The notes under the pieces: model-generated
What the model was told of the DNA's origin: nothing
What the model saw: only the letters and a program-made list of their open reading frames with translations
Databases searched by the model: none
Program-made: the position numbers and the translations under genes
Shown here: piece after piece, positions 1 to 64,000 of the stretch
How the letters are laid out: each line of letters begins with the position of its first letter
Numbering within the stretch: the stretch's first letter is position 1
Assembly (NCBI GenBank): GCA_036676495.1
Contig: JAKFCT010000045.1
Coordinates: 18,898-82,897, forward strand
Direction: 5' to 3'
DNA: 64,000 bases
Source: Candidatus Sericytochromatia bacterium
GTDB lineage: Bacteria > Cyanobacteriota > Sericytochromatia > S15B-MN24 > UBA4093

Positions 1-572
1 CGGGGAGTGGGCATCGCGTTGGCGAGCAACTCCTCGATCTCGTTGGTGATCGTGATGTCGTCCCGGCCGACGACCACTTGGGGCGCCTCCGGGGGGATCT
101 TGAACTTGCCCTCCTGGCGGTACTCCGGTTCGACGCCGATCTGCTGCTGCCCCATGATGACGGCTTCCTCGGCATGCACGGCGCGGATGCCGGGAATCCC
201 GGAGACGATCCGCTGGGCGCGATTGCGCTTGTCCAGGCTTTCCACGCTGCCTTGCAGGTAGGCGACCCCCTCTCGGACCCGGACTCCCAGGTCGAGTCCC
301 GCGTCGAAGAGGGCCTTCTCGGCGCACGTGGTCAGTCCCTGATCGTCGTCGGGGCGGTTGTTGGTGATGACCAGGCTGTTGTCGATGGCAAGGCCCGGCA
401 CGATCTGGCGGGTCAGACTCTCCACTTCCTCCTTGGCCCTGAGGCTGGAGACCTCCCCGGTCAAGGCGACGGCGTCCTCCAGGAAGGTGACCGTGATGCT
501 CGGGCTGCCGACCTTGGGATCCCGCGCGTACGCGTCCAGCAGGGCTTGCCGGAGATCGTCCAACCGCGCCAT
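1..572 (-). CDS. BON-domain protein (partial, runs off window)
   Basis: Not in ORF track. Minus-strand ATG at 572 reads MARLDDLRQALLDAYARDPKVGSPSITVTFLEDAVALTGEVSS...VRVREGVAYLQGSVESLDKRNRAQRIVSGIPGIRAV, i.e. tandem BON-like repeats; starts 1 nt after the upstream stop. Confidence 0.75.
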   Translation of the reverse strand, partial: MARLDDLRQALLDAYARDPKVGSPSITVTFLEDAVALTGEVSSLRAKEEVESLTRQIVPGLAIDNSLVITNNRPDDDQGLTTCAEKALFDAGLDLGVRVREGVAYLQGSVESLDKRNRAQRIVSGIPGIRAVHAEEAVIMGQQQIGVEPEYRQEGKFKIPPEAPQVVVGRDDITITNEIEELLANAMPTP

Positions 573-573
573 G

Positions 574-1152
574 CTACTCCTCCTTCCACCAGATCACGCG
601 CGTGAACTCCTCGCGCGGGAGGTGCGTGCTCTCGACTTGGCTTCCGGAGAAGGCTTTCTTCAGCTCCTTGCCGATCCGATCGGCCAGGAACTCGTTGACC
701 GTCCAGACGTGCATCTCCTCGTCCTGCTCCTCGATCAGCCCGATGCGGGAATGCGGGTTGGTGGCGCGCAGGTGGGCCTCTTCGTTGTAGATGGTGTTGA
801 GGATCTGCTCGCGATGCTTGGCGAGAACCGGACCCTTGAGCGTGACCTGGCCCTTGAAGTCCTTGCGCTCGATGGCGATGCAACTCGGGCAGACGATCTC
901 GCTGATCTTGGGATCCTGGCGCAGCCGCTGGTACTCGGCCTCGTCGAGGTGCCAGTGCTTGGGGTGGTAAATCGCATGGCAGCGTCCGCAGACCGCGACG
1001 TTTCCCGTGATGTCGGGGGCGGCGTCCGCGTTATGGGCTTCGTCCGGCCTGAGATGGTCGACCCGCCTCCCCATCGTCCGGCGCTTCTCGTCTTGATTTC
1101 CCCTCAGCGGATCCTTGCCGAGCGGGTACTTGGTGGAGAATCCTCGGCTCAT
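574..1152 (-). CDS. BCAM0308-family Zn-ribbon protein
   Basis: CGRCHAIY..W and CPSC pairs followed by G.VTLKG and NPHSRI, the pattern of this family. Confidence 0.65.
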   Translation of the reverse strand: MSRGFSTKYPLGKDPLRGNQDEKRRTMGRRVDHLRPDEAHNADAAPDITGNVAVCGRCHAIYHPKHWHLDEAEYQRLRQDPKISEIVCPSCIAIERKDFKGQVTLKGPVLAKHREQILNTIYNEEAHLRATNPHSRIGLIEEQDEEMHVWTVNEFLADRIGKELKKAFSGSQVESTHLPREEFTRVIWWKEE

Positions 1153-1298
1153 GGCGGCCCCCTTCCTTGAAGCAGGAATGTAAAGAAAGGTGTTCTCGTG
1201 CGCGAGTATACCTCCCCCCTCCGGAACGCGGCGACAACGGGCCGGGGGTCCGGAACGGAGCCCCGCGAGATTGGGGGGGGCGTTCGCGTCTGGGGGAG

Positions 1299-1856
1299 CT
1301 AGGGCTTCGCCTGGCGGATCTGGCCGAAGATGTAGCGTGTGAGCTTGCTGCGGGCGGCCGCCGTCGGCTCGAAGCGGACGGTGGCTTTCTTGCCCGTCGG
1401 GGCGGGCTCGACGTGGGCGGGAATCCGCAGGGCGTCCTTGCCGAGGTAGAGGGTGACCTCGACGGGGACGTCGGCGGGCAAGGGACGGTTGAGATCGAGG
1501 TGGGCGCGCTCTCCCGTCAGATCCTGGGTGAAGCCGGAGGCGATCAGGTTCTGCGAGCCCGGCTTCTCCCAGACGTCGACGGCGATCCGCTGGTCGATCC
1601 GGGCAGGCTTCGGCTTGGGGCGCGGCAGACAGACCTGGACGGTGGTGAGGCAGCGCATGTCGCCATGCCCGAAGGCCTGGGTTCGCTTGCCTTTCCAGGT
1701 GACGGAGCCCGTGGCGGGCAGCACGGAGCGCGGGTCATGCTCGACCCGGATGGCGATCGTGATGGCTTCCTCGGTGACCTCGACGATCTCGCCGGAGTAC
1801 TCCTCGTCCCCCAGCCGGACGGCGATGGTCTGGCCCACCTGGGGCGCGCGCGACAT
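1299..1856 (-). CDS. PilZ-domain (c-di-GMP receptor-like) protein
   Basis: RIDQR (RxxxR) then TQDLTGERA (degenerate DxSxxG), C-terminal V.F beta-barrel pattern. Confidence 0.6.
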   Translation of the reverse strand: MSRAPQVGQTIAVRLGDEEYSGEIVEVTEEAITIAIRVEHDPRSVLPATGSVTWKGKRTQAFGHGDMRCLTTVQVCLPRPKPKPARIDQRIAVDVWEKPGSQNLIASGFTQDLTGERAHLDLNRPLPADVPVEVTLYLGKDALRIPAHVEPAPTGKKATVRFEPTAAARSKLTRYIFGQIRQAKP

Positions 1857-1968
1857 GACGACCTCCGATTGCGAGTGGCCTGCCTACCGGACCACGGGTG
1901 CTAGCCGTGCCTCATTATACCCGTCGCACGGCCGCAAAAGGCGGCGACGCCGGCCAGCCGGGCGCGGG

Positions 1969-3216
1969 TTAGCGGTTCAGGTGAATGGCGTTGGAGTAGC
2001 CCAGGAGCGCGCGCCGGCTGCTGCGGCGGCGAAGGAGGCGCTGGCGCCTGCGGTGGCCGCGCCAGCGGACGACGCCGAAGACCAGCGCCGAGAGGGCTCC
2101 CCCCTTGAGGAACCACGCGAGGACCGGGGCCAGCTCGGTGGTGAGCGGAGGAGCGACGGAAACCGCGGACGCGGCCGTCAAGGGGAAGGTGGCGACCAGT
2201 TTCTCGCCTTGCTTCACGTGGAATGTCCCGATCTTCTGGCCCGCGACGACCGGGGCCTGAACGGCGGGATCGAGTTCGTAGGAGGTGCTGACGGCCCCCT
2301 TGAAGCCGGGGCCGACGGTGACCGAGACATCCTGGGGAAGGATGGCTGCGACCTGGGAGTCGCGTCCCTTCTGGACCGTGACCTTGGCGATGGTGGTGCC
2401 TGCCTTGGCGACGGGCTCGGACTTGAAGTTGTCGAGGCCGTAGTTGAGGAGGGCCTCGGCGTCCTCCCACATCTGGGGAGCGTCGAGCAGGGCTTCGATG
2501 ACGTAGCGGCCGTCTCGCTTGGCGGATCCCACGAAGCAGCGGCCGGCGACGGAGGTGTAGCCGGTCTTGCCGCCATAGGCGCCGGGGAAGTAGCGCAGCA
2601 GCTTGTTGTGGTTGACGAGCACGCGCCGCTCGATCCGGCCGTTGCCGGGAACCTCGAGGGCCTTGGTGGTCGTGATCTTGGCGAACTCGGGGTTGGAGAG
2701 GGCGTAGCGCGCGATCATGGCCATGTCGTAGGCCGAGGAGAAGTGCTCGTCGGCGGGGAGGCCGTGCGGATTGGTGTACTGGGTGTTTTTGAGGCCCAGT
2801 GCCTTGGCCTTGTCGTTCATGAGGCCCACGAAGCGGTCGGTCGAGCCGCCCACGTACTCGGCCACGGCGTTGCTGGCGTCGTTGCCGGAGTTGAGCATGA
2901 CCCCGTAGAGCAGTTGCTCGAAGGTGAGGCGCTCACCGGGCTCGAGGTAGATGCTGGAGCCCGCGATGTCGGAGCTGCGCTTGCTCACGACGACCGTATC
3001 GCTGAGTTGCCCTCGCTCGAGGGCGACGATGCCGGTCATCATCTTGGTGGTGCTGGCCTGGGGAAGGCGCTGGTGGATGTTGCGTCCCCAGAGGATCTGG
3101 CCGGTGACTCCGTCGATCACGATGGCCGCACGGGCGGAGATCTCGGGGAGCGCATGGGCGCTCGGAGCGAGAGCTGCGATGAGGGCGGTCGTGAGAAGCG
3201 GGATCTTCCAAGCCAA
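1969..3216 (-). CDS. dacA: D-alanyl-D-alanine carboxypeptidase (peptidase S11)
   Basis: ASTTK (SxxK), SGN, NPHGL, KTG motifs; signal peptide; C-terminal TM anchor. Confidence 0.92.
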   Translation of the reverse strand: MAWKIPLLTTALIAALAPSAHALPEISARAAIVIDGVTGQILWGRNIHQRLPQASTTKMMTGIVALERGQLSDTVVVSKRSSDIAGSSIYLEPGERLTFEQLLYGVMLNSGNDASNAVAEYVGGSTDRFVGLMNDKAKALGLKNTQYTNPHGLPADEHFSSAYDMAMIARYALSNPEFAKITTTKALEVPGNGRIERRVLVNHNKLLRYFPGAYGGKTGYTSVAGRCFVGSAKRDGRYVIEALLDAPQMWEDAEALLNYGLDNFKSEPVAKAGTTIAKVTVQKGRDSQVAAILPQDVSVTVGPGFKGAVSTSYELDPAVQAPVVAGQKIGTFHVKQGEKLVATFPLTAASAVSVAPPLTTELAPVLAWFLKGGALSALVFGVVRWRGHRRRQRLLRRRSSRRALLGYSNAIHLNR

Positions 3217-3472
3217 GGTCAGCCTCCGGAGTCACGATGCCACGGGGTCCGGTCGGAGCCCGTCGGGGGGAACGAAAGCCTGGGGGCATGTCAACAATGT
3301 GATAGGTCGATTATAACCCCAGGCTGTCCACTTGAAATCCGCCGATGGTGAAAAATAGGTTAATCTTCTTGAAGCGGCGGGCTGGCAGGCTCGATCCTAG
3401 GGGATCATGGCGTGAAGAAACCGTGATCCCGGCCACGCATGGTGCTTTGCGAGAAAGATTTCGCGAGAAGTG

Positions 3473-3502
3473 TTGACTCCCGTCTTTACCCAGTGATAAT
3501 AT
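3473..3502 (+). promoter_or_regulatory. sigma70-type promoter of tRNA-Lys
   Basis: TTGACT at 3473-3478 and TGATAATAT at 3494-3502, about 30 nt upstream of the tRNA. Confidence 0.7.
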
Positions 3503-3534
3503 CAACCTTGTTGCAAGCGAAACGCAGGCGACGC

Positions 3535-3607
<73 letters not shown>

Positions 3608-3611
3608 CTAC

Positions 3612-3653
3612 GAAAGAAGCGGGTTCCGGCCGATAGCCGTGAGCCCGCTTTTC
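3612..3653. terminator. probable bidirectional intrinsic terminator
   Basis: AAGCGGGTTC...GAGCCCGCTTTTC hairpin between the tRNA and a convergent gene. Confidence 0.65.
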
Positions 3654-3736
3654 GTTTCTCCCGCTTCCATCAGAATGCAAGCACGGCCCCCGCCACCATG
3701 CCGGTGGCGGGGGCCGTGCTCCAACGGATCCGGGGC

Positions 3737-4108
3737 TCAGGAGCGCGCGACCATGAGGACGCCGGTGACGATGATGCACGCGCCTGCCCATCGCAACGGC
3801 GAGACGGCCTCTCCGAGAAAGAGCCATGAGGTCAGCAGCACGAAGACGTACCCCAGCCCCAGCATGGGGTAGGCCATGCTGACGTCCATCCGGGACAGGA
3901 CGATGATCCACATCGCCGCCCCCAGGCCGTAGCAGGCGAGCCCTGTGACGATCATGGGGCTGGTTGCGACCGAGAAGGCGAGATTCGGCAGGTTGGCGAG
4001 AGCGGCTCCGCCGATGGGACCTAGCTTGGCCACGCCCGCCTTCATGGCGAGCTGGCCGCAGACCCCCACCAGAACCGATGCCAGGACGAGGAGAATCGAG
4101 GCTCCCAT
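3737..4108 (-). CDS. EamA/SMR-like small 4-TM transporter (ArnE/ArnF-like lipid-sugar flippase)
   Basis: Real start MGASILL at 4108 inside the longer ORF; GQLAMKAG, WIIVLSRMDVSMAYP, LGEAVS motifs. Confidence 0.8.
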   Translation of the reverse strand: MGASILLVLASVLVGVCGQLAMKAGVAKLGPIGGAALANLPNLAFSVATSPMIVTGLACYGLGAAMWIIVLSRMDVSMAYPMLGLGYVFVLLTSWLFLGEAVSPLRWAGACIIVTGVLMVARS

Positions 4109-4113
4109 GGCGC

Positions 4114-5349
4114 CTACACCACTGCCGCGGGCCGCTCGCGCAACGGCTGCCTGAACCGTAGGCGAGCAAACCAGCTGGAGAGCGTCACGGCCCCGAGGGT
4201 GAGGACCAGCGGGTAGTAGGGCACCAGGTAGCGTGCCTCCAGCGACGGGAGGGCATGGATCACGACCGCGTAACCGAGGGTTGTCCCGAGGATCCAGCGC
4301 GGGAGCCGGGGGATGCGGAACAGCCCCAGGATGGCCAGCCCCAGGAGGCTCAGCTGCAGGCCGGTGAAGCCGGCGAAGATCCACGGATGGGAGTCCGCGA
4401 GCTGTCGCGTCCCGGGAAAGGCCGACCAGCAGCGCAGCGTCCGTTCGAGGCAGTAGCCCGCGTAGCGGAGGGGATCGGCCAGGATGCGCTCCCGGGCCGC
4501 CTTGGCAAAGCGAGGCGCGGCTTGGTAGTCGATGTAGTTGTCGGTACCGGCAATCCGCAGGAGGTCGGCCTGGAATTCCGGATCCTGCTTCAAGGCCTCC
4601 TTCAGGCCGAGCACGAGGGGGCTGTGGTAGGTCCCCTGCCACATGTTGTAGGGGCCAAGGCTGGCGACCGGGGTGAGGGTGCCGGTCACCTGGTAGTTGC
4701 GCACGATCCACGGGGCGAGCGTGAGGCCGAAACTCAGGGCCACGACACTCACGAAGCGCCACGGCACGCCCACCCTCAACAGCAGGAGAAACGCGACCGG
4801 TAAGAGCAGCAAGGTCGGGCGGGTCAGCGTCGCCAAGCCCAGGAGGATGCCGACCAAGAGGGCTTTGCGCCCGGAGAAGGGCTTCCCGGTCAGCATCACG
4901 GCGATGGCGCCGATGAACAACAAGGTAAAGTGGGCTTCTGAAACCACCATGGAAGAGGCCGCCTGGATCGGGGGGTAAAGGGCGATGGCCAGCCCCGCGA
5001 GTATCCCGGCACCGGTTCCTCCGAGCCGCCGTCCGATCAGGAAGCACAAGACGACGAGCAGCCCGGTGAGTCCCGCCTGCAGCGGGAAGACGGCCTGCGG
5101 GCCCAGGGTCGCATAGACGGCCGCCAGGAAGGCAGGGTACAGGGGCGGACGCATGGTGGTGGGGGCACCGTTCGAGGAGAACCCGTTGCCTGCAAGCAGC
5201 GAGCTGGCGATCTCTTGGTACTCGATGGCATCGCCTTGCAGGATTTGCTCGCCGAACGCGGGGAGGTGCAGCGCCCGAGCCATCACGGCTCCGCTCAACA
5301 GGCTCAGGACGAAGAGCAGGATCGGAATCCAGCGACGGAGGTTCTTCAT
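4114..5349 (-). CDS. GT-C integral membrane glycosyltransferase (ArnT/GT39-like)
   Basis: GDAIEY, RPPLYP, SE, LTRP, PWIVRN, RYLVP motifs; many TM helices. Confidence 0.85.
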   Translation of the reverse strand: MKNLRRWIPILLFVLSLLSGAVMARALHLPAFGEQILQGDAIEYQEIASSLLAGNGFSSNGAPTTMRPPLYPAFLAAVYATLGPQAVFPLQAGLTGLLVVLCFLIGRRLGGTGAGILAGLAIALYPPIQAASSMVVSEAHFTLLFIGAIAVMLTGKPFSGRKALLVGILLGLATLTRPTLLLLPVAFLLLLRVGVPWRFVSVVALSFGLTLAPWIVRNYQVTGTLTPVASLGPYNMWQGTYHSPLVLGLKEALKQDPEFQADLLRIAGTDNYIDYQAAPRFAKAARERILADPLRYAGYCLERTLRCWSAFPGTRQLADSHPWIFAGFTGLQLSLLGLAILGLFRIPRLPRWILGTTLGYAVVIHALPSLEARYLVPYYPLVLTLGAVTLSSWFARLRFRQPLRERPAAVV

Positions 5350-5360
5350 TTCGGGCTCCT

Positions 5361-6359
5361 TTAGCGCTGGCCTTCCAGCGCGAGGGAGCCGGGAGCGGTG
5401 CCGGTCGCGCTGGGAGTGAGGTTGAGCAGATCCCGGACGATGTAGAGCGGGCGCTGCTTCACTTCGTCATAGATGCGGCCGAGATACTCGCCGATGATGC
5501 CCAGCGTGATCAGCTGGATGCCGCCCAGAAGCAGGGAGCAGACCATGAGGGAGGCCCACCCGGTGATGGTGACGTTGCTGAAGAGCCGGAGGCCGATGAC
5601 GATGGCGATGCCGACGAAGGCGATCGCCGAGGTGACAAAGCCAAGGTAGCTCGCCAGTTGCAGCGGGAAGAAGGAGAAGCCGGTGATCCCGTCCAGGGCG
5701 AACTTGAGCATCTTCTTGAGCGGGTACTTGGTCTCCCCGGCAAAGCGCTCGTCGCGGACGAACGGGACGCCGATCTGGCGAAAGCCGATCCAGCTCACCA
5801 GGCCGCGAACGTAGCGATGCTTCTCCCGGATCCGGGCAAGCGCATCGACGGCTGCGCGGCTCATGAGGCGGAAATCCCCAGTGTCGAGGGGGATGTCCAC
5901 GTTGGTGATGCGTCGGATCAGGCGGTAATACGCCATGGCGGTCGTCTTCTTGAAGAGGGATTCCCCGCGACGCGAGGTCCGGACCGCGTAGACGATATCG
6001 AAGCCCTCGCGCCACTTCGCGATCATCTCGGGAATGAGCTCCGGGGGATCCTGCAGGTCGGCATCGATGATGACCACCGCTTGACCCGAGGAGTAGTCCA
6101 TGCCGGCCGTGATGGCCGCTTGGTGGCCGAAGTTTCGGGAAAAGTTGATGACCTTCACCCGCGGATCGGCCGCACTCAGCGCGCTGGCGCGCTCGAGGGA
6201 GGCGTCCCGGCTGCCGTCGTTGACCAGAATGAGCTCGTAGGGGTCGCCGATCCCCCCCATGACGGAGGTCATGCGCCGATAGAGCTCCGAGATGCCTTCG
6301 GCTTCGTTGTAGATGGGGATGATCACGGAAATGACAGGAGCTTGAGCACGTTCTCGCAT
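5361..6359 (-). CDS. GT2 polyprenol-phosphate glycosyltransferase (GtrB/ArnC-like)
   Basis: IPIYNE, VNDGSRD, SRNFGHQ, DADLQDPP, GDFRL, GEYLGRIY; two C-terminal TMs. Confidence 0.93.
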   Translation of the reverse strand: MRERAQAPVISVIIPIYNEAEGISELYRRMTSVMGGIGDPYELILVNDGSRDASLERASALSAADPRVKVINFSRNFGHQAAITAGMDYSSGQAVVIIDADLQDPPELIPEMIAKWREGFDIVYAVRTSRRGESLFKKTTAMAYYRLIRRITNVDIPLDTGDFRLMSRAAVDALARIREKHRYVRGLVSWIGFRQIGVPFVRDERFAGETKYPLKKMLKFALDGITGFSFFPLQLASYLGFVTSAIAFVGIAIVIGLRLFSNVTITGWASLMVCSLLLGGIQLITLGIIGEYLGRIYDEVKQRPLYIVRDLLNLTPSATGTAPGSLALEGQR

Positions 6360-6434
6360 GAGGCTTCCTCCACTGGGCTACAGAGATGCTTGATTGCTTG
6401 CCCAATCAGCTTACCGAAGTCATGTCATGGGGGA

Positions 6435-6455
6435 CTTGGTGCAATTTGCACAAAG
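6435..6455. promoter_or_regulatory. candidate operator palindrome upstream of the glycosylation operon
   Basis: CTTGGTGCAA-T-TTGCACAAAG, 9/10 inverted match in an AT-rich intergenic patch. Confidence 0.45.
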
Positions 6456-6750
6456 ATTTTGGAGGCCTGATCGCAGGCCCGATTCCGCCCGCCGCCTGGC
6501 TCTCCGCTCGGCCCCGCCTCGCGCACGCCCCCATGAGGCCTGGGGATCGCCGCTCTGCTTGCTACCCGTCATGCGGCTGCCGTCACCTCGCCCCGCACCG
6601 CGGGGGTGGGGGGGACGCGGGGCGAAGGGGCCCGTGCTACCGAGCGGGACCCGATTTCGCTTGCCTGATCGTTCGACCCTGACTTAGGATGCTTGCCTGA
6701 GCACCCGCTGAAACCCGTCATCCGGGTGTCGTTACGCTGGAGGAAACCCC

Positions 6751-7206
6751 ATGCAATCGACCGCTTCCACTCTTGATGCTTATCTCGAAAGCCTTCCGGA
6801 AGACCGGAAGGAGGCGATCGCCAAGCTGCGCGCCGTCATCCAGGAAAACCTTCCCGCCGGCTTCGAGGAAACCATGTCCTACGGCATGATCGGCTACGTC
6901 GTGCCCCATGCCCTCTACCCGGCGGGTTACCACTGCGATCCCAAGCAGCCCCTGCCGTTCCTCAGCATCGCCTCGCAGAAGAGCCACGTCGCCGTCTACC
7001 ACATGGGCCTCTACGCCATGCCTGATTTGCTCGCGTGGTTCACGGAGCTGTGGGCCGTCGAATCCAAGCGCAAGCTCGACATGGGTAAGAGCTGCATCCG
7101 CTTGAAGAAGCCCGAGGACATTCCCTACCGCCTGATCGGTGAGCTCGCCTCCAAGCTCACCCCCCAGCAGTGGATCGCGGCCTACGAGCAGGGCCTCAAG
7201 CGCTGA
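6751..7206 (+). CDS. DUF1801 (YdhG-like) protein
   Basis: YLESLPEDRK, GFEETMSYGMIGY, LDMGKSCIR; GGAGG RBS. Confidence 0.85.
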   Translation: MQSTASTLDAYLESLPEDRKEAIAKLRAVIQENLPAGFEETMSYGMIGYVVPHALYPAGYHCDPKQPLPFLSIASQKSHVAVYHMGLYAMPDLLAWFTELWAVESKRKLDMGKSCIRLKKPEDIPYRLIGELASKLTPQQWIAAYEQGLKR

Positions 7207-7303
7207 TCCGGACAGCAGGAAGCCCGCCGGGGTGTGAGGCCGGCGGGCTCGGTTCAGAGAGGCATCGGGGGCGGGTGTGAGTCGCTCCCGATGCTTTTAT
7301 CTT
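7207..7303. repeat. two-hairpin repeat element, copy 1 (candidate sRNA or terminator)
   Basis: Near-identical to 8166-8263; two stems, both with GGTGTGAG loops. Confidence 0.85.
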
Positions 7304-7353
7304 GCCACGGACGGGCGATTCCCGGCGTCACCGGCGTCGCCTCCGGACCGTGA

Positions 7354-8118
7354 TCATGCTTTCGCCCGCTTGTTCGCCTTGGAAGCCTGGTAGGCCTCCA
7401 GCAGGGCCTCGCGCTCCCGTGCCGGAAGGTGCTTGGAGCCTTCCCGCAAGGTCAGCCCGGAGACCCGGTCCAGATGTTCCTCCAGAAAGCCCAGCGCCAG
7501 CTTGGGTCGCTTTCGCGAGACATCCCGCAGCACCCAGCCGATCGCCTTGCGGATGAAGAACTCCTTTTCGCCCAGCATGCCCGAGGCGAGGCGCGAGAAG
7601 CTCGCGAAGTCTCCCTGCCCCGCCCTCAGGCTCTCCAAATGGGAAAGCAGGGCCGAGCGTCGTAGCCACATCCATTCCTCCCGGCTCCAGCGTTCCCTGA
7701 CCGTCTCGCTATCGGGCATTCGCTCGACCAGCGGTCCCACAACCTTCACTGCCAGCCAATCTACGTGAGCCCAGGTGTTGCATTGGCGCAGGAGGTCTTC
7801 GAGCAGGGGAAGGTCCGATGCCTCCAGCCGCTCGCGATAGGCCTCCAGGACGGCGATCGCCAGCGATCTCAGCTCGTGGACGGGAGGGCGCCAGAGCGCC
7901 CGGATCACCTCCACGAGATCCGCGTGCGGGAGCGCCGGGAACTCCCGGCGCAAGCGCTTGGCCACGGAGCGGATGACGGGCACTCCCGTCCCGATGAACG
8001 CGAGGTCGCTCTTGAGGTAGGCCTTCTCTCCTTCGGCCCTTTCGGCGTTGCCCGCTTCGCGCAGCGTCGGTTCGAGCGCTGCGAGCCAGTGCGTGAGGGC
8101 TTCCTGCATCGTCGTCAT
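7354..8118 (-). CDS. DNA alkylation repair protein (AlkD-like HEAT-repeat glycosylase family)
   Basis: YLKSDL.F.G, WAHVD, W.RRSA, EKEFFIRKAIGWVLR, LTLREGSK; start at 8118 or 8109. Confidence 0.85.
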   Translation of the reverse strand: MTTMQEALTHWLAALEPTLREAGNAERAEGEKAYLKSDLAFIGTGVPVIRSVAKRLRREFPALPHADLVEVIRALWRPPVHELRSLAIAVLEAYRERLEASDLPLLEDLLRQCNTWAHVDWLAVKVVGPLVERMPDSETVRERWSREEWMWLRRSALLSHLESLRAGQGDFASFSRLASGMLGEKEFFIRKAIGWVLRDVSRKRPKLALGFLEEHLDRVSGLTLREGSKHLPAREREALLEAYQASKANKRAKA

Positions 8119-8165
8119 CCTTCCTGATCCGAATCCTGCCGCGTTCATGATACCCGCGGGGGCCT

Positions 8166-8263
8166 TCCGGACAGCAAGAAGCCCGCCGGGGTGTGAGGCC
8201 GGCGGGCTCGGTTCAGAGAGGCCATCGGGGGCGGGTGTGAGTCACCCCCGATGCTTTTATCTT
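8166..8263. repeat. two-hairpin repeat element, copy 2
   Basis: Direct repeat of 7207-7303. Confidence 0.85.
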
Positions 8264-8338
8264 CTCACCCGCGGCCCCATCCGGCTGTCGCCTCGGCCCC
8301 GCTGCGGGTGTGATCCTGCTTTCGCCCGCTTGAACGCT

Positions 8339-8995
8339 TCAGGGGCTCAGCACGCCCACCCGCCGCCCATGCCAGGCCGCATCGTCCAGCGACGCGATCA
8401 TCCAGCGGGCCAGGGCCTCCATGCTCACGCGAAGCGGGCCCTCGGGCAGCACGTCCGCGCGGACGCTCAAAGGCTGCATGCGATCGCCCTCCACCAGCTC
8501 CGGCGGGCAAACCAGCGTCCACTCCAGCTCCGAGGCCGCCAGCAGCTCCCAGACCCGCAGATGCCTTTCGGCGCCCGCCCTGAACGCCTCGGGATAGCCC
8601 GGCCGCTCGCACCGCAGCCGCTGGGCGTCCAGCTGCAGGATCCCCGCCGAGGCGATCGCCATCAGGCGCGTGAGGCCGCCGTGTCGCATGCCTTCCACCA
8701 GGTGACGGATTCCCAGTTCCAGCACGTCGGCGGTCTCGGCGGAGCGCCGGTAGCCCAGCGCGCTGATCACGGCGTCATGGCCCGCGACGGCTTCGGAGAC
8801 GGCCGCTGCGTCCCGGACGTCGATCGATGCGAGCGTGAGCAAGGGGTGGCTGATGTCCAAGGCTTGGGGGGAGCGCGAGAGGGCCGTCACGGCATGCCCC
8901 TGAAGCAGGGCTTCTCGCACGATCCGGCTTCCCAGCCGTCCGGAGGCTCCGGCGATCAGGATCCGCTGGGGGGCATTCGACGTCTCGCGCGGCAT
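8339..8995 (-). CDS. NAD(P)H-binding oxidoreductase (flavin reductase/YwnB-like SDR)
   Basis: ILIAGASGRLG Rossmann motif, GHDAVISALG, LEWTLVCP. Confidence 0.85.
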   Translation of the reverse strand: MPRETSNAPQRILIAGASGRLGSRIVREALLQGHAVTALSRSPQALDISHPLLTLASIDVRDAAAVSEAVAGHDAVISALGYRRSAETADVLELGIRHLVEGMRHGGLTRLMAIASAGILQLDAQRLRCERPGYPEAFRAGAERHLRVWELLAASELEWTLVCPPELVEGDRMQPLSVRADVLPEGPLRVSMEALARWMIASLDDAAWHGRRVGVLSP

Positions 8996-8998
8996 GAG

Positions 8999-10222
8999 CT
9001 AGGGCGTCCGCAGCTTGGGTTCGGCGAGGAACCGATGGGCCAGGAAGGCGACCGTGCCGCAGGTGGCCATCACGAGGGCCAGCGGCAGGGCGCTGCCGTC
9101 GTGCAGGCGCCCGATCATGGCGCTCGCGACGGCGGCCAGCCCGAATTGAAGCGAGCCCATGACCGCCGAGGCGAAACCCGCCCGCCGGCCGTGAGGCTCC
9201 AGGGCCGTTGCCGTCGCGTTGGGCATGACGAAGCCCAGCGATGCCACGTAGCCGAAGAGCGGAAGCAGCAAGCCCCAGAGTCCGCCGAAGCCGCTCCCGA
9301 CCGCTCCGGCGAGGGCGAGCCCGAAGACGGCCGGCGCCAGCATCGTGAGTCGCAACAAGCCGCGGGGAGGCCGGGACTTGAGCAGCCAGCCGTTGATCTG
9401 GGAGGCGGCGATCAGACCCAGGGCGTTCACCCCGAAGATCCAGCTGTAGGCCGAGGCGGAGACCTGGTGCAGTTCGATCAGGACGAACGGCGAGCCCGAG
9501 ATGTAGGCGAACATTCCGGCGTTGGCCATGCTGCCGGCCAGGGTGAAGCCCAGGAAGTGCCGGTCTTTGAGCAGGTGGCGCAGGTCGTCTCCCAGCGAGG
9601 TCGCGGCGTTGGAGGGGCGGGTGGCGGCGGGGCGCGTCTCCGGCAAGCCTCCGGCGGCGGCGAGGAGGGCGATCGCCCCGAAGGCCGCCAGCGCGACGAA
9701 GATCGCCTGCCAGCCGAAGAAGGCCAGCAAGCCTGCTCCCGCCATGGGCGCGAGGATCGGCGCGACTCCCATCACCAGGGTCATCAGCGAGAAGACCCGG
9801 GCCGCGTCCTGCACCGGAAAGACGTCCCGGACGACGGCCCGCGCGATGACCATCGCGGCGCAGCCCCCCATGGCCTGGAGGAAGCGGAACGCCACCAGGG
9901 CCCAGATGTTCGGGGCGAAGGCGCAGCCGAACGAGGCGAGCGTGAAGAGGCCGAGCCCCACCAGCATCGGCTTCTTGCGCCCCAGACGATCCGAGATCGG
10001 GCCGTAGAGCAACTGCCCGAGCGCCAGCCCGATGAAGTAGACGGCGAGCGTCAGCTGCACGTCCCGGGTCGCCGCCCCCAGATCCTTCCCGATGCTCGGA
10101 AGGCTGGGCAGGTACATGTCGATGGAGGCGGGGCCGATGGCCGTCAGCGCTCCCAGCAGGACGATCAGGGCCGCGGTCGCCGCGGGATGCGCGGCCGTGC
10201 CGGCGGGGGAGGTCGTCTTCAA
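8999..10222 (-). CDS. Bcr/CflA-family MFS multidrug efflux transporter
   Basis: IDMYLPSLP, GPISDRLGRK, RFLQAMGG, ARAVVRD. Confidence 0.93.
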   Translation of the reverse strand: MKTTSPAGTAAHPAATAALIVLLGALTAIGPASIDMYLPSLPSIGKDLGAATRDVQLTLAVYFIGLALGQLLYGPISDRLGRKKPMLVGLGLFTLASFGCAFAPNIWALVAFRFLQAMGGCAAMVIARAVVRDVFPVQDAARVFSLMTLVMGVAPILAPMAGAGLLAFFGWQAIFVALAAFGAIALLAAAGGLPETRPAATRPSNAATSLGDDLRHLLKDRHFLGFTLAGSMANAGMFAYISGSPFVLIELHQVSASAYSWIFGVNALGLIAASQINGWLLKSRPPRGLLRLTMLAPAVFGLALAGAVGSGFGGLWGLLLPLFGYVASLGFVMPNATATALEPHGRRAGFASAVMGSLQFGLAAVASAMIGRLHDGSALPLALVMATCGTVAFLAHRFLAEPKLRTP

Positions 10223-10388
10223 TCAGGGTGCTCCAAGGTGCCGGAACGCCCAGCGTTCCGCGTTGGGTCATGGCTGCAGGCCCCCTCAGGGCCTGGGCCT
10301 TATTCTACCAGGAGAATGCCGTCGTTTCGCCCGTTCGAGGGAGCCGGCGGGGCCAAGCCGCCTGCGGCACGGCCCCAGGCGGCAGGCA

Positions 10389-10814
10389 TCACTGGGGGCG
10401 ACGCTGCTTCAGGACGTGATCGAGGCTCCAGGGCCCGGAGCCGTTCCCGGCGAGGAAGAGGAAGATGAGCATGTAGAGGAGCGCGAGCTCCCCGGCGTTC
10501 AGGATCGGCCACGGTCCCCGGGGGACGTGGGCCATGACGTAGGCGACGAGCATCTGGAGGGCGAGGATCAGGGCCACCGGGCGCGTCAGCAGTCCGAGGA
10601 CGATGAGCAGGCCCCCGAAGAACTCCAGGACCCCCGCGAGGCCCATCAGCGAGACGAGCGGGACGGCCTGTTCGCCGAGCACGCCGAAGAGCTTCTGGGC
10701 GCCGTGCTGCATGAAGAGCAATCCCGCGCCGATCCTCAGGATCGCATGCAGTGCGGGGCCCAGGACCGCCAGGGGGGAAGTTCCGGCGGAATAGGAGTCG
10801 GGGTGCTTGGCCAT
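10389..10814 (-). CDS. DoxX-family membrane protein (paralog 1)
   Basis: LRIGAGLLFMQHGAQKLFG, LEFFGGLLIVLGLLTR, G.GPWSLD. Confidence 0.9.
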   Translation of the reverse strand: MAKHPDSYSAGTSPLAVLGPALHAILRIGAGLLFMQHGAQKLFGVLGEQAVPLVSLMGLAGVLEFFGGLLIVLGLLTRPVALILALQMLVAYVMAHVPRGPWPILNAGELALLYMLIFLFLAGNGSGPWSLDHVLKQRRPQ

Positions 10815-10874
10815 GGCGTCCTCCTCGGGGTGACCCGTGCGAAAGGCCTTGCCGCACGGCAAGGATTCTCCTTT

Positions 10875-10901
10875 CGGATTGTCACATATCGTAACAATCC
10901 G
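10875..10901. promoter_or_regulatory. candidate operator between the DoxX paralogs
   Basis: CGGATTGTCAC-N5-GTAACAATCCG, 10/11 inverted match. Confidence 0.55.
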
Positions 10902-10958
10902 GATTCCCCGAGGCAAGGCCTCTGCGCGGGACCTCGCTCCCCGTGGCGAGTTTCGGGG

Positions 10959-11396
10959 TCAGCGCCCGCGCCGGCTGCGCAGCCAGGCGTCGAGGCTCCA
11001 GGGGCCCGCACCGTTGGCAGCGACGAAGGCGAAGATCAGCGCGTAAAGGAGGGCCATCTCGCCGCGATTGAGGATCGGCAAAGCCCCCTGACCCGCATGG
11101 CCGACGACGTACGCCGCGATCATCAACAGGCACATGAGGGCGCTGGCCGGGCGCGTCAGCAGACCGAGGGCGATCAGGATGCCGCCGAAAAACTCCACCA
11201 CCCCGGCGAACCCGTACTGGGTGAAGAGGGGCACCGCGTCCTTGCCCAGCACCCCGAAGAGCTTCTGGGCGCCGTGCGGAATCATCAGGAGCGCGGCGCC
11301 GATCCGCAAGATTGCGTGGGTCGGGGGCGCGACGGCGGCCAGCATGGCAAAGGGCGAGCCGACGCTCTGGGGGGACGTGGGGGCATTGGGGGTCAT
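10959..11396 (-). CDS. DoxX-family membrane protein (paralog 2)
   Basis: HGAQKLFG, VEFFGGILIALGLLTR, GAGPWSLD. Confidence 0.9.
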   Translation of the reverse strand: MTPNAPTSPQSVGSPFAMLAAVAPPTHAILRIGAALLMIPHGAQKLFGVLGKDAVPLFTQYGFAGVVEFFGGILIALGLLTRPASALMCLLMIAAYVVGHAGQGALPILNRGEMALLYALIFAFVAANGAGPWSLDAWLRSRRGR

Positions 11397-11443
11397 CGTT
11401 CCTCCTTGGGGATCTCCCGGCCCTCGGGGGGGATTGCGCGGGA

Positions 11444-13534
11444 TTAAGGACGGGAAAGTGGCGTCCGGCAGGCATGAGCGCCGATCGGAGTCGTTGGCAT
11501 GGTATCAGCGGGTGGATTTGGGGGCAACTCCGACGCTCCGGTCTCTCGGTCTCCTTCGGAGCTTCGGCGTGCGGCCGGCGCGGGAGCGTAGAGGGTATAG
11601 CGGTTCCTGCCGGCCTGTTTCGAGGCGTACATGGCCGCGTCCGCTTGCTGGACCAGGGTCTCGGCGTCGGGGGCCAGCTCCGGGAAGAGGCTGATGCCGA
11701 TGCTCGGCGTGACCGTGAGCGGCACTCCGTCGATCTCGAAGGTCTTGGGCAGGGCTTGCAGGATCTTCTGGGCGACCGTGATGGCCCCGTGGGGGCCGTC
11801 GACGACGGGGAGCAAGACGGTGAACTCGTCCCCGCCGAGGCGGGCGACGGTGTCGCTCGAGCGCACGCAGGAGCGCAGGCGGTGGGCGACGTCTTGAAGC
11901 AAGGTATCGCCGGCGGCATGGCCCAAGGCGTCGTTCACGTTCTTGAAGTGATCCAGGTCCAGGTAAAGGAGCGCCATCGGGGTGTTGTTTCGCCGCGCTT
12001 TCACCATGGCTTGGTCCAGCCGATCGGCGAAGAGCATGCGGTTCGGGAGGCCCGTCAAGGCGTCATGGAAGGCCTGATGCGCGATCACTTCCTCTTGCTG
12101 CTTGCGGGCGGTGATGTCTTCGATCAGGGCCACCATGAAGTCGAGCGTGCCGTCTTGCCGCCGGACTCCGGTCACGGCCAGGTTCGCCCAGACGGTCCGG
12201 CCATCCTTGCAGATGTAGCGCTTCTCCATGTGGTAGGCGCTCCGCTCGCCGCGCAGCATCTCCCGGCGGTAGCGCTGATTCTCGGCGTGATCGTCGAGCA
12301 GGGTGAACTGGGACCAGTGCGTGTCCTGCAGCTCCTCCTCGGTGTAGCCGAGCATGCGCTGGAAAGCCGGGTTGGTATGCACGATCGTGCCTTCGGGGGT
12401 CGTCTGGACGATGCCGAGGGCCGCATGATCGTGGATGGCCCGGAAGCGTTCCTCGCTTTCGCGCAGGGCATGGGTCATTTCCAGGGCGAGCGCGCGGGCC
12501 CGGGCTCGGTGCGAGATCAAACTCCAGGCGATCCCGAAGAGCAGGAAGCTGATGATCACCCCGCCCAGGAACCAGCCCTGCCGGCCGAACCCCGCCTGGG
12601 CCTCGAACTCCGGCCGGCTCTTCACTTGCAGGGTCCAGGTGCTGTTGTTGAGCGCGAAGGGGCGCGTCTGGCCGTAGAGGCTTTCCCGTTTCGAACCGGT
12701 TTTCGGCCGCTCTGCGCCCGAGTCGTAAAGGAGCTCCCCGGACCCGAAAGTTGCTCCGTCGGCGATCATGAGGTCCAGGTCCGGGAACTGGTCTCCCATG
12801 ATGCCGCGCATGAGGTCGTTCATCCGGAAGGGGGCGTAGACGAAGCCCTTCAGGGCCTCGCGTCGCTGTGACGGGGTGGCGAGGGGCATGCCGTCGCGGT
12901 AGACCGGGACGTAGAGGAGGAACCCCGCCTGGCGATCCCGATCCGTTTCCTGCACCAGGGTGACCTTGCGGCTGAAGGCCGGCGAGCCCGTGTCCCGGGC
13001 CAGGTCCATGGCCGCTTGGCGAATGGGTTCGGAGTGCATGTCGTAGCCGAAGGCGCGTAGGTTGCGCCCGCTGAACGGCTCCAGGTAGATGATGGAGTGG
13101 TACTCCGCGCGCGCTCCCGGCGGGGTCACGACGTAGCCGGGAAAGCCCTCCGCCCGGATCCGGCGCTGATGCGCCTCCAGGTCGGCGGCGGGGATGCGCT
13201 GCGTGTAGCCGATCCCGAGGATGCCGGGGAAGCGGGTCTCGAGGTCCAGGGAGTCGATGTAGGTGCGCCACTGACGCCGATCCACCTCGCCGACGGCCTC
13301 GAAGAGCCCGACCCCTCCGCTCAGCAGGCCCTCGTAGCTGAGCATGCGGGTGTGAATCGCGCGCTCCATCTGCTCGGCTCTCAGGAGGAAGCGCTGCTGC
13401 GCCGCCTCGCGCTCGCGCACGTTGCCCAACTGCCAGGCGATCGCCGTGCAACAGAGGCCGAGCGCCAGCACGATCCATGCCGGGAGCAACCCCGAGAAGC
13501 GCGAGGAGAAGGAGGGGCGGGAGGCATGCGACAT
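11444..13534 (-). CDS. CHASE-PAS-GGDEF diguanylate cyclase
   Basis: CHASE motif IIYLEPFSGRNLRAFGYDM; PAS; HDALTGLPNR, RSSD I-site and intact GGDEF; likely start 13534. Confidence 0.93.
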   Translation of the reverse strand: MSHASRPSFSSRFSGLLPAWIVLALGLCCTAIAWQLGNVREREAAQQRFLLRAEQMERAIHTRMLSYEGLLSGGVGLFEAVGEVDRRQWRTYIDSLDLETRFPGILGIGYTQRIPAADLEAHQRRIRAEGFPGYVVTPPGARAEYHSIIYLEPFSGRNLRAFGYDMHSEPIRQAAMDLARDTGSPAFSRKVTLVQETDRDRQAGFLLYVPVYRDGMPLATPSQRREALKGFVYAPFRMNDLMRGIMGDQFPDLDLMIADGATFGSGELLYDSGAERPKTGSKRESLYGQTRPFALNNSTWTLQVKSRPEFEAQAGFGRQGWFLGGVIISFLLFGIAWSLISHRARARALALEMTHALRESEERFRAIHDHAALGIVQTTPEGTIVHTNPAFQRMLGYTEEELQDTHWSQFTLLDDHAENQRYRREMLRGERSAYHMEKRYICKDGRTVWANLAVTGVRRQDGTLDFMVALIEDITARKQQEEVIAHQAFHDALTGLPNRMLFADRLDQAMVKARRNNTPMALLYLDLDHFKNVNDALGHAAGDTLLQDVAHRLRSCVRSSDTVARLGGDEFTVLLPVVDGPHGAITVAQKILQALPKTFEIDGVPLTVTPSIGISLFPELAPDAETLVQQADAAMYASKQAGRNRYTLYAPAPAARRSSEGDRETGASELPPNPPADTMPTTPIGAHACRTPLSRP

Positions 13535-13693
13535 GGCGAGGGCTCCAGGAATCGACGGCGGTGGAACGAGGACTTGCCTGGAGTATAGGATGCTTCCTTG
13601 CTTAGAGCGAGCGTAGTTATCCCCGAGCGGCGGCCCTGAGGCCACTTCAGGCATGCGATCGCGCGCAAACGCTGGCGGTGATGCCGTGGGAGG

Positions 13694-15601
13694 TTATTCG
13701 GGAAGCGGCAGGGTGAACCAGAAGGTGCTGCCTTCTCCGGGCCGGCTTCGAACGCCGATCTGGCCGCCGTGGGCTTCCACGAAGGCTTTGCTGATGGTCA
13801 GGCCCAGGCCGGTCCCGCCGACCCGCCGGGTCGAGCTCATGTCGACCTGGGAGAAGGGCTTGAAGAGCTTGGCGACGGACTCCTCGGAGATGCCGGGCCC
13901 GGTATCCGTCACCTCGGTGAGGATGGTGTCGCCGGCGTGCCGGACGCGCACTTGGATCTCGCCTCCCTGGGGCGTGAATTTGATGGCGTTGTCCACCAGG
14001 TTGGTCAGCACCTGGATCAGGCGGCGGGCGTCGACCATGAGCCGGGGGTGGTCCTGGGCGTCCAGGGTGAGGGAGATCTGCTTCTGATCGCTGAGGGGGC
14101 GCAGGGGAGCGAGCGCCTCCTGGACGATGGGGACGTAGTCGGCGAGATCCGGCTCGATGTGGAGCTTTCCGGCCTGGATCCGGCTCATGTCGAGCAGGTT
14201 GTTGACCAGCTCCAGCATGCGGTCGGCGCCGTTCAAGATCTTGTGAATGTACGATTGCTGCGTCTCGTTGAGGGGGCCGGCCACCTCGTCTTCGAGGATG
14301 CTGGCGAAGCCGGTGATGAAGTTGAGGGGCGTGCGCAGCTCGTGGCTGATGACCGAGAGGAACTCGTCCTTGTAGCGGTCGGCCGTTCGAAGGGCCTCGT
14401 TGGCTTTCTCCAGCTCGGCGCTGCGCTGGGCGATCGCCGCTTCGGCTTGCTTGCGTTCGGTGATGTCCCGGATCACGGCCAGCACCGCCGGTAGATCTTC
14501 GCCCTCCAGCGGGCTGAGGCTGACCTCGATGGGGAACTCCGTGCCGTCCTTGCGCTCGGCGGACAGCTCCAGCCCCGAGCCCATCGGGCGCATGCGCGGG
14601 GCCATGAAGAAGCCCCGCAGGTGATGGCCATGGGCGGCGCGAAAGCGCGCGGGCATGAGGATCTCGACGGGCTGGCCGACTAGCTCCGCTTGGCTGTAGC
14701 CGAAGATCTGCTCCGTCTGGGGGCTGGCCAGCGTGATCCGGCCCTCCTGGTTGACCAGGATGGTGGGATCGGGGGAGGCCTCCAGGATTCTCCGGAACTG
14801 CCGCTCGGCCTTCTTGAGGGTTTCGTAGGCCTGGGAGGTGACGACATCCTCCAGGCGCTGCTTGTAGGAGCTGAGGAGGGCGATCGTGAGGATGATCAGG
14901 GTTCCGGCGGCGATCGCGGCGCCGCCCAGGCTGCCGATTTGCAGGACAGGGGCCTGGGTGGGGGTGGGAGTCACGGAGAAGTGGGCGGCGGCCATGCCGA
15001 CGTAGTGCATCCCGGAAATCGCCACTCCGACCAGCGTGGCGCTGGCGATCCGCAGGCCGCTCCAGACCGTGGAGGCTTGCTCGCGCAGCCGGAAGGTCAG
15101 CCAGAGGGCCGCGATCGAGCCGGCGACGGCGATCACCAGGGAGGCCATGACGAGCCATGGATCATAGCCGGTGACCGTGGGCATGCGCATGGCGGCCATG
15201 CCGACGTAGTGCATCGCGGCGATCCCGAAGCCCATGAGGAAGCCGCCGGCGATGAGGTTCCGGGGGCGGATGCGCGGCCGGCTCGCGACCCAGAGCGCCC
15301 ACCATGACGCGGCGATCGCCACCAGCATCGAGGCGACGGTCAGCGTCACGTCGTAGGTCATCAGGGTCTGACCCACGTGGAAGGCCAGCATGCCGGTGAA
15401 ATGCATCGACCAGATGCCCAGGCCCATGGCGAAGGCCCCTCCCGCCAGCCAGAGCCGGCGCGAGAGCCCCTGGGAAAGCGCGACGCGGCCCGCCATGTCG
15501 AGGGCCGTGTAGCCCGCTCCGATGGCGATCGCCACCGAGAGGATCACCAGGATCGGATCGTAGCCGCTCGCCGCGGCCGCGGCACCACCTGCTGCAGTCA
15601 T
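13694..15601 (-). CDS. MHYT-PAS sensor histidine kinase
   Basis: MHFTGM and two MHYVGM repeats, PAS, SHELRTPL, NAIKF, DTGPG, GTGLGL. Confidence 0.93.
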   Translation of the reverse strand: MTAAGGAAAAASGYDPILVILSVAIAIGAGYTALDMAGRVALSQGLSRRLWLAGGAFAMGLGIWSMHFTGMLAFHVGQTLMTYDVTLTVASMLVAIAASWWALWVASRPRIRPRNLIAGGFLMGFGIAAMHYVGMAAMRMPTVTGYDPWLVMASLVIAVAGSIAALWLTFRLREQASTVWSGLRIASATLVGVAISGMHYVGMAAAHFSVTPTPTQAPVLQIGSLGGAAIAAGTLIILTIALLSSYKQRLEDVVTSQAYETLKKAERQFRRILEASPDPTILVNQEGRITLASPQTEQIFGYSQAELVGQPVEILMPARFRAAHGHHLRGFFMAPRMRPMGSGLELSAERKDGTEFPIEVSLSPLEGEDLPAVLAVIRDITERKQAEAAIAQRSAELEKANEALRTADRYKDEFLSVISHELRTPLNFITGFASILEDEVAGPLNETQQSYIHKILNGADRMLELVNNLLDMSRIQAGKLHIEPDLADYVPIVQEALAPLRPLSDQKQISLTLDAQDHPRLMVDARRLIQVLTNLVDNAIKFTPQGGEIQVRVRHAGDTILTEVTDTGPGISEESVAKLFKPFSQVDMSSTRRVGGTGLGLTISKAFVEAHGGQIGVRSRPGEGSTFWFTLPLPE

Positions 15602-15706
15602 GAGGCCATCCGGTTTCTAGTACCCCGTCGAGGGCGACATCAGGCCTCATTATCTCATGTTTAGCGCGGGGCGCGCGGGGGATCCCCGTCCTCCCCTTGC
15701 CGCGGC

Positions 15707-15985
15707 TTACGCTTGTTTCTTCTTGATCGCCGTGATCAGCTCGCTGAGCGTCCCCGAGGAAGGCCGGGCGGCTCCAAATTCCGTCGTGTCGGCTCCCAGG
15801 GCCGAGAGGCGCTGGAGCATGACCTCCGCCGATTCCGCGTAGAGCGTGACGGCCAGCATCACGCTATCGGTATCATGCGGCTTTCGGCCGATCAGGCAGT
15901 TGGCGAAGTTCTCGCGGATGGCGGCGACGACCTTCGTGGTTTCCGAGGCCGGAACCAGGAAGGTGATGCTTTGACGCTGCTTCAT
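15707..15985 (-). CDS. hypothetical protein (possible ACT/ferredoxin-like fold)
   Basis: 92 aa from MKQRQ; alternating beta/alpha pattern; 2 nt from the upstream stop. Confidence 0.55.
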   Translation of the reverse strand: MKQRQSITFLVPASETTKVVAAIRENFANCLIGRKPHDTDSVMLAVTLYAESAEVMLQRLSALGADTTEFGAARPSSGTLSELITAIKKKQA

Positions 15986-15987
15986 GC

Positions 15988-16395
15988 TCAGGCCTCGCTC
16001 GGCTCGGGAGGGGCGGCGGATTGGAACTGCCGGTCCAGGGGGGCGGGAAATTCGTCGTAGGCGAACCCTTGCGCCATGTGGGCCTTCAACGCGCGCCATT
16101 GCTCGGCGCTGACGTAGACGGTCTTCTCGCCGACCAGGGGATCTTGGATCATGAGGGGGCGGTTCCGGATCTTCTCAGGATCCGACGAGCGCATGCCCCA
16201 GGCGATTCCGGCCACGCCACCGACCATGACGCCGGCCCAGCCGGCAAAGAGCGCTCCCACGCCGAGCACGGTCGCCCCAGCCAGCGCTCCGGCGGTTCCG
16301 CCGGCGGTCGCTCCCGCGACGGCCCCCTTGAATACTCGGGAGGCGGCCCCAGGCTCGACGCTCAACGGGCGCTCCGAGAATTTGAACGATGTCAT
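15988..16395 (-). CDS. glycine-zipper membrane protein
   Basis: GAVAGATAGGTAGALAGA...GVMVGGVAG; start MTSF after a G-rich RBS. Confidence 0.6.
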   Translation of the reverse strand: MTSFKFSERPLSVEPGAASRVFKGAVAGATAGGTAGALAGATVLGVGALFAGWAGVMVGGVAGIAWGMRSSDPEKIRNRPLMIQDPLVGEKTVYVSAEQWRALKAHMAQGFAYDEFPAPLDRQFQSAAPPEPSEA

Positions 16396-16506
16396 TCCCC
16401 CCCCATCCTTCCGGAAAGACGCTTGCTTGCTACAGTCTTTCACGAAGCGGAGCCCCGGACGACCGTGGTTTCTGCGGAGTTTGGGAGGGGGCTGCGGGAT
16501 GGCGCG

Positions 16507-17421
16507 TCAGATCCAGCGGCGGGACTTGAAGACGATCAGCATGGCGAGGGCGGTCACGCCCATCAGGGCCAGGATGGCCTCGAAGGCATGAGGCGTTCCC
16601 CCGAACGGCAGTCGGACGTTCATCCCGTAGAGCCCGGAGACCAGGGTCAGGGGCAGGATGATCACGGAGATGATGGTGAGGGCCTGGATGACCTCGTTGG
16701 TGCGGTGCGAGATCAAGGAGTCATGGGTGTCGTTGAGGGCCTCGATGATGCCCTTCTGGTCCTCCAGGGATTCCCAGACCCGGGCGAGGTGGTCGCCGAT
16801 ATCCGAGAAGTACACCTCGAGGTCCTCGTGGATCAGCCGGCTCTTGAGATATTCCAGGCGGGAGATGACGGGCATCAAGGGCTTGACGATCCGGCGGTAG
16901 GCGATGATGTCGCGCCGCAGGACCGAGATCTCCTCGACCGTCTCGCGGCCGCCGTGCTCGAAGATCATGTCCTCGATTTCCTGGACGTTGCGCTCGATCT
17001 TGTAGACGAGCGGGAAGAAGTGATCGACCAGGTCGTCGATGATCCGGTACAAGAGGTAGCCCGAGCCCATGCTCATGCTCTCCTCGCGCCGATTCTCGGC
17101 TTGCTCGCAGGCCTCGAACTTGCGGTCCAGCGGCCAGACCCGCCCCTTGTGGATGGTGATCAGGAAGTCCGGCCCCACGAAGATGTCCACCTCGGACGGC
17201 GTCGTCACCCGCAGCTCCTTGTCGTAGACCGGGAACTGCAGCACCAGGAAGAGGTAATCGTCGTACTCGTCCAGCTTCGGGCGCTGCCAACGGCTGGTCA
17301 GGTCGTCGAAGTCCAGCGGGTGGAACGGGAAGTTCTCCTCGAGGTAGGCGATGTCTTCGGCGCTCGCCTGGGGGATGTCGAGCCAGCGCAGGCCCTGGTA
17401 GCGGATCTCGCGAATCGCCAT
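16507..17421 (-). CDS. corA: CorA Mg2+/Co2+ transporter
   Basis: HPL..DD, RPKLD.Y, GLYGMNV signature, two C-terminal TMs. Confidence 0.93.
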   Translation of the reverse strand: MAIREIRYQGLRWLDIPQASAEDIAYLEENFPFHPLDFDDLTSRWQRPKLDEYDDYLFLVLQFPVYDKELRVTTPSEVDIFVGPDFLITIHKGRVWPLDRKFEACEQAENRREESMSMGSGYLLYRIIDDLVDHFFPLVYKIERNVQEIEDMIFEHGGRETVEEISVLRRDIIAYRRIVKPLMPVISRLEYLKSRLIHEDLEVYFSDIGDHLARVWESLEDQKGIIEALNDTHDSLISHRTNEVIQALTIISVIILPLTLVSGLYGMNVRLPFGGTPHAFEAILALMGVTALAMLIVFKSRRWI

Positions 17422-17424
17422 AAT

Positions 17425-18312
17425 CTACACCTGACGCCGGGTCTTGGGATCCAGCAAGTCTCTGAGGCCGTCACCCAGGAGGTTGAAGCCCAGCACGACG
17501 AGCATGATGGCGAGGCCCGGGAAGGTCACGGTCCATGGAGCCGAGCGGATGAAGGCTCTGGCGTTGTTCAGCATGGTGCCCCATTCGGGCAGGGGAGGTT
17601 GGGCGCCGAGTCCCAGGAAGGAGAGGCCGGCGGTCTCGAGGATGGCGGTGGCGATGCCGAGGGTGGCCTGGACCATGAGCGGGGTGAGGCAATTGGGGAG
17701 GACGTGGCGGAAGACCACGGCGGCGTGCGAGGCGCCCGAGGCATGGGCGGCTTCCACGAACTCCTGGGATTTGACGCCCATGACCGAGGCTCGGACGAGC
17801 CGGGCGTAAACGGGGACGTTGACCAGCCCGATGGCGATCATGGCGTTGGTGAGGCTGGGGCCCATGATGGCGACGATCAGGATGGCCAAGAGGATGCCGG
17901 GGAAGGCCATCATGACGTCGATCCCCCGCATGATCGTCTCGTCCATCCACTTTCCGGCATACCCCGCGAGCGTGCCCAGGGTGGTGCCGAGGATCAGGGC
18001 GATCGCCACCGAGATCAGCCCCACCTGCAGGGAAATCCAGGCCCCGGCCACGATTCGCAAGGCGATGTCGCGGCCCAGGTCGTCGGTGCCCAGGGGGTGG
18101 GCGAGGCTGGGGGGGGAGAGGCGCTCGGCGAGGTTCTGGGCGGTGGGGTCGTAGGGCATGACTTGCCCCACGGCGGCCACGATCAGGAATCCCAGCACCA
18201 GAACGGCTCCCCAGACCGCCGAGCGGTTCCTGAGAAAGCGGCGCGCCCAGGCTTGCCAGCCCTCGGCGGGGGGAGTGTCGGTTGCGGCTTGGGGCACGAT
18301 CGTGGTCGCCAT
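17425..18312 (-). CDS. dppC: peptide ABC transporter permease
   Basis: HPLGTDDLGRD, EFVEAAHASGA, LSFLGLG..PP.PEWG. Confidence 0.9.
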   Translation of the reverse strand: MATTIVPQAATDTPPAEGWQAWARRFLRNRSAVWGAVLVLGFLIVAAVGQVMPYDPTAQNLAERLSPPSLAHPLGTDDLGRDIALRIVAGAWISLQVGLISVAIALILGTTLGTLAGYAGKWMDETIMRGIDVMMAFPGILLAILIVAIMGPSLTNAMIAIGLVNVPVYARLVRASVMGVKSQEFVEAAHASGASHAAVVFRHVLPNCLTPLMVQATLGIATAILETAGLSFLGLGAQPPLPEWGTMLNNARAFIRSAPWTVTFPGLAIMLVVLGFNLLGDGLRDLLDPKTRRQV

Positions 18313-18322
18313 CTAGTCTTCC

Positions 18323-19321
18323 CTATCGCAGCCTCGGATCCATCCGGGTGTAAAGCAGGTCGGTGGCCAGGTTGACCAGCACGAAGCAGGTGGCGAAGAC
18401 CAGCACGCAGCCTTGCAGGACCGGGAAGTCCCGCGAGAATACCGATTGTACCGCCAAAGAGCCGATTCCGGGCCAGCTGAAAATGGTCTCGGTGATGACC
18501 GCTCCCGAGAGCAGGTAGCCGAGCTGGAGGCCGGCCACGGTGACGATGGGGATGGCGGCGTTCTTCAGGGCATGCCGCCAGACCACGGCGCGCTCGCCGA
18601 GGCCCTTGGCGCGGGCAGTGCGGACGTAGTCCGCTCCCAGCACCTCCAGCATGGCCGCGCGGGTCATGCGGGCGATGATGGCCATGGGCACGGTGGCCAG
18701 GGTCAGCGCCGGCAGGATCAGGTGAAGCCCCGCCGAGCGGAAGGCGGCGAAGTCCCCGCGCAGCAGGGAGTCCAGCAGGTAGAACCCCGTGACCGGGACG
18801 ATGTCCAGCGCGAGGTCCAGCCTCCCCGACAGCGGCAGGATCCGCAGCTGGGCCGAGAAGAGCAGCATCAGGACCAAGCCCAGCCAGAAGATGGGCATCG
18901 AGACACCAACGAGCGCCCCCGAGGTGCTCAGGACGTCGATCCAGGAGTTTTTGCGGGCGGCGGCCAGGATCCCCAGCGGGATGCCGACGATCAGGGCGAT
19001 CGCGAGCGCCGCCCCGCCCAGTTCGACCGTGGCGGGAAAGCGCTGGGAGATCTCCTGGGTCACCGGAGCGCCGGAGACGATGGAGCGGCCGAGGTCCCCG
19101 CGGGCCATGCGCCCGACGGTGGCGGCGAACTGAACCGGCAGGGGCTTGTCCAGGCCGAGGGATTCGCGGACCCGGGCGATCGCCTCGGGGCTGGCCCGCT
19201 CTCCCAGCATGACCTGTGCCGGGTCTCCCGGCACCAGCCTCACGGCCCCGAAGACGATCACGGTCACCCCGAAGAGGATGGGCACGAGCAGCAGCAGGCG
19301 GCGAAACAGCATCGCGATCAT
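18323..19321 (-). CDS. dppB: peptide ABC transporter permease
   Basis: Start MIAMLFRR at 19321; PGDPA, GLDKPL, DYVRTARAKGL, ETIFSWPGIG. Confidence 0.9.
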   Translation of the reverse strand: MIAMLFRRLLLLVPILFGVTVIVFGAVRLVPGDPAQVMLGERASPEAIARVRESLGLDKPLPVQFAATVGRMARGDLGRSIVSGAPVTQEISQRFPATVELGGAALAIALIVGIPLGILAAARKNSWIDVLSTSGALVGVSMPIFWLGLVLMLLFSAQLRILPLSGRLDLALDIVPVTGFYLLDSLLRGDFAAFRSAGLHLILPALTLATVPMAIIARMTRAAMLEVLGADYVRTARAKGLGERAVVWRHALKNAAIPIVTVAGLQLGYLLSGAVITETIFSWPGIGSLAVQSVFSRDFPVLQGCVLVFATCFVLVNLATDLLYTRMDPRLR

Positions 19322-20958
19322 GGCGTCTCCTCGCGCGTCGTCGATGGGGCGAACCATGCCCGGGCGAAATGCGCCTTGCCCGTGGGGTGGAGCGTGAAGC
19401 CGCGGACGTTGGCCCGGACCGCAGCCATCTGCTTGGCGTGGAACAGCGGCACCCATGGCGCGTCCCGGTGGATGGCGACCTGCGCCTCCTCGTAGAGCCG
19501 CATGCGCTCCGCGGGATCCGAGACCCGCCGGGCCTTCAGGAGCAAGCGATGGGCCTCTTGCCCCCGGTAGAAGGCGTAGTTGGTGGAGCCGCCCTTGCGG
19601 GCGTTGCTGGCGTCCAGCAGGTTGTAGAGGAAGTTGTCGGGGTCGCCGTTGTCGCCGATCCAGCCGATCAGGGCCGCCTGGTGGTCCCCCTTGCCGAGCT
19701 TGTCGAGGTAGGTTCCCCACTCGTAGGTGGTGATCCGCACCTTGACGCCGATCTTGGCGAGATCCGACTGGATGGCCTCGGCCACCCGCTGGCCTTGAGG
19801 CATGTAGGGCCGGACCACCGGCAGGGCCCAGAGCTCCATCTCGAAGCCCCGGGGGTAGCCGGCCTCGGCCAAGAGGCGCTTGGCGCGCGCGGGATCGTAG
19901 GCATAGTCCCGGATGGCGTCGTTGTAGCCCCAGAGCGTGGGGGGCATGGGGTTCTTGGCGGCTTCGCCAAGGCGGCCGTCCGCGAAGAAGGCCTTGATGA
20001 GGGCCGGCTTGTTGATGGCGTGGTTGAGGGCCTGCCGAACTTTCAGTTGGTCGAAGGGCTTGCGATCGTTGTTCATCGCGAGGTAGCCGATGTTCATGCC
20101 CGGCTCTTGCAGGAAGCTCAGCTCGGCGTTCGCCTCGACCCGGGCGGTGTCGTCCGGATTCAGCCCGCTCATGCCATGGATGGCGCCCACCTCCAGCTCG
20201 AGCAGGCGCACGGCATTCTCGGGGACCGGCTTGAAGATCAGCTTGTCCAGGTAGGGACGCCCGCCCCAGTAGGCCTCGTTGGCTGCCAGCACGATCTTCT
20301 GGTTGGGCTCCCACTTCACGAAGCGGAAGGGACCGGTGCCCACGGGATGGCGGGAGACGTCGGCGCCGTACCGGGCCAACGAGGCCGGAGAGACCATGCC
20401 CATCGAGAACATCGCGAGGTTGCTGAGGAAGGTCGCGTCGTGCTCCTTGAGCGTGACCCGGACGGTCTGCGGGTCGATCACCGTGACCGCGTCCACCACC
20501 GGCTCGAAGAAACTCTGCCAGAACTCGAACTGCTGGCCTTCGAGCGGCTTGCGCTGGCGCTCGAAGTTGACCGCGACGGCGGCGGCATCGAACGGCGTCC
20601 CGTCGTGGAAGGTGACGCCCCGGCGCAGATGGAAGGTGTAGGCCTTCCCGTCGGGAGCGACGTCCCAGGAGGTCGCCAGTCCCGGCTCGAGCGCCGTCGA
20701 GTCCTCCTGGAAGTGGATCAGCTTGTCGAAGACGTTCTCCGTCACGATGGAGGACTCCCCATCGGTGGTGTCGGCCGGATCCAGGCGGGTGGCGTCCCGC
20801 CCCTTGCCGAAGATCAGCGTGCCGCCATAGACGGGCTCGCCCTCCTTACCCAGGGTTCGAGCGTCCTGACCCCCGGGGCCCGCTTTGGGCGGAGCGGAAC
20901 AGGATACCGCCAAGGCCGCCGCCAACATGGCGGCCGCCAGCGCGTGGAAGCGAGGCAT
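19318..20958 (-). CDS. dppA: peptide ABC transporter substrate-binding lipoprotein (family 5)
   Basis: Lipobox AVSC, PGLATSW, GVTFHDG, PVGTGPF, GWIGDNGDPDNF. Confidence 0.92.
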   Translation of the reverse strand: MPRFHALAAAMLAAALAVSCSAPPKAGPGGQDARTLGKEGEPVYGGTLIFGKGRDATRLDPADTTDGESSIVTENVFDKLIHFQEDSTALEPGLATSWDVAPDGKAYTFHLRRGVTFHDGTPFDAAAVAVNFERQRKPLEGQQFEFWQSFFEPVVDAVTVIDPQTVRVTLKEHDATFLSNLAMFSMGMVSPASLARYGADVSRHPVGTGPFRFVKWEPNQKIVLAANEAYWGGRPYLDKLIFKPVPENAVRLLELEVGAIHGMSGLNPDDTARVEANAELSFLQEPGMNIGYLAMNNDRKPFDQLKVRQALNHAINKPALIKAFFADGRLGEAAKNPMPPTLWGYNDAIRDYAYDPARAKRLLAEAGYPRGFEMELWALPVVRPYMPQGQRVAEAIQSDLAKIGVKVRITTYEWGTYLDKLGKGDHQAALIGWIGDNGDPDNFLYNLLDASNARKGGSTNYAFYRGQEAHRLLLKARRVSDPAERMRLYEEAQVAIHRDAPWVPLFHAKQMAAVRANVRGFTLHPTGKAHFARAWFAPSTTREETP

Positions 20959-20970
20959 GGAATCTCCGGT

Positions 20971-21297
20971 CTAGTTCAAGAAGTCCAGGGCCTGGAGCTT
21001 GCGGAGCCGCATGACGGCCGACGCGGCATGGTCTTGCGCCGGTTCGACCCGTTCGCCGAACTCTCCGAAGAGGGTCTTTCCGATCTCATGGACGCTCCGA
21101 GAGCCGTCCGCCAGCTCCCAGACGCGGCCGCTGACGGCATCCAGCCGATGGCTGCGGGGGCCGAAGAGCCGGGTCAGCCCGGACGCGGCGATCGTGAGGG
21201 TGACGGAGCCGTCGTCATGACGCTCCCATTCGGTATCTTCGCGGCGCTTCGGCCGCTGCAAGAGCAAATTCTGCGTTTCGTTGAGAAACAACGGCAT
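20971..21297 (-). CDS. stand-alone PqqD-family (RRE-like) protein
   Basis: LDAVSGRVWELADGSRSVHEIG..L..EF..(E)...L is the PqqD winged-helix pattern. Confidence 0.75.
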   Translation of the reverse strand: MPLFLNETQNLLLQRPKRREDTEWERHDDGSVTLTIAASGLTRLFGPRSHRLDAVSGRVWELADGSRSVHEIGKTLFGEFGERVEPAQDHAASAVMRLRKLQALDFLN

Positions 21298-21448
21298 GGT
21301 GCGCGCTCGAGTCACGGCAACCTCCCGACTGGAAATGGGCAAGCAGGATCTTGCTGCTTCATTCTAGCATTCAGGCGAAACCGACGACTACTCCTCGGCC
21401 CGATAGCGTCACTCCCGCGCCCGATTGCGTCATTCCCGCATCCTTGAA

Positions 21449-21506
21449 CGTCATTCCCGCGAACGCGGGAATCCACTGGGCCCCCGCTTGAATCGCCGGG
21501 GGCGAT
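21449..21506. repeat. REP-like palindrome GTCATTCCCGC-N-GCGGGAATCCA, preceded by two partial units at 21-bp spacing
   Basis: Same unit at 35547-35601. Confidence 0.75.
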
Positions 21507-21651
21507 GCAAAATCCCGAAGTAAAGCTTCGCTCATTAGAGCGATCGTCGTTGCTGCAGGACAGCGAGCTTTGACTTTCTGCCTCTATCCATGTGGTTCTC
21601 GGTTAACGCTCGCTGCCTTTCGCAACAGCCGCGGGCGCTAGAGGATTTTGC
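21507..21651. repeat. 145-nt long-hairpin element (MITE-like or ncRNA)
   Basis: GCAAAATCC/GGATTTTGC closing stem; GTTGC/GCAAC and CAGCGAGC/GCTCGCTG inner stems; 29-nt segment repeated inverted at 47191-47219. Confidence 0.65.
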
Positions 21652-21699
21652 GCGGGGGTGACGGGGATGAGAGCGGGGGGACGCGGCTGGGTGGGCTCG

Positions 21700-22407
21700 C
21701 TAGCCGAGCAAGCTTGCCGCCGACGGATCGAGCAGGACCTCCGCGTCGGGATGCAACTGCAGGACCGACGCGGGACAACGCGGATCCACGAGCCCCCCGA
21801 AAGCCCGCGCGATGGCCGAGGCTTTCGAGGCTCCGGTCGCCGCCAGGAGCACCTTGCGGGCTCGGGTGATCGTGCCGACTCCCATGGTGAGCCCCTGGTG
21901 GATCGCGTGGAGGCTGGAGGGCATCCCCTCGCGCGTCATGTCCGCGAGGCGGGCGACATGCGTCTTCACCACCAGCCGATCGCTGGGCTCATTGAAGGCG
22001 ATGTGGCCGTTCCGGCCAATGCCGAGCACGGCGAGATCCAGGCCGCCGTCGGCAATGAGCGCCTCGTAGCGATGCGTCTCGGCTCCCGCGTCCTCCGCGT
22101 CCCCCCGGGGGGCATGGAAGGCCCCCTCGGGCAAGTCGATGCGCGAAAGCAGCGCCTCGGCGAAGAAGTGCGCGAAGGAATCCGGATGATCCGCCGGGAG
22201 GCCCCGGTACTCGTCCAGGGCGAAGAGCTGGGTCCCCGCAAACGAGATCCGTCCGGCCGCGACCCACTCACCCAGGAGGGCATAGGCCAGGCGCGGAGTT
22301 TCGCCGCTGGGGAGGGCCAAACGGGCCCCAGGCTTCAATGCCCGGGCGATCGCCTGGGCCAATTCAAGGCTCACGGCCTCAGAGGAGGGAAGGTGTCGAA
22401 TCTGCAT
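21700..22407 (-). CDS. nagB: glucosamine-6-phosphate deaminase
   Basis: LPSGETP, LDEY.GL, GIGRNGHIAFNEP, TMGVGTI, PASVLQLH; start MQIRH. Confidence 0.9.
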   Translation of the reverse strand: MQIRHLPSSEAVSLELAQAIARALKPGARLALPSGETPRLAYALLGEWVAAGRISFAGTQLFALDEYRGLPADHPDSFAHFFAEALLSRIDLPEGAFHAPRGDAEDAGAETHRYEALIADGGLDLAVLGIGRNGHIAFNEPSDRLVVKTHVARLADMTREGMPSSLHAIHQGLTMGVGTITRARKVLLAATGASKASAIARAFGGLVDPRCPASVLQLHPDAEVLLDPSAASLLG

Positions 22408-22442
22408 GGCCCCATTGTACGCTATCGCGAGCCCTCCGCGGC

Positions 22443-23630
22443 TCAAACCATCGTGTCCTCGGACGTCCACGTCGGGAGGGAGAACGAGAACGTGCTGCCC
22501 TCGCCCAGCGTACTCTCCGCCCAGACGCGCCCGCCGTGCAGCTCCACCAGGCTTTTCACCAGGGACAATCCGAGTCCCATGCCCCCGAACTGGCGCGTCG
22601 CCGAGGGATCGGCCTGGTAGAACGAGGTGAAGAGCATCGCGAGCTTCTCCGGGGCCAGCCCGATCCCGGTGTCGCTGATTTCCACGATGACCGCCTCCTG
22701 GCGTTCCGGGTCCTTCAGCCATCCCGCTTCGCACTTCAGGCATGCCCGGACGGCGATCCGGCCCCCGGGCGGGGTGAACTTCACCGCATTGGAGAGCAGG
22801 TTCGCCACGATCTGGTAGACATGGTTGGGATCCCCGCGCACCAGCGGGAGGTCGGGATCGATCACCAGGCTGATGCTGAGCGGCTTGGCGGCCGCGAGGT
22901 CGAGCTGCTGCTCGCATGCGGGCTGGAGGATCAAGCCGATATCGAGGGGCTGGATGTCCAGGCTGAGCTTTCCGGCGGTGATCTGGCTCAGGTCGAGCAT
23001 GGTGTTGATCAGCTCGCGCAGGCGGTAGCCATCGGCCAGCAGGCGTTGAAGGAGCTCATGCTGCTCCGAGCTGAGCCGTCCCGTCAGCTCTTCCTCCAGG
23101 ATCTCGCCGTAGCCCAGGATGCCCGACAGTGGCGTCCGCAGCTCGTGGGTAACGTTGGAGAGGAGGTTGCGGCGGAGCACGTCGAGTTCCTTCAATTGCC
23201 GGTTGGCGTCCTCGAGCTCTCGACTGCGCGCTCCCAGGCTCTCCCAGGTCTGGATGGCTCGCTCCTGGATCAGGGCATGGACCAGATCGTCCAGCATCCA
23301 GATCCCGTCGTCCTCCCCCTTCACTCCGATCTCCCGGTAGGCCTCGCGAACCTCGCGGGGCAAGTCGAAGCAAAGGCTGACCAGGCGAGGGTAATCGACG
23401 CCGTGATGCTGCAGCTCCATGAGGTCCCGGCTGAGCCGGGCGTGGTCCTCCGGACGGGACTGCCCCTGCATCTGCCGGATCCAGGTCTCGAGGAGATCCG
23501 AGAGGAAGGCTCGAGCGGCGGTCTCGAAGGGGGGCTTGCTCGGCGTTTCGGGAAAGTGGATCCAGCGTAGGCAGCGACGGACGACGTCGGGGGCGAATGT
23601 GGCGTAAGTCTCGACCAAGGTGATCCTCAT
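22443..23630 (-). CDS. cytoplasmic sensor histidine kinase (helical N-terminal domain + HisKA + HATPase)
   Basis: THELRTPL, NAVKF, DTGIG, GMGLGL; start MRITL at 23630. Confidence 0.9.
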   Translation of the reverse strand: MRITLVETYATFAPDVVRRCLRWIHFPETPSKPPFETAARAFLSDLLETWIRQMQGQSRPEDHARLSRDLMELQHHGVDYPRLVSLCFDLPREVREAYREIGVKGEDDGIWMLDDLVHALIQERAIQTWESLGARSRELEDANRQLKELDVLRRNLLSNVTHELRTPLSGILGYGEILEEELTGRLSSEQHELLQRLLADGYRLRELINTMLDLSQITAGKLSLDIQPLDIGLILQPACEQQLDLAAAKPLSISLVIDPDLPLVRGDPNHVYQIVANLLSNAVKFTPPGGRIAVRACLKCEAGWLKDPERQEAVIVEISDTGIGLAPEKLAMLFTSFYQADPSATRQFGGMGLGLSLVKSLVELHGGRVWAESTLGEGSTFSFSLPTWTSEDTMV

Positions 23631-23646
23631 AACGCCTTCCTTCGCC

Positions 23647-23725
23647 TCGCTGCGGGCGCTGTCGCCTCGCCGCGGGCGCCGTCGCCTAGCCGTGAGCGCT
23701 GTCGCTAGCCACGGGTGCCGCGGCT
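23647..23725. repeat. degenerate ~20-bp tandem repeat (4 units)
   Basis: CTCGCTGCGGGCGCTGTCGC / CTCGCCGCGGGCGCCGTCGC / CTAGCCGTGAGCGCTGTCGC / TAGCCACGGGTGCCGCGGC. Confidence 0.7.
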
Positions 23726-23740
23726 GAGCGCAGTTTACCA

Positions 23741-23777
23741 CGATGCCCCTTCGGCCAGTAGAGGCGAAGGGGCATCG
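23741..23777. terminator. strong hairpin downstream of nadC
   Basis: CGATGCCCCTTCG...CGAAGGGGCATCG; no clear U-tract. Confidence 0.5.
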
Positions 23778-23803
23778 TGAGGAAGGAGCGTTGTGGGACG
23801 GAA

Positions 23804-24685
23804 TCAGGCCGTGTGAAGATCGAGGCTGATGTCCAGGCTGCCGGCGCTATGCGTCAGCGCTCCGACCGAGATGAAGTCCACCCCGGTCTCGGCGACGTGC
23901 CGGATGCTCGTCAGCGTGATGCCACCCGACGCTTCCGTGATGGCCCGGCCGTCGATCAACGCGACCGCCTCACGCATCGTCTCGGGGGCCATGTTGTCCA
24001 GCATGATGATGTCAGCCCCTGCTTCCAGCGCCTCGCGAACCATCTCCAGCGACTCGGTCTCCACCTCGATCCGGGTGGTCATGGGCGCGCCCGCGCGGGC
24101 CCGCCGGACTGCCTCGGCGATCGAGCCGGCGATCTCGATGTGGTTGTCCTTGATCATGATGGCGTCCGCCAGCCCGAAGCGATGGTTGCGCCCGCCGCCG
24201 ACGCGGACGGCGTACTTCTCCAGCAGGCGCAGGCCCGGGGTCGTCTTGCGGGTGTCCAGCAGCTGCGTGTGGGTTCCCTCCAGCGCGTCGGAGTACGTCC
24301 GCGCCAGGGTCGCCGTGGCCGACATGCGTTGCAGGAGGTTCAAGGCCACGCGCTCGGCCATCAACAGGGAACGGGCGGAGCCATGGGCCTCGGCCACGAT
24401 CGTTCCCTTGCGGATGCGATCGCCATCCTGAGCGAGCAACTGGAGCGTGAGCGCCGGGTCCACCAGATGGAAGATCCGCGCGACCACCGGAAGCCCCGCC
24501 ACGACGCCGTCCTGCTTGAACAGGAACTCGGCCCGGCCCATGACGTCCGGAGGCACGATCAGGGTGCTGGTCAGATCCCCCCAGGCCCAGTCCTCGCGCA
24601 ACGCATGCTCGAGGATGGGATCGAGCGTCAGCGGGTGGAGGCCGGCGTGGGCGAGGTGCGTGCTTGTAGGAAGTGCTTTCGGCAT
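23804..24685 (-). CDS. nadC: nicotinate-nucleotide pyrophosphorylase (carboxylating)
   Basis: LRED..GDLT, ERVALN, DTRKTTPGLR, NHRFGL, IKDNH, MLDNM, EASGG. Confidence 0.96.
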   Translation of the reverse strand: MPKALPTSTHLAHAGLHPLTLDPILEHALREDWAWGDLTSTLIVPPDVMGRAEFLFKQDGVVAGLPVVARIFHLVDPALTLQLLAQDGDRIRKGTIVAEAHGSARSLLMAERVALNLLQRMSATATLARTYSDALEGTHTQLLDTRKTTPGLRLLEKYAVRVGGGRNHRFGLADAIMIKDNHIEIAGSIAEAVRRARAGAPMTTRIEVETESLEMVREALEAGADIIMLDNMAPETMREAVALIDGRAITEASGGITLTSIRHVAETGVDFISVGALTHSAGSLDISLDLHTA

Positions 24686-26199
24686 GAATCGTCCATTTCG
24701 GGGTAATCGGTGCGGGCGTGGACGCCGCGGCTCTCCTTGCGCCAGAGCGCGGCTTCGGTGATCAGACGGGCAGACGTCAAGAGGTTGCGAAGCTCCCAGA
24801 ACTCCCGGGACCGCTCCTCGCGGGGACCCGATTCGAGGGTTTCCTGCCAGGCGGTAATCCGAGCCAAGGCTGCTTGAAGGCCCTCTTCCTGGCGGAGCAA
24901 CCCCACGTTCGCCCACATCTCGGCTTGCAACTCGGCGCGCATGGCACCCAGTGCGCCGGATGGGCCCGTCGAGGCGAGCGGAGCGGGCAACGGGGCGGTG
25001 AAGTCCTCTTCCTCCGGTGTGGGGTCCAGCTCGGCAATGGCCTCGGCAACCCGGCGCCCGAAGACCGCCGCCTCCATCAGGGAGTTGCTCGCCAGGCGGT
25101 TGGCGCCATGCAGCCCCGTGGCCGCGGCTTCGCCCGCGGCGTAGAGACCCGGAATCGAGGCCCTGCCCCAGAGATCGGTCTGGACTCCGCCGATGAAGTA
25201 ATGCGCCGCCGGAGCCACCGGCAGCATGTCCTGAGGCAAGTTGAAGCCGTTCTCCCGGCAGAACGCCACGATGTTGGGGAAGCGCGACTGCACCAGCTCG
25301 GCGCTCAGATGGCGGAGATCCAGCCAGACGAACCCCCGGCCGTCCTGGGCCATCTCGGCGGCAATGGCGCGCGCCACCACGTCCCGGGGCGCCAGCTCCT
25401 TGCGGGCGTCGTAGCGCTCCATGAACGCCTCGCCCTTCGCGTTTCTCAGGATCGCCCCCTCGCCCCGGACGGCCTCCGAGATCAGGTGGGTCCGCACTCC
25501 GGGATGCGTCAGGGCCGTGGGATGAAACTGCATGAACTCCATGTCGGCGAGCACCGCGCCCGCACGCCATGCCAGCCCGACCGCATCACCGGTGGCCGTC
25601 GGAGGATTGGTGGTGTAGCGGTAGACCTGCCCCAGGCCGCCGGCCGCCAGCACGGTCGCATCCGCCGCCAGGAAGCTCACCCGATCCTCGGCGTCCATCA
25701 CCAGGGCCCCGCGGCAACGGCCGTCCACTACGAGATCCTGGACGAAGTGATGCTCGCGGATCGTGATCTTCGGATGGCGGCTCGCCTTCTCCGCGAGCGC
25801 GCGCTCGATCTCGAGACCCGTGGCGTCTCCCAGCGCATGCACCACCCGCCGCCGGGAATGGGCGGCCTCCAGGGTGACGGCCAAGCGCCCGTCCTGTTCG
25901 CGGTCGAAGTGAACCCCGGTCTCGACCAAGGCACGCAATTGAGCGGGGCCTTCTTCGGTGAGGATCCTCACGGCGTCCGGGTCACAGAGACCCGCTCCCG
26001 CTGCGATCGTGTCCTGGGCATGCAAATCCGGAGAGTCGTCCGGCGTGACGGCCACCGCGATCCCGCCTTGGGCGTATCGGGTGTTGGAATCCATCAGGTT
26101 CTGCTTGGTGACCAGGTTGACGTCCAGGCCATGATCGGCGAGCGAAAGCGCTGTCCAAAGCCCGGTCAGGCCGCTGCCGATGACGAGTACGGATCGCAA
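24628..26199 (-). CDS. nadB: L-aspartate oxidase
   Basis: IGSGLTG, YAQGGIA, EAAHSRRR, MEFMQFHPT, SEAVRGEG, LAPRDVV, HGANRLASNSL; TTG start. Confidence 0.95.
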   Translation of the reverse strand: MRSVLVIGSGLTGLWTALSLADHGLDVNLVTKQNLMDSNTRYAQGGIAVAVTPDDSPDLHAQDTIAAGAGLCDPDAVRILTEEGPAQLRALVETGVHFDREQDGRLAVTLEAAHSRRRVVHALGDATGLEIERALAEKASRHPKITIREHHFVQDLVVDGRCRGALVMDAEDRVSFLAADATVLAAGGLGQVYRYTTNPPTATGDAVGLAWRAGAVLADMEFMQFHPTALTHPGVRTHLISEAVRGEGAILRNAKGEAFMERYDARKELAPRDVVARAIAAEMAQDGRGFVWLDLRHLSAELVQSRFPNIVAFCRENGFNLPQDMLPVAPAAHYFIGGVQTDLWGRASIPGLYAAGEAAATGLHGANRLASNSLMEAAVFGRRVAEAIAELDPTPEEEDFTAPLPAPLASTGPSGALGAMRAELQAEMWANVGLLRQEEGLQAALARITAWQETLESGPREERSREFWELRNLLTSARLITEAALWRKESRGVHARTDYPEMDDSCRKHFLQARTSPTPASTR

Positions 26200-26237
26200 G
26201 CGACCGCCCCCCTTCTCATGTATACCGCGGGCTCCTA

Positions 26238-26252
26238 TTAAGCCCGTATTAA
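26238..26252. promoter_or_regulatory. TTAA-N7-TTAA motif
   Basis: TTAAGCCCGTATTAA in the divergent nadB/hypothetical intergenic region. Confidence 0.55.
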
Positions 26253-26319
26253 GGCTTGAATTATAACACGCCTTGAGTTACAAGAAGGAAGGAAGCCCCA
26301 GAGGGGCGGAAGGGGGACC

Positions 26320-26529
26320 ATGACCACCGGGACGATGCCTGCGATCGCCTTCGAGCCTATCGAATGCGAGTACTTCGACAAGGAAAACCTCGGTTGGGCC
26401 AAGGCCTACATCGCCAAGCACCAGCAACGCCTCGAAGAAGGCGGTGAAGACCTGGCCCCCCAGCTGCGCCGCTTCATGGAAACGGAAATCGCCGCCTACG
26501 AGGAGCTGATCGCCCGCTTTTCCAAGTAA
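26320..26529 (+). CDS. small hypothetical protein
   Basis: 69 aa, host-like codon usage, purine-rich RBS. Confidence 0.7.
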   Translation: MTTGTMPAIAFEPIECEYFDKENLGWAKAYIAKHQQRLEEGGEDLAPQLRRFMETEIAAYEELIARFSK

Positions 26530-26535
26530 GCCCGC

Positions 26536-27699
26536 TTACTCGAGGAAGGCCGCAAAGACCTCGTTGGACAGCATGATCCCGCGTGGGGTCAACAGCAGGC
26601 GATCGCCCCGATCTTCCAGGAGACCGTCCGCCACCAGCTGCTGGACGGTCTTGCCGTAGCGCGCGTCGAGCGCTTCCCCGAACCGTTCCGCGTAACGCGC
26701 CTTTTCCAGCCCGTCCCGGGTCATGCGCAACCCCAGGAAGATCAGCTCCTCGCGGATCTCCTGCTCGCTCATCGGCTCCGCGGGAATTTCCGGCCGCGGA
26801 TCCCGGACGTAGTCCATGATCCCGCGGCCATGCGCGTAGCGGCGGTTCCGCCAGTAGGAGTGCGCCCCCGTCCCCAGCCCGATGAAGGGGGCGTTGACCC
26901 AGTAGCGCGTGTTGTGGCGCGACTCGAAGCCGGGCTGGGTCCAGCTCGAGATCTCGTACTGCTCGAAGCCCGCGCCCCGCATCCGCGTCTCCAGGACCTC
27001 GGCCATGGCGATCTCGAGGTCCTCGTCGACCAGCTGAAGCTTGCCTTTGCGGTGCCAGGCCCCGAAGACCGTCTGCTCCTCGAGGATCAGGCTGTAGATC
27101 GAGAAATGCTTCGGCTCCAGGGCCAGGGCCTGGGTGATGCTCTCCTCCCAGTCGGCCATGGTCTGGCCGGGAAGGGCGTACATGAGGTCGAGGCTGAGGT
27201 TGGTGATGCCCGCGTCGCGGAGGGCCTCCAGCGTGCGCGGCACGTCCTCGGGGGCGTGGTCGCGGCCGATCCGCTTCAGCAGCTCGGGCGAAAAGGTCTG
27301 GACGCCCAGGCTCATGCGGCGGATGCCCCAGTCATGCGCGGTCTTCCAGAGCTCGGGGCTGCCGGTGCCGGGGTTGACCTCCATGGTCGCTTCCGCGCCG
27401 GGAAGGATCCGGAGGTGCCGGTGGAGGGCGCTCATGATCGTGTCGAGCTGGCGCGGGGTGAGCACCGAGGGGGTGCCGCCGCCGAAGTAGATCGTCTCGG
27501 CCTCCAGGCCGGCGTAGGCCGCGATCTCGCGCGTCAGGGCCTCCACGTAGGCGTCGATGTGTTTTTCCTGCCCCGCATAGCATGCGAAGTCGCAGTAGTA
27601 GCACTTCTTCACGCAGAAGGGGATATGCAGGTAGACCCCCACGCGCCGATCGGCGGGAGCGAGCGTGTCCAGGTCGAAGAGAGGCGTCGGTATCGTCAT
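26536..27699 (-). CDS. hemW: radical SAM heme chaperone (HemN-like)
   Basis: YLHIPFCVKKCYYCDF, YFGGGTPS, SLGVQ, YEISSW, HNTRYW (HNxxYW). Confidence 0.92.
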   Translation of the reverse strand: MTIPTPLFDLDTLAPADRRVGVYLHIPFCVKKCYYCDFACYAGQEKHIDAYVEALTREIAAYAGLEAETIYFGGGTPSVLTPRQLDTIMSALHRHLRILPGAEATMEVNPGTGSPELWKTAHDWGIRRMSLGVQTFSPELLKRIGRDHAPEDVPRTLEALRDAGITNLSLDLMYALPGQTMADWEESITQALALEPKHFSIYSLILEEQTVFGAWHRKGKLQLVDEDLEIAMAEVLETRMRGAGFEQYEISSWTQPGFESRHNTRYWVNAPFIGLGTGAHSYWRNRRYAHGRGIMDYVRDPRPEIPAEPMSEQEIREELIFLGLRMTRDGLEKARYAERFGEALDARYGKTVQQLVADGLLEDRGDRLLLTPRGIMLSNEVFAAFLE

Positions 27700-27707
27700 G
27701 CCTCGCA

Positions 27708-28259
27708 TTATACCGAGTTTTGCTTCCACTCCGGGGCCAGAACGGCCATCTCGAGGAAATCATGGAACCGGCCCGCGAAGAAGCGGTGGTCGCGAAGCCG
27801 TCCCTCGGTCTGGAAGCCGCAGCGCTCGTAGCAGGCGATCGCCCGCGCATTGGTCGCCAAGACCAGCAGCCTCGCCTTGTGGAGGCCGAGATCGTCGAAG
27901 AGGTAGCCGAGCAGCGTCTGGAGAGCGTCCGTTCCGAGGCCGTGGCCCCGGGTTGCGGCATCGCCCAGGTAGAGGCCGACGAGGGTCTGGCGATCGCCCG
28001 CATCGTAGGCGCCGTACCAGATCGTCCCGATCAGGCCCTCCGGGGTCTCGATCCCCAGGGTCTTGCCCTCCTGGGAGGAGGTCTTGTCGAGCTCGGTATC
28101 GAGCCAGGCGTCGAGCTCGTCGCGGCTGCTGACGCGGCGCCGGGAGCCCATCTGGCTCCAGAGCTCGGGATCGTTCCACCAGTCGTGGAGCGCGTCGCTG
28201 TCGTCCCGTTCCAGGGCGCGGAGTCGAATGATCTTTCCTTGAAGCATGGCCGTTCTCAT
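27708..28259 (-). CDS. GNAT acetyltransferase (RimJ/RimL-like)
   Basis: IRLRALE..D, RGHGLGT, N.RAI.CYE.CGF..EG.LR. Confidence 0.88.
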   Translation of the reverse strand: MRTAMLQGKIIRLRALERDDSDALHDWWNDPELWSQMGSRRRVSSRDELDAWLDTELDKTSSQEGKTLGIETPEGLIGTIWYGAYDAGDRQTLVGLYLGDAATRGHGLGTDALQTLLGYLFDDLGLHKARLLVLATNARAIACYERCGFQTEGRLRDHRFFAGRFHDFLEMAVLAPEWKQNSV

Positions 28260-28313
28260 GAGGAAGCCGGGGGAAGGTTTCCCCCGGCTTTGCGATTGGA
28301 TAGAGGTTCGAGA

Positions 28314-28829
28314 TTAGTAGTTCTTGACGCGGAACACGACGATGGCGTTGCCGCCCTTCTTGCCCGTGCCGGCCAAGTCGTACTTCTCGGAGGCGGTGCC
28401 GTCGTTGTCGTAAGTGATCGCGCCGTAGTTGGTCATGTCGGTCGGAACCGCCATGGTACCGGGGGCGATCACTTCGTTGACCTTCTTGGCGAAGTGCGCG
28501 GCGACAAAGGGGATATTGGCAGTCTGCTGCTTGTTCCAGGGAGTGTTGGGGAATGCCGTGAGGTAGTCGCTGGCCGCGCCGATGACCAAGCCCTCGCCGG
28601 CAGCCGCGGCGGTAAGCGAGGCGGGGTAGACGCCTGCGTAGTCAACGGCGTACTGCTCGACAGCCATCTGAATGGTGTGACCGTTCGCCTGAACGCCCGA
28701 GTTCTTGGCCTTGTCCTGGGCGCCCATGAAGTTGGGAACCGCCACCGAAGCCAAGATGCCGATGATGACGACGACTACCAGCAGCTCGATCAGGGTGAAA
28801 CCGCCCTGACCCTTCTTCTTGATTTGCAT
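28314..28829 (-). CDS. type IV pilin / pseudopilin
   Basis: Class III signal KKKGQGG|FTLIELLVVVVIIGILASVAVPNF. Confidence 0.92.
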   Translation of the reverse strand: MQIKKKGQGGFTLIELLVVVVIIGILASVAVPNFMGAQDKAKNSGVQANGHTIQMAVEQYAVDYAGVYPASLTAAAAGEGLVIGAASDYLTAFPNTPWNKQQTANIPFVAAHFAKKVNEVIAPGTMAVPTDMTNYGAITYDNDGTASEKYDLAGTGKKGGNAIVVFRVKNY

Positions 28830-28933
28830 TCCATCCTCCTAAATTGCAGGTGCAAGTTTTGGTCCCGCTTGGGGCTACCTATCTCTTCCCTGGAGGGCTA
28901 GCGTCTAAACGGTCGCCCACCGATATTTCTGCG

Positions 28934-28960
28934 TGAATTTTGCGTGAGGTTCGCCGATCA
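28934..28960 (+). promoter_or_regulatory. sigma28-like promoter upstream of the flagellar cluster
   Basis: TGAA-N15-GCCGATCA versus consensus TAAA-N15-GCCGATAA. Confidence 0.5.
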
Positions 28961-29087
28961 CAGCCATGGCGGGGCCTTGTTGGCTAGGATGGCCTAGAAG
29001 TCCGGAGGTTTGGGCGCTTGCGGACCATGGGTATACAAGGCTCACGGGGAAGCATCACCCCGTCCGGCGTGGGCGGAGGGGGCAGGA

Positions 29088-30167
29088 ATGGCCGATATCA
29101 ACATCCGGAACCCTCTGGGTTCCAACGAGATCCGGCCTGGAGGCGGCGCGCCCCAGGCCCCTCGGATCGTGGGCCCGACCGCTCCTTCCATCGAGCAGTC
29201 CGCTTCCCAGCGCCCGCAAGGCCCCAGCTACTTCGGCTACCACAACGACTCCTCCATCGCCGCCCGCTTGGCCCAGCAAGGCGTTCCCCCCAACGCCGTG
29301 AACCTGCGCATCGCCCAGCAGATGCTGCGCTACGGGATTCCCCTGGGCGGAGACGCCCTCGCCCAGCTGCGTCACCTCTGGCAGACGATGGGCGCCACCT
29401 CGCTGGTGGACCTGGAGGCCCTCATGGCGCTTTTCGCTTCGGGACACCCCGCCAGCGCCGAGAACATGTCCGCCATGACGCAACTGCTCTCGGGCGGCCC
29501 CATGAGCCACCTCTTCGCCCGGCTCACCATGATGATGCGCAACCACGGTCAGCTTCCGCAGGCCGCCGAGCTTCAAAACCTCATGACCCAGTTCTGGAAG
29601 CTGGGCAACGGTCCCGATAAACTGGGTGGCGAGCTGGCCCAGTTTGAGCAAATCTTCGCTCGAATGGGTAAATTGGCTTCAGGCGACCTTTCGAGGCTTC
29701 CTCCGGACGTCGCCCAGGGCATGAACCAAATCAAGGACTTCATCGCAGCCCAGCAGCTTCTGCTAAAACAGCCCCAGAACACCGTTTACGTGCCTTTCTT
29801 TCAGTGGCGAGATCAGCAGCCGATGCCCGGTGAGCTGCTCGTCCAGGCGGATCAGGATCCGGCCGCGCAGGCGGCCGGTTACGCGCAGGTGGCGCTGGCG
29901 GTGGACACCCGCAATCTCGGGCGGATGCACCTCGACTTCACGGTCATCCGGGGACATCTGAGCGTGCGGCTGGACGTTCCCGATGCCGGCGTCAAGCAGC
30001 TCTTGGAGCGGGGCCTCGCGGACCTGCGTCACAAGCTGGTGGCTCGGACGCCTTACCAGGTGGCCACCATCCTCTGCAACGAGGTGGGGCAGGCCAAGGC
30101 GGTGAGCGTGCTCTTGCCCAAGCGTCGGGATTTGAGGAAGCTCAGTCGGGCGATCGGAGTGCTGTAG
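29088..30167 (+). CDS. FliK-like hook-length control / substrate-switch protein
   Basis: Pro-rich N-terminus; C-terminal VALAVDTRNLGRMHLDFTV..GHLSVRL pattern of FliK_C; precedes a FlhB-like gene. Confidence 0.6.
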   Translation: MADINIRNPLGSNEIRPGGGAPQAPRIVGPTAPSIEQSASQRPQGPSYFGYHNDSSIAARLAQQGVPPNAVNLRIAQQMLRYGIPLGGDALAQLRHLWQTMGATSLVDLEALMALFASGHPASAENMSAMTQLLSGGPMSHLFARLTMMMRNHGQLPQAAELQNLMTQFWKLGNGPDKLGGELAQFEQIFARMGKLASGDLSRLPPDVAQGMNQIKDFIAAQQLLLKQPQNTVYVPFFQWRDQQPMPGELLVQADQDPAAQAAGYAQVALAVDTRNLGRMHLDFTVIRGHLSVRLDVPDAGVKQLLERGLADLRHKLVARTPYQVATILCNEVGQAKAVSVLLPKRRDLRKLSRAIGVL

Positions 30168-30374
30168 ATGAGCGAGAATCAACCCATTCGCTTGCCAGCC
30201 AGACGCCAATCCCAGGCGCTCACGCCCGCTGCAGCCCAGGCGGTGGCGGAAGTGATGAAGGGGCTGACGGTTCAGGCGGCCATCCCGAGGGAGATGCTGC
30301 CGGCGATCGAGGAGATGCTCGGTTACATCTACGCGATGGATGAGCGGGCCCAGAACGGAAGAGGGAGGAGGTAG
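30168..30374 (+). CDS. minimal FlhB C-terminal-like protein (FlhX/YlqH-like, degenerate)
   Basis: IPREMLPAIEEMLGYIYAMDE resembles FlhB-CC IP.ELY.AVAEVLAYVY; typical position after fliK. Confidence 0.55.
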   Translation: MSENQPIRLPARRQSQALTPAAAQAVAEVMKGLTVQAAIPREMLPAIEEMLGYIYAMDERAQNGRGRR

Positions 30375-30375
30375 G

Positions 30376-31122
30376 ATGCTTCGGGGAATCTACACCGCGG
30401 CCACCGGGATGATGTACCAGCTGGACGCGGTCAACACCATCTCCCATAACCTCGCCAACGTCGAGACCAACGGCTACAAGCGCAAAGAATTGCTTGGCGC
30501 CAGCTTCGGCGACGTGCTGATCGAGATGACCGGTCAGGCGCCCGGCATGCAAGGACTCGTCGGCCAGGGCATCCGCTCGGAGGGCGCGTTCCGCTACGAC
30601 ACGCCGGGCAACCTGGTTGCCACCGGCAGCCCCTTGACCTTCGCGCTGGCCAACCCCGGTTACTTCGTGGTCCAGCGCCAGGATGGCACCCAGCTCATGA
30701 CCCGTGACGGCGACTTCTCGATCGACGAGCAGCGCCGGCTGGTCACCAAGAGCGGAGAGCTGGTGCTTTCCGTTCGCCCGCCCGGAAACCAGCTCGCTCC
30801 CGTCGTGCTCCCCGGAGATCTCGCGGCTTTCAAGGTCTCGCCCGAGGGCAACCTCACGCAGGGCGAGGACTTCCTGGGCAGGCTCGTGGTGGTGAACCCG
30901 CCCGAGGCCCAGATGGCCACCTTCCCGGTCGCCCCCGCCCAGCTCCAGCTGGTGGATGGCGGGGTCAAGCAGGGATTCCTCGAGCACTCCAACGTCAACG
31001 TCGTCACGGAAATGGTCTCGCTCCTGCATGCGAACCGGTCGTTCGGCTTCTCGCAGAAGGTCATCATGGCGCATGACCAGATGCTTCAGAAGGCCGCCAA
31101 CGACCTTGGCCGCATCCAGTAG
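30376..31122 (+). CDS. flgF: flagellar basal-body rod protein FlgF
   Basis: MLRGIYTAATGM, SHNLANVETNGYK, TRDGDF, QGFLEHSNVNVVTEMV. Confidence 0.85.
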   Translation: MLRGIYTAATGMMYQLDAVNTISHNLANVETNGYKRKELLGASFGDVLIEMTGQAPGMQGLVGQGIRSEGAFRYDTPGNLVATGSPLTFALANPGYFVVQRQDGTQLMTRDGDFSIDEQRRLVTKSGELVLSVRPPGNQLAPVVLPGDLAAFKVSPEGNLTQGEDFLGRLVVVNPPEAQMATFPVAPAQLQLVDGGVKQGFLEHSNVNVVTEMVSLLHANRSFGFSQKVIMAHDQMLQKAANDLGRIQ

Positions 31123-31146
31123 GCCCTTCAGAGGAGGTTACGCCGA

Positions 31147-31914
31147 ATGATTCACGCGATTTGGACCGCCGCTACGGGCATGCAGGCCCAGCAGATGCGC
31201 ATCGACACCATCGCCAACAACTTGTCGAACGTCAACACGACCGCCTACAAGCGCTCGAACGTCGACTTCCAGGATCTCCTGTACCAGACCATCAACCAGC
31301 CCGGCGCGGACACGGCCGGCGTTCAGGTCGGCTTGGGCGTGCGCCCGGTGGCCATCACCAAGCTCTACGAGCAGGGTAACCTCCAGATCACCGAGAACGC
31401 GCTGGATCTGGCCATCGACGGCGAGGGCTTCTTCCAGGTGCGGCGCGCCGACGGCACGGTGGCCTACACCCGGGACGGCTCGTTCAAGCTGGACGCCGAG
31501 GGCAACCTGATCACCTCCACCGGTCTCCAGCTGGAGCCTCAGATCCAGTTCCCGGCCGGTACCACCAACATCTACATCGCCAACAACGGTCAGGTGGCCG
31601 CACAGCTGCCGGGCCAGCCGGAGCAGGCCCCCATCGGTCAGATCAACCTGGCGCGCTTCGCCAACCCGGCGGGTCTCCAGGCGATGGGCAACAACCTCTT
31701 GCTCCAGACGGCCGCTTCCGGCGAGCCCATCATCGGGCCGGCGGATATCGAGGGCATGGGACGGATCCGGCAGGGAGCGCTGGAAACCTCGAACGTGGAG
31801 CTGGTGCGCGAGATGGTCATGATGATCGCCACCCAGAAGGCCTACGACACCTCGTCCAAGGCCATCAACGTGTCGGACAAGATGATGGAGACCGCGAACA
31901 ATCTCCAACGGTAA
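31147..31914 (+). CDS. flgG: flagellar distal rod protein FlgG
   Basis: ANNLSNVNTTAYK, FQDLLYQ, DLAIDGEGFFQV, YTRDGSF, LETSNV. Confidence 0.95.
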   Translation: MIHAIWTAATGMQAQQMRIDTIANNLSNVNTTAYKRSNVDFQDLLYQTINQPGADTAGVQVGLGVRPVAITKLYEQGNLQITENALDLAIDGEGFFQVRRADGTVAYTRDGSFKLDAEGNLITSTGLQLEPQIQFPAGTTNIYIANNGQVAAQLPGQPEQAPIGQINLARFANPAGLQAMGNNLLLQTAASGEPIIGPADIEGMGRIRQGALETSNVELVREMVMMIATQKAYDTSSKAINVSDKMMETANNLQR

Positions 31915-31930
31915 GGAAAGCTAGGAGGCC

Positions 31931-32659
31931 ATGCACAAGGCGGCAACGCTCGGATTGTTTCTCGTGGCTTGGGCGATCGCGCTCATGCCGGCCCATGCCG
32001 CTCCCTTGCGGGAGCGCGACGTGGTCGAGTTCGTCGCCGAGCAGGCCGCCTTGCGCTATCAGGCCAAGCGATCGGATATCAAGGTCACCTGGGAGGGGAC
32101 GCGTCTCGCGTCCCTGGCCGGAGGAGGTCTGGACGGCTCGCAGGTCACCTTGCACCTCGATCCGGATACGCGGCTCGGGGGGAAATCCGCCATTCCCCTG
32201 CAGCTTTTCAAGGACGGGAAGCGCTTCAAGACCATCTTTCCCCGCCTGGAGATCCTGGTCCTGAGGGAGGTCATGGTGGCGGTGAACGGGGTGGCGCGAG
32301 GTGACGCGATCGCCGAGGGCGACGTGCAGCTCGTGAAGCGGGCCTTGCATACCATCCCCGGAACGCCCATCCTGGGAGGGCCCGAGGTCCTGAAGGGGGC
32401 CGTCGCCAAGCGGTACGTGGCGAAGGGGACGGTTCTGGTGGAGGGGGCCTTCGACTTGCCGCCCTTGGTCCGGAGCGGTAGCATGGTGGCCGTGAAGGTC
32501 GTCAGCGGAGCGCTCACGATCATCGCCAGTGGCCAGGCCGTTTCGGATGGGGCCATGGGGCAGCTGATCCGGGTCGTGAACCTGGACACGCGCAAGGACT
32601 TCGTGGCGCGGGTGGTCGGTGAGAATCGGGTCGAGATCCACCTGGAGGAGGAACGATGA
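31931..32659 (+). CDS. flgA: P-ring chaperone FlgA
   Basis: Signal peptide, SAF-like region, PPLVRSG, G.A.SDG..GQLIRVVNL; position between flgG and flgH. Confidence 0.9.
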   Translation: MHKAATLGLFLVAWAIALMPAHAAPLRERDVVEFVAEQAALRYQAKRSDIKVTWEGTRLASLAGGGLDGSQVTLHLDPDTRLGGKSAIPLQLFKDGKRFKTIFPRLEILVLREVMVAVNGVARGDAIAEGDVQLVKRALHTIPGTPILGGPEVLKGAVAKRYVAKGTVLVEGAFDLPPLVRSGSMVAVKVVSGALTIIASGQAVSDGAMGQLIRVVNLDTRKDFVARVVGENRVEIHLEEER

Positions 32660-33339
32660 GGAGGTTGGTCATGGGGAAGTGGGCGATGGCAGGCTTGCTC
32701 GCCACCATGATGACGGGCGCGCCGCTGCTGGGGACCGCACCGTTTCAGGGGATCGCTCCGTTTCTAGGGGTAGCCCCGTTTCTTGGGATAGCTCCGGCGT
32801 CGGCGGATTCGCTTTACCGGGCGGATGATCCCGGTCTCTTGAGCGATCGCCTGGGCGATCGCCGCTCGCAGTTCGGACCGGGCGCGTTGGTCACCGTGAT
32901 CGTCACCGAGAACATGCAGGCCTCGACGACGGCGACCACGCGGGCTCAGAAGGAGTCCAAGAACGGGGCCAACTGGAACTTGGGCTCGATCATCCCTCAG
33001 GGAGCCGCGGGCGAGGTGAGCGTCGGAGGCAAGACCGAGTTCGCCGGCGACGGCCTGACCCGCCGGGGAGGGGTCATCACCCTGGAGATCGCCGCCGTGA
33101 TCCAGGAGGTCCTGGCCGATGGATCCTTGCGGATCGAGGGTAAGAAGGATCTGAGGGTGAACGACGAGGTCAGCACCGTCACGATCGCGGGCGTCATCCG
33201 TCCCTTCGACATCGATCCGGGAAACCGCGTGGCCTCCACCCGGATCGCCGACCTCAAGCTCGACTACAAGGGCGCCGGCCCGGTCCACGCCAAGACCTCG
33301 CCTGGCTTGTTGTCCCGCCTCTTCAACTGGCTTTTCTAG
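32656..33339 (+). CDS. flgH: flagellar L-ring protein FlgH
   Basis: G.LVTVIVTE, VL.DGSLRIEGKK...VN.E, G.IRP.DI..N.V.STRIAD, GLLSRLFNWLF; no lipobox Cys. Confidence 0.9.
   Translation: MRRLVMGKWAMAGLLATMMTGAPLLGTAPFQGIAPFLGVAPFLGIAPASADSLYRADDPGLLSDRLGDRRSQFGPGALVTVIVTENMQASTTATTRAQKESKNGANWNLGSIIPQGAAGEVSVGGKTEFAGDGLTRRGGVITLEIAAVIQEVLADGSLRIEGKKDLRVNDEVSTVTIAGVIRPFDIDPGNRVASTRIADLKLDYKGAGPVHAKTSPGLLSRLFNWLF
32731..32796 (+). repeat. 18-bp in-frame tandem repeat in the flgH signal region
   Basis: GGGACCGCACCGTTTCAG / GGGATCGCTCCGTTTCTA / GGGGTAGCCCCGTTTCTT / GGGATAGCTCCG. Confidence 0.85.
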
Positions 33340-33348
33340 GAGTCTGAG

Positions 33349-34473
33349 ATGCGCCGCTGGCTGACCCTATTCCTGGCCCTCCTGATGCCGCTGGCTCTCA
33401 TGAGCCCGGCCTCGGCCGAGGTCTTCAAATCCGATCAGCCCGTGCGGCTCAAGGACATCGCCTTCGTCCAGGGAGCCGTCGACAACCAGTTGACCGGCCT
33501 GGGCCTGGTGGTGGGTCTCAACGGGACGGGCGACACGCAGCAGACTGGCTTCACCGAGCGGGTGCTTCGCAACCTTGTCATCAACACGGGCGTTTACGTG
33601 GCCCAGGAGCGGATCCGGGCGAAGAACGTGGCGGTCGTGACCGTGACGGCCAAGCTTCCCCCCTTCCTCAAGCCCGGCCAGAAGATCGACGTGACCGTGG
33701 CCTCCATCGGGGACGCCAAGAGCCTCAACAACGGCGTGCTGGTCCAGACCCCCCTGATGGGTCCCGACGGCAAGACCTACGCGGTGGCCGAGGGCTCGCT
33801 CTCCACGGGAGGCTTCGAGGTCTCCGCCAACGGCAGCTCGGTCAGCAAGAACCAGTCCCTGGTCGCCCGCATCCCCAACGGGGGAATCGTCCAGCGCGAC
33901 GTGCCCGTGACGATGATCGACGCCAACGGCTTCCTGCACCTCAACCTCAACGAGCCCGACTTCGTGACGGCCTCGCGGGTGGCCGCCGCCATCCAGAAGA
34001 GCTACCTGGGCACGGCGCAGGCCATCGACGCCGCGACCATCCGGGTCTACGTCACCAGCCAGTACCGGGACAACCTCGTGAACCTGGTCGCACGCCTGGA
34101 GCAGATCAGCGTGCTCCCCGATCTGGTCGCCAAGGTTGTGATCGAGGAGCGAACGGGTACAGTAATCTTGGGGTCGAACGTCCGGATCGGTCCGGTCGCG
34201 ATCACCCACGGCGGGTTGTTGCTCAAGGTGGACACCCAGACGACCGTTTCGCAGCCCAACGCCCTCTCTGCGGGCGCGACGACGGTCGTGACCAACTCGT
34301 CGGTTTCTGCCGAGGAGCAGAAGGCCAAGAGCGTGGTGCTCGACGCCGGGACCACCCTGGGGCAGCTGGTGAGGGCGCTGAACGCGCTGGGCACCACGCC
34401 GCGGGAGCTGATCTCGATCGTGCAGAACATCAAGGCGGCCGGGGCGTTGAACGCCCAGCTGGAAATCATCTAG
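33349..34473 (+). CDS. flgI: flagellar P-ring protein FlgI
   Basis: RLKDIA, NQLTGLGLVVGLNGTGD, KNVAVV.VTA.LPPF, IGDAKSL, ERTGTV, AGALNAQLEII. Confidence 0.97.
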   Translation: MRRWLTLFLALLMPLALMSPASAEVFKSDQPVRLKDIAFVQGAVDNQLTGLGLVVGLNGTGDTQQTGFTERVLRNLVINTGVYVAQERIRAKNVAVVTVTAKLPPFLKPGQKIDVTVASIGDAKSLNNGVLVQTPLMGPDGKTYAVAEGSLSTGGFEVSANGSSVSKNQSLVARIPNGGIVQRDVPVTMIDANGFLHLNLNEPDFVTASRVAAAIQKSYLGTAQAIDAATIRVYVTSQYRDNLVNLVARLEQISVLPDLVAKVVIEERTGTVILGSNVRIGPVAITHGGLLLKVDTQTTVSQPNALSAGATTVVTNSSVSAEEQKAKSVVLDAGTTLGQLVRALNALGTTPRELISIVQNIKAAGALNAQLEII

Positions 34474-34496
34474 CCGCTGTCGGCAAGGAGTGAGCC

Positions 34497-34832
34497 GTGG
34501 ACCGTATCAACCCTTATATGAGCGGGTTTCCGCTGAGTCCACTCTCGGCCGCTCCCATGCCCGTCGCTCCGAAGCAGGGGCTCGGCCTGGAGGAGACCCG
34601 CCAGGCGGCCGAGGAGTTCGCCGGTTATCTTTTTGCCCAGGTCTTCAGCCAGATGCGGCCGGAGTCCAATGAGGAGGGGGGATTGTTCTCGGGAGAGAAC
34701 GCCGAAATGTTCATGAGCTTCTTTGATCAGGCTGTTGGCAAGAGCTTCGCAAACTCGGGCTCTGGCAACCAACTGGTGGACCAGTTGGTGCAGCAGCTCG
34801 TTCAAGCTCAGTCGAAAGCCCAGCAGGAGTAG
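34497..34832 (+). CDS. flgJ: FlgJ-like rod-binding protein (no muramidase domain)
   Basis: QAAEEF...F..V..QMR, GGLFSGE..EMF...FDQ, L.DQLVQQL; follows flgI. Confidence 0.8.
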   Translation: MDRINPYMSGFPLSPLSAAPMPVAPKQGLGLEETRQAAEEFAGYLFAQVFSQMRPESNEEGGLFSGENAEMFMSFFDQAVGKSFANSGSGNQLVDQLVQQLVQAQSKAQQE

Positions 34833-34841
34833 GAGCGCACG

Positions 34842-35513
34842 GTGAAGAAGCCTGTCACGTCAGCGAAACGGATGGATGATGCCGCCATCAAGCAATACTT
34901 GCCGATGGTTCGGGCGATCGCCCGTCGCCTCTCCACCAAGCTGCCGCGTCACTACGATGTCGAGGACTTGGTCTCCGACGGCATCATGGGCCTGATGGCC
35001 GCGGCCGATCGCTTCGATCCCGAGCGCGGCGTCAAGTTCGAGACCTTCGCCACCTACTACATCAAGGGGGCCATCCTCGACAACCTGCCCAAGCTGCCCA
35101 CCATCCCCAAGAACCAGCGCCAGCAGGTCGAGGACGAGAACTCCGAAGAGGCGATGCAGAGCTCCCTGACCCAGCTCGCCTACTCGTACATCCTCAGCCT
35201 GGACGCCCCGTCCGGCTCGGACGGCGACGAGTCCTTCTCGCTGCTCAACCAGCTGGGCTCCAGTGACACCATCCAGAACGAGATGGAGCTGGAAGATCTT
35301 CAGCAGACCCTGCGCCTCACCATCGAGCAGTTGCCGGTCCAGGAGCGCACCACGCTGCGCTACTACTACTTCCACAACATGTCGTTCAACGAGATCGGCC
35401 AGAAGCTGGGTCTGTCGGAGTCCTGGGTCAGCCGCATCCACCGCAGGGCGCTGGAGCAGCTCAAGCAGAAGCTGGGCAAGAAGAAGAGCATCGACGACTT
35501 TATTAGTTGGTAG
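34842..35513 (+). CDS. fliA: FliA/WhiG-family sigma-28 factor
   Basis: YLPMVRAIARRL, DVEDLVSDG..GL, FDPERGVKFETFA, EIGQKLGLSESWVSRIH; region 3 shortened. Confidence 0.88.
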   Translation: MKKPVTSAKRMDDAAIKQYLPMVRAIARRLSTKLPRHYDVEDLVSDGIMGLMAAADRFDPERGVKFETFATYYIKGAILDNLPKLPTIPKNQRQQVEDENSEEAMQSSLTQLAYSYILSLDAPSGSDGDESFSLLNQLGSSDTIQNEMELEDLQQTLRLTIEQLPVQERTTLRYYYFHNMSFNEIGQKLGLSESWVSRIHRRALEQLKQKLGKKKSIDDFISW

Positions 35514-35546
35514 CTGCAGACGCTAGTTGGTAGGGGTATCCGTTGC

Positions 35547-35601
35547 CGTCATTCCCGCGGAAGCGGGAATCCACTGGACCCCCGCTTTCGCGGGGGTGAC
35601 G
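35547..35601. repeat. REP-like double palindrome
   Basis: CGTCATTCCCGCGGAAGCGGGAATCCACTGGACCCCCGCTTTCGCGGGGGTGACG; sister copy at 21449. Confidence 0.8.
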
Positions 35602-35622
35602 AGAGAGGAAGGGGGTGTCAGC

Positions 35623-36045
35623 ATGTTCGGAATGGAACTCAAAGGTCTCGAGCGCGCTCTGGACGGCCTGAGCACCCGCTTTTCGGCCCAGGCGAACAAC
35701 GTCGCCAACGTCAACACTCCCAACTATCAGCGCCAGGTGGTCAACTTCGAGGACTCCCTCAAGGCCATCCTGGAAACCGCCAAGGCTGAGGGCTCCCAGG
35801 AGCCATTCGAGAATCCGATGCAGGGCTTCTTCGGGCAGTCGTCGACCGATGCCGCCGCCATGCTCGAGATGTGGTCGCCGACCGTGACCACGGTGGAAAA
35901 CAAAGCTTTCCGCCGCGACGGCAACGGCACCTCCATCGAGTCCGAGATGGCGGACGTGGTCAAGACCGTCCAGCGCTTCAACACGGTGACCACCATGTTG
36001 GCCTCCGAGTATCGGACGCTCAAGTTCGTCATCGACGCGAAGTAA
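35623..36045 (+). CDS. flgB: flagellar rod protein FlgB
   Basis: LERALDGL..R, ANNVANVNTPNYQ, RRDGNGTSIESEM; start MFGM after RBS. Confidence 0.92.
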   Translation: MFGMELKGLERALDGLSTRFSAQANNVANVNTPNYQRQVVNFEDSLKAILETAKAEGSQEPFENPMQGFFGQSSTDAAAMLEMWSPTVTTVENKAFRRDGNGTSIESEMADVVKTVQRFNTVTTMLASEYRTLKFVIDAK

Positions 36046-36055
36046 TTTGTCGCTT

Positions 36056-36079
36056 GGCGGGCGCAGAGGCCCGCCCTAC
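36056..36079. repeat. GTAG-type REP element
   Basis: GGCGGGCGCAGAGGCCCGCCCTAC; second copy at 50806-50829. Confidence 0.7.
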
Positions 36080-36248
36080 TGCCCCTACCTTAACCGTGGC
36101 ACGGGCGTCCCTGCCCGCGCATGTCCGCCTGTGCGTTCTTGCAGCGCGTCCTCGCCTGCGATCACGCTCGGCGTGACCGATGCCACGGCTTCCGACTTCA
36201 GCGCTCGGTATTATGTAACGAGCCCCCTTGCCGGTGCCGCTTGTAGGC

Positions 36249-36263
36249 TTAAGCGGGTTTTAA
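36249..36263. promoter_or_regulatory. TTAA-N7-TTAA motif upstream of flgC-fliE-fliF-flhA
   Basis: TTAAGCGGGTTTTAA, 88 nt before the flgC ATG. Confidence 0.6.
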
Positions 36264-36350
36264 ACCCCAAACCGTGCTACCAAGCCCTTTCCCGGGTATA
36301 GGGGGAGTAGTGTGATTAGCCAGACCGGTCCTTCGACCTGAGGGGGAGTC

Positions 36351-36758
36351 ATGAGCATCTACAACGTCTTCGATGTTTCGGCCTCCGCGCTGACCGCCAA
36401 CCGCTTCTGGTTGGAGGCGATTTCGAATAACATGGCGAACTCCGCCGCCACCCGGACGCCGGACGGTGGGCCCTACCAGCGCCAGATGCCGGTCTTCCAG
36501 ACCCTGCTCGACGAGGCGACGGGCCAGCTCAAGGGCGTGCAGGTCGCCGGCACCCACAAGGACCAGACTCCCGGGCCCTTGGTCTACAAGCCCGGCCATC
36601 CCGACGCGGATCCCAACGGCTTCGTGAGGATGCCCAACGTCAACGTCGTGACCGAGATGGTCGACATGATCGCCGTCAGCCGGGCCTACGACTCCAACGT
36701 GACCATCGCCAACGCGGCCAAGAACATGCACCAGAAGTCCCTCGAGATCGGGCGATAG
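36351..36758 (+). CDS. flgC: flagellar rod protein FlgC
   Basis: SASALTANR, SNNMAN, GGPYQR, YKPGHPDA, MPNVNVVTEMVDMI. Confidence 0.96.
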   Translation: MSIYNVFDVSASALTANRFWLEAISNNMANSAATRTPDGGPYQRQMPVFQTLLDEATGQLKGVQVAGTHKDQTPGPLVYKPGHPDADPNGFVRMPNVNVVTEMVDMIAVSRAYDSNVTIANAAKNMHQKSLEIGR

Positions 36759-36767
36759 GAGGCTCTG

Positions 36768-37151
36768 ATGCTCGTCAACTACCACCAGCTCAACGCCCTG
36801 CCGGGCCGCAACGATCCGCTCGCCGCCTTCAACGAGTTCGAGGACAAGTTCGCCCAGTTCGGCCTTCAAAACAACCCGGAGTTCCCCGGGACGCTCGATC
36901 CGTCGGCGAACGTCCTCAATCCCGGCGAGACCCGGGACTTCGGGGACGTGCTCAAGGACGCCATCCAGGGCGTGAGCGACAAGCACCACCATGCGCTGGA
37001 GCTCGGCGTGGACTTCAGCCTGGGTAAGCCCATCGACCCCCACCAGATCATGCTGGCGGTGACCCAGGCCGAGACCCAGGTTCACCTGACCTCGGCCGTC
37101 ACGACGCGCGTCGCCCAGGGCTATCAGACCCTGATGAACATGCAAATCTAG
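36768..37151 (+). CDS. fliE: hook-basal body protein FliE
   Basis: FGDVLKDAI..V, D.HQIMLA..QAE, YQTLMNMQI C-terminus. Confidence 0.92.
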   Translation: MLVNYHQLNALPGRNDPLAAFNEFEDKFAQFGLQNNPEFPGTLDPSANVLNPGETRDFGDVLKDAIQGVSDKHHHALELGVDFSLGKPIDPHQIMLAVTQAETQVHLTSAVTTRVAQGYQTLMNMQI

Positions 37152-37152
37152 T

Positions 37153-39036
37153 ATGGGAGCGCTTCAGAATCTCCTTCAAAACAAGAAACTGCTGGCCATC
37201 GTCGGGGGAGGCGTTGGCCTCCTCGTCGTGATCATCATCGTCGTGATGATGGCGATGGGCGGCGGCAAGAACAAGGAGAAAGAAGCGGAATCCTGGACCG
37301 TGCTCTTCCGCAAGATGGATGGAGTCTCGGCGGGCGAGGCTGCGGGCAAGCTGCAAGAAGCCAAGATCGAGAGCAAGCTGCTCGAGGACGGGACGGCGAT
37401 CGCCGTCAAGAAGGAGAACGCCGACAAGGCGCGCATCGCGCTCTCCTTGGCCGGCCTGCCCAAGAACGCCGAGCCCGGCTTTGAGATCTTCAACAAGAAG
37501 GACTTCATCTCCACCGACTTCGACAAGAAGATCGCCTTCCTCCGGGCCCTGCGCGGAGAGCTGAAGCGCCTCGTCAAGCAGATCGACGGCGTCGAGGACG
37601 CCGGCGTCATCGTCAACCTTCCCGAGGACACCCTCTTCCAGACCGAGCGCAAGCCCACCACCGCCGCCGTCATGGTCGTCATGCAGCGCGGGCGCTCCCT
37701 CAATCCCATGCAGGTGGAAGGCATCCAGCACCTCGTCGCCTCCTCGGTTCCCGGCCTCTTGACCGACAACGTCACCGTCACGGACAAGGACGGCCACCTC
37801 CTGTCCAGCGGCATGGAAGCCAACGCCGGCAACAAGGACGAGCGCAGCCTGATGCGCGCCCTCAACGAGCAGATGAAGGTCACCCGCCAGATGGAGGCCG
37901 ACCTCGAGAACCGTCTCACCTCGCTGCTGGACAAGCTGGTGGGCTCGGGCAAATCGGTCGTGCGCGTCAAGCTCGAACTGGACTTCAACAAGCGCCAGGT
38001 CATGAACCAGTTGCTGGCCCCCGTGCTCAACAACGGCGAGCCCGTGGCCGTCAACCGCACCCTCGTCGAGGAGCGCAACGGCACCGCCACCAACGGCGGC
38101 GTGCCCGGCGTGGCCTCGAACGTGCCTTCTTACCCGGCCCTGCCGAGCGAGATGGGCGGCGACAAGGAGTCCTACCGCAAGAACCTTCGCGAGCAGCAGG
38201 CCCTCAGCATGGAGCGCCAGCTCGTGAACACGGCCTCCGGCAACATCAAGCGCATGTCCATCGCCGTGCTGCTTCCCGAATCGGTGAAGCCCGACGGAGT
38301 GGAGCGCCTGCGCATGGTCATCGCGACCGCCGCCGGCGCCGACCAGGCCCGCCGCGACCAGGTGACCGTCGAGCGCGTGAAGTTCGACACCTCCCTCGAA
38401 GACGCCCTGAAAAAGGAGCTCGAGGACAAGGACGCCGCCTCCAAGAAGCCCAAGGGCAAGTCGGTCTCATGGGGCCTGGTCTGGGCCGCGGGCGGAGGAC
38501 TCTTGCTGCTCTTCCTGCTCATCGCCTTCATCCGCCGGGCAACCCGCAAGCAAGAGGACCCCTTGGCCGCGCTCACCGCGCTCAGCGGCGACGGCGATTC
38601 GCTGCCGTCGTTCGATCAGTCGGCTTTGGCCGGTATCCCGCCGGGCTTCGGCCAGATGGGCTTCGATCAGGACGCCCTCTCGGGTCAGATGGGTTACGAC
38701 CAGGGACTGCCCGGAGGCGATCCGTACGCCAACATGCAGTACGAGGAGCCTGCCATGATGGCGCCTCAGGCCCAGGCCATGGGCGGTGCGTTCGACTTCC
38801 TCTATGAGGTCGCCCCCGAGCAAGTCTCCGAACTCCTGGGCATGGAGAAGCCCCAGAGCGTCGCCGGCGTGCTGGCGCAGCTCGACCCGGGCTACGCCGA
38901 GCAGGTGCTCAACTACCTCTCGCCGGACATCCAGCAAGAGGTCTTCAACCGCTTGAACTCGGGCGCCTCCTTGCCCGCCATGACCCAGAAGATGCTGAGC
39001 CAGTCCCTGCGGCGGAAGCTCGGCGTCCCGGTCTAG
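37153..39036 (+). CDS. fliF: MS-ring protein FliF fused to a FliG middle-domain-like C-terminus
   Basis: FliF motifs GFEIF, RALRGEL, VNLPE.TLF, LVASSVPGL...NVTVTD..G, two TMs; tail FDFL...PEQV..LL..EKPQSVA.VLA.L resembles FliG_M (EHPQ motif). Confidence 0.9.
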   Translation: MGALQNLLQNKKLLAIVGGGVGLLVVIIIVVMMAMGGGKNKEKEAESWTVLFRKMDGVSAGEAAGKLQEAKIESKLLEDGTAIAVKKENADKARIALSLAGLPKNAEPGFEIFNKKDFISTDFDKKIAFLRALRGELKRLVKQIDGVEDAGVIVNLPEDTLFQTERKPTTAAVMVVMQRGRSLNPMQVEGIQHLVASSVPGLLTDNVTVTDKDGHLLSSGMEANAGNKDERSLMRALNEQMKVTRQMEADLENRLTSLLDKLVGSGKSVVRVKLELDFNKRQVMNQLLAPVLNNGEPVAVNRTLVEERNGTATNGGVPGVASNVPSYPALPSEMGGDKESYRKNLREQQALSMERQLVNTASGNIKRMSIAVLLPESVKPDGVERLRMVIATAAGADQARRDQVTVERVKFDTSLEDALKKELEDKDAASKKPKGKSVSWGLVWAAGGGLLLLFLLIAFIRRATRKQEDPLAALTALSGDGDSLPSFDQSALAGIPPGFGQMGFDQDALSGQMGYDQGLPGGDPYANMQYEEPAMMAPQAQAMGGAFDFLYEVAPEQVSELLGMEKPQSVAGVLAQLDPGYAEQVLNYLSPDIQQEVFNRLNSGASLPAMTQKMLSQSLRRKLGVPV

Positions 39037-39047
39037 GGCGCGGCTAG

Positions 39048-41162
39048 ATGATCGCCCTTCCGGGAGGAAAACAAGGCGGCCTCTTGGGCGACCTCGCCCT
39101 CGCCGCCATTGTCGTCATCATCCTGGGCATCCTCTTGCTGCCCCTGCCGACGATCATCCTGGACTTCCTGATCGTCTGCAACATCGTCATCTCGCTGATC
39201 ATCCTCTTCGTCGCCCTTTACCTGATCAAGCCGCTCGAGTTCGCGAGCTTCCCGTCGATGCTGCTGATCACGGCCTTGTACCGCATCAGCTTGTCGGTGG
39301 CCACCACCCGCTCGATTCTCCTCAACGGCGAGGCGGGACATATCATCGACTCGATGGCGAACATCGTCATGGGCGGCAACTTCCTGGTCGGCATCATCAT
39401 CTTCCTGATCCTGATCCTCGTGAACATGATCGTCATCACCGAGGGCGCCAAGCGCGTCGCCGAGGTGGCGGCGCGCTTCACCCTGGACGCCATGCCCGGT
39501 AAGCAGATGTCCATCGACGCGGACCTGGCCTCGGGCCTGATCGACGGCAACGAGGCCAAGGCCCGCCGCGAGAACCTCGTCCGCGAGTCGAGCTTCTTCG
39601 GCGCCATGGACGGCGCCAACAAGTTCGTGAAGGGCGACGTCATCATGGGCATCGTGCTGATCGTCGTCAACATCATCGGCGGCATCCTGATGGGCATCAT
39701 CTTCAAGCAGATGGACGTCATGCAGGCCATGCAGAAGTACACGCTGCTGACCGTCGGTGACGGCCTGGTGGGCTTGATTCCCTCGATCCTGATCTCGATG
39801 GCCGCCGGTTTCGTCACCACGCGCGCGGCCTCGGAGAACAACCTCTCCATCGACCTCAAGAACCAGGTCTTCGGCTCCCCCAAGACCATGGCCGTCGCGG
39901 CGGTGGTCGTCACCCTGATGGGCTTCATCCCCGGCTTCCCCGCCTACTTCTTCATCCCGCTGGGTCTGGTGCTCGGAGCGGTCGCCTTCATGAGCTTCCG
40001 CAAGTCGATGGCGCCTCCGCCCACCGACGACTACATGATGCCCGGCGACGACATGATGGACGACTACGCCCCCGAGGCCGACGAGGATCTCAAGAACCCC
40101 GAGAACGTCATGAAGATGCTCGGCGTGCCTCCGCTCACCCTGGAGCTGGGGCTCGACCTCGTGCCCCTGGTCGACCCGGGCCTGGGCGGCGAACTCATGG
40201 ATCGGGTGGTCCCCATGCGCGTGAACATCGCCCTCGACATGGGCTTCGTCATGCCGGGCATCCAGTTCAAGGACAACCTCAACCTCCGGCCCAACGCCTA
40301 CCAGATCCTGGTGAAGGGCAACGTGGTGGCCGGGGGCGAACTTCTGGTCGGCTACATGCTGGCGATTCAGCAAGCCATGACCGATACCAGCCAGGAGCTG
40401 GTGGGCTTCCCCACCACCGACCCCGCCTTCGGCAAGCCCGCGGTCTGGGTGGCCGGCGCCGAGGCCCAGCGGGCCGCTCAGCTCGGCTATCTGATCCAGG
40501 ACCCGACCAACGTGCTCACCGCGCACCTCGAAGAGGTGGTGCGGTCGTTCGCCCATGAGATCCTGAGCCGCGAGGAGGTCCAGATGATGCTGAACCGCCT
40601 CAAGGAGAAGGCTCCGGTCACGGTCAAGGATCTGGTGCCCGAGATCCTCTCGCTCTCGGAGGTCCAGCGCGTCCTGCAGGCCCTCATCCGCGAGCGCGTC
40701 AGCATCCGGGACCTCGCTACCATCCTCGAGAAACTGGCCGATTACGGCAAGATGACCAAGGACGTCTTCGTGCTCACCGAGCTGGTCCGCCAGTCGCTGG
40801 GCCGCCAGATCTGCGCGGGCCTGGCCGACGAGGAGGGCCAGATCACGGTCATCACCCTGGATGCCGGGGTCGAGAATACCGTTCAGCAATCGATTCAGCA
40901 GGGCCCCACCGGCCCCAGCCTGGCCATCAACCCGCAGATTGCTCAGCTCGTCTTGGCAAGGCTCGCCTCGGTACATCAGGAAGCCATCTCCAAGGGCTAC
41001 AATCCCTGCCTGATCACCAGCCCCGTCACCCGCCCGCACATCAAGGGCCTCATCGACCGCAACTTCCCGCAGATGGCGGTCATCTCCTTCGCCGAGATCT
41101 CGAGCAAGTACAAGGTCCAGTCGGTCGGCTCGGTTTCGATCGCCGTGGGGGCCGTGTCTTAG
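39048..41162 (+). CDS. flhA: flagellar export gate protein FlhA
   Basis: SFPSMLL, RVAEVAARFTLDAMPGKQMSIDADL, FFGAMDGANKFVKGD, DPAFG.PA.W, ERVSIRDL. Confidence 0.97.
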   Translation: MIALPGGKQGGLLGDLALAAIVVIILGILLLPLPTIILDFLIVCNIVISLIILFVALYLIKPLEFASFPSMLLITALYRISLSVATTRSILLNGEAGHIIDSMANIVMGGNFLVGIIIFLILILVNMIVITEGAKRVAEVAARFTLDAMPGKQMSIDADLASGLIDGNEAKARRENLVRESSFFGAMDGANKFVKGDVIMGIVLIVVNIIGGILMGIIFKQMDVMQAMQKYTLLTVGDGLVGLIPSILISMAAGFVTTRAASENNLSIDLKNQVFGSPKTMAVAAVVVTLMGFIPGFPAYFFIPLGLVLGAVAFMSFRKSMAPPPTDDYMMPGDDMMDDYAPEADEDLKNPENVMKMLGVPPLTLELGLDLVPLVDPGLGGELMDRVVPMRVNIALDMGFVMPGIQFKDNLNLRPNAYQILVKGNVVAGGELLVGYMLAIQQAMTDTSQELVGFPTTDPAFGKPAVWVAGAEAQRAAQLGYLIQDPTNVLTAHLEEVVRSFAHEILSREEVQMMLNRLKEKAPVTVKDLVPEILSLSEVQRVLQALIRERVSIRDLATILEKLADYGKMTKDVFVLTELVRQSLGRQICAGLADEEGQITVITLDAGVENTVQQSIQQGPTGPSLAINPQIAQLVLARLASVHQEAISKGYNPCLITSPVTRPHIKGLIDRNFPQMAVISFAEISSKYKVQSVGSVSIAVGAVS

Positions 41163-41289
41163 GCCTGGCGGTCCCCGCCGCCGCGCCGGCACTCCTGCTC
41201 GCGGAGCGATGAGACTTGCTGAGGGTCGAGCATTGTGGGAACATGGCAGGACCTGTCGCCCTGTTCGAACCACGAAGCGAGATTCATCG

Positions 41290-42600
41290 ATGAAGCCTCT
41301 CACCAAGCTCATGCCCCTGGCGGTTTCCGCCCTCGTTCTTGCGGGTTGTACGCCCCCCTGCATCCATAACAGCTCTAACGGCATGCCCACCCTGACGTCG
41401 CTGGGCATTCAAGACGCCCGCTCGCTTTTCATCGCGGGTCAGACCTCGGGCCAGTACCGGATTGCCAGCGGCCCCACCCAGCAGGCGCTCTACAAGGTGG
41501 ATGCCTCGGGAGCCGTCTCGGCCGTCGAGGCCAAGTTCGGCAGCGGCTCGGGTTACATGATGCTCTCGCTGAATCCCCAGTACGTGACCCAGATCTCCGA
41601 GAACTTCATCGTTCTCGGGACCAGCTGGGGCACCTTCCTCGTCCGTCGCACGGACGGCAAATCGGCGCGGCTCGATTCGACGCCCACGTACGTCATGAGC
41701 GACGGCATGCAGGCCCCCGTCCAGGCGGACAAGATCGGGAACATCTACCTGAACTCCCACCAGGAGGGCCTCTACAAGGTCGCCTTGCCAACCGAGCTGA
41801 CCTCTGACGACCTGACGAAGACCTCGATGATCAAGGGCGAACTGGAGCTGGTCCAGCAGTTTGCCGTGAATCACGCCGGCTACCTCGTCGCCACGGTCTC
41901 CCCCAAGTCCAACGGTCCCATGAATCCCAAGACGCGCCTTTACAAGCCGAGCGGAAGCGTCCAGAACCTTTCGACGAGTGGGCAATTCGGCGGCGGGTCC
42001 ATGTGGGTCGCCAAGGACGGTACGCTTTACATGCATGCCTACGGCTCCTCGGGCCCGGCTCTCCACATGCTCTCGGTGGATGCCAGCGGGAACGGGACGT
42101 TGGTGCCCGTCGAGGGATGGACGGAACCCAGCTACATGTCGATGCCCTACAACATGCCGGCGCTGCTTCCGGACCAGACGGTTCTCTCGGGCAACGAGTA
42201 TAGCCGGGAGACGAACGAGCAGCATCCCAACGGGATCGACCTCTACAAGCCCTATCTCTTCTTCGTGAAGGGAGCCAAGGCGACCAAGGAATACCTGACA
42301 AAGGTCGTCAAGGTCTCGGCGATCGCGGCATCCGCCACGACGGTCGTCATCCTGGGCACGGATCAGGCCGAGAACACCATGGTGAGCTCGTTCGACCCCG
42401 TGACGAAGGAGGAGAAGGTCCTCTTCAGCGATGCGAACTACCAGATCCTGAAGATGACGGTGGCCGCCAACGGGACGGTCACCCTCAACGCCCTGCGTCT
42501 GGCCGACAACACCTATGTCGTGGCGGACATCAAGGACGGAGCCCTCGCCGTCGCGAACTCGGAGTTGCCGCCCGTCAAGCAGTTCCTGACGCTGCAGTAG
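41290..42600 (+). CDS. lipoprotein with probable beta-propeller
   Basis: MKPL..LVLAGC lipobox; beta-rich repeats (DKIGNIY, KDGTLY). Confidence 0.75.
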   Translation: MKPLTKLMPLAVSALVLAGCTPPCIHNSSNGMPTLTSLGIQDARSLFIAGQTSGQYRIASGPTQQALYKVDASGAVSAVEAKFGSGSGYMMLSLNPQYVTQISENFIVLGTSWGTFLVRRTDGKSARLDSTPTYVMSDGMQAPVQADKIGNIYLNSHQEGLYKVALPTELTSDDLTKTSMIKGELELVQQFAVNHAGYLVATVSPKSNGPMNPKTRLYKPSGSVQNLSTSGQFGGGSMWVAKDGTLYMHAYGSSGPALHMLSVDASGNGTLVPVEGWTEPSYMSMPYNMPALLPDQTVLSGNEYSRETNEQHPNGIDLYKPYLFFVKGAKATKEYLTKVVKVSAIAASATTVVILGTDQAENTMVSSFDPVTKEEKVLFSDANYQILKMTVAANGTVTLNALRLADNTYVVADIKDGALAVANSELPPVKQFLTLQ

Positions 42601-42612
42601 CTCTTGATTCGA

Positions 42613-42647
42613 GGGGTGGCCGTGTCGAAGACACGGCCACCCTTTTT
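42613..42647 (+). terminator. intrinsic terminator
   Basis: GGGTGGCCGTGTC-GAA-GACACGGCCACCC-TTTTT. Confidence 0.85.
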
Positions 42648-42741
42648 GCTAGGGCAAGTTGCAAGAAAAACCTCGCCTTCATCTGCCCCTGGGGCATGCT
42701 AGGATGAGACCGCCCACGCATCCATCATTTGCGAGGCAAGC

Positions 42742-43836
42742 ATGCGCGAACCTGTGCTTGATGCTTTGAACCCGCTCGATCGGGGGCTGGAGGGTTTCCT
42801 GGCCCGGATGAAGGACCCGGCGTTCGTCGTGGAGGTCGCCTCCGGTCGGATCCTCCTCTGGAACCGCGCGGCTACCCAGCTCTTCGCTTATCCGGCATCC
42901 GAGGGGCACGGCTTGGCGCGGAGGCTTTCGTTGCCGAGAGCGCTGGTCGAGCGGGCGATCGTCTCCCCGTGCCCGGTGGAGTTCGAGAGCGAGCGCCTGG
43001 ATGGCCGCAGGATCTCCCTCGAGGTGACGCTCAGCCGCCTGGAGCAACCCGGCCAAGCCCTGGCCATCCTCCGGGATGCCACCGAGCGCAAATGCTCGGA
43101 CGAAGCGCGCGTGCGCTTCCTGAACGTGCTCTCCCACGAACTCAGGACCCCCATCAGCACGGTGCTGGGCTTTGGCAGCCTCGTGGTCGATGGTCTCGCG
43201 GGACCGCTCAGCGATCAGCAGCGCCATTACCTCCAGCGGCTCTTGGTGGCCGCCGACGATCTTCACGCCCTCGTCAACGATCTGCTCGACCTGGGCCAGC
43301 TTCACGCCGGCCGCTTCGTGATGCATCGTCAGCCCTTCTCCCTCTCGGCGGCCGTCACCGAGGTGATCGAAGGGCTCGCGCCCCAGGCCGAAGCCAAGCG
43401 GCTGACGATCCGCCATGAGGTCCCCGCGGATCTCATGGCCATCCCGGCGGATGGGAAGCGGATCGCCCAGGTCTTGCGGAACCTCCTGGGGAACGCCATC
43501 AAGTACAGCCCCGACGCGGGGAATGTCCGCGTCCGGGGCGGCCTCGAGGAGGGTTGCCTGCTCTGCGAGATCGAGGATACCGGCCCAGGGATCCCCGAAG
43601 AGGCACATGCGCGCCTCTTCGAGCCCTTCGTCAGGCTGGGAGACCCGGAGGTTCCCGGGACCGGCCTCGGGTTGAACATCGCCAAGGCCTTGGTGGAAGC
43701 GCATGACGGGAGGATCGGTGTCCGCCGCCGCTCGGGACCGGGTACGATCTTCTGGTTCACGCTCCCGATCGTCCCGTTGGACGCGCTAACCTGCACCTCA
43801 CGGCAGAGCAAGGGACCCGCAACAAACGCCGGGTAA
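42742..43836 (+). CDS. PAS sensor histidine kinase
   Basis: PAS (LLWNRAA..LF.Y), SHELRTP, NAIKY, DTGPG, GTGLGL. Confidence 0.9.
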   Translation: MREPVLDALNPLDRGLEGFLARMKDPAFVVEVASGRILLWNRAATQLFAYPASEGHGLARRLSLPRALVERAIVSPCPVEFESERLDGRRISLEVTLSRLEQPGQALAILRDATERKCSDEARVRFLNVLSHELRTPISTVLGFGSLVVDGLAGPLSDQQRHYLQRLLVAADDLHALVNDLLDLGQLHAGRFVMHRQPFSLSAAVTEVIEGLAPQAEAKRLTIRHEVPADLMAIPADGKRIAQVLRNLLGNAIKYSPDAGNVRVRGGLEEGCLLCEIEDTGPGIPEEAHARLFEPFVRLGDPEVPGTGLGLNIAKALVEAHDGRIGVRRRSGPGTIFWFTLPIVPLDALTCTSRQSKGPATNAG

Positions 43837-43859
43837 GAAGAGGCCGAGGAGGAACCCCC

Positions 43860-43967
43860 TTGAAACCCAAGTCTCAGGCCATGAGCATGGCAGCCCTCTA
43901 CCTGGCCACCTACCTTGCGGTGCTCTCGCTGCTCGTTTACCTTTTCATCGCGCCTTCCGCCCTTTAG
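43860..43967 (+). CDS. small single-TM protein (35 aa, KdpF-like hydrophobic stretch)
   Basis: GAGGAGG RBS, TTG start, MKPKSQAMSMAALYLATYLAVLSLLVYLFIAPSAL, followed by a hairpin at 43989-44017. Confidence 0.5.
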   Translation: MKPKSQAMSMAALYLATYLAVLSLLVYLFIAPSAL

Positions 43968-44312
43968 CGGCAGGCCCCCAAAAAGGACGATAGGCCCCCT
44001 CCGGAAAGGGGCCTATCAGAAGGTATTCAGTGATCCTATCAGGTCCGATCCCATCCGGCTAAGATCCCACCCGGTTGTCGATCACCAACTGGATCTAGCC
44101 TAGCAAAGCCGCATTAGGAGCGGAACTCCGCTGTGTTCGGCTTTCATCAAATCTCCGACAAATTTGGATAAAATCGAAACGCCTGAAAGGCCTTCAGGGA
44201 GGTGGTTTCCGCTCCGAAAAGACGGGAGTTTCCCTCATGGAGCGGGGTTCCGGCAAGGTGGGGCCGGGGGAATCGCCCGGATCGCGGGTTCGCGCCCGTG
44301 ACCTTGGAGGGC

Positions 44313-44834
44313 CTAGAGGAGCTTGGTACGGAACTCGAGCGTCACGTCGTCCGCCTGCACGGTGGACTTCATCTGGAAGGTCTGGCTACCCTTCGCCGAG
44401 AGTGAGATGACCCGGTACTGCAACTCGACCTCGCGTCCCTTCAGGGTGAAGCTCGCCAGCAGGAAGCCCAGCTGAGGCGTGGCTTCGTGGTTCTTGACGG
44501 TGATCTGGGCGTCGCAGCGCTCCCAGCTGAACATGCCGGGCAAGTCCTTGGAAACCAGCTGGACCTCGACTCCGCTCAGGACGGGAGCCGACGCGGTCGC
44601 GGCGGGAAGGGTCTCGCCGATGACGGGAAGCGTGGTGTCCACGTACGGGTTCTGCGTCCAGTTGCCGGTCGTCCCGGTGTTGCTCGAGGGACTTGTGTAG
44701 TAGGCGTCGCTGTAAGGCGTGGTGGTCGTGTAGGAGCTCTGCGGGGAAACCGTGGTCCCGGCATCGCTCCCGCAGCCCGCGAGGGCAAGTCCTAGGACCA
44801 GCCAGATCGGAAAGCGTGTTTGCAGCTTCTTCAT
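44313..44834 (-). CDS. lipoprotein of unknown function (paralog A)
   Basis: MKKL..LALAGC lipobox; Thr/Ser linker; C-terminal domain LPGMFSWERC shared with the neighbour. Confidence 0.75.
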   Translation of the reverse strand: MKKLQTRFPIWLVLGLALAGCGSDAGTTVSPQSSYTTTTPYSDAYYTSPSSNTGTTGNWTQNPYVDTTLPVIGETLPAATASAPVLSGVEVQLVSKDLPGMFSWERCDAQITVKNHEATPQLGFLLASFTLKGREVELQYRVISLSAKGSQTFQMKSTVQADDVTLEFRTKLL

Positions 44835-44888
44835 CGCGGGCTCCTTCGGATCGGGGGAGGGGCTCTCCCCGCGATCGCGCATCCGGGG

Positions 44889-45482
44889 TTAGGGGGTAAT
44901 CGTCACGCGGGCGTCGTCGGCGTGCTTCTCCGAGCGGTAGGGCCCGTAAGAGCGGATTTCAGCCGGGGCCAGCACGATGGAATAAACTTGCTTCTCGACT
45001 TCCTGGCCCTTGAGCGTGTAGGTGATGGTCAGGTTGCCGGTCTGGGTGCGGAGGAACGAGGGGTTATGCACCTGAGCGGTGATCTCGCACTTCTCCCAAG
45101 CCAGGAAGCCGGGGAACTCCTTCTTGATGATGGAGGCCGACAGGGTGTTCCCGCTCGTCGGAGGAGGGGTGGGAGTCGCCGTGGGGGTCGGAGAGGGGCT
45201 CGGAGACGGGCTCGGGCTGGCCGTGGGATCCGCGCTCGGAGTGGGAGTGGGGTCCGGGGTCGGGGTGACGTCCGGAGTCGGAGTGGGATCCACGCTCCAG
45301 TCCGCCGTGGGAGAAGCGGTGGGGTTGGTGTAAAAATCGTCCTGGTAGTAGGAGGTGTCGTCGTTTCCGGAGATCGGATCGACCTGGGCGCCGGATCGAC
45401 CGCCACAACCCGCGGCGATCACCGTCAGCCCGAGGCAAAGGGCAATCATGAGACGTTGGCCGTAATGGGATGGGCGAATCAT
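44889..45482 (-). CDS. lipoprotein with PT/PS-rich linker (paralog B)
   Basis: IAAGC lipobox; (PT)n/(PS)n; C-terminal domain [10 protein letters not shown]. Confidence 0.78.
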
Positions 45483-45652
45483 TGTTCTCTCCTCCAGTGC
45501 GGGGCTTTCGGTCGCTCCTCCCGCCGGAAGTCTCGGCGGCGGATGGCGTCTGGCGCTCCTAACACTATATGGACGGAGAACCGGGAGAACTGACCCGTCG
45601 GAGGCAAAGGCTGGGTTAACTTCTCCGTAAAGTTTGGCGGGGCGGTCCGGGG

Positions 45653-46312
45653 CTAGCGCGGACCGCGCTCGGCGACGTTGATCACCTGATAGACCCCGGT
45701 CTGGAACTCGGCGGGCAGCGGATAGCTGGAGAGCAAGGTCTGGCCCGGCTCCTTGTTACTCCGCTCCGCCGCATCCTTGGCAATCCGCTGGGCGAATAGC
45801 TGGACTTGCGGATCCTGGGCGATCCGGGAGAAGTCCCAGCCCTGGATCGACCGCCCCATCTGGTGGGAGGCCTTCAAGCCGAGCAGGATCGCCGTCGAGG
45901 TCGCGGAGATCTGCACCCGACTGAAGCTGCCCTGCGCGCGAATCTGCGCCGGGGCCGAGTATACCGCCGCCCCCAGGCTGTTGCGCAGGGTGATCTCGTA
46001 GAGGCTGGGGCCCTCGCTGAGCTGGGTCTGGGGCACCGATACCGAAAAATCCCCCGTCGAGCTCACGATGGTCCCGCTGGCCAGCATCGCGCCGTCCAGC
46101 TTCGACAGGCTGACCCGGAACCCCCGCGGGGCCGGCACGCTGCCCGCCATCACCAGGTAGTCGTCCGGAATCTCCGCCGTCCCGCTGATCACCACCAGCG
46201 GAGGCAAGTTGTGCTCGGGGCTCATCCTGGGCAAGGCGCAGCCACTCAGCACCAGCCCCAGGAGGCCGGCGAGGCCCACATGCTTGCAAGTCGAAAAAGA
46301 AATCGCCCGCAT
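45653..46312 (-). CDS. lipoprotein of unknown function
   Basis: Start MRAISF after GGAGG; LVLSGC lipobox; Ig-like beta pattern. Confidence 0.7.
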
Positions 46313-46389
46313 GGTCACCTCCCGAAGGGAGCCTAACATGCGGGCCTCATGAATGGCCTGGTCGGTTTGCCAGGCTTTTTCATCACGCG

Positions 46390-47040
46390 CTAGTTCGGGA
46401 AGTACTGCCGGAATTCGCGCTCGCTCAGGACCGTGTAACGCCCCGGATAGAGCCCGCTCAGATCGTCGGAGACCATGAAGCGCCGGCGCTTCTCGCTTCC
46501 CGTTTCCCGGAAGCTCACCCAGAAGGAATCCACCGGCCCGGGCGTCACCTCCACCGAGCCCCAATCCAGCTCGGGAGTCTGCTCGCCGAAGAGCGACCGC
46601 AGCTGAACCACCTTCTGGACGGCGATCGCCAGCTCCAATTCGTAATCCGAGTTCGCGTTCACCGGAAGGTTCAGCAACTGCCCCGTCTTGACCATCGAAT
46701 TGCCGCCATTGCGCGCGATCAGATCCTTGGCGTAGGCCCCCACCGCGTCGTCCTTCGCATAGTGACGGGCGATCTTCCAGTAATAATCTCCTTGCTGGGC
46801 CTTGAGGGCCAGGACGTCACCCGCCTTCACCGTGACCTGGCGAATCTCGGTCGCCATCACCGGGGCCGAGGCCTCGACCTTCGCCGCAGGGGCCGCCTTG
46901 CCGACGGACTTCACCAAGGAATCGGCGGGCAGGGCCTGATAAGCCCGATCGCCCGTCGAAAGGCCGACGGGCTGGGCCGAATAGGTGCGCGTCGGCCCGA
47001 AGAGGATCGCACTCCAGCGCGGAGCGGTGGCATTCATCAT
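46390..47040 (-). CDS. LysM-like domain protein without Sec signal
   Basis: Start MMNATAP with GGAGG RBS; AQQGDYYWKIARHY...LIARN....VKTGQLLNLP is LysM-like. Confidence 0.72.
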   Translation of the reverse strand: MMNATAPRWSAILFGPTRTYSAQPVGLSTGDRAYQALPADSLVKSVGKAAPAAKVEASAPVMATEIRQVTVKAGDVLALKAQQGDYYWKIARHYAKDDAVGAYAKDLIARNGGNSMVKTGQLLNLPVNANSDYELELAIAVQKVVQLRSLFGEQTPELDWGSVEVTPGPVDSFWVSFRETGSEKRRRFMVSDDLSGLYPGRYTVLSEREFRQYFPN

Positions 47041-47061
47041 TAACCTCCAGATTACTGTATG

Positions 47062-47156
47062 TAAATCGAGACTTAAGCTCGAGTTAATCCGGTTATCGGA
47101 GATCCCCGCGAGGGCCTTGCCGGCTGGAGGGTAAGGTGAGGTTAAGTCGGATTTAA
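47062..47156 (-). promoter_or_regulatory. LysM-gene promoter: two TTAA-N7-TTAA arrays flanking a sigma28-like promoter
   Basis: TTAAGCTCGAGTTAA at 47073-47087; TTAAGTCGGATTTAA at 47142-47156; minus-strand CAAG-N15-TCCGATAA at about 47119-47093. Confidence 0.6.
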
Positions 47157-47216
47157 AGTTCGTCTTAGCGGCTAGGCTTGGGAATGCGGAGCTGTCCTGC
47201 CGCAACGACGATCGCT

Positions 47217-47807
47217 CTAGGGGAAGATCAGCTCCCGCGCCCCGGCGGCCAGCTCCGTGTCCGCGGCCGGAGCGACCAGCGTGCCGCCGCTCGCATACTT
47301 CGCATACGCCGCGTGGAAGGCGTGGTCGAGCATGAAGGCATCCCCCTTCGAGGCGAGCGTCTCTTCCAGGGTCGACGGCGAGTGGGTCGGGGGGATCCGG
47401 TTCGGATCCAGCTGGTACTGGTACTCGATCGCCATCTGGGTCAGGCTCGAGAACGGCGTCAGCTCGAGTTTCTCGGCGCCGTTCCCCTTGCGATCCAGCA
47501 CCAGGGCCCTGCTGAGCATCGGGCCGTTCAGGCTGGGATGGATGACCACCAGCTTGAACCACTGCGGGGCCTCCGGTAGGCTCCCGCGCTCGATCCGGAA
47601 GGTGAACTTTCCGCTCGCGTCCAAGGTGGTGGCCTTCACCTTCCCCAGCGAGGCGTCGAAGTTGGAGATGAGGACCGGGGAACCGTCGACCCGATAGGCC
47701 GAGGCTGCGCCTTCGGGAAGCTTCACCTGGCCGCTCAGGGTCATGGTCTCCACTTGGCCCGAGCAAGCCGTCACCAGGAACGGGATGATCATCAGCACGC
47801 GTTTCAT
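47217..47807 (-). CDS. lipoprotein of unknown function
   Basis: MKRVLMIIPFLVTAC lipobox; layout similar to the 45653 gene. Confidence 0.72.
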   Translation of the reverse strand: MKRVLMIIPFLVTACSGQVETMTLSGQVKLPEGAASAYRVDGSPVLISNFDASLGKVKATTLDASGKFTFRIERGSLPEAPQWFKLVVIHPSLNGPMLSRALVLDRKGNGAEKLELTPFSSLTQMAIEYQYQLDPNRIPPTHSPSTLEETLASKGDAFMLDHAFHAAYAKYASGGTLVAPAADTELAAGARELIFP

Positions 47808-47860
47808 GGCATGGCCCTCAGCAACGCGGGTGCGAGACCGCACCCAAGGGGACGTGGTCG

Positions 47861-48298
47861 TCATGGTAACCGATCCGTGGAGCCTTGTCGCTTCCTCCGC
47901 GCCTTCTCCTCCTCGGGCTCGAGCCGCCGCTCCCAGCGCCGAACCCAGCGATCCAGCACGGGGATGCGCGTCAGGCGACCGTCGTAGGCCAAGACGGCCG
48001 CATAGGTCGCAAGCCCCAGCCCTCCGAGCATGACGCCGCTGATCCCTAGCCCCGTCCCCAGCAGAACCGTCATCCCGACCCAGGGAAGCGGGCCCAAAAG
48101 GGTGCCTGCGAGGCCGAGGGCGATGGAAAGGGTGGTCGTCAGGGCCGTGATGGCGACGGACTGGACGGCATGGAAGCGCAGCAGACGAATGGAGCGAAAT
48201 TGCGGAAGCAGCAGGACCGCCACGGCGACCGGGAAAAGGTAGGAAAGGCTCGCGAAGGCCCGGTAGGGGGCCGCCTGCGGGACCCGGCGCTCCATCAC
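47861..48298 (-). CDS. DUF4870-like membrane protein
   Basis: LSYLF, RFHAVQS, AYDG...RIPVL. Confidence 0.7.
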   Translation of the reverse strand: MMERRVPQAAPYRAFASLSYLFPVAVAVLLLPQFRSIRLLRFHAVQSVAITALTTTLSIALGLAGTLLGPLPWVGMTVLLGTGLGISGVMLGGLGLATYAAVLAYDGRLTRIPVLDRWVRRWERRLEPEEEKARRKRQGSTDRLP

Positions 48299-50301
48299 CG
48301 GCTCCTCATGGTCACGTCCACCGACGCCAAGGTGCCGGCCTTCACCTCCGTCCTGGCTTCCTGATCGGCGTAGGAGCCTTTCTCAAGCTTCAGACGGTAC
48401 GCCCCCGGGACCAGCTCCAGCACCGAGAAGCGGCCGGCCTCGTCCGAGACCGTCAGGACGGTCACGGCCTTGCCCTCCACGACGATCTTGACCCCTTTGA
48501 GCGCCTCGCCGGCGGCGTTGCGGACCTGGCCGCCGATCATCCCGAACCGTCCCACGGGAGCCGCCTCCCGGACCTTGGCGTCCTTGACGGCCTTGCCGCC
48601 GGGCGGCACCCGGACCTCGGCCTTGAGCAGCGTCTTACCGTCCTGCTGAAGCAAGAGCGTGTGGTTTCCCGCCGGAACGTTCGCTAGGGAGTAGTTCCCG
48701 TTCGCATCGCTGGGCGCCCGCAAGGATCCGACCTGGGCGATCGCCCCCGAGACCGGCTTTCCCGCCATGGTGAGGATGCGTCCGCTCACGGTGCCCGGCA
48801 GCGGCGAGAGCGCGATCCGCGGCGTCCCCCCGGAGACCTTGAGGGTGTGGGGGGCGTAGCCCTTGGCCGTGACCGCGACCGTCCACGAGCCGGCCGGCGG
48901 AACTTCCAGGCTGAAGTAGCCATCCCGGTCGGACGTGCCCCGCTCCTTGCCGATCGTGACCGCCGCTCCTCCCAGGACCGACCCGGTCTGGGCATCGACG
49001 ACCTGTCCCTTCAGGCGAACCATCGCCTGGGGCTTGAGCGTCAGCTCGATCGGCGATCCCGCGAGCGTCACCGTCTGCGAGGCGAGCGCACCGGTCTTGT
49101 CCGAGAGCGTCACGGTATAAGAGCCGTTCGCGAGCCCGCCGAAGGTGAAGTAGCCGCTCGGAGTGGTCTTGGTCTTGCGCTCGGCTCCTCCGGGCGCCAC
49201 GAGGCTGACGTTGGCCTCGGCGATCGCCTTGCCCGCCGCATCCACGGCCCGACCGATCAGCGTTCCGCTGGGCATCGAAGGAGGCTTCAGGCTGGTGCCG
49301 GAAGGCTCGGGAGCGCTCGGCACGGCCGGAAGGACGGGCTTGGGCACGGGCGGCTTGAGCACGGGCAGCTCCGCGACGGGAGCCGGCAGCTTCGGCGGCG
49401 GAGGCGGGGGACTGGCGGGTCCCGATGCGACGGCTTGCGTCCCGGCGCTTTGCGTCCCGGCGCTCGACGTCGCGACGCTCGGGGTCTTGGCGACAGGCGC
49501 TTCGACCGCCGGAGCCTTGGCCAAAGGGGGCTTGGCGACGGCGGCCTTGGGAGTCGGCGCCGGCTTGGGGGCGTTGGCGGTCTTGCCCGGCCAGTCGGGA
49601 AGGATGCCGGTGTAGCTCGCCCCGATCGCGAGGCCGCGATCGAAGAGGCTGGTGTTGGGAAGGCCGAGCGAGAACAGGGAGAGGCTCAAGGACGGGAGCG
49701 GGGAGAGGTTGAGCCCGAAGTTGGCGTAGCCGGATTCGCTGCCCTGGGAGCCGATCCATTCGGCGCTGGCGGAGCCGTGCTGCCCCAGCGGGAGCTCCAG
49801 GCCGGCCATGAGGCGGCTATTGAGGGCCAGATCGGCGCGGAAGCCGAGGTGCGCCGAGAAGAGGGTCCAGTCGCGGCCGTTCTGGCGGGTGTTGATGTCC
49901 CGGGTGAGCGTGACGTAGAGGTTCGAGCCCGGGATGCCGCGGTTCGCCGGGACGCCCAGCATGCCCAGGCCGACGGCGACGGCGGTGGGGTTCTCGCGGG
50001 TCGGGCGCTGAAGCTGGTGCTTGAGGCTGAGCATGGGCCAGTCATGGCCCGGGATGCCGTACATGAGGGTGGCTTCGGTGGCCATGAGGCTGAAGCGGCC
50101 GTAACCCGCGATGGCGGTGGGCAGGCCTCCGATGGCGATCAGGCGGGTGCCGAGCTCGACCTCGCGATCGGCCCCCACGCGGCCATCGGGCATGGTGGCG
50201 AGTCCTCGTTCCCCCCAGACTCCGGTGGACTGGGCATGGGCGGGGGAGGCCAGGAGCAGGAAGCTGAGTAGAAACGCGCGGGTCCGCATGGTCGTCCTCA
50301 T
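48295..50301 (-). CDS. secreted protein: YjbH-like beta-barrel N-domain, Pro-rich linker, about four carboxypeptidase-regulatory-like domains
   Basis: Signal AHA|Q; GERGLATMPDG; repeated G.V.D..G.....A.V...T...GYF...L..G.Y.V. Confidence 0.75.
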   Translation of the reverse strand: MRTTMRTRAFLLSFLLLASPAHAQSTGVWGERGLATMPDGRVGADREVELGTRLIAIGGLPTAIAGYGRFSLMATEATLMYGIPGHDWPMLSLKHQLQRPTRENPTAVAVGLGMLGVPANRGIPGSNLYVTLTRDINTRQNGRDWTLFSAHLGFRADLALNSRLMAGLELPLGQHGSASAEWIGSQGSESGYANFGLNLSPLPSLSLSLFSLGLPNTSLFDRGLAIGASYTGILPDWPGKTANAPKPAPTPKAAVAKPPLAKAPAVEAPVAKTPSVATSSAGTQSAGTQAVASGPASPPPPPPKLPAPVAELPVLKPPVPKPVLPAVPSAPEPSGTSLKPPSMPSGTLIGRAVDAAGKAIAEANVSLVAPGGAERKTKTTPSGYFTFGGLANGSYTVTLSDKTGALASQTVTLAGSPIELTLKPQAMVRLKGQVVDAQTGSVLGGAAVTIGKERGTSDRDGYFSLEVPPAGSWTVAVTAKGYAPHTLKVSGGTPRIALSPLPGTVSGRILTMAGKPVSGAIAQVGSLRAPSDANGNYSLANVPAGNHTLLLQQDGKTLLKAEVRVPPGGKAVKDAKVREAAPVGRFGMIGGQVRNAAGEALKGVKIVVEGKAVTVLTVSDEAGRFSVLELVPGAYRLKLEKGSYADQEARTEVKAGTLASVDVTMRSR

Positions 50302-50708
50302 GGGGTGGCCGAGGCGCTCGCCGAGGCGGTGTGGAAGGCGTCCCAGACGGAGTAGCCCTTGGCGGCCACCATCAGGGTGAAGGCGCCCACTCGGGCGTAG
50401 CCCGATCCGGTCCAGGCGTCGATGGCCATGGCGACGGGATAGGTCGCAAGCGTGCCGAAGAGCCACCAGCCCTTGGTCGAGTCCCGGTTGTAGAACTGGC
50501 CGCTCCCCGTGACGGCCAGGGAGAGGCCGGCGGCGATCCAGGGCTGGCGAGGAGGCAGGCCCGAGAAAACCGCCTGCTCCAGGGGAAGCGCGACGGAGAG
50601 GGCCTCGGGCTCGGGCGATGCCGCTCCGGCTGCCGGCGCGAACGCGAGCAGGGACCCGAGCATGAGCAGGCCCGTCATGGCGTGGCGTGGCGTGGAAGGT
50701 TTCTGCAT
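50298..50708 (-). CDS. hypothetical membrane protein (TM2-like)
   Basis: Signal peptide; PWIAAGLSLAVTGSGQFYN, YSVWDAF. Confidence 0.7.
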   Translation of the reverse strand: MQKPSTPRHAMTGLLMLGSLLAFAPAAGAASPEPEALSVALPLEQAVFSGLPPRQPWIAAGLSLAVTGSGQFYNRDSTKGWWLFGTLATYPVAMAIDAWTGSGYARVGAFTLMVAAKGYSVWDAFHTASASASATP

Positions 50709-50805
50709 GGTCCCTTTCCCGTCCGAAGTGCCGTCCTGTCTCGGTTTTGGCCTTCGATTCCAGTGTAGCTCCCCGGCCTGGCCCGCGCAAGCGAGGTTAT
50801 GCAGT

Positions 50806-50829
50806 GGCGGGCACAGAGGCCCGCCCCAC
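50806..50829. repeat. GTAG/GTGG-type REP element
   Basis: GGCGGGCACAGAGGCCCGCCCCAC, copy of 36056-36079. Confidence 0.7.
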
Positions 50830-50835
50830 AAGGCC

Positions 50836-51465
50836 TCAAAAGTTCAGCTTGAGGCCGAGGAGGCCGCCGAGGCCGTTCACCCCGAGCGTGCCCTCGAGAT
50901 GGGGCTGGAAGCGGTATCCCAGTTCGAGGCCGGCCGACGGACCACCGAAGGCGTTGAAGTAAGGGCCGCCGAGCGCGCCGTAGTACGGGACGGCGAGGTT
51001 GAGCCGCCCGGTGAGCTCGCGCGTGAACGGGAAGCTGAGGGCGAAGCCGATTTCGAGGCCCGGAGCGAGGCCCAAGGGAGCGCGGTAGCCGGTGTCGCCC
51101 CAGACGCCCAGGAGGCCTGCCACCGAGAGGTTCCGGCGGCCGCCGTTGACGAACTGATAGAGCATGCGGACGTCCCAGCGGGTGGTGTTGAAGCCGTAGA
51201 CGCCCGAGCCGATGCCCGCGCCCAGTGTGAGGTTGGGTTGGATCGCGACGTCGACGGAGGCGCCGATTCCGTTGCCGACGCCGAGGCCGAGCACCCGCGA
51301 CCCCCGGGTGAAGTCGGCACGGGGCATGGTCGAGGCTTCGGCCACGGGGGCCGCCACGGCGAGGGCGAGCAGGGCGCCGAGGGCGATCGCCCCTCTCGAA
51401 GGCCCGTTCCCGCGGGAACCCCGGACGCGAGACGTTCGATCTAGCTGTTCATGGGCGATTCGCAA
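50836..51465 (-). CDS. small outer-membrane beta-barrel protein
   Basis: Signal AEA|S, amphipathic beta strands, C-terminal LGLKLNF beta-signal. Confidence 0.7.
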   Translation of the reverse strand: MRIAHEQLDRTSRVRGSRGNGPSRGAIALGALLALAVAAPVAEASTMPRADFTRGSRVLGLGVGNGIGASVDVAIQPNLTLGAGIGSGVYGFNTTRWDVRMLYQFVNGGRRNLSVAGLLGVWGDTGYRAPLGLAPGLEIGFALSFPFTRELTGRLNLAVPYYGALGGPYFNAFGGPSAGLELGYRFQPHLEGTLGVNGLGGLLGLKLNF

Positions 51466-51537
51466 GCGATCCTCCTTTCAGCGCTCCAGCTGGAAGTCTT
51501 ATTCCCAGCTTTTCCTCATCTTTTCTTTCCGGCAAGG

Positions 51538-51566
51538 TTGACAAGCAGCGCGGGTTTCTGGATAAT
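51538..51566 (+). promoter_or_regulatory. sigma70 promoter of tRNA-Leu
   Basis: TTGACA-N17-GATAAT. Confidence 0.85.
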
Positions 51567-51577
51567 AACTCTTGTCC

Positions 51578-51656
51578 GCGCGAGTGGCGGAATGGCAGAC
51601 GCGCACGTTTGAGGGGCGTGTGGGAAACCGTATGGGTTCAAGTCCCATCTCGCGCA
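51578..51656 (+). tRNA. tRNA-Leu(GAG)
   Basis: GCGCGAG/CTCGCGC acceptor, CACGT-TTGAGGG-GCGTG anticodon arm, variable arm, GGTTCAAGTCC; followed by CTA. Confidence 0.96.
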
Positions 51657-52150
51657 CTAACCGGGCCCGAAAGGGCCCGGTTTTCTTTTTGGGTGGACCA
51701 GACGGCCAGCAGGCCTCCCAGGCCCGTCGCCACCCAGTCCCCGAGCTCCAGATGCCCGCGCGGCACCCCGGGGATCCTCCCCGAATCTCCGATTTCCTTC
51801 ATGGTTCCGGCCAGCAAGGCCGCCCCCAGCGCCGTCGACGCCTCCGCGCCGGTCAGCCGAAACGCCGTGGCGATCACCGCCCCGGCCAGGACATGCTGGA
51901 TCTTGTCCCGGCCGACGCTCGTGCTGCTGCTCGGCACCATGAACTCCCCGCTCCAGGTGCCCTCCTGCCAGCGAATCCCGACGCCGTAGGTCGCCTCGCG
52001 CGGAACGACCGTCCAGGCGTCGGCGGGACGGGCCCCGGCGGCGACCACGAGGCCGGCCAGCAGGACGCTCAGCAGGGCGCCTCTTGCCCCTTCTCCCTTG
52101 CCTGAACCGTTGCCTGAACCGTTGCCCTTCCCTGCGTGACGCCTGGGCAT
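51638..52150 (-). CDS. YfiM-like membrane protein
   Basis: DKIQH...G, G..KE..D, GD..A..LG motifs; signal peptide. Confidence 0.65.
   Translation of the reverse strand: MPRRHAGKGNGSGNGSGKGEGARGALLSVLLAGLVVAAGARPADAWTVVPREATYGVGIRWQEGTWSGEFMVPSSSTSVGRDKIQHVLAGAVIATAFRLTGAEASTALGAALLAGTMKEIGDSGRIPGVPRGHLELGDWVATGLGGLLAVWSTQKENRALSGPVSARDGT
51659..51690 (+). terminator. intrinsic terminator after tRNA-Leu
   Basis: AACCGGGCCC-GAAA-GGGCCCGGTT-TTCTTTT. Confidence 0.88.
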
Positions 52151-52353
52151 GCGTCCCTCCTTCCGGTGATCCGATCCGGATCCTGCGCTCCGGGCCCGGG
52201 AAGGGGTTAGGAAGAGCTGGACGAAAGGCGTTTTTGCTCGCTTGGCAGGCAACGGGGAGGACGCGATACGAACGAAGGCTTCGCTCGCTTGGCAGGTTGC
52301 CGGGGGCAGGTTAAGATGAAAGGAGATGGGACGCCAGCGGAAGGGAGGACGCC

Positions 52354-52707
52354 GTGACACGCCGGAACGTCGCCTACGATCCCGATCTCGCCGAGGGATC
52401 CCTGGAGATCGTCGAGCTCGCCTACGCCTCGGTCCCCTCTTACGAGGGGGGCTGGGCGCAGATTCATCCCGAGGACCAGGCCGAATGGCTCGCGTCCTTC
52501 GCGATCGTCCGCGACCACCTCGCCCAGCTCGTCGCCTGGGAGGCGGAGGCCCTGCTCGATGCGGAGCAGCGCGACCGCTTCCAGCACCTGCTGAACCAGA
52601 AAGACGTCGTCGAGACGGTCCTCGCCCGCTTGGAGTCGGCCTCCGCTCCCCCCAGCGCGGCCCAGTCGCGAGCGGCCGCCCTCCTCAGCCTGGTCCTGGA
52701 CGACTGA
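52354..52707 (+). CDS. hypothetical protein
   Basis: GGAGG RBS, GTG start, host-like codon usage. Confidence 0.65.
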   Translation: MTRRNVAYDPDLAEGSLEIVELAYASVPSYEGGWAQIHPEDQAEWLASFAIVRDHLAQLVAWEAEALLDAEQRDRFQHLLNQKDVVETVLARLESASAPPSAAQSRAAALLSLVLDD

Positions 52708-52734
52708 TTTCTCCCAAGCTTATTCCCGAGATAA

Positions 52735-52762
52735 GAAAGCCTTCGCCCGCGTGCTCCGATAA
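52735..52762 (+). promoter_or_regulatory. sigma28-like promoter candidate
   Basis: GAAAG-N15-TCCGATAA. Confidence 0.4.
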
Positions 52763-52892
52763 GCTCCATGACCCCGGTGAATCGCGTCATCTTCGCGTAA
52801 TCACAGGGTCACAGCCCGTTTAGATTCCCGAAATCTCGGGAATGATCGGAGCGAGGGGACAGGCCCCCGTTCGGCGGCCAAAGGAGGCAAGC

Positions 52893-53072
52893 ATGCTGGA
52901 TCCGCGTTTCGCGTTGAACATCTGCATCGCATCCACGGGGACGATCTGGGTCCTCATGATCGCGGCGGCCGCCCTGGGCGCGCAGCCCAACGGACTCTCC
53001 TACGGCTTGCTGACCCTCAACGTCGCGAGCACCATGTTCGTCTACAACCGCTACCGGGGCCTCTTCTGGTAA
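52893..53072 (+). CDS. small 2-TM membrane protein
   Basis: AAGGAGG RBS before MLDPRF; two hydrophobic segments. Confidence 0.7.
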   Translation: MLDPRFALNICIASTGTIWVLMIAAAALGAQPNGLSYGLLTLNVASTMFVYNRYRGLFW

Positions 53073-53076
53073 CCGC

Positions 53077-53700
53077 TCAGGCGGTCACGTCCAGCAAGCC
53101 TCGCGGATTCGGCTGTCTCTCCAAGAACAGCCGCGCGACGGCAGGATGCTCCTCGAAAAGCCGGTGCAGGTGACACAGGGAAAAGACTTTTCCTTGAAGC
53201 TTGTCGATCGGGCAGCCCGCAAAGTTCTTAATCGCCGGATCGGCCATGGCGCGGCGAGTCTCCTTCATGTACTGCTCGATCGTGAGCAGGCTTTCCGACG
53301 CATCGTCAAAACGAACGACAGCTAGTTGCGTATGCTTGGCAAGGCGATCATCGTCCCGGATAGCTTGGGCGAGCGCTCCCGCACGCCCTACTGAGGCGTC
53401 GCTTGTGGCTTGCTTCAGGCTTGCGATTCCGCCGGATACCGATACTAGGATCGCACGGCATGTTGCTGCTTTCTCCGCGACCTCATCGAGGTACCCCGTG
53501 ATGCCTTTGCGCGTGAGCCTTGGAAGGTGGGGGCGCTGGTAGCGACCGAGATCGGGGGAGCGCTTGTAGTAATCTACGTAGTGCTGGAGCGAGGGCCGTG
53601 CTTCCTCTTCGATCGGCTTGACCGGCGACGAGGGCATGGGGGGATGAGGTCTTGGGGGCTTCGAGGGGGATCGCGAAAGCCCGTTGGTATCCAGCATCAT
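53077..53700 (-). CDS. hypothetical protein with Pro/Ser-rich N-terminus
   Basis: AAGGAGAG RBS, MMLDTNGLSRSPSKPPRP; atypical codon usage. Confidence 0.6.
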   Translation of the reverse strand: MMLDTNGLSRSPSKPPRPHPPMPSSPVKPIEEEARPSLQHYVDYYKRSPDLGRYQRPHLPRLTRKGITGYLDEVAEKAATCRAILVSVSGGIASLKQATSDASVGRAGALAQAIRDDDRLAKHTQLAVVRFDDASESLLTIEQYMKETRRAMADPAIKNFAGCPIDKLQGKVFSLCHLHRLFEEHPAVARLFLERQPNPRGLLDVTA

Positions 53701-53943
53701 CGATCTCTCCTTTACCGCGTGAGACTTTCGGCGCGTCTCAAGGCATGAGCCACCTTTCGGAGGCGCTCGGAGGCGTGACGCCGAGCTTCGGCGGAGAGAT
53801 GGGGGGTCTTGGATACGCTTTCTCGGGCTTGCGCATGCCATTGCCATAAGGCTTTCAGAGCATTGCTGCCGCTCGTCGGCTTGCCGAGCACGCGTCGGCC
53901 GAGCATGGCGAGCAGGTGGTCTATGGCGGATAAGCGTCTTGCC

Positions 53944-54165
53944 TCAATGCTCAAGGGAGACCGCTTGGAGGATACGGTTTCCGGAGTCGGCCAGCAAGCC
54001 CCTCCCCTCGTCGTCAACCATGAGATCAACGGGGCGGTGGAAGTAGGCCTCTTCCTTCTGGCTGTCTCGAGGGCCCCAGTGGGCGAATTCGCTTTCACGT
54101 TTGCTTTCTGTTTTTGCATGGCCTCCTCCGGCGAGGGCGGTGATGAGAGGAAGGTATCCGGTCAT
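53944..54165 (-). pseudogene. orphan fragment matching the last NHL repeat of the adjacent lipoproteins
   Basis: ITALAGGG...AYFHRPVDLMVDDEGRGLLADSGN aligns to VTTLAGGG...ARFRSPTDLAFDPDGNLWVADMGN. Confidence 0.7.
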
Positions 54166-54188
54166 GGGCTTTCGTCCGATGCTATCGG

Positions 54189-55388
54189 TTAATCGGTGAA
54201 GGTGATCTTCCGGATGGCGTTATTGCCCATGTCGGCCACCCAGAGGTTGCCATCCGGATCGAACGCGAGGTCGGTGGGGCTCCTGAAGCGGGCCTGGCGA
54301 TTGTCCCCATCCACGTAGCCTGCCTCATTCAACTCCTCGTATCGCTCGTGCTGGACATGGCGGTCGCCTCCCCCGGCCAGCGTGGTGACATGAGCGCGCG
54401 TATCGAGCTTACGGATGCAATTGGCGCTGAGGTCCGAGATGAAGAGGTTGCCCTGGAGATCGAAGGCCAGCCCCGTAATGAATTCAAACTTGGCTGTTGC
54501 GGCGGGACCGTCGCTAAATCCCTCGGTTCCGCTTCCTGCCACGGTGGAGACGATGCCATCCGGAGTGATGCGCCGGATGCGATAGTTGCGGGTGTCCGCT
54601 ACGAAGAGGTTGCCTTGAGAATCAATGGCGAGTCCGAGGGGGGTATTGAATTGAGCCCGTGAGGCGACTCCGTCGGCGAACCCTGCTTCTCCGGTACCAG
54701 CGATGGTGCTGACGTGGCCTTCAGGGCTGAGGCGCCGGATGCGGTGCCCGCCCTCTTCTCCAACGTAAATATTGCCCTCCGGATCCACCGCGAGCGTGGA
54801 AGGTTTATTGAATTCGGCTTCTGAGGCTTGGCCATCTCGGCTTCCTGCTTTGCCGCTGCCGGCCAACGTGGTCACAAGGCCCTGGCGGGTCACCCGTCGG
54901 ATTCGATGGTTGAAGGTGTCGGCCACAATCAGGTCGCCCTGCGGGAGAATCAGGATGTAGGAAGGTCCATGAAAACGGGCTTCTTCACCTTTGCCGTCTG
55001 CATAACCTCCTCGAAAGCCCTTATACGGGATGTGCTCCGCTTGTCCTGCCAGAATATGATGACGATCCGCTTTCAATTCCTTGATCGTCGAGTCTGCAAA
55101 GGAAGCGAAAGTCGTCTCGCCGTCAGAAGCAATCCCGTTGGGAGTAAAGAAGTCGATTATCGTACTAGAAGCGTCGGGCGACGAGGGCAGGGTGTTTCCG
55201 ATGAGCGTTGTGACATGTACGGACGTCGTGTCAAAGATTTTTTGGTTGGGCCGGGGGCTCTCGAGTTCACTTGAGGTAGTGTCGGGAAGCTTGAGTAGCC
55301 ATGGGCAGCCGGGTATGAGCAGGAGGACAGCCACGGCCAAGGTTAGTCTGAGAGCGCTGGCGCTAAGGTGAGTATTTACAGGGCGCAT
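54189..55388 (-). CDS. NHL-repeat (beta-propeller) lipoprotein, paralog 2
   Basis: LIPGC lipobox; repeated A.FN.P.GLA.D..GN..VADT.N.RIRRI. Confidence 0.9.
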   Translation of the reverse strand: MRPVNTHLSASALRLTLAVAVLLLIPGCPWLLKLPDTTSSELESPRPNQKIFDTTSVHVTTLIGNTLPSSPDASSTIIDFFTPNGIASDGETTFASFADSTIKELKADRHHILAGQAEHIPYKGFRGGYADGKGEEARFHGPSYILILPQGDLIVADTFNHRIRRVTRQGLVTTLAGSGKAGSRDGQASEAEFNKPSTLAVDPEGNIYVGEEGGHRIRRLSPEGHVSTIAGTGEAGFADGVASRAQFNTPLGLAIDSQGNLFVADTRNYRIRRITPDGIVSTVAGSGTEGFSDGPAATAKFEFITGLAFDLQGNLFISDLSANCIRKLDTRAHVTTLAGGGDRHVQHERYEELNEAGYVDGDNRQARFRSPTDLAFDPDGNLWVADMGNNAIRKITFTD

Positions 55389-55400
55389 CTTCCCTTCCTT

Positions 55401-56609
55401 CTAATAGGGGGCGAAGGTGATCTTTCGGATGGCGTCATTGCCCATGTCAGCCACCCAGAGGTTGCCGTCCGGATCGAGCGAGAGATCTCCCGGGCTCTCG
55501 AAGCGAGCTTGGAGGTTGTCGCCGTCCGCATCGCCCGCTTCGTTGAGCTCATCGTAGCGGGCGTGTTGAAGGTGACGGTTGCCTCCTCCAACCAGGGTCG
55601 TAACTTGGCCGTTTGGACTCAGTTTACGGATACAGTGAGCCCCGAGATCCGAGATGAAGAGCTGATCCCGCTGATCGATCGCAAGCCCCGTGATGAATTC
55701 GAACTTGGCGATTTCTGCCGGACCATCGTGGAACCCCTCCGACCCCGTTCCTGCCACCGTGGTCACGATCCCGTCGGGGCTGATCCTTCGGATACGGTAG
55801 TTTTTCGTGTCCGCCACGAAGAGGTTTCCAAGGCGATCCACGGCGAGACCTAGGGGCGTATTGAACATCGACAGCAGGCCAGGGCCGTCCGCGAACCCAG
55901 GCCTTCCCGAGCCGGCGATGGTGCTGACCTGGCCGTCGGGTGTGATGCGTCGGATCCGGTGGCCTCCTTCTTCTCCCACGTAGATGTTGCCGTGAGCATC
56001 CACTGCGAGCGCGGAAGGCCGGTCGAATTCAGCTTCCATCCCCGATCCATCCTTGCCGCCCGGATTCCCGTTACCTGCCAAGGTCGTCACGAGCCCTTGG
56101 CGAGTCACCCTCCGGATGCGGTGGTTGAAGGTATCGGCAACGATCAAGTCACCGTCAGGGAGCAAGCGAATATCGACGGGCACATTGAAGCGCGCCTGCT
56201 CTCCGTGACCGTCAGAGAAGCCTCCCTCAAATCCTACGTAGGGAACGTGATTGGCTTTTCCTGCGACGAGACGGCTGGAGCCTGCGTCGAATTCAAAGAT
56301 ACGAGAATCGATAAACGATGCGAAGAAGCTCCTACCATCTGAGGTGACGCCCTTGGGCGTGTACAAGTAGGGTGACGATGCCGTCGCCTCCGGCGACGAC
56401 GGCATCGGGTTTCCTGCCAACGTGGCCACCCGGACGGAACTTGGATCGAACACTTTTTGGTTCGGCCGGAGTCCTCCCTGATCCTCGGCATGGAGAGCCT
56501 CGTCAGAGGGGCTCAATAGCCATGGGCATCCCGTAAGCAGGAAGAGGAGCGGCACGGTCAAAAGAAACTTGCGGCCGGTGGGTTTTGGGTCATCGTTCGA
56601 CATGCGCAT
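55401..56609 (-). CDS. NHL-repeat (beta-propeller) lipoprotein, paralog 1
   Basis: LLTGC lipobox; same repeats, highly similar to paralog 2; start 56609 or 56603. Confidence 0.9.
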   Translation of the reverse strand: MRMSNDDPKPTGRKFLLTVPLLFLLTGCPWLLSPSDEALHAEDQGGLRPNQKVFDPSSVRVATLAGNPMPSSPEATASSPYLYTPKGVTSDGRSFFASFIDSRIFEFDAGSSRLVAGKANHVPYVGFEGGFSDGHGEQARFNVPVDIRLLPDGDLIVADTFNHRIRRVTRQGLVTTLAGNGNPGGKDGSGMEAEFDRPSALAVDAHGNIYVGEEGGHRIRRITPDGQVSTIAGSGRPGFADGPGLLSMFNTPLGLAVDRLGNLFVADTKNYRIRRISPDGIVTTVAGTGSEGFHDGPAEIAKFEFITGLAIDQRDQLFISDLGAHCIRKLSPNGQVTTLVGGGNRHLQHARYDELNEAGDADGDNLQARFESPGDLSLDPDGNLWVADMGNDAIRKITFAPY

Positions 56610-56619
56610 CGTTCGGTAC

Positions 56620-58233
56620 TTAGGCGTCAAGCTTGCATGAAATCGCGGCCGGGTACGCCTCGGCAAGGCTGCCAGGCGAAATCAAGGTCTGCTGGCTGTA
56701 AGCTTTGCCAGGTGAAAAGAAAGCTTCGGCGACGACGGTCGCCGCGCTCGTCAGGAAAAACGCGACACTGAGCAACTGAGTGGTGTTTACGGCCAAGGCC
56801 GTGCCGTAGGCAAGCGCATAGGCGGAAATTTCCGCCTGGTATCGCGCATGATAAGTAGCCTGCTGCAAGGGATACTCGATCGTCGTGTAGTACGCGGTTC
56901 TCACTCCAAAGTCCACGTCATACGCGGCTTTCGATGCCGTGTACCAAGTGTCGTAGGCCGCACGATTTGCGACGTCGAGAGGGTTCGGATAGGTGAACGA
57001 ATGCCAATGAGTCCTCACCTCAGGCCATCCTCCCCACCACTCCCAGTGCCAAATGGTTTCAAACGTCGGGTACGATCCGGTAAGCGTACCGATGGTAGGC
57101 GGGTTATAGGCTGGAGGTTGGTAAGCAGGCGGATTGTACCCAGGGGGAGCGTATGGCGGCTTTGAGGGATAGGCCATGCCCCCAAGTTTTTGAAGATCAA
57201 ATTTGGAGAGGTTCGCTCCGAGGTTAGCTTCGCTAAACTGTGCAAGAGCCTTTTGTAGGGTTTCGATATCGCCGGTTTGTCCCACTGCGATGCAGGCATT
57301 GGCTAGGTCGGTGGCAAGTTGTTTCGCGTACGCTCCCGCCTGGCAAAAGATAGAAATGCCCGGAATGGTAAGAAACTTTTCGACGAGCTTTTTCTGCTCT
57401 TCTGGATCCAAGTTCTTAGCTGAAAAGGAGCACGCCTTGATAAACGCGTCCGCCGTCGCGGCGGGAGTGCCGAGCACTTTGAGGGTCGCCACGAGCGCAT
57501 TGACCTTCATTTCGGCGGTGGGTAGCAGCGATGGAGCGGTGCGTAATTCCAGTCCAGCGGCTCGGTAAGCGTCGACGACCAATTCGCTGCAGTAATACTT
57601 GTCGTTCGAGGTGTTTTCAAGTTGATTGAAGGTATAGTCGTAGCTCGATCCGAGTTTCGACCTCGCGAATGCCACCGCCTTGTCGATCGTGGCGGGGTCC
57701 TCGCTCGGGCGAACCACGTGATACTCGATGGGCCGTCCAGCGGCCTTGTACCGGCTTAGGACGCTATCCAAGCGGGTTTCGACCACGCCAGGCATCAACG
57801 TGCCTGACAGCGTGGTCGCTGCATTCCCTTCTGCTTCGACGAAGGTCGGAAGAATCCCCTTGGCCAGATCTCCCGGATCGACGCAAATCGCCACATGGGT
57901 CCATTTTCGGTCGCTGATCTGGGTGACGAGATTCTCTCCCTCAATGAAGAGCAGGTCGCCCTTTCGCAGGTTTTCCGCTAGCTGGTAGAGCTTCGGGTAT
58001 TCCGCCGGGTTGAATCGCCCACCGAATGCGTCAAGGGCCGAGGAGAGTTTGGTAAATCCGAGGGCCACAGAGGCCGATTGTGCTAAGAGCGTGCTGCCGC
58101 CCAGGAGAGTCGTCGTGGACGTTCCGCTCGTCGTCGAGGTGACGAGCGGTTGAGTCGTATTGGTCGTCGAGGATGGGGTGAGGGTGCTGGTTGAAGGGGT
58201 GGTTAGCGTCGGATTGGCAAGAACGGTGCTCAT
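56620..58233 (-). CDS. permuted papain-like NlpC/P60 (YiiX/YebB-like) enzyme with large insertion
   Basis: LRKGDLLF, WTHVAI (His), G..YDY.F, YYCSELV.DAY (Cys), terminal ISPGSL; Thr/Ser-rich N-terminus, no Sec signal. Confidence 0.85.
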   Translation of the reverse strand: MSTVLANPTLTTPSTSTLTPSSTTNTTQPLVTSTTSGTSTTTLLGGSTLLAQSASVALGFTKLSSALDAFGGRFNPAEYPKLYQLAENLRKGDLLFIEGENLVTQISDRKWTHVAICVDPGDLAKGILPTFVEAEGNAATTLSGTLMPGVVETRLDSVLSRYKAAGRPIEYHVVRPSEDPATIDKAVAFARSKLGSSYDYTFNQLENTSNDKYYCSELVVDAYRAAGLELRTAPSLLPTAEMKVNALVATLKVLGTPAATADAFIKACSFSAKNLDPEEQKKLVEKFLTIPGISIFCQAGAYAKQLATDLANACIAVGQTGDIETLQKALAQFSEANLGANLSKFDLQKLGGMAYPSKPPYAPPGYNPPAYQPPAYNPPTIGTLTGSYPTFETIWHWEWWGGWPEVRTHWHSFTYPNPLDVANRAAYDTWYTASKAAYDVDFGVRTAYYTTIEYPLQQATYHARYQAEISAYALAYGTALAVNTTQLLSVAFFLTSAATVVAEAFFSPGKAYSQQTLISPGSLAEAYPAAISCKLDA

Positions 58234-58349
58234 CGTTGACCTCTTAATGATGATTGACTGAAATTAAATCAAGGCTTAATCTTGACCATAACCAACGGGC
58301 GATGCCTTGAGAAGGGGAGGTTTCGGATGATTTTCTGCGTGACGACCGC

Positions 58350-58967
58350 ATGAAGAGCTCATCGACGGACGTTCCCTTCATGGCGGTGGGGATGGTCCGC
58401 CTCGTCCAGGCCTTGCAGGCACGGATGCTGGCTGCCCGGACCGTGGATGAGGTTTGCTCCTTGTTCCTCGCGCTATTCATGCCGCTATTCGATGCCAGCG
58501 GGGTCCGGATCGCCTTGGCTGCGAGCATCCAAAGCCTGGTGCTGGAAGGGGTCGCCCCCCAAGCCCTCGATGCGGGGATCCAGGTCGACATGAAAAAGCT
58601 GGCCGTTCCCCTGCAAGGGGACGGCCAGCTTTTTGGTGACATCGAGCTTTATTTCCCGGAGGGGCATCCGGCCCTGGATGCCCCGACTCATGCCCTGCTC
58701 GATTTCGCGGCCGGTTTTCTTTCCACGGCGGTGGCGGCGCGACTGACCACGGAGTCCCGGGTCGCGCAATTGACCAAGACCGAGTGGAAGGTGCTGGGGC
58801 TACTCGATCGGCCGACCACGCAGATTCTTGATGAGCTCGGGATCAGCGAGGCGACGCTGAGGACGCATCTGAAGCATCTGTATCGAAAGCTGGGGGTGTC
58901 CGGTCGCAGCGAGGCGAGGCGGGTTTATCAAGCCGATCGGGACCGGTTTTCTCGCTTGCAAGCCTGA
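58350..58967 (+). CDS. LuxR-type HTH regulator with GAF-like N-domain
   Basis: LTKTEWKVL, ILDELGISEATLRTHLKHLYRKLGV.GR. Confidence 0.85.
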   Translation: MKSSSTDVPFMAVGMVRLVQALQARMLAARTVDEVCSLFLALFMPLFDASGVRIALAASIQSLVLEGVAPQALDAGIQVDMKKLAVPLQGDGQLFGDIELYFPEGHPALDAPTHALLDFAAGFLSTAVAARLTTESRVAQLTKTEWKVLGLLDRPTTQILDELGISEATLRTHLKHLYRKLGVSGRSEARRVYQADRDRFSRLQA

Positions 58968-58986
58968 GTTCAGCGAGCGCCGACGC

Positions 58987-59880
58987 CTAGGGAATGATGC
59001 CCCAGACTCCCACGATGTAGAAGTAGACGGCAGCGCCGGCCAAGAGGAAGGAGTCCACGCGGTCGAGCACTCCGCCGTGGCCGGGGATCATGGTGCCCGA
59101 GTCCTTCACTCCCGCGTCGCGCTTGATCAGGGATTCCGAGAGGTCGCTCACCTGGGCCACGACGCTGGTGAGGATGGCCAGGGCCACGACGTGATTCAAG
59201 GGCAGGTGGAAGGCCGATCCGATTGCCACTCCGACCAGGACGGCGCTGGCGATGCCCCCGAGGCTCCCCTCGACGGTCTTCTTGGGGCTCAGAGGGCCGA
59301 TCAGCGGGTGCTTGCCGAAACGCTTGCCCACCAGGTAGGCCCCGACGTCGGTGGCGAAGATGGTCCCGAAGAAGAGGAAGGTGATGGCCAGCCCGATGTC
59401 CGGAAGCTGCCGCAAGAGCGGAATGTAGGCCGGAAGCCAGCCCGCGTAGATGATGCCCAGGAAGGTGGTGGCGACGTCGGAGATCGAGGCGATCTGGGGG
59501 CCCTTGAGGTGGGCGGGATAGGGCTCTCGGCGGAAGGTCTCGAGGAGATCCCAGTAGGGGAACCAGGGGGCGCCCCGGAGGATCAAGAAGACGAACGAGA
59601 GCACGAAGACGGCCACCAGGAAGGGGGCATGGAACTCGGTGCCGGTGACGGCCGAGAGCGCGATGATCGAGAGGCAGCTGGTGATGCCGAGGTAGCGGGC
59701 GGGATGGTAGCCCTTGTCCTCGAAGAGGGTGAAGAGCTCGTTGCTCGCGAAGATGGCGAGCACCAGGATCATCAGGGCCAGCGTCCATTCGGCGTACCAG
59801 ATGGCCGCCAGGGCGAGGGCGATGCCGACGACGGTGGTCACCGCGCGGAGGATGAACTTCTTGCGAGGGTTCTCGGTCAT
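58987..59880 (-). CDS. cdsA: phosphatidate cytidylyltransferase
   Basis: TDVGAY..GK.FGKH, SPKKTVEG, DL.ES.IKR.AGVKDSG..IPGHGGVLDRVDS. Confidence 0.96.
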   Translation of the reverse strand: MTENPRKKFILRAVTTVVGIALALAAIWYAEWTLALMILVLAIFASNELFTLFEDKGYHPARYLGITSCLSIIALSAVTGTEFHAPFLVAVFVLSFVFLILRGAPWFPYWDLLETFRREPYPAHLKGPQIASISDVATTFLGIIYAGWLPAYIPLLRQLPDIGLAITFLFFGTIFATDVGAYLVGKRFGKHPLIGPLSPKKTVEGSLGGIASAVLVGVAIGSAFHLPLNHVVALAILTSVVAQVSDLSESLIKRDAGVKDSGTMIPGHGGVLDRVDSFLLAGAAVYFYIVGVWGIIP

Positions 59881-60053
59881 GGGGCCGTCAAGAGGTGCAT
59901 GGTGCGAGGGGCGACGAGGAGTTCGAGCGTCCCGTCATGGTCGCGGACGCGGACCACCCGCCATTCGGAAGGGGGCTCGAAGCGTTCCGGGCGGGTTTGG
60001 CGGGGAGGCAGGGCCGGCGACAGGGTCAGGGGCCTGTCGCCGGCTTGAAGCAA
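59877..60053 (-). CDS. small hypothetical ORF (58 aa) coupled to cdsA
   Basis: GAGG RBS + TTG; MLQAGDRPLTLSPALPPRQTRPERFEPPSEWRVVRVRDHDGTLELLVAPRTMHLLTAP; ATGA overlap with cdsA. Confidence 0.45.
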   Translation of the reverse strand: MLQAGDRPLTLSPALPPRQTRPERFEPPSEWRVVRVRDHDGTLELLVAPRTMHLLTAP

Positions 60054-60091
60054 TGCCTCGTCGAGGGGGAGTCCGAGCCAGGGATGGATGG

Positions 60092-60646
60092 TTAGACCTC
60101 CATGATCTCGGCCTCTTTGGAGGCCAGGACCTTGTCGAGTTCGGCGACGTAGCGGTCGGTCAGCTTCTGGAGCTGATCCTGGAAGCGCTTGGAGTCGTCC
60201 TGGGTGATCTCGGACTTCTTCTCGGCGGCCTTGACCTTGTCGCCGGCGTCGCGGCGGACGTTGCGGATGGCGACCTTGCCTTCTTCGGCTTCCTTCTTGG
60301 CGAGCTTGGCGAGCTCCTTGCGCCGATCCTGGGTCGGGGGGGGGAAGACGATGCGCAGGGTCTGGCCGTCGGAGTTGGGGTTGAGCCCGAGGTCCGACTT
60401 GAGGATGGCCTTCTCGATCGCCGACAGGGCGCTCCGATCGAACGGGGCGATCTGGAGGGTGCGGGCGTCGGGGACCGAGATCGAGGCGAGGCTCTTGATG
60501 GAGGTCATCGAGCCGTAGTACTCGACCTCCACGCGGTCCAGGATGGCGGGGGCGGCGCGGCCGGTCCGCAGGGAGGCGAACTCTTGCTGGACGCGGGCGA
60601 TCGCCTTCTTCATCTTCTCTTCGGCTTCGGACATGACGTTAAGCAT
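60092..60646 (-). CDS. frr: ribosome recycling factor
   Basis: [36 protein letters not shown]. Confidence 0.97.
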
Positions 60647-61370
60647 GGATGGGTGCGCCTCCTACGAGCGTGCCAATGGGTTCTCCGTGAACGACCTTCT
60701 CGATGTTGCCGGTCCGGCCCAGGTCGAAGACGATGATGGGCAGGGAATTCTCCCGGCAGAGGGAGAAGGCGGTCGCGTCCATGACCTTGAGGTCCTTGGA
60801 GAGGGCCTCGGTGAAGGTCAGGGTATCGAACTTGACGGCGTTGGGGTTCTTCTTGGGGTCGGAATCGTAGATGCCGTCGACCTTGGTGGCCTTCAAGAGG
60901 ACCTCGGCGCCGATTTCGGCGGCCCGCAGGGCGGCGGCGGTGTCGGTGGTGAAGAAGGGGTTGCCGGTGCCGGCGGCGAAGATCACGACGCGGCCCTTTT
61001 CGAGGTGGCGCATGGCGCGGCGCTTGATGAAGGGCTCGGCGATCTCGCGCATTTCGATGGCGGAGAGGACGCGGGTGACGACGCCGGCTTTCTCCAGGCC
61101 GTCTTGCAGGGCCAGGGAGTTCATGACGGTGGCGAGCATGCCCATGTAGTCGGCGGTCGAGCGATCCATGCCGGAGGCCGAGGCGGCGAGGCCGCGGAAG
61201 ATGTTGCCTCCGCCCACCACCAGGGCGAGTTCGACGCCTTGATCGATGAGCCGCTTCACCTCCTGGGCGATCCCGCTGATGACCGTGGGATCGATGCCGT
61301 AGCCTTGGTTCCCCATGAGGGCCTCGCCGCTGAGCTTGAGCAGGACGCGGCGGTACTTGAGGCCTTCCAA
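60639..61370 (-). CDS. pyrH: UMP kinase
   Basis: [35 protein letters not shown]; TTG start at 61370 after GAGGAG. Confidence 0.96.
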
Positions 61371-61473
61371 ACTGGTCTCCTCTCTTGATCGCGAGGTGGC
61401 GCTGTCTCGTCGGGGAGTCAGCCGGCCCACCTGGAAGCGTCCCCCGGCCGGAGGCCGGGGGAGCGGGTCGGGA

Positions 61474-62418
61474 TTACTTCTGGCCCATCTGCGCCATGAC
61501 TTCGGCGGCGAAGTCTTCCTGGGGCTTCTCGATGCCCTCGCCCAGCACGTAGCGGGTGAAGCGGGCAACGGTCACCTTGGCGTTCAGCGCCTTGCCGCGG
61601 GCGGCGAGCATGTCCGAGACGGTCTGCGAGGGGTCCTTGATGTAGGCCTGCTCGAGGAGGCAAACCTGCTCGAAGTACTTGTTGATCCGGCCCTCGACGA
61701 TCTTGGGGCGGACGGCCTCGGGCTTGGACTTGATGTCCTCGGCCTCGGCGAGGATCCGGCGCTCGGCGTCGATCTGCGCGGCGGGCACTTCGTCGCGGCG
61801 GACGAAGGCGGGGTTCGAGGCGGCGATCTGCATGGCGACGTCGCGGGCGAGGTCGCGGGCTTCGGTCGCGCCGGCGATGTCCGCATCGGCCTGCAGCTCG
61901 ACGAGGACGCCGATCTTGCCGCCGAGGTGGATGTAAGAGCCGACGAGGTTGTTGCCTTCGGCCTGGTAGCGGGCGAAGCGACGGTAGTCGATCTTCTCGC
62001 CGATCTTGGCAACCTTCTGGTTGATGACTTCGTTGACGGTCTGGGACGCGTCGGTGACGAAGGGCTGGTTCAGCAGATCCTCGCCGGTGCCTGCGGCCTT
62101 GTCGGACTTCTCGGCGGCCTGATGGGCGAGATCCGTGACCAGGTCGATGAACTCGGGGTTGCGGGCGACGAAGTCGGTTTCGCAGTTGATCTCGACGAGG
62201 GCGCCGACCTTGGCGTTGTCGCTGATGTAGGCGCCAACGAGGCCTTCGCTGGCGACGCGGCCGGCCTTCTTGGCGGAAGCGGCGAGCCCCTTCTTGCGCA
62301 GGAACTCGACGGCCTGCTCCATGTCGCCGCCGACCTCAGCCAGGGCCTTCTTGCAGTCCATCATGCCGGCGCCGGTCTTCTCGCGAAGTTCCTTGACCAT
62401 CGATGCCGTAATCTCCAC
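61474..62418 (-). CDS. tsf: elongation factor Ts
   Basis: [29 protein letters not shown]. Confidence 0.98.
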
Positions 62419-62493
62419 GGGTGATCCTCCTTAACGAATCGCTAATTCCAGCTTATTATAGCGCCTCTTCGGCAAGCGAGGAAGCGTTGAGGC

Positions 62494-62526
62494 AAAAAGA
62501 GGCGGCGGCCCTGAGGACCGCCGCCG
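62494..62526 (-). terminator. intrinsic terminator of the inserted gene; TATAAT for tsf at 62460-62455
   Basis: GGCGGCGG stem followed on the minus strand by TCTTTTT. Confidence 0.7.
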
Positions 62527-62568
62527 GGGTATTTGGGGGAGTGGGGACGGGCGCGCGCGGCGCGGGGT

Positions 62569-63675
62569 CTAGAGAACGCCTTCGCCGGCGCGGGTTCTCC
62601 ACTCCTTGGCGAAGTCTTCCGGGGTCTTCCAGAGGCGCCCGTCGTTCATGTCGAGCTGGGTGGTGCCGTTGACGGCGATCGCCTTGCCGTCCCGGCCACG
62701 GGTGTCGTTCGCGGCGTTGGTGTCGGCATCCAGGCTGCCCAGCAGGCCGTGCACCGAGCCCGAGGGGCGCTTGGCGGAGAGCTCGACGTCGGCGTTCAGG
62801 TAGTGGACGCCCTTGGCGTTGTTGACGCGGTTGATCGCGATCTTGTCGCCGTCGGCGGAGGTGATGTGGACCTTGCTGGTCTTGGGGTCGTAGGTGACCT
62901 TGCCTCCGCCGGGCAGGTCGATGCCGTGGGCGGCGAATTTCAGGTCGTACTTCTTGCCGTTGACGGTCATGGTGTTGGGGCCGTTGCCGCCGTTGGTGCT
63001 GATGGCGATGGCGTTGCCGTCGAGCTTGAAGCCCATGCTGGTGTTGTACTTGCGGCCGTCCTTGGTCTTGGAGATCTCCTGCTCCATGAGGAAATCGCCC
63101 GAGGCGGACTTCAGGGAGACGTACTTGCCGGGCTCGTGCACGCCGAACCAGAGGCCGTCGCCGGTCTTGACGAGGGGATCGCCCTGGGTCTTGAAGGTGC
63201 GGCCCTCCGCCGGGATGGGCTTGGGCTCGGGCTTCGGCTCGGGCTTGGGCTGGGCCTTGACCTCGGGCTTGGGCTCAGGCTTGGGTTGCGCCTTGACCTC
63301 GGGCTTGGGCTCGGGCTTCGGCTCGGTCTTGGGTTGGGCTTTGGGCGGCTCGACCGTGGGGGCGGGCTCGGTGACGGACTTGGGCAGGGAGTCGAGGACC
63401 TCGAGCAGGTTGTCCAGCCAGGAGTCGTCGGGGGGAGGGGTCTGGACCTCGCTGAGGAGGATCTGGGAGGCTTGCTCCGGCGCCGTCGGGATGATGGTGC
63501 TGGTGTCGGCCTTGATCGCGGGCATTTCCCAGAGCTCGGTGGTCTGGACCGGAGCGGGCTTGGGGTCGCTCGGCATCTCCCAGAGCTCGGTCTTGGGGAC
63601 TTCCTTGGAGTCGCCCAGCGGCGGATTGACGTTGGTCTTCGGGGTGTAGACAACGTTGGCCCAAACTTCTGCCAT
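62569..63675 (-). CDS. VWD-like domain protein with PK/PE-rich linker, no Sec signal
   Basis: GDP...T.DG..F, G.Y.., YLN..V, V.GLLG..D.....D, F..EWR match a VWD-type domain; ELWEMP duplicated at the N-terminus. Confidence 0.75.
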   Translation of the reverse strand: MAEVWANVVYTPKTNVNPPLGDSKEVPKTELWEMPSDPKPAPVQTTELWEMPAIKADTSTIIPTAPEQASQILLSEVQTPPPDDSWLDNLLEVLDSLPKSVTEPAPTVEPPKAQPKTEPKPEPKPEVKAQPKPEPKPEVKAQPKPEPKPEPKPIPAEGRTFKTQGDPLVKTGDGLWFGVHEPGKYVSLKSASGDFLMEQEISKTKDGRKYNTSMGFKLDGNAIAISTNGGNGPNTMTVNGKKYDLKFAAHGIDLPGGGKVTYDPKTSKVHITSADGDKIAINRVNNAKGVHYLNADVELSAKRPSGSVHGLLGSLDADTNAANDTRGRDGKAIAVNGTTQLDMNDGRLWKTPEDFAKEWRTRAGEGVL

Positions 63676-63744
63676 GGCGCATCTCCTTGCTCGAACGGTG
63701 GCTGTCCTCTCCTATTCCCGGGATCGGGGAGGGAGTGACGTGAT

Positions 63745-63770
63745 TCAACGAAGGCTTAACAGAGATTTGA
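63745..63770. promoter_or_regulatory. phased TCAA-N7-TTAA-N7-TTGA motif
   Basis: Symmetric 11-bp-phased array 70 nt upstream of the VWD-like gene. Confidence 0.55.
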
Positions 63771-63792
63771 CGGCGGGGAATCCTGGGATAAG

Positions 63793-63828
63793 CAAAAGGA
63801 AACGCGGGGGGCCGAAGCCCCCCGCGTC
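63793..63828 (-). terminator. intrinsic terminator after rpsB
   Basis: ACGCGGGGGG/CCCCCCGCGT stem, then TTCCTTTT on the minus strand. Confidence 0.8.
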
Positions 63829-63846
63829 GCAGGTGGAAGAGAGCGC

Positions 63847-64000
63847 CTAGACGGTGGCGGCTTCTTCGGCCTTGGGGGCCGCGGCTTCCTTCTTGGCGTG
63901 CTGCTCGCCCTGCTTGCCCTCGAGGACGGCGTCGGCCATCTTGCCGGCGATCAGCTTGACGGCGCGGATGGCGTCGTCGTTGCCGGGGATGATGTAGTCG
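63847..64000 (-). CDS. rpsB: 30S ribosomal protein S2 (3' part)
   Basis: [17 protein letters not shown] signature; not in ORF track (truncated by window). Confidence 0.95.

What the first reader, a model, noticed from the sequence alone, without database searches (positions are those of the whole stretch)
29088..41162. Stripped-down flagellar basal body: candidate non-motile, flagellum-derived secretion system
Seen: one co-directional cluster with rod (flgBCFG, fliE), rod cap-like flgJ, P/L rings (flgAHI), MS ring, FlhA, a FliK-like protein, a 68-aa FlhB-CC-like remnant and a sigma28. fliF runs straight into flhA (11 nt gap). Established: in canonical clusters fliF is followed by fliG-H-I-J, and flhA is preceded by fliLMNOPQR-flhB. 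None of these, nor flgD/E/K/L, fliC/D or motAB, is in this window. Inference: the retained parts form an envelope-spanning conduit, while the switch, torque, hook and filament parts are absent or truncated. That fits an exaptation of the flagellar apparatus for protein export that keeps rod and P/L rings instead of a secretin. The missing genes could simply lie elsewhere in the genome.
Basis: partly seen in the sequence, partly recalled or inferred. Interest (0 to 1): 0.9.

Follow-up and report, generated by a model that had tools for sequence, protein, structure and literature searches.

The report
Core of a second flagellar system
This gene cluster is the core of a second, unusual flagellum-type machine found across a group of non-photosynthetic relatives of cyanobacteria; its other parts lie elsewhere in the genome, and because it has no usual torque-ring or filament genes of its own, its job is still open.

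Summary
The organism is a Sericytochromatia MAG with two flagellar gene sets. System 1 (contigs C38, C23, C29) is canonical but has no flgA/H/I. The window holds the core of system 2: fliK-like, a flhB-C remnant, flgF, G, A, H, I, a short flgJ, a FliA-like sigma, flgB, C, fliE, fliF and flhA.

Most "missing" parts are elsewhere in the genome:
- flgD, flgE, two FliM/N-like genes, fliN and fliOPQR on C34
- flhB on C42
- fliH and fliI on C27/C48
- extra motAB pairs on C57 and C27

So the system is not stripped down to a conduit. Three oddities remain. FliF ends in a FliG-middle-like domain and no cognate FliG N or C domain exists. One FliN-domain protein is membrane-anchored. System 2 has no FliL, FlgK/L, FliD or flagellin of its own here.

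I read FlhA2-type rows in 44 of 47 class genomes. One family (f6, 6 genomes) has system 2 only and has no flagellin, FlgK, FliG_C or FliL. It does keep one MotAB, which groups with the second stator of a sister family. Another family (f2) has flagellin genes right after flhA2.

Best reading (about 0.5): a derived, probably still stator-driven second flagellar organelle. A non-rotating export device is the main rival (about 0.25).

The parts
29088..30167 (+). FliK-like hook-length ruler (system 2); the ORF opens at 29010 (TTG), first ATG at 29088
   Evidence: Pfam Flg_hook 35.2 bits, E 1.1e-8. Syntenic in 6 relatives' loci (L024, L028-L032)
30168..30374 (+). 68-aa remnant of a small FlhB-C-terminal-like protein
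   Evidence: NCBIfam flhB_rel 19 bits, E 0.0012, far below cut-off. No BLASTP match to FlhB2. Keeps the last-helix motif. Equivalent 90-100-aa ORFs in f6/f7 match FlhB2 269-364
30340..31122 (+). FlgF-like rod protein (true start probably near 30376)
   Evidence: Flg_bb_rod, LlgE_F_G_D1 and Flg_bbr_C; flgF 122 bits, below cut-off
31147..31914 (+). FlgG distal rod
   Evidence: flgG_G_neg 335.8 bits, cut-off 252.75
31931..32659 (+). FlgA, P-ring assembly chaperone; only copy found in the genome
   Evidence: ChapFlgA 83.2 bits; tblastn finds no second copy
32656..33339 (+). FlgH, L ring; only copy found in the genome
   Evidence: FlgH 129.1 bits; tblastn finds no second copy
33349..34473 (+). FlgI, P ring; only copy in the genome
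   Evidence: FlgI 402.7 bits. One FlgI match in this genome, and one gene per genome in 44 of 47 class genomes
34497..34832 (+). Short FlgJ: rod-binding domain only, no muramidase domain
   Evidence: Rod-binding 31.5 bits; FlgJ N-terminal region only
34842..35513 (+). FliA/WhiG-like sigma factor of system 2
   Evidence: Sigma70_r2 and r4. FliA_WhiG 159.4 bits, below the 189.6 cut-off. 33% identical to the system-1 FliA on C38
35527..36045 (+). FlgB proximal rod
   Evidence: TIGR01396 FlgB 71.5 bits, cut-off 59.05
36047..36301 (+). 84-aa ORF of unknown role, conserved only in close relatives
   Evidence: No Pfam or NCBIfam match; partial tblastn matches in L024 and L034 only
36351..36758 (+). 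FlgC proximal rod
   Evidence: Flg_bbr_C 51.2 bits; 45% identical to FlgC of system 1
36768..37151 (+). FliE
   Evidence: FliE 62.2 bits
37153..39036 (+). FliF MS-ring protein with a C-terminal FliG-middle-like (ARM) domain in place of the usual FliG-binding tail
   Evidence: YscJ_FliF 177.6, YscJ_FliF_C 83.9, FliG_M 42.4 bits at residues 555-623. Aligns to residues 109-186 of the genome's own FliG. The domain is conserved in 18 of 18 aligned orthologues. 46 database proteins have this architecture. Present in 44 of 47 class genomes
39048..41162 (+). FlhA export-gate protein of system 2
   Evidence: FHIPEP 788.6 bits. FlhA model 761.7 bits against SctV 620. 42% identical to FlhA of system 1

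Best explanation
The cluster is the core locus of a second, strongly derived flagellar system ('system 2'). It is conserved across the class Sericytochromatia and coexists here with a canonical system 1.

Shown:
- System 2 is spread over at least five loci. The window holds the ruler, rod, P/L rings, sigma factor, MS ring and FlhA.
- C34 holds FlgD, a small FlgE, a FliM-like protein, a membrane-anchored FliN-domain protein, FliN, a FliO-FliP fusion, FliQ and FliR.
- C42 holds FlhB with an intact NPTH site. C27/C48 hold FliH and FliI.
- Its MS-ring protein ends in a FliG-middle-like domain.
- No FliG N or C domain, FliL, FlgK/L, FliD or flagellin belongs to it in this genome.
- It holds the genome's only flgA/H/I.

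Inferred:
- Its own flagellar-type export apparatus builds a rod, P/L-ring and hook structure.
- The fused FliG_M-like domain docks the FliM-like/FliN platform directly on the MS ring.
- FlgAHI probably serve system 1 as well.

My commitment, at about even odds: it is still a working, stator-coupled organelle driven by the second MotAB. It would have an unconventional rotor interface and lineage-variable distal parts: shared with system 1 here, its own flagellins in family f2, hook-like paralogues in family f6. I do not read it as a purely static secretion pore.
For: Gene content.

Synteny: the stretch from fliK to flhA, with a full-length FliF, is the same in 6 of the 11 related loci (L024, L028-L032). 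The other 5 are shorter or rearranged pieces and cover part of it.

Class survey of 47 genomes:
- FlhA2-type rows (57-97% identity) in 44 of 47 by my reading.
- The FliF-FliG_M fusion lies next to flhA2 in 44 of 47.
- FlgI is one gene per genome in 44 of 47, and lies in this cluster wherever I compared its place with flhA2.
- FlgD gives two matches in most two-system genomes.

Flagellar rather than injectisome scores: FlhA 761.7 vs SctV 620; FlhB 357.8 vs SctU 303.8; FliP 241.9 vs SctR 183.

Stators:
- MotB_plug counts track the number of systems: f6 has 1 in 6 of 6 genomes, f2 has 2 in 8 of 8, f7 mostly 2.
- In the MotA tree, the only stator of f6 groups with the second, non-system-1 stator of f7 and f5 (support 99/100). 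The C57 MotA of this genome groups with the second stators of f1-f4 (100/99).
- In G033 (f6), motAB directly follows a 1707-aa FliK-like gene.

Distal parts:
- True flagellins (Flagellin_N + Flagellin_C) lie directly downstream of flhA2 in 6 of 6 f2 loci examined.
- f6 genomes hold 8-11 Flg_bbr_C ORFs, against 9 in this genome, all accounted for.

Docking model: FliM-like (1-205) with FliF (540-627) scored 0.61, best of 3 controls 0.01. That mark was reached by 58 of 80 solved complexes and 2 of 110 mismatched pairs. The runs agree in at least 97% of contacts and the partner's pLDDT is at least 83. My own alignments were used, so the counts hold only roughly. FliG-FliM complexes are solved, so the pass shows likeness, not binding.

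Ring sharing: both FlgG copies pass the Gram-negative FlgG model (360.5 and 335.8 bits, cut-off 252.75), which fits shared P/L rings. An L-ring gene complements across two flagellar systems in Shewanella piezotolerans WP3 (PMC5178100, abstract read).
Against: No FliG_C domain is available to system 2. This genome has one match, inside system 1, and f6 has 0 of 6. To my knowledge (recalled), every studied flagellar motor needs FliG_C for torque.

f6 also lacks FliL (0 of 6), flagellin (0 of 6) and FlgK over the cut-off (0 of 6).

The link between the second MotAB and system 2 rests on co-distribution, one tree and adjacency in one genome. The related genomes are not independent. The tree does not join the two 'second stator' clades. 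No system-2 gene lies beside the second motAB in the other 5.5-kb loci. Extra stators can also serve a single flagellum.

In this genome no flagellin lies at the f2 position; a lipoprotein-like ORF does.

The FliM-like assignment is weak: FliM-middle matches in the PDB have E about 0.003, there is no Pfam FliM hit, and the fliM model gives 29.5 bits against a cut-off of 219.6.

The genome is a MAG (91.9% complete, 6.7% contamination), so an absence in this genome alone is soft.
Confidence: 0.5

Rival explanations
1. One reading: system 2 is a non-rotating, flagellum-derived export or surface apparatus. It would consist of a flagellar export gate, rod, P/L rings used as the outer-membrane passage, and a short hook used as a needle-like tip. 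The FliM-like/FliN platform would act only as a sorting platform. The extra MotAB pairs would belong to system 1 or to another process.
For: - No FliG N or C domain for this system.
- Family f6 keeps system 2 alone, with 0 of 6 genomes holding FliG_C, flagellin, FliL or FlgK over the cut-off.
- FliF is fused directly to a FliG_M-like domain, as in the non-flagellated Chlamydiaceae (PMC4768692, passages read).
- The FliN-domain protein has a membrane anchor.
- No CheY-binding FliM model hit.
- Precedents of filament-less flagellar export machines in Buchnera and Lysobacter (PMC8109811 and PMC7688988, starts of abstracts only).
Against: - f6 retains exactly one MotAB, which groups with the second stator of f7. 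In G033 it sits next to a FliK-like gene.
- f2 has flagellins right after flhA2.
- The ruler, the FlhB NPTH switch and the FliA-like sigma factor are kept. These serve ordered assembly of distal parts.
- A P/L-ring bushing and its chaperone are conserved in 44 of 47 genomes.
- No candidate effector was identified.
Confidence: 0.25
2. System 2 is not an independent machine. The window cluster mainly supplies the outer-membrane parts (FlgA/H/I, and perhaps rod parts) that system 1 lacks. The two gene sets would together build one kind of flagellum.
For: - flgA/H/I occur once, only in this cluster.
- The system-1 FlgG is of the Gram-negative type.
- In f2 the system-2 hook/gate cluster lies directly after the system-1-type flhA on one contig (L060).
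- An L-ring gene works across two systems in Shewanella (PMC5178100, abstract).
Against: - System 2 has a complete second MS ring, export gate, ATPase, rod, hook cap, hook and ruler. These are redundant for a mere parts donor.
- f6 keeps system 2 with FlgHI but has no system 1.
Confidence: 0.1
3. The cluster is a decaying relic of a duplicated or transferred flagellar cluster, no longer functional.
For: - The FlhB-C-like ORF is reduced to 68 aa.
- FlgJ is short.
- Several proteins score below curated cut-offs: sigma, FlgF, FliR and FlhA.
Against: - All 15 ORFs are intact.
- Order and content are kept across seven families, with FlhA at 57-97% identity in 44 of 47 genomes.
- The fused FliF domain is conserved in 18 of 18 aligned orthologues.
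- Contigs of one RNA library cover parts of the cluster at 90-99% identity. This is a weak hint only, since DNA can be present in such a library.
Confidence: 0.04
4. Binning artefact: the cluster, or the scattered system-2 loci, come from another organism in the metagenome.
For: The MAG has 6.7% estimated contamination and 106 contigs.
Against: - G+C is 0.656-0.668 on all seven contigs measured (C45, C38, C42, C34, C29, C23, C47). C27, C48 and C57 were not measured.
- The same loci occur at 67-97% protein identity in a genome of the same genus (L046).
- A 3-contig genome of the class (G033) holds the same system.
Confidence: 0.02

Closest known systems
Canonical bacterial flagellum (Salmonella/E. 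coli type; also system 1 of this same genome)
   Same: Flagellar-type export gate (FlhA, FlhB with NPTH, FliO/P/Q/R), FliH/FliI, FliF, FliE, FlgB/C/F/G, FlgA/H/I, FlgD, FlgE-like, FliK, FliN and a FliA-like sigma factor. The core proteins score higher on flagellar than on injectisome models.
   Different: No separate FliG: only a FliG_M-like domain fused to FliF. No FliG_C, FliL, FlgK/L, FliD or flagellin of its own in this genome. The FliM-like protein is not recognised by the Pfam FliM model. There is an extra membrane-anchored FliN-domain protein. FlgJ lacks a muramidase domain. The genes are scattered over at least five loci.
Chlamydiaceae FliF-FliG fusion protein (Bergeron 2016, PeerJ, PMC4768692; passages read)
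   Same: A natural FliF whose cytoplasmic C-terminus is homologous to the M domain of FliG, in a setting without a separate FliG.
   Different: The chlamydial protein is about 330 aa, with a shortened periplasmic region, in organisms that hold only a few flagellar genes plus an injectisome. Here FliF is 627 aa with both the YscJ_FliF and YscJ_FliF_C regions, and it sits in a full basal-body gene set. I did not test homology between the two fusions, because no chlamydial sequence was on hand.
Filament-less flagellar export machines: Buchnera aphidicola basal bodies (PMC8109811) and the FT3SS-like system of non-flagellated Lysobacter enzymogenes (PMC7688988); starts of abstracts only
   Same: Flagellar basal-body and export genes kept where flagellin-based swimming is not expected. 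This resembles family f6, which has system 2 but no flagellin.
   Different: Those are remnants of a single ancestral flagellum after gene loss. Here the system is a second set, conserved across a class beside a complete flagellum, with its own fused rotor protein and probably its own stator. Which parts those organisms keep is recalled, not checked here.
Dual (polar plus lateral) flagellar systems, e.g. Shewanella piezotolerans WP3 (PMC5178100; abstract read)
   Same: Two flagellar gene sets in one genome. There is a precedent for an L-ring gene of one system working for the other.
   Different: Known dual systems each carry a full set including FliG, FlgK/L and flagellin (recalled). Here only one set of those exists, and P/L-ring genes exist only in the derived system.
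Non-flagellar type III secretion system (injectisome; Abby and Rocha 2012, PMC3459982; start of abstract only)
   Same: No FliG torque ring, and a cytoplasmic FliM/FliN-like (SctQ-like) platform. Works like: a possible export-only use.
   Different: It has rod, P/L rings, hook cap, hook and FliK instead of a secretin, needle and translocon. Its gate proteins score better as flagellar. I did not search for a secretin or a needle protein.

Membership tests
Bacterial flagellum (flagellar T3SS with basal body) | Export gate FlhA, FlhB, FliP, FliQ, FliR of flagellar type | tested here: met
   FHIPEP 788.6 bits. FlhB 357.8 bits (cut-off 349.25), FliP 241.9 (cut-off 217.45), FlhA 761.7 (just under the 772.1 cut-off), FliR 130.5 (under 168.6). 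Each scores above the matching Sct model. FliQ by Pfam. NPTH site at FlhB residue 268.
Bacterial flagellum (flagellar T3SS with basal body) | MS ring, rod, P and L rings | tested here: met
   FliF, FliE, FlgB, C, F, G, FlgA, H, I
Bacterial flagellum (flagellar T3SS with basal body) | Hook, hook cap and hook-length ruler | tested here: met
   FlgD 50.1 bits. The FlgE-like protein (358 aa) is weak on Pfam, and scores FlgEFG_subfam 92.7 bits (cut-off 70.25). FliK Flg_hook 35.2 bits.
Bacterial flagellum (flagellar T3SS with basal body) | FliG rotor protein with the C-terminal torque domain | tested here: not met
   One FliG_C match in the genome, inside system 1. System 2 has only a FliG_M-like domain fused to FliF. 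0 of 6 f6 genomes hold FliG_C.
Bacterial flagellum (flagellar T3SS with basal body) | FliM and FliN switch proteins | tested here: inconclusive
   FliN is clear (81.6 bits). The 299-aa protein has a FliN-type C-terminus and only weak FliM-middle likeness: PDB E about 0.003, fliM model 29.5 bits against a cut-off of 219.6.
Bacterial flagellum (flagellar T3SS with basal body) | Dedicated MotA/MotB stator | tested here: inconclusive
   Two motAB pairs lie outside system 1. MotB counts track the number of systems, and the only stator of f6 groups with the second stator of f7. No physical or genetic link was shown in this genome.
Bacterial flagellum (flagellar T3SS with basal body) | Hook-filament junction, filament and cap (FlgK, FlgL, flagellin, FliD) | tested here: not met
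   There is only one FlgK and one FlgL-like gene, beside flgF/G of system 1. There is one fliC-fliD-fliS operon, plus a 184-aa flagellin-like ORF. Whether system 2 borrows these cannot be tested here.
Non-flagellar T3SS (injectisome) | SctV/U/R-type gate proteins | tested here: not met
   Sct models score lower than flagellar models for FlhA, FlhB and FliP.
Non-flagellar T3SS (injectisome) | Secretin, needle and translocon | not tested
   I made no search for these. The cluster holds rod, P/L-ring and hook genes instead.
Chlamydia-type FliF-FliG(M) fusion | FliF fused at its cytoplasmic end to a FliG M-like domain | tested here: met
   FliG_M 42.4 bits at residues 555-623. BLASTP to the M domain of the genome's own FliG, E 1e-6.
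Chlamydia-type FliF-FliG(M) fusion | Shortened periplasmic region (about 330 aa in all), as described in PMC4768692 | tested here: not met
   627 aa with full YscJ_FliF and YscJ_FliF_C matches.

The most novel reading that the evidence does not exclude
System 2 is a flagellar machine that works without FliG. A dedicated MotAB stator would drive a rotor made of FliF with its fused FliG_M-like domain, a FliM-like/FliN ring and a membrane-embedded FliN-domain protein. That would be a new rotor-stator interface.

In family f6 it is the only flagellar system. There it would extend a long polymer of hook-like proteins, using a 1707-aa ruler and six extra axial paralogues, instead of a flagellin filament.
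Probability: 0.25. Interest if true: 0.9.

Novelty: new variant of a known kind. Interest (0 to 1): 0.65.

Why it matters
- A class-wide flagellar system with no FliG torque domain would test a central assumption of the field: that FliG_C is indispensable for rotation. If it rotates, the stator-rotor interface differs from every studied motor.
- If it does not rotate, it is a free-living, envelope-spanning flagellar derivative that kept rod, P/L rings and hook. That bears on how export-only type III systems arose.
- It shows that a canonical flagellum in a diderm (system 1) may depend on P/L-ring genes encoded in another system.
- It gives Sericytochromatia, an uncultured sister group of the oxygenic cyanobacteria, a distinctive cell-envelope trait that cryo-tomography of enrichments could address.

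Tried and rejected
- ORFs flanking the cluster. The + strand ORF 27582-28901 (439 aa) is a wrong-frame artefact with an Arg/Gly/Ala-rich translation. The real genes there are on the - strand: a HemN-like radical SAM protein, a GNAT acetyltransferase and a pilin-like protein. ORF 41209-42600 (463 aa) looks like a lipoprotein. It has no Pfam match and no counterpart in the loci with sequence after flhA. I do not count either as part of the system.
- A hidden FliG_C. I looked in the 468-aa FliH, in the 463-aa FliN-domain protein, and in the genome in six frames. Nothing turned up.
- The membrane domain of the 463-aa protein. The Atlas feature search gave no usable hit. Foldseek against the PDB matched only the C-terminal FliN domain; the 7-helix receptor rows have probability 0.1-0.4 and are not meaningful.
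- A second FliG in this genome. The FliG-like 613-758-aa proteins with motAB seen in f1 and f4 are on an 8-kb island. That island is absent here between C30:70666 and 70757.
- Sigma-28-type promoters. A regular-expression scan of the genome gave 78 hits, 13 of them upstream of genes. Two lie before system-1 late genes on C23 and none before system-2 loci. It is too crude to use.
- Expression. One RNA run held a small share of the words (0.06). Laid on the cluster, 35 contigs matched (4 at 99% or more, 11 at 95-99%, 20 at 90-95%), with depth in 17 of 30 bins. These are contigs of relatives in an RNA library that may contain DNA, so this does not show transcription.
- Nearest outside relatives of FlhA2. 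All orthologues fall into one 50% cluster. The next representatives are 44% identical or less. The two that carry organism names are a Desulfovibrionaceae MAG and a Nitrospinota MAG. No donor can be named, and I built no FlhA/SctV tree.
- Literature. 'Sericytochromatia' with 'flagell' gave 18 papers, none on these genes. Two further searches found nothing on this system. Supplements were not available, and those of the genome papers on this class might list flagellar genes.

Full report
**What is in the window.** Fifteen co-directional ORFs fill 29010-41162 on the + strand. Pfam and NCBIfam name them as follows:
- a FliK-like ruler
- a 68-aa ORF
- an FlgF-like rod protein and FlgG
- FlgA, FlgH and FlgI
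- a 111-aa protein with only the rod-binding domain of FlgJ
- a FliA/WhiG-like sigma factor (159.4 bits, below the 189.6 cut-off)
- FlgB, an 84-aa ORF with no match, FlgC and FliE
- a 627-aa FliF
- FlhA

The fliF-flhA gap is 11 nt. The 68-aa ORF gives only a 19-bit flhB_rel hit. It keeps the last helix motif of the FlhB C-terminal domain. The ORF at the same position in distant relatives matches FlhB residues 269-364. So 'remnant' is a fair word for it.

This stretch aligns to the middle domain (residues 109-186) of the genome's own FliG. The ORF 27582-28901 just upstream is a wrong-frame artefact. The real neighbours are divergent genes on the - strand: a HemN-like protein, a GNAT acetyltransferase and a pilin-like protein.

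**The organism and its two systems.** The window is C45:18898-82897 of a MAG of 4.14 Mb in 106 contigs, 91.9% complete, with 6.7% contamination. Relatives of its FlhA lie on contigs titled Candidatus Sericytochromatia or Tanganyikabacteria.

The genome holds a second FlhA, on C38 (926.6 bits). It sits in a long one-strand cluster that is a canonical flagellar set ('system 1'). I checked:
- FliG with N, M and C domains
- FliH and FliI
- FliM with the Pfam FliM domain
- a FliY-type protein (CheC + FliN)
- FlgE with a D2 domain, and FliK
- MotA/MotB, FliL, FliPQR, FlhB and FlhA
- a PilZ/YcgR-like protein and FliA

flgF, flgG, flgK and a flgL-like gene lie on C23, and fliC-fliD-fliS on C29. System 1 has no flgA, flgH or flgI. 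tblastn and the FlgI model find only the copies in the window.

**Where the 'missing' genes are.**
- C34 carries, on one strand, a 106-aa ORF, FlgD, a 358-aa FlgE-like protein, a 299-aa protein with a FliN-type C-terminus, a 463-aa protein with a FliN-type C-terminus, FliN, a 428-aa FliO-FliP fusion, FliQ and FliR.
- C42 carries a lone FlhB (414 aa, NPTH at residue 268) beside the ATP synthase operon.
- C27 starts with the N-terminal half of a second FliI, preceded by a 468-aa FliH. C48 starts with the C-terminal half of that FliI. The gene is cut by an assembly break.
- Two motAB pairs lie outside system 1, on C57 and C27.

These paralogues are 25-50% identical to their system-1 counterparts. 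They recur, in the same order, in a genome of the same genus at 67-97% identity (L046). G+C is 0.656-0.668 on the seven contigs I measured. So the window cluster is the core of a dispersed second system ('system 2'), not a self-contained minimal conduit.

**What system 2 really lacks, and its odd parts.** The genome has one FliG_C match, inside system 1, and one FliL, also in system 1. It has one FlgK over the cut-off. All nine Flg_bbr_C proteins are accounted for: five in system 1 and four in system 2.

FliF2 has two transmembrane segments and a full periplasmic region. A low-complexity linker follows, then an approximately 80-residue ARM-type domain that is conserved in 18 of 18 aligned orthologues. 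Among 80 database homologues, 46 carry YscJ_FliF + YscJ_FliF_C + FliG_M, at 37% identity or more. Those that carry organism names are mostly labelled Sericytochromatia; a few are labelled as cyanobacteria or simply 'bacterium'. Two partial sequences lack the FliG_M domain. The remaining 32 hits, at 37% identity or less, are ordinary 500-580-aa FliF proteins.

The 299-aa protein resembles the FliM middle domain only weakly (PDB E about 0.003).

The 463-aa protein has a confidently modelled N-terminal bundle of about seven hydrophobic helices (pLDDT 80-95 over residues 10-280), a linker and a FliN domain. Nothing in the PDB resembles the membrane part. Its only homologues are 27 proteins, 26 of them about 460 aa, all with a FliN domain.

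A model of the FliM-like protein (1-205) with FliF2 (540-627) scored 0.61, against 0.01 for the best of 3 controls.
- That mark was reached by 58 of 80 solved complexes and 2 of 110 mismatched pairs.
- The runs agree in at least 97% of contacts, and the partner's pLDDT is at least 83.
- My own alignments were used, so the counts hold only roughly.
- FliG-FliM complexes are solved, so this shows likeness rather than binding.

**Survey of the class (47 genomes, seven families; related genomes are not independent).**
- FlhA2-type rows (57-97% identity) occur in 44 of 47 genomes by my reading.
- System-1-type FlhA rows (39-45%) occur in 39 of the 41 genomes outside family f6, and in 0 of 6 f6 genomes.
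- The FliF-FliG_M fusion lies next to flhA2 in 44 of 47 genomes: 43 in open frames of 603-669 aa, and one cut by a contig end.
- FlgI is one gene per genome in 44 of 47. It lies in the system-2 cluster wherever I compared its place with flhA2.
- The gene order of the window is the same in the 6 related loci that span it (L024, L028-L032). The other 5 of the 11 loci are shorter or rearranged pieces that cover part of it.

**Family f6 as a natural experiment.** These six low-G+C genomes include one of 5.1 Mb in 3 contigs.

What f6 has:
- FlhA2, FliF2 with its fused domain, rod, FlgAHI and the sigma factor
- one FlgD each (6 of 6)
- one FliP (3 of 5), one T3SS ATPase (5 of 5), and the same triple of FliN-domain genes (4 of 5)

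What f6 lacks:
- FliG_C, 0 of 6
- flagellin, 0 of 6
- FlgK over the cut-off, 0 of 6
- FliL, 0 of 6
- any FliG_M outside FliF2

Three results pull the other way.

1. Every f6 genome keeps one MotB. In G033, MotA and MotB directly follow a 1707-aa ORF with a FliK-like C-terminus.
   - MotB counts are 1 in f6, 2 in all eight f2 genomes and in most f7 genomes, and 3-6 in f1.
   - In a MotA tree (27 rows, midpoint root for drawing only), the f6 MotAs form a clade with the second, non-system-1 MotAs of f7 and f5 (support 99/100).
   - The C57 MotA of this genome groups with the second MotAs of f1-f4 (100/99).
   - The two clades are not joined, and the C27 MotA is a very long branch.
2. In 6 of 6 f2 loci examined, one or two true flagellin genes (Flagellin_N + Flagellin_C, 323-435 aa) lie directly downstream of flhA2. 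No such gene is at that place in the f1, f6 or f7 loci held.
3. f6 genomes hold 8-11 Flg_bbr_C ORFs. Six extra ones in G033 (242-532 aa) have the rod/hook N- and C-terminal motifs.

**Reading.** Shown:
- a second, conserved flagellar-type system exists
- its parts are dispersed
- its rotor protein is fused to a FliG_M-like domain
- it has no FliG N/C, FliL, junction, cap or filament genes of its own here
- it holds the only P/L-ring genes

Inferred: it builds a rod, P/L-ring and hook structure. The fused domain docks the FliM-like/FliN platform. FlgAHI also serve system 1. On that last point, both FlgG copies pass the Gram-negative FlgG model, and an L-ring gene complements across systems in Shewanella piezotolerans WP3 (PMC5178100, abstract).

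On function I put:
- about 0.5 on a still stator-coupled organelle with an unconventional rotor and lineage-variable distal parts
- about 0.25 on a non-rotating export or surface device
- about 0.1 on a mere parts donor for system 1
- little on relic or binning artefact

The decisive observation would be tomography.

**Comparison with what is known.** The gate proteins score as flagellar rather than injectisome.

The nearest described feature is the Chlamydiaceae FliF, a natural fusion to a FliG M-like domain in non-flagellated bacteria (PMC4768692, passages read). It is about 330 aa with a shortened periplasmic part, which is unlike the protein here.

Filament-less flagellar export machines are described for Buchnera and Lysobacter (PMC8109811 and PMC7688988, starts of abstracts only). 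Those are remnants of a single flagellum, not a conserved second system.

I found nothing in print on flagellar genes of Sericytochromatia.

I file this as a new variant of a known kind. The MAG quality, the weak FliM assignment and the indirect stator link are the main caveats.

Noticed in passing
G000 contigs C38 (about 19.8-52.1 kb), C23 (27.7-33.7 kb) and C29 (13.8-17.4 kb); loci L016, L017, L019, L020: The canonical flagellar system 1 has no flgA, flgH or flgI anywhere in the genome except in the window cluster. Yet its FlgG passes the Gram-negative FlgG model. A complete flagellum of a presumed diderm may depend on ring genes of the other system.
   Followed up: partly
G000:C38:14644-15507 (-) and G000:C47:3179-3904 (-); many places in G002-G046: Stand-alone paralogues of the FlhA cytoplasmic domain (open frames of about 330-650 aa, 30-59% identical to FlhA2 residues 340-700). 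There are several per genome across the class. Their function is unknown.
   Followed up: no
L040 (G017:C24) 5083-13041; also L041 (G014:C25) and L043 (G021:C4): An island present in f1 and f4 genomes but absent from this genome between C30:70666 and 70757. It holds MotB, MotA, a 384-aa ORF, a TPR protein and a 613-758-aa protein whose C-terminal 300 aa carry FliG_N, FliG_M and FliG_C domains. It looks like a separate MotAB plus FliG-like module.
   Followed up: partly
L059, L061-L065 (family f2), directly downstream of flhA2: One or two true flagellin genes (323-435 aa) end the system-2 core cluster in 6 of 6 f2 loci examined. No other family's loci show this.
   Followed up: partly
L056 (G033:C1) 3784-11106; L086-L091: In family f6 the FliK-like protein is a 1707-aa ORF followed by motA (363 aa, with a C-terminal extension) and motB. 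Six extra rod/hook-like paralogues (242-532 aa) are scattered in the genome.
   Followed up: partly
L014 (G000:C34) 10372-11763 (-): A 463-aa protein with about seven predicted membrane helices and a C-terminal FliN (SpoA) domain. Homologues of the membrane part occur only with this architecture (27 proteins). It is 674-693 aa long in f6.
   Followed up: yes
L014 (G000:C34) 8732-10018 (-): FliO and FliP of system 2 are one 428-aa ORF (FliO domain at 99-155, FliP at 231-422). An ORF of similar length (405-413 aa) is seen in f6.
   Followed up: no
G000:C29:36649-37203 (-): A 184-aa flagellin-like ORF that keeps only N- and C-terminal helical segments (Flagellin_N 42.4 bits over model positions 16-63). 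It is not linked to other flagellar genes.
   Followed up: no
L060 (G008:C54) 92-8975: In one f2 genome the system-2 hook/switch/gate cluster (flgD2 to fliR2) lies directly downstream of the system-1-type flhA on the same strand.
   Followed up: no
window 54189-56666 (-) and 56620-58233 (-): A stretch of lower G+C (0.57-0.59) holds two adjacent NHL-repeat beta-propeller paralogues (399 and 421 aa) and a protein with a C92 permuted papain-like amidase domain.
   Followed up: no
window 28314-28829 (-): A 171-aa protein with a prepilin-type N-terminal methylation motif is transcribed divergently from the cluster.
   Followed up: no
G000:C23:28566-28591 and 30245-30270: Sigma-28-like promoter motifs (TAAA/TCAA, 15-16 nt, then CCGATA) lie upstream of flgG and of a 101-aa ORF of system 1. 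The crude scan found none at system-2 loci.
   Followed up: no

Follow-up and report, generated by a model that had tools for sequence, protein, structure and literature searches.

The window, by which we mean the whole 64,000-nucleotide stretch of DNA analysed here, carries a series of flagellar-type genes on the forward strand, and one of them encodes an MS-ring protein, FliF, that ends in the middle domain of the rotor protein FliG. The frame of this gene closes with the stop codon at 39034-39036, and its parts are the following:

37153..39036, + strand: fliF::fliG_M gene (P0001), 627 aa by translation of the open reading frame, with Pfam domains YscJ_FliF, YscJ_FliF_C and FliG_M
37189..37245, + strand: transmembrane helix 1, residues 13-31 (Kyte-Doolittle, window 19, score 3.08)
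37288..38385, + strand: periplasmic MS-ring part, YscJ_FliF at residues 46-218 and YscJ_FliF_C at 259-411 (Pfam)
38476..38532, + strand: transmembrane helix 2, residues 442-460 (hydropathy 2.56)
38539..38787, + strand: low-complexity linker of 83 aa, residues 463-545, rich in G/A/Q/D/P/M (composition)
38788..39033, + strand: FliG middle-domain tail of 82 aa, residues 546-627 (Pfam, PDB profile, structure model, Foldseek and hhalign)

The Pfam matches to YscJ_FliF (E 2.8e-52, 177.6 bits) and YscJ_FliF_C (E 1.9e-23, 83.9 bits) are strong, and the two helices predicted from hydropathy bracket the periplasmic part, as in FliF. The canonical FliF of the same genome terminates in ...SQPDEVARLVRSWMLEDE / ...PDEVARLVRSWMLEDE, which we take to be the FliG_N-binding part, and the fused FliF has no such end: the short C-terminal helices that bind FliG_N are missing, and the linker and FliG_M stand in their place. 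A first reading made from the sequence alone had proposed this loss and a G/Q/M/D/P-rich linker of about 90 residues; both are borne out, the linker measuring 83 residues (G13 A12 Q9 D8 P8 L7 M6). It varies in length and sequence across 14 homologues, and the portion of it that was included in the structure model has a pLDDT below 50. The tail (FDFLYEVAPEQV...MEKPQSVAGVLAQLDPGYAEQVLNYLSPDIQQEVFNRL...LRRKLGVPV) starts with F546 at base 38788, close to the position of about 38791 given by that reading, and the frame stops four residues past the FliG_M match. Also as proposed, FliG_N (PF14842) and FliG_C (PF01706) are lacking, with no Pfam match in the fused protein at E <= 0.01.

The tail is a true FliG_M domain, of the armadillo type, and the resemblance goes beyond chance. 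Pfam matches residues 555-623 to positions 1-69 of the 76 in the FliG_M profile (42.4 bits, the cut-off being 25; E 8.6e-11), and a profile built from eight tails found 14 matches in the PDB, of which the top 11 are all FliG (1lkv, E 2.7e-11). The structure prediction for the tail has a pLDDT of 82.9; Foldseek ranks 1-17 for this model are FliG middle domains, and normalised to the isolated FliG_M chains 4fq0_C, 3soh_B and 4qrm_D the TM-score is 0.80-0.84, with an r.m.s.d. of 1.7-2.2 Å. In hhalign the tail aligns to residues 106-187 of the genome's own FliG with a probability of 96.3%. The possibility that the tail is only MgtE_N-like is contradicted: MgtE_N scores 17 bits in Pfam, under its cut-off of 25.9, no MgtE chain is among the 14 PDB profile matches, and MgtE first appears at Foldseek rank 18 with an r.m.s.d. 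of at least 6.6 Å.

The EHPQR motif is the site at which FliG contacts FliM. In the tail its positions are occupied by E565-K566-P567-Q568 and R600, so that EKPQ, as already seen in the first reading, stands against EHPQ in the genome's own FliG. The E, P and R of the tail align to the EHPQ...R of both T. maritima FliG and the genome's own protein. E565 and R600 do not vary across the 14 homologues, at least 90% of which retain P567, and the histidine is replaced by lysine or arginine in all 14.

The fusion is natural and conserved across the class. The sequence-only reading had called for a survey of genomes: of 46 genomes from the class, 43 show the same architecture with the tail, which in 42 lies in a frame of 603-669 aa; none of 14 further genomes of the phylum has it. 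Fifteen database proteins have all three Pfam domains (YscJ_FliF, YscJ_FliF_C, FliG_M). A search through 1.84 billion representatives returned only 14 matches at E <= 1e-10, each at the C-terminal end of a protein of 612-778 aa or of a shorter fragment, and homologues carry the database name Candidatus Sericytochromatia. The gene flgI is on the tail's contig and no more than 6 kb away in 33 of 47 genomes. An assembly error, a frameshift or a decaying pseudogene joining fliF to a remnant of fliG might be suspected, since the genome is a draft assembled from metagenomic data, in 106 contigs and with 6.7% contamination; we regard this as a negligible risk, given the same open frame in 42 other genomes with GC contents from about 26% to 66%. 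Moreover, dN/dS between the gene and its ortholog in another genome of the class (G001) is 0.058 in the tail, compared with 0.093 in the ring part (residues 30-436) and 0.177 in the linker. Contigs of 640 bases from sequencing run X1 span 38370-39009 without a joint, which is not independent support because X1 may be the source sample; pieces contributed by a second study (X2) lie over portions of the junction between fliF and the tail. One RNA run (X18) contains a single 249-base contig on 37705-37952 with six differences, which does not show transcription.

The fused FliF is a component of a second flagellar-type export system, complete with a gate, ATPase, rod and L and P rings of its own. 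The genes of the window around the fusion are:

29010..30167, + strand: FliK-like hook-length/switch protein (Pfam Flg_hook, 35.2 bits; HpaP, 21.5 bits, below cut-off)
30340-31122 and 31147-31914, + strand: FlgF-like and FlgG-like distal rod genes (Pfam Flg_bb_rod, LlgE_F_G_D1, Flg_bbr_C)
31931-32659, 32656-33339 and 33349-34473, + strand: flgA, flgH and flgI (Pfam ChapFlgA, FlgH, FlgI; FlgI E 1.5e-120)
34497-34832, + strand: rod-binding (FlgJ-like) protein (Pfam Rod-binding)
34842-35513, + strand: sigma-70-family factor (Pfam Sigma70_r2 and r4)
35527-36045, + strand: flgB (Pfam)
36047-36301, + strand: orf84, no Pfam family
36351-36758, + strand: flgC (Pfam)
36768-37151, + strand: fliE (Pfam)
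39048..41162, + strand: flhA of the second system, 704 aa (Pfam FHIPEP, E 6.6e-237)
41209..42600, + strand: orf463, two hydrophobic segments, no Pfam match, membership of the system uncertain

The window thus holds a rod, FliE and L/P-ring set (FlgB, C, F, G, FliE, FlgA, H, I), and the same set is found in another genome, G030, where the rod-binding and sigma-70 pair likewise follows flgI and orf463 does not adjoin flhA. Paralogues of the FlgF-like and FlgG-like genes sit on contig C23. The copies of flgA, flgH and flgI in the window are the only ones that tblastn found in the genome, and FlgI is a single gene in each class genome that has it. The encoded FlhA is 42% identical to the canonical FlhA on contig C38. 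The remainder of the system is spread over other contigs: C34 carries FlgD-like and FlgE-like proteins, a FliM-like protein of 299 aa, a 463-aa SpoA protein with at least six hydrophobic segments (hydropathy), FliN, FliO-P, FliQ and FliR; FliH2 and FliI2 lie at the ends of C27 and C48, FliI2 being split over contig ends; and a second FlhB is on C42. Pfam identified FliO-P and FliR; FliQ was assigned from its position, its G030 ortholog having a Pfam match.

On its own contig, C38, the genome has a canonical set (FliF, FliG, FliH, FliI, FliK, FlgD, FlgE) with an adjacent fliF-fliG pair and an intact fliG of 336 aa comprising the N, M and C domains; the fused ring is therefore not the organism's only MS ring or rotor. 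Neither flgH nor flgI occurs within this canonical system, and the two gene sets may therefore share parts. An intact separate fliG co-conserved with the fusion, which the sequence-only reading had held to speak against its proposal, does occur in 40 of 47 class genomes, this one included, but in family f7 the fusion occurs with no FliG_C gene found in six genomes. Many genomes of f1, f4 and f6 encode an additional protein with FliG_C, some 360-750 aa long. Among the genomes searched, long FliG-like proteins of this kind were found in f1, f4 and some of f5 and f6 and in none of f2, f3 and f7, all three of which have the fusion, and we discarded the idea that such a protein is an obligate source of FliG_C in trans.

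The sister class appears to hold a second flagellar system in unfused form. In one of its genomes (G200) a 326-aa gene without a Pfam family occupies the fliG position in the second cluster. Its product has a hhalign probability of 2% against the tail and no PDB match; it falls in Atlas clusters that contain Melainabacteria only, with leads to FliG_C and FliG_M of only 0.75-0.76.

In family f7 the fused system stands alone. The fused FliF is present in five of six f7 genomes and is the sole FliF in 5/5, and the FliM-like gene is the only FliM-type gene. FlgI was found in 5/6, one T3SS ATPase in 5/5 and a full-length FlhB in 4/4. Pfam detected FliG_C in none of the six genomes, which are 74-98% complete and in which a very divergent FliG_C could escape the model; Flagellin_N was likewise found in none of the six, and MotA_N in none of the three searched for it. 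Since f7 keeps the fused system with no FliG_C or flagellin gene found, this system serves a purpose for which no torque domain is required. Pairs of MotA_ExbB and MotB_plug proteins were found in all five genomes searched, three of f7 included, and in G030 one such pair adjoins a Flp pilin gene. The first reading's claim that stators could not drive the ring is not supported in so firm a form, such pairs being present in every genome searched.

We consider it probable that these genes encode a second, class-specific export machine derived from the flagellum, in which FliG has been cut down to a middle domain that docks FliM and which most likely does not turn in the canonical manner. FliG would have been reduced to its FliM-binding domain and joined to the cytoplasmic end of FliF by a flexible linker of about 80 residues, giving one FliG_M per ring subunit. 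Each FliG_M would dock the divergent FliM-like protein of the second system straight onto the MS ring; this protein would in turn bring FliN and the membrane-anchored SpoA protein, and the three could form the cytoplasmic platform for an export gate of FlhA/B, FliOPQR and FliHI. Rod- and hook-type proteins would presumably be exported through the channel of the rod and the L and P rings. As the ring lacks FliG_C, the part of FliG that contacts MotA, it most likely does not rotate in the way of a canonical motor; as MotA/MotB-like pairs persist even in f7, we infer the lack of rotation rather than observe it.

The tail most likely binds the FliM-like protein, the gene for which occurs in 45 of 47 genomes of the class. 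The middle domain of the FliM-like protein reaches an E of only about 0.015 against solved FliM chains, and in the present genome the protein has no Pfam FliM match. A complex prediction of FliM-like residues 18-218 with tail residues 12-96 scored 0.59 against 0.02 for the best control, with at least 96% of contacts shared between runs and a partner pLDDT of at least 85. Of 80 solved complexes, 58 attain the mark for this score, as do 2 of 110 mismatched pairs; among those attaining it, only 7 of the 80 solved complexes score 0.60 or less, together with both passing mismatches. The prediction lends weak support, and its pass may merely reflect the FliG_M-FliM complexes that have already been solved. 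With so weak a score, and with the histidine of EHPQ replaced in 14/14 homologues, one may ask whether the FliG_M fold has been put to another use and binds a regulator, the ATPase complex or FlhA instead of a FliM-type protein. This we consider quite unlikely, as the E, P and R that contact FliM are conserved, the FliM-like gene co-occurs so widely, and the best fold matches of the tail include the FliG_M chains co-crystallised with FliM (4fq0_C, 3soh_B, 4qrm_D).

Could the second machine nevertheless be a working motor? Torque would then have to arrive by a route other than FliG_C, with MotA/MotB-like stators acting on the FliM-like protein, the SpoA protein or a long FliG-like protein, and the fusion would merely hard-wire a 1:1 ratio of FliF to FliG_M. 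The MotA_ExbB and MotB_plug pairs of the FliG_C-less f7 genomes make a stator on another rotor surface possible, and the second system keeps the L and P rings, which are the bushing in canonical motors; in many f1, f4 and f6 genomes the extra FliG_C-bearing protein could serve in trans. In G008 a 687-aa FliG-like protein (FliG_M and FliG_C, weak FliG_N) occurs with FlgO-like, MotA and MotB proteins, and in the present genome contig C27 holds a MotA/MotB pair, strongly matching MotA_N, at a distance of 3 kb from fliH2. The MotA_N-type pair of G008, however, has no flagellar neighbours, and we did not count this type of pair as part of the second system. A rotating machine is unlikely in our judgement, although it deserves more weight than the other alternatives: no FliG_C was found in the six f7 genomes and no MotA_N in the three searched for it, and without flagellin f7 has no canonical filament to turn; the fusion-bearing families f2, f3 and f7 yielded no long FliG-like protein; and the hydrophobic segments of the SpoA protein would tether the cytoplasmic complex to the membrane. 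Slightly less probable still than the other use of the fold is that the tail recruits canonical FliM/FliN or stacks with the canonical FliG, the two gene sets then building a single hybrid flagellum. The wide presence of canonical fliG is in keeping with this, and sharing of parts is plausible with flgA, flgH and flgI only in the second-system cluster. Against it, f7, in which neither FliG_C nor flagellin was found and FliM is represented by the FliM-like gene alone, retains an intact fused FliF, and FlhA, FlhB, FliOPQR, FliHI, the FliM-like protein and FliN form a complete apparatus of the second system's own and not a set of spares.

FliG both fastens the C ring to the MS ring and is the recipient of stator torque. 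In the class studied here these two jobs have been split in nature, and the domain that holds the C ring has been kept alone, covalently on FliF. The fused protein is therefore a natural minimal adaptor for probing what FliG_M can do by itself, and its system lends itself to asking if a basal body of rod, L and P rings and hook works without canonical torque input. More tentatively, the machine may represent an independent second route from the flagellum to a non-rotary secretion or appendage machine, along which an ancient second system lost FliG_N and FliG_C, its SpoA protein became tethered to the membrane, the rod and L/P rings came to serve as a conduit, and hook- and rod-type exports, a family expanded in f7, replaced flagellin. 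Because databases label these proteins plainly as FliF, genome-based calls of flagellar motility could count the second system as a flagellum.

With the canonical FliF-FliG-FliM rotor of Salmonella and Thermotoga (8umd, 8wiw, 9n49, 4fhr, 4fq0, 5tdy) the second system shares the MS-ring domains and two transmembrane helices of FliF, a middle domain of FliG that bears E..PQ...R where FliM is contacted, and a FliM/FliN-type set of partners. It differs in that a covalent low-complexity linker replaces FliG_N and the FliF helices that bind it, FliG_C and its MotA-meeting helix are absent, and lysine or arginine takes the place of the histidine in EHPQ. Engineered fusions of full-length FliF and FliG in Salmonella and Vibrio are reported to form rings (PMC6079021, PMC10941966), and as here FliF and FliG lie on one polypeptide in a 1:1 ratio; as described there, those constructs were made in the laboratory with the whole of FliG including FliG_C, whereas the present fusion is natural, class-wide and limited to FliG_M. 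Lysobacter enzymogenes OH11, which has no flagella, has been described, in the portions available, as having a flagellar T3SS-like system with rod, L/P-ring, MS-ring, fliN and hook genes and no functional fliC; fliG and fliM were reported as not found, and its authors did not rule out divergent copies (PMC7688988). A flagellar export apparatus of this kind is what OH11 has in common with the second system. In those portions (PMC7688988) there is no mention of a FliF-FliG_M fusion, whereas here the FliM-like protein is kept, FliG_M is fused to FliF and most genomes also have a canonical flagellum set.

Our open-access literature searches gave engineered fusions and unrelated papers and no account of a natural FliF-FliG_M fusion. 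The injectisome (SctJ/SctD-SctK-SctQ) has a YscJ/FliF-family ring and a FliM/FliN-type (SpoA) platform without a FliG torque ring, and it is presumed static. The second system differs from it in that it retains the flagellar rod, with FliE, FlgA/H/I and a protein resembling FliK, and in coupling its platform through a remnant of FliG_M, where the injectisome uses SctD/SctK. The machine described here would be a living parallel to the point, inferred for the origin of the injectisome, where rotation was abandoned by a flagellar export apparatus.

The fused gene encodes a FliF whose C-terminal 82 residues (the "tail", residues 546-627) correspond to the middle domain of FliG.

Layout of the fused FliF (FliF::FliG_M)
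Bases 37153-39036, forward strand: fliF::fliG_M open reading frame, 627 residues
Residues 13-31 and 442-460: transmembrane (TM) helices, from hydropathy
Residues 46-218: YscJ_FliF, Pfam match above cut-off
Residues 259-411: YscJ_FliF_C, Pfam match above cut-off
83 residues between TM2 and the tail: linker rich in G, A, Q, D, P and M
F546, base 38788: start of the tail
Residues 555-623: FliG_M, Pfam 42.4 bits (cut-off 25), E 8.6e-11

The frame stops four residues past the FliG_M match, and neither FliG_N nor FliG_C was found in the protein by Pfam (E <= 0.01). All elements that the sequence-only reading had described in this gene are present where it placed them.

Its assignment of the tail to FliG_M was borne out by profile and structure searches in addition to Pfam. 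When a profile built from eight tails, each of another genome (alignment A2), was searched against the PDB, FliG chains formed the top 11 of 14 matches (1lkv, E 2.7e-11), with no MgtE chain among the 14, and hhalign aligned the tail to residues 106-187 of the genome's own FliG with a probability of 96.3%. The AlphaFold2 model of the tail has six helices (mean pLDDT 82.9), and in a Foldseek search with it ranks 1-17 were all FliG middle domains, with MgtE starting at rank 18 and both FliG_C and FliG_N further down, at ranks 21-23. The matches include 5tdy, 4fhr and 8ucs, as well as the FliM-co-crystallised chains 4fq0_C, 3soh_B and 4qrm_D (target-normalised TM 0.80-0.84, r.m.s.d. 1.7-2.2 Å). 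MgtE_N, which reached 17 bits and stayed under the Pfam cut-off, was rejected as the identity of the tail. By alignment, the counterpart of the EHPQ...R motif is E565-K566-P567-Q568 and R600; among 14 homologues neither E565 nor R600 varies, P567 is conserved in 90% or more, and lysine or arginine always takes the place of the histidine.

The architecture is conserved in the class. A survey of whole genomes found the tail in 43 of the 46 relatives from the class, in 42 of them within open frames of 603-669 residues, and in none of 14 other sampled genomes of the phylum; for the three class genomes that lack it, completeness is 73-87% and the assemblies are in 610-1240 contigs. A protein homology search with the fused FliF returned 16 proteins, 15 of them with all three Pfam domains in 621-655 residues, and the named homologues are FliF of Candidatus Sericytochromatia or Tanganyikabacteria. 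Against 1.84 billion representative proteins the tail gave 190 matches at E <= 0.001 and 14 at E <= 1e-10; in these 14 (612-778 residues, or shorter fragments) the tail region is always C-terminal, while the remaining listed matches are mostly of FliG length and match near residues 100-200. Between the genome and its congener, dN/dS is 0.058 for the tail, 0.093 for the ring part and 0.177 for the linker. Bases 38370-39009 are spanned without a joint (640 bases) by contigs of one sequencing run, possibly from the source sample, and pieces from a second study overlap the fusion junction. An assembly artefact or a pseudogene is ruled out as the origin of the fusion. In one relative (G017:C161:80199-80462) the fused fliF is closely followed by a second, weaker FliG_M-like match (E 2.2e-7, 216-residue frame).

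The same genome (106 contigs, 92% complete, 6.7% contamination) holds a canonical set on contig C38, in the order FlgB, FlgC, FliE, FliF, FliG, FliH, FliI, FliK, FlgD, FlgE. Its FliF (528 residues) has the usual C-terminal end and its FliG (336 residues) all three domains, N, M and C; the contig further carries FliM, FliN/Y, MotA, FlhB, FlhA and a sigma factor. A 152-residue open frame in this cluster (G000:C38:37872-38102) holds the C-terminal domain of FlhB alone. GC content is 66.8% on C38 and 65.9% on the window's contig, within a genome range of 61-69%.

The fused FliF belongs to a second set. In the window this comprises a FliK-like protein, FlgF, FlgG, FlgA, FlgH, FlgI, a rod-binding protein, a sigma factor, FlgB, orf84, FlgC, FliE, the fused FliF and FlhA, and on contig C34 FlgD-like and FlgE-like proteins, a 299-residue FliM-like protein, a 463-residue SpoA protein, FliN, a FliO-FliP fusion, FliQ and FliR. 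FliH2 and FliI2 (the latter split over the ends of contigs C27 and C48) and a second FlhB on contig C42 complete the list. No second copy of FlgA, FlgH or FlgI was found in the genome; of the 47 class genomes, 44 have FlgI, each as one gene, and in 33 of the 47 it shares a contig with the tail, no more than 6 kb away.

Two proteins of the second set, in the present genome (G000) and in a relative from family f7 (G030)
G000, locus L027 on C34, 12373-13764, reverse strand: SpoA protein, 463 residues, at least six hydrophobic segments, C-terminal FliMN_C (SpoA) domain
G030, locus L029, 16433-18457, reverse strand: SpoA protein, 674 residues, likewise at least six hydrophobic segments and a C-terminal FliMN_C (SpoA) domain
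G000, L027, 10733-12019, reverse strand: FliO-FliP fusion, 428 residues
G030, L029, 14771-16012, reverse strand: FliO-FliP fusion, 413 residues

The SpoA protein, encoded between the FliM-like gene and fliN and downstream of the former in 24 of 24 loci, would from its sequence be a membrane-anchored relative of FliN. Upstream of the flagellar cluster in the window lie a CHASE-PAS-GGDEF cyclase and an MHYT-PAS histidine kinase (11444-15601, reverse strand), and just downstream a PAS histidine kinase (42742-43836, forward strand); all three are possible regulators. A 171-residue protein with a prepilin N-methylation motif is encoded just upstream of the flagellar cluster (28314-28829, reverse strand), and an 831-residue protein with repeated CarboxypepD_reg domains at 48295-50790 (reverse strand).

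Family f7 (six genomes, 74-98% complete, one in 3 contigs) carries the second system alone. FliG_C and Flagellin_N were found in none of the six genomes and MotA_N in none of three, while the fused FliF is present in five of six and is the sole FliF in five of five. FlgI and the FliM-like gene each occur in five of six, one T3SS ATPase in five of five and full FlhB in four of four. In G030 the genes fall into FlgB-FlgC-FliE-fused FliF-FlhA; the FliM-like protein, the 674-residue SpoA protein, FliN, FliO-P, FliQ and FliR; and FlgF-G-A-H-I with a rod-binding protein and a sigma factor. This last cluster is headed by a 98-residue frame holding only the FlhB C-terminal domain (L061, 10519-10815, forward strand). 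Because GC content in these loci (L061-L063) is 22-28%, against about 66% in G000, with the same cluster order, the fused architecture has persisted through great divergence. From the f7 gene content it follows that the second system needs neither canonical FliG or FliM nor flagellin in order to work. A FlgE-like query gave 12-21 matches per f7 genome (for example G046:C5:81101-81439 and G036:C251:5245-5538), some in frames of 1552-1954 residues; in one 510-residue example both the D1 and the C-terminal domain of FlgE/F/G are present. The matches suggest that a family of rod/hook-type axial proteins has expanded in these flagellin-less genomes.

What could the tail do? In the canonical motor FliG_N holds FliF, FliG_M holds FliM, and FliG_C meets MotA. 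Relative to this, the fusion makes the FliF-FliG link covalent, keeps FliG_M and lacks FliG_C. Of 47 class genomes, 45 also encode the FliM-like protein; in the PDB its profile reaches E 1.8e-10 with FliN chains and no better than E ~0.015 with FliM middle domains. A predicted complex of its residues 18-218 with tail positions 12-96 scored 0.59 (best control 0.02), past a mark that 58 of 80 solved complexes attain, as against 2 of 110 mismatched pairs; only 7 of those 80, plus both passing mismatches, did so at or below 0.60. Contact agreement between runs is 96% or more, with a partner pLDDT of 85 or higher; as complexes like this one have already been solved, the pass may reflect memorised structures, and the prediction lends weak support. 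With reasonable confidence, we consider docking of the FliM-like protein the most likely role of the tail. In alignment A3 the FliM-like N-termini of families f1 and f2, and of no other family, read M(S/T)E(D/E)LN(S/P)(L/I)..., which we take to resemble faintly the CheY-binding start of canonical FliM.

The sequence-only reading had gone further, to a repurposed ring that stators could not drive. Its observation is confirmed, and its interpretation is supported in part, since canonical FliF and intact FliG are encoded in the same genome. That the second machine does without canonical rotation is somewhat likely. Several findings count against a non-rotary machine. MotA_ExbB and MotB_plug pairs occur in five of five genomes searched, f7 included, and in G000 fliH2 and a MotA/MotB pair are 3 kb apart, which is not so in a relative, G008. 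The second system keeps the L and P rings, which in known motors are the bushing, and the canonical set lacks L/P-ring genes of its own; some sharing between the two sets is therefore possible. Many genomes of families f1, f4 and f6 encode extra FliG_C-bearing proteins of about 360-750 residues, in frames of 615-758 residues in f1 and f4 and 358-415 in f6. In G008 (L034, C29, 5992-11462) a 687-residue protein with FliG_M and FliG_C (and a weak FliG_N) in its C-terminal half is followed by FlgO-like, MotA_ExbB and MotB genes, a locus that we label a third module; none of these extra FliG_C-bearing frames was found in G000.

Outside the class, FliG_C was found in 2 of 154 genomes (201 were sampled in the phylum), G198 and G200, both with FlgI and two unfused FliFs. 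G200 has the following second cluster:

G200, locus L068 on C5, 4385-11636, reverse strand: FliF' (543 residues, unfused), a 326-residue protein without family, FliH, FlhA and FliI

The 326-residue protein stands at the fliG position, with no detectable FliG similarity; its Atlas clusters are confined to Melainabacteria, and leads to FliG reach only 0.75-0.76. Given this unfused second FliF cluster in a sister class, the second system may be older than the fusion.

A search of the open-access literature turned up no account of a natural FliF-FliG_M protein or of the flagellar systems of this class. Lysobacter enzymogenes OH11 has, according to the passages available of one account, kept a flagellar export system that lacks a functional fliC and in which fliG and fliM were not found; those passages mention no FliF-FliG_M fusion (PMC7688988). 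Engineered FliF-FliG fusions differ from the present protein in that, in the excerpts describing them, they retain the entire FliG (PMC6079021, PMC10941966).
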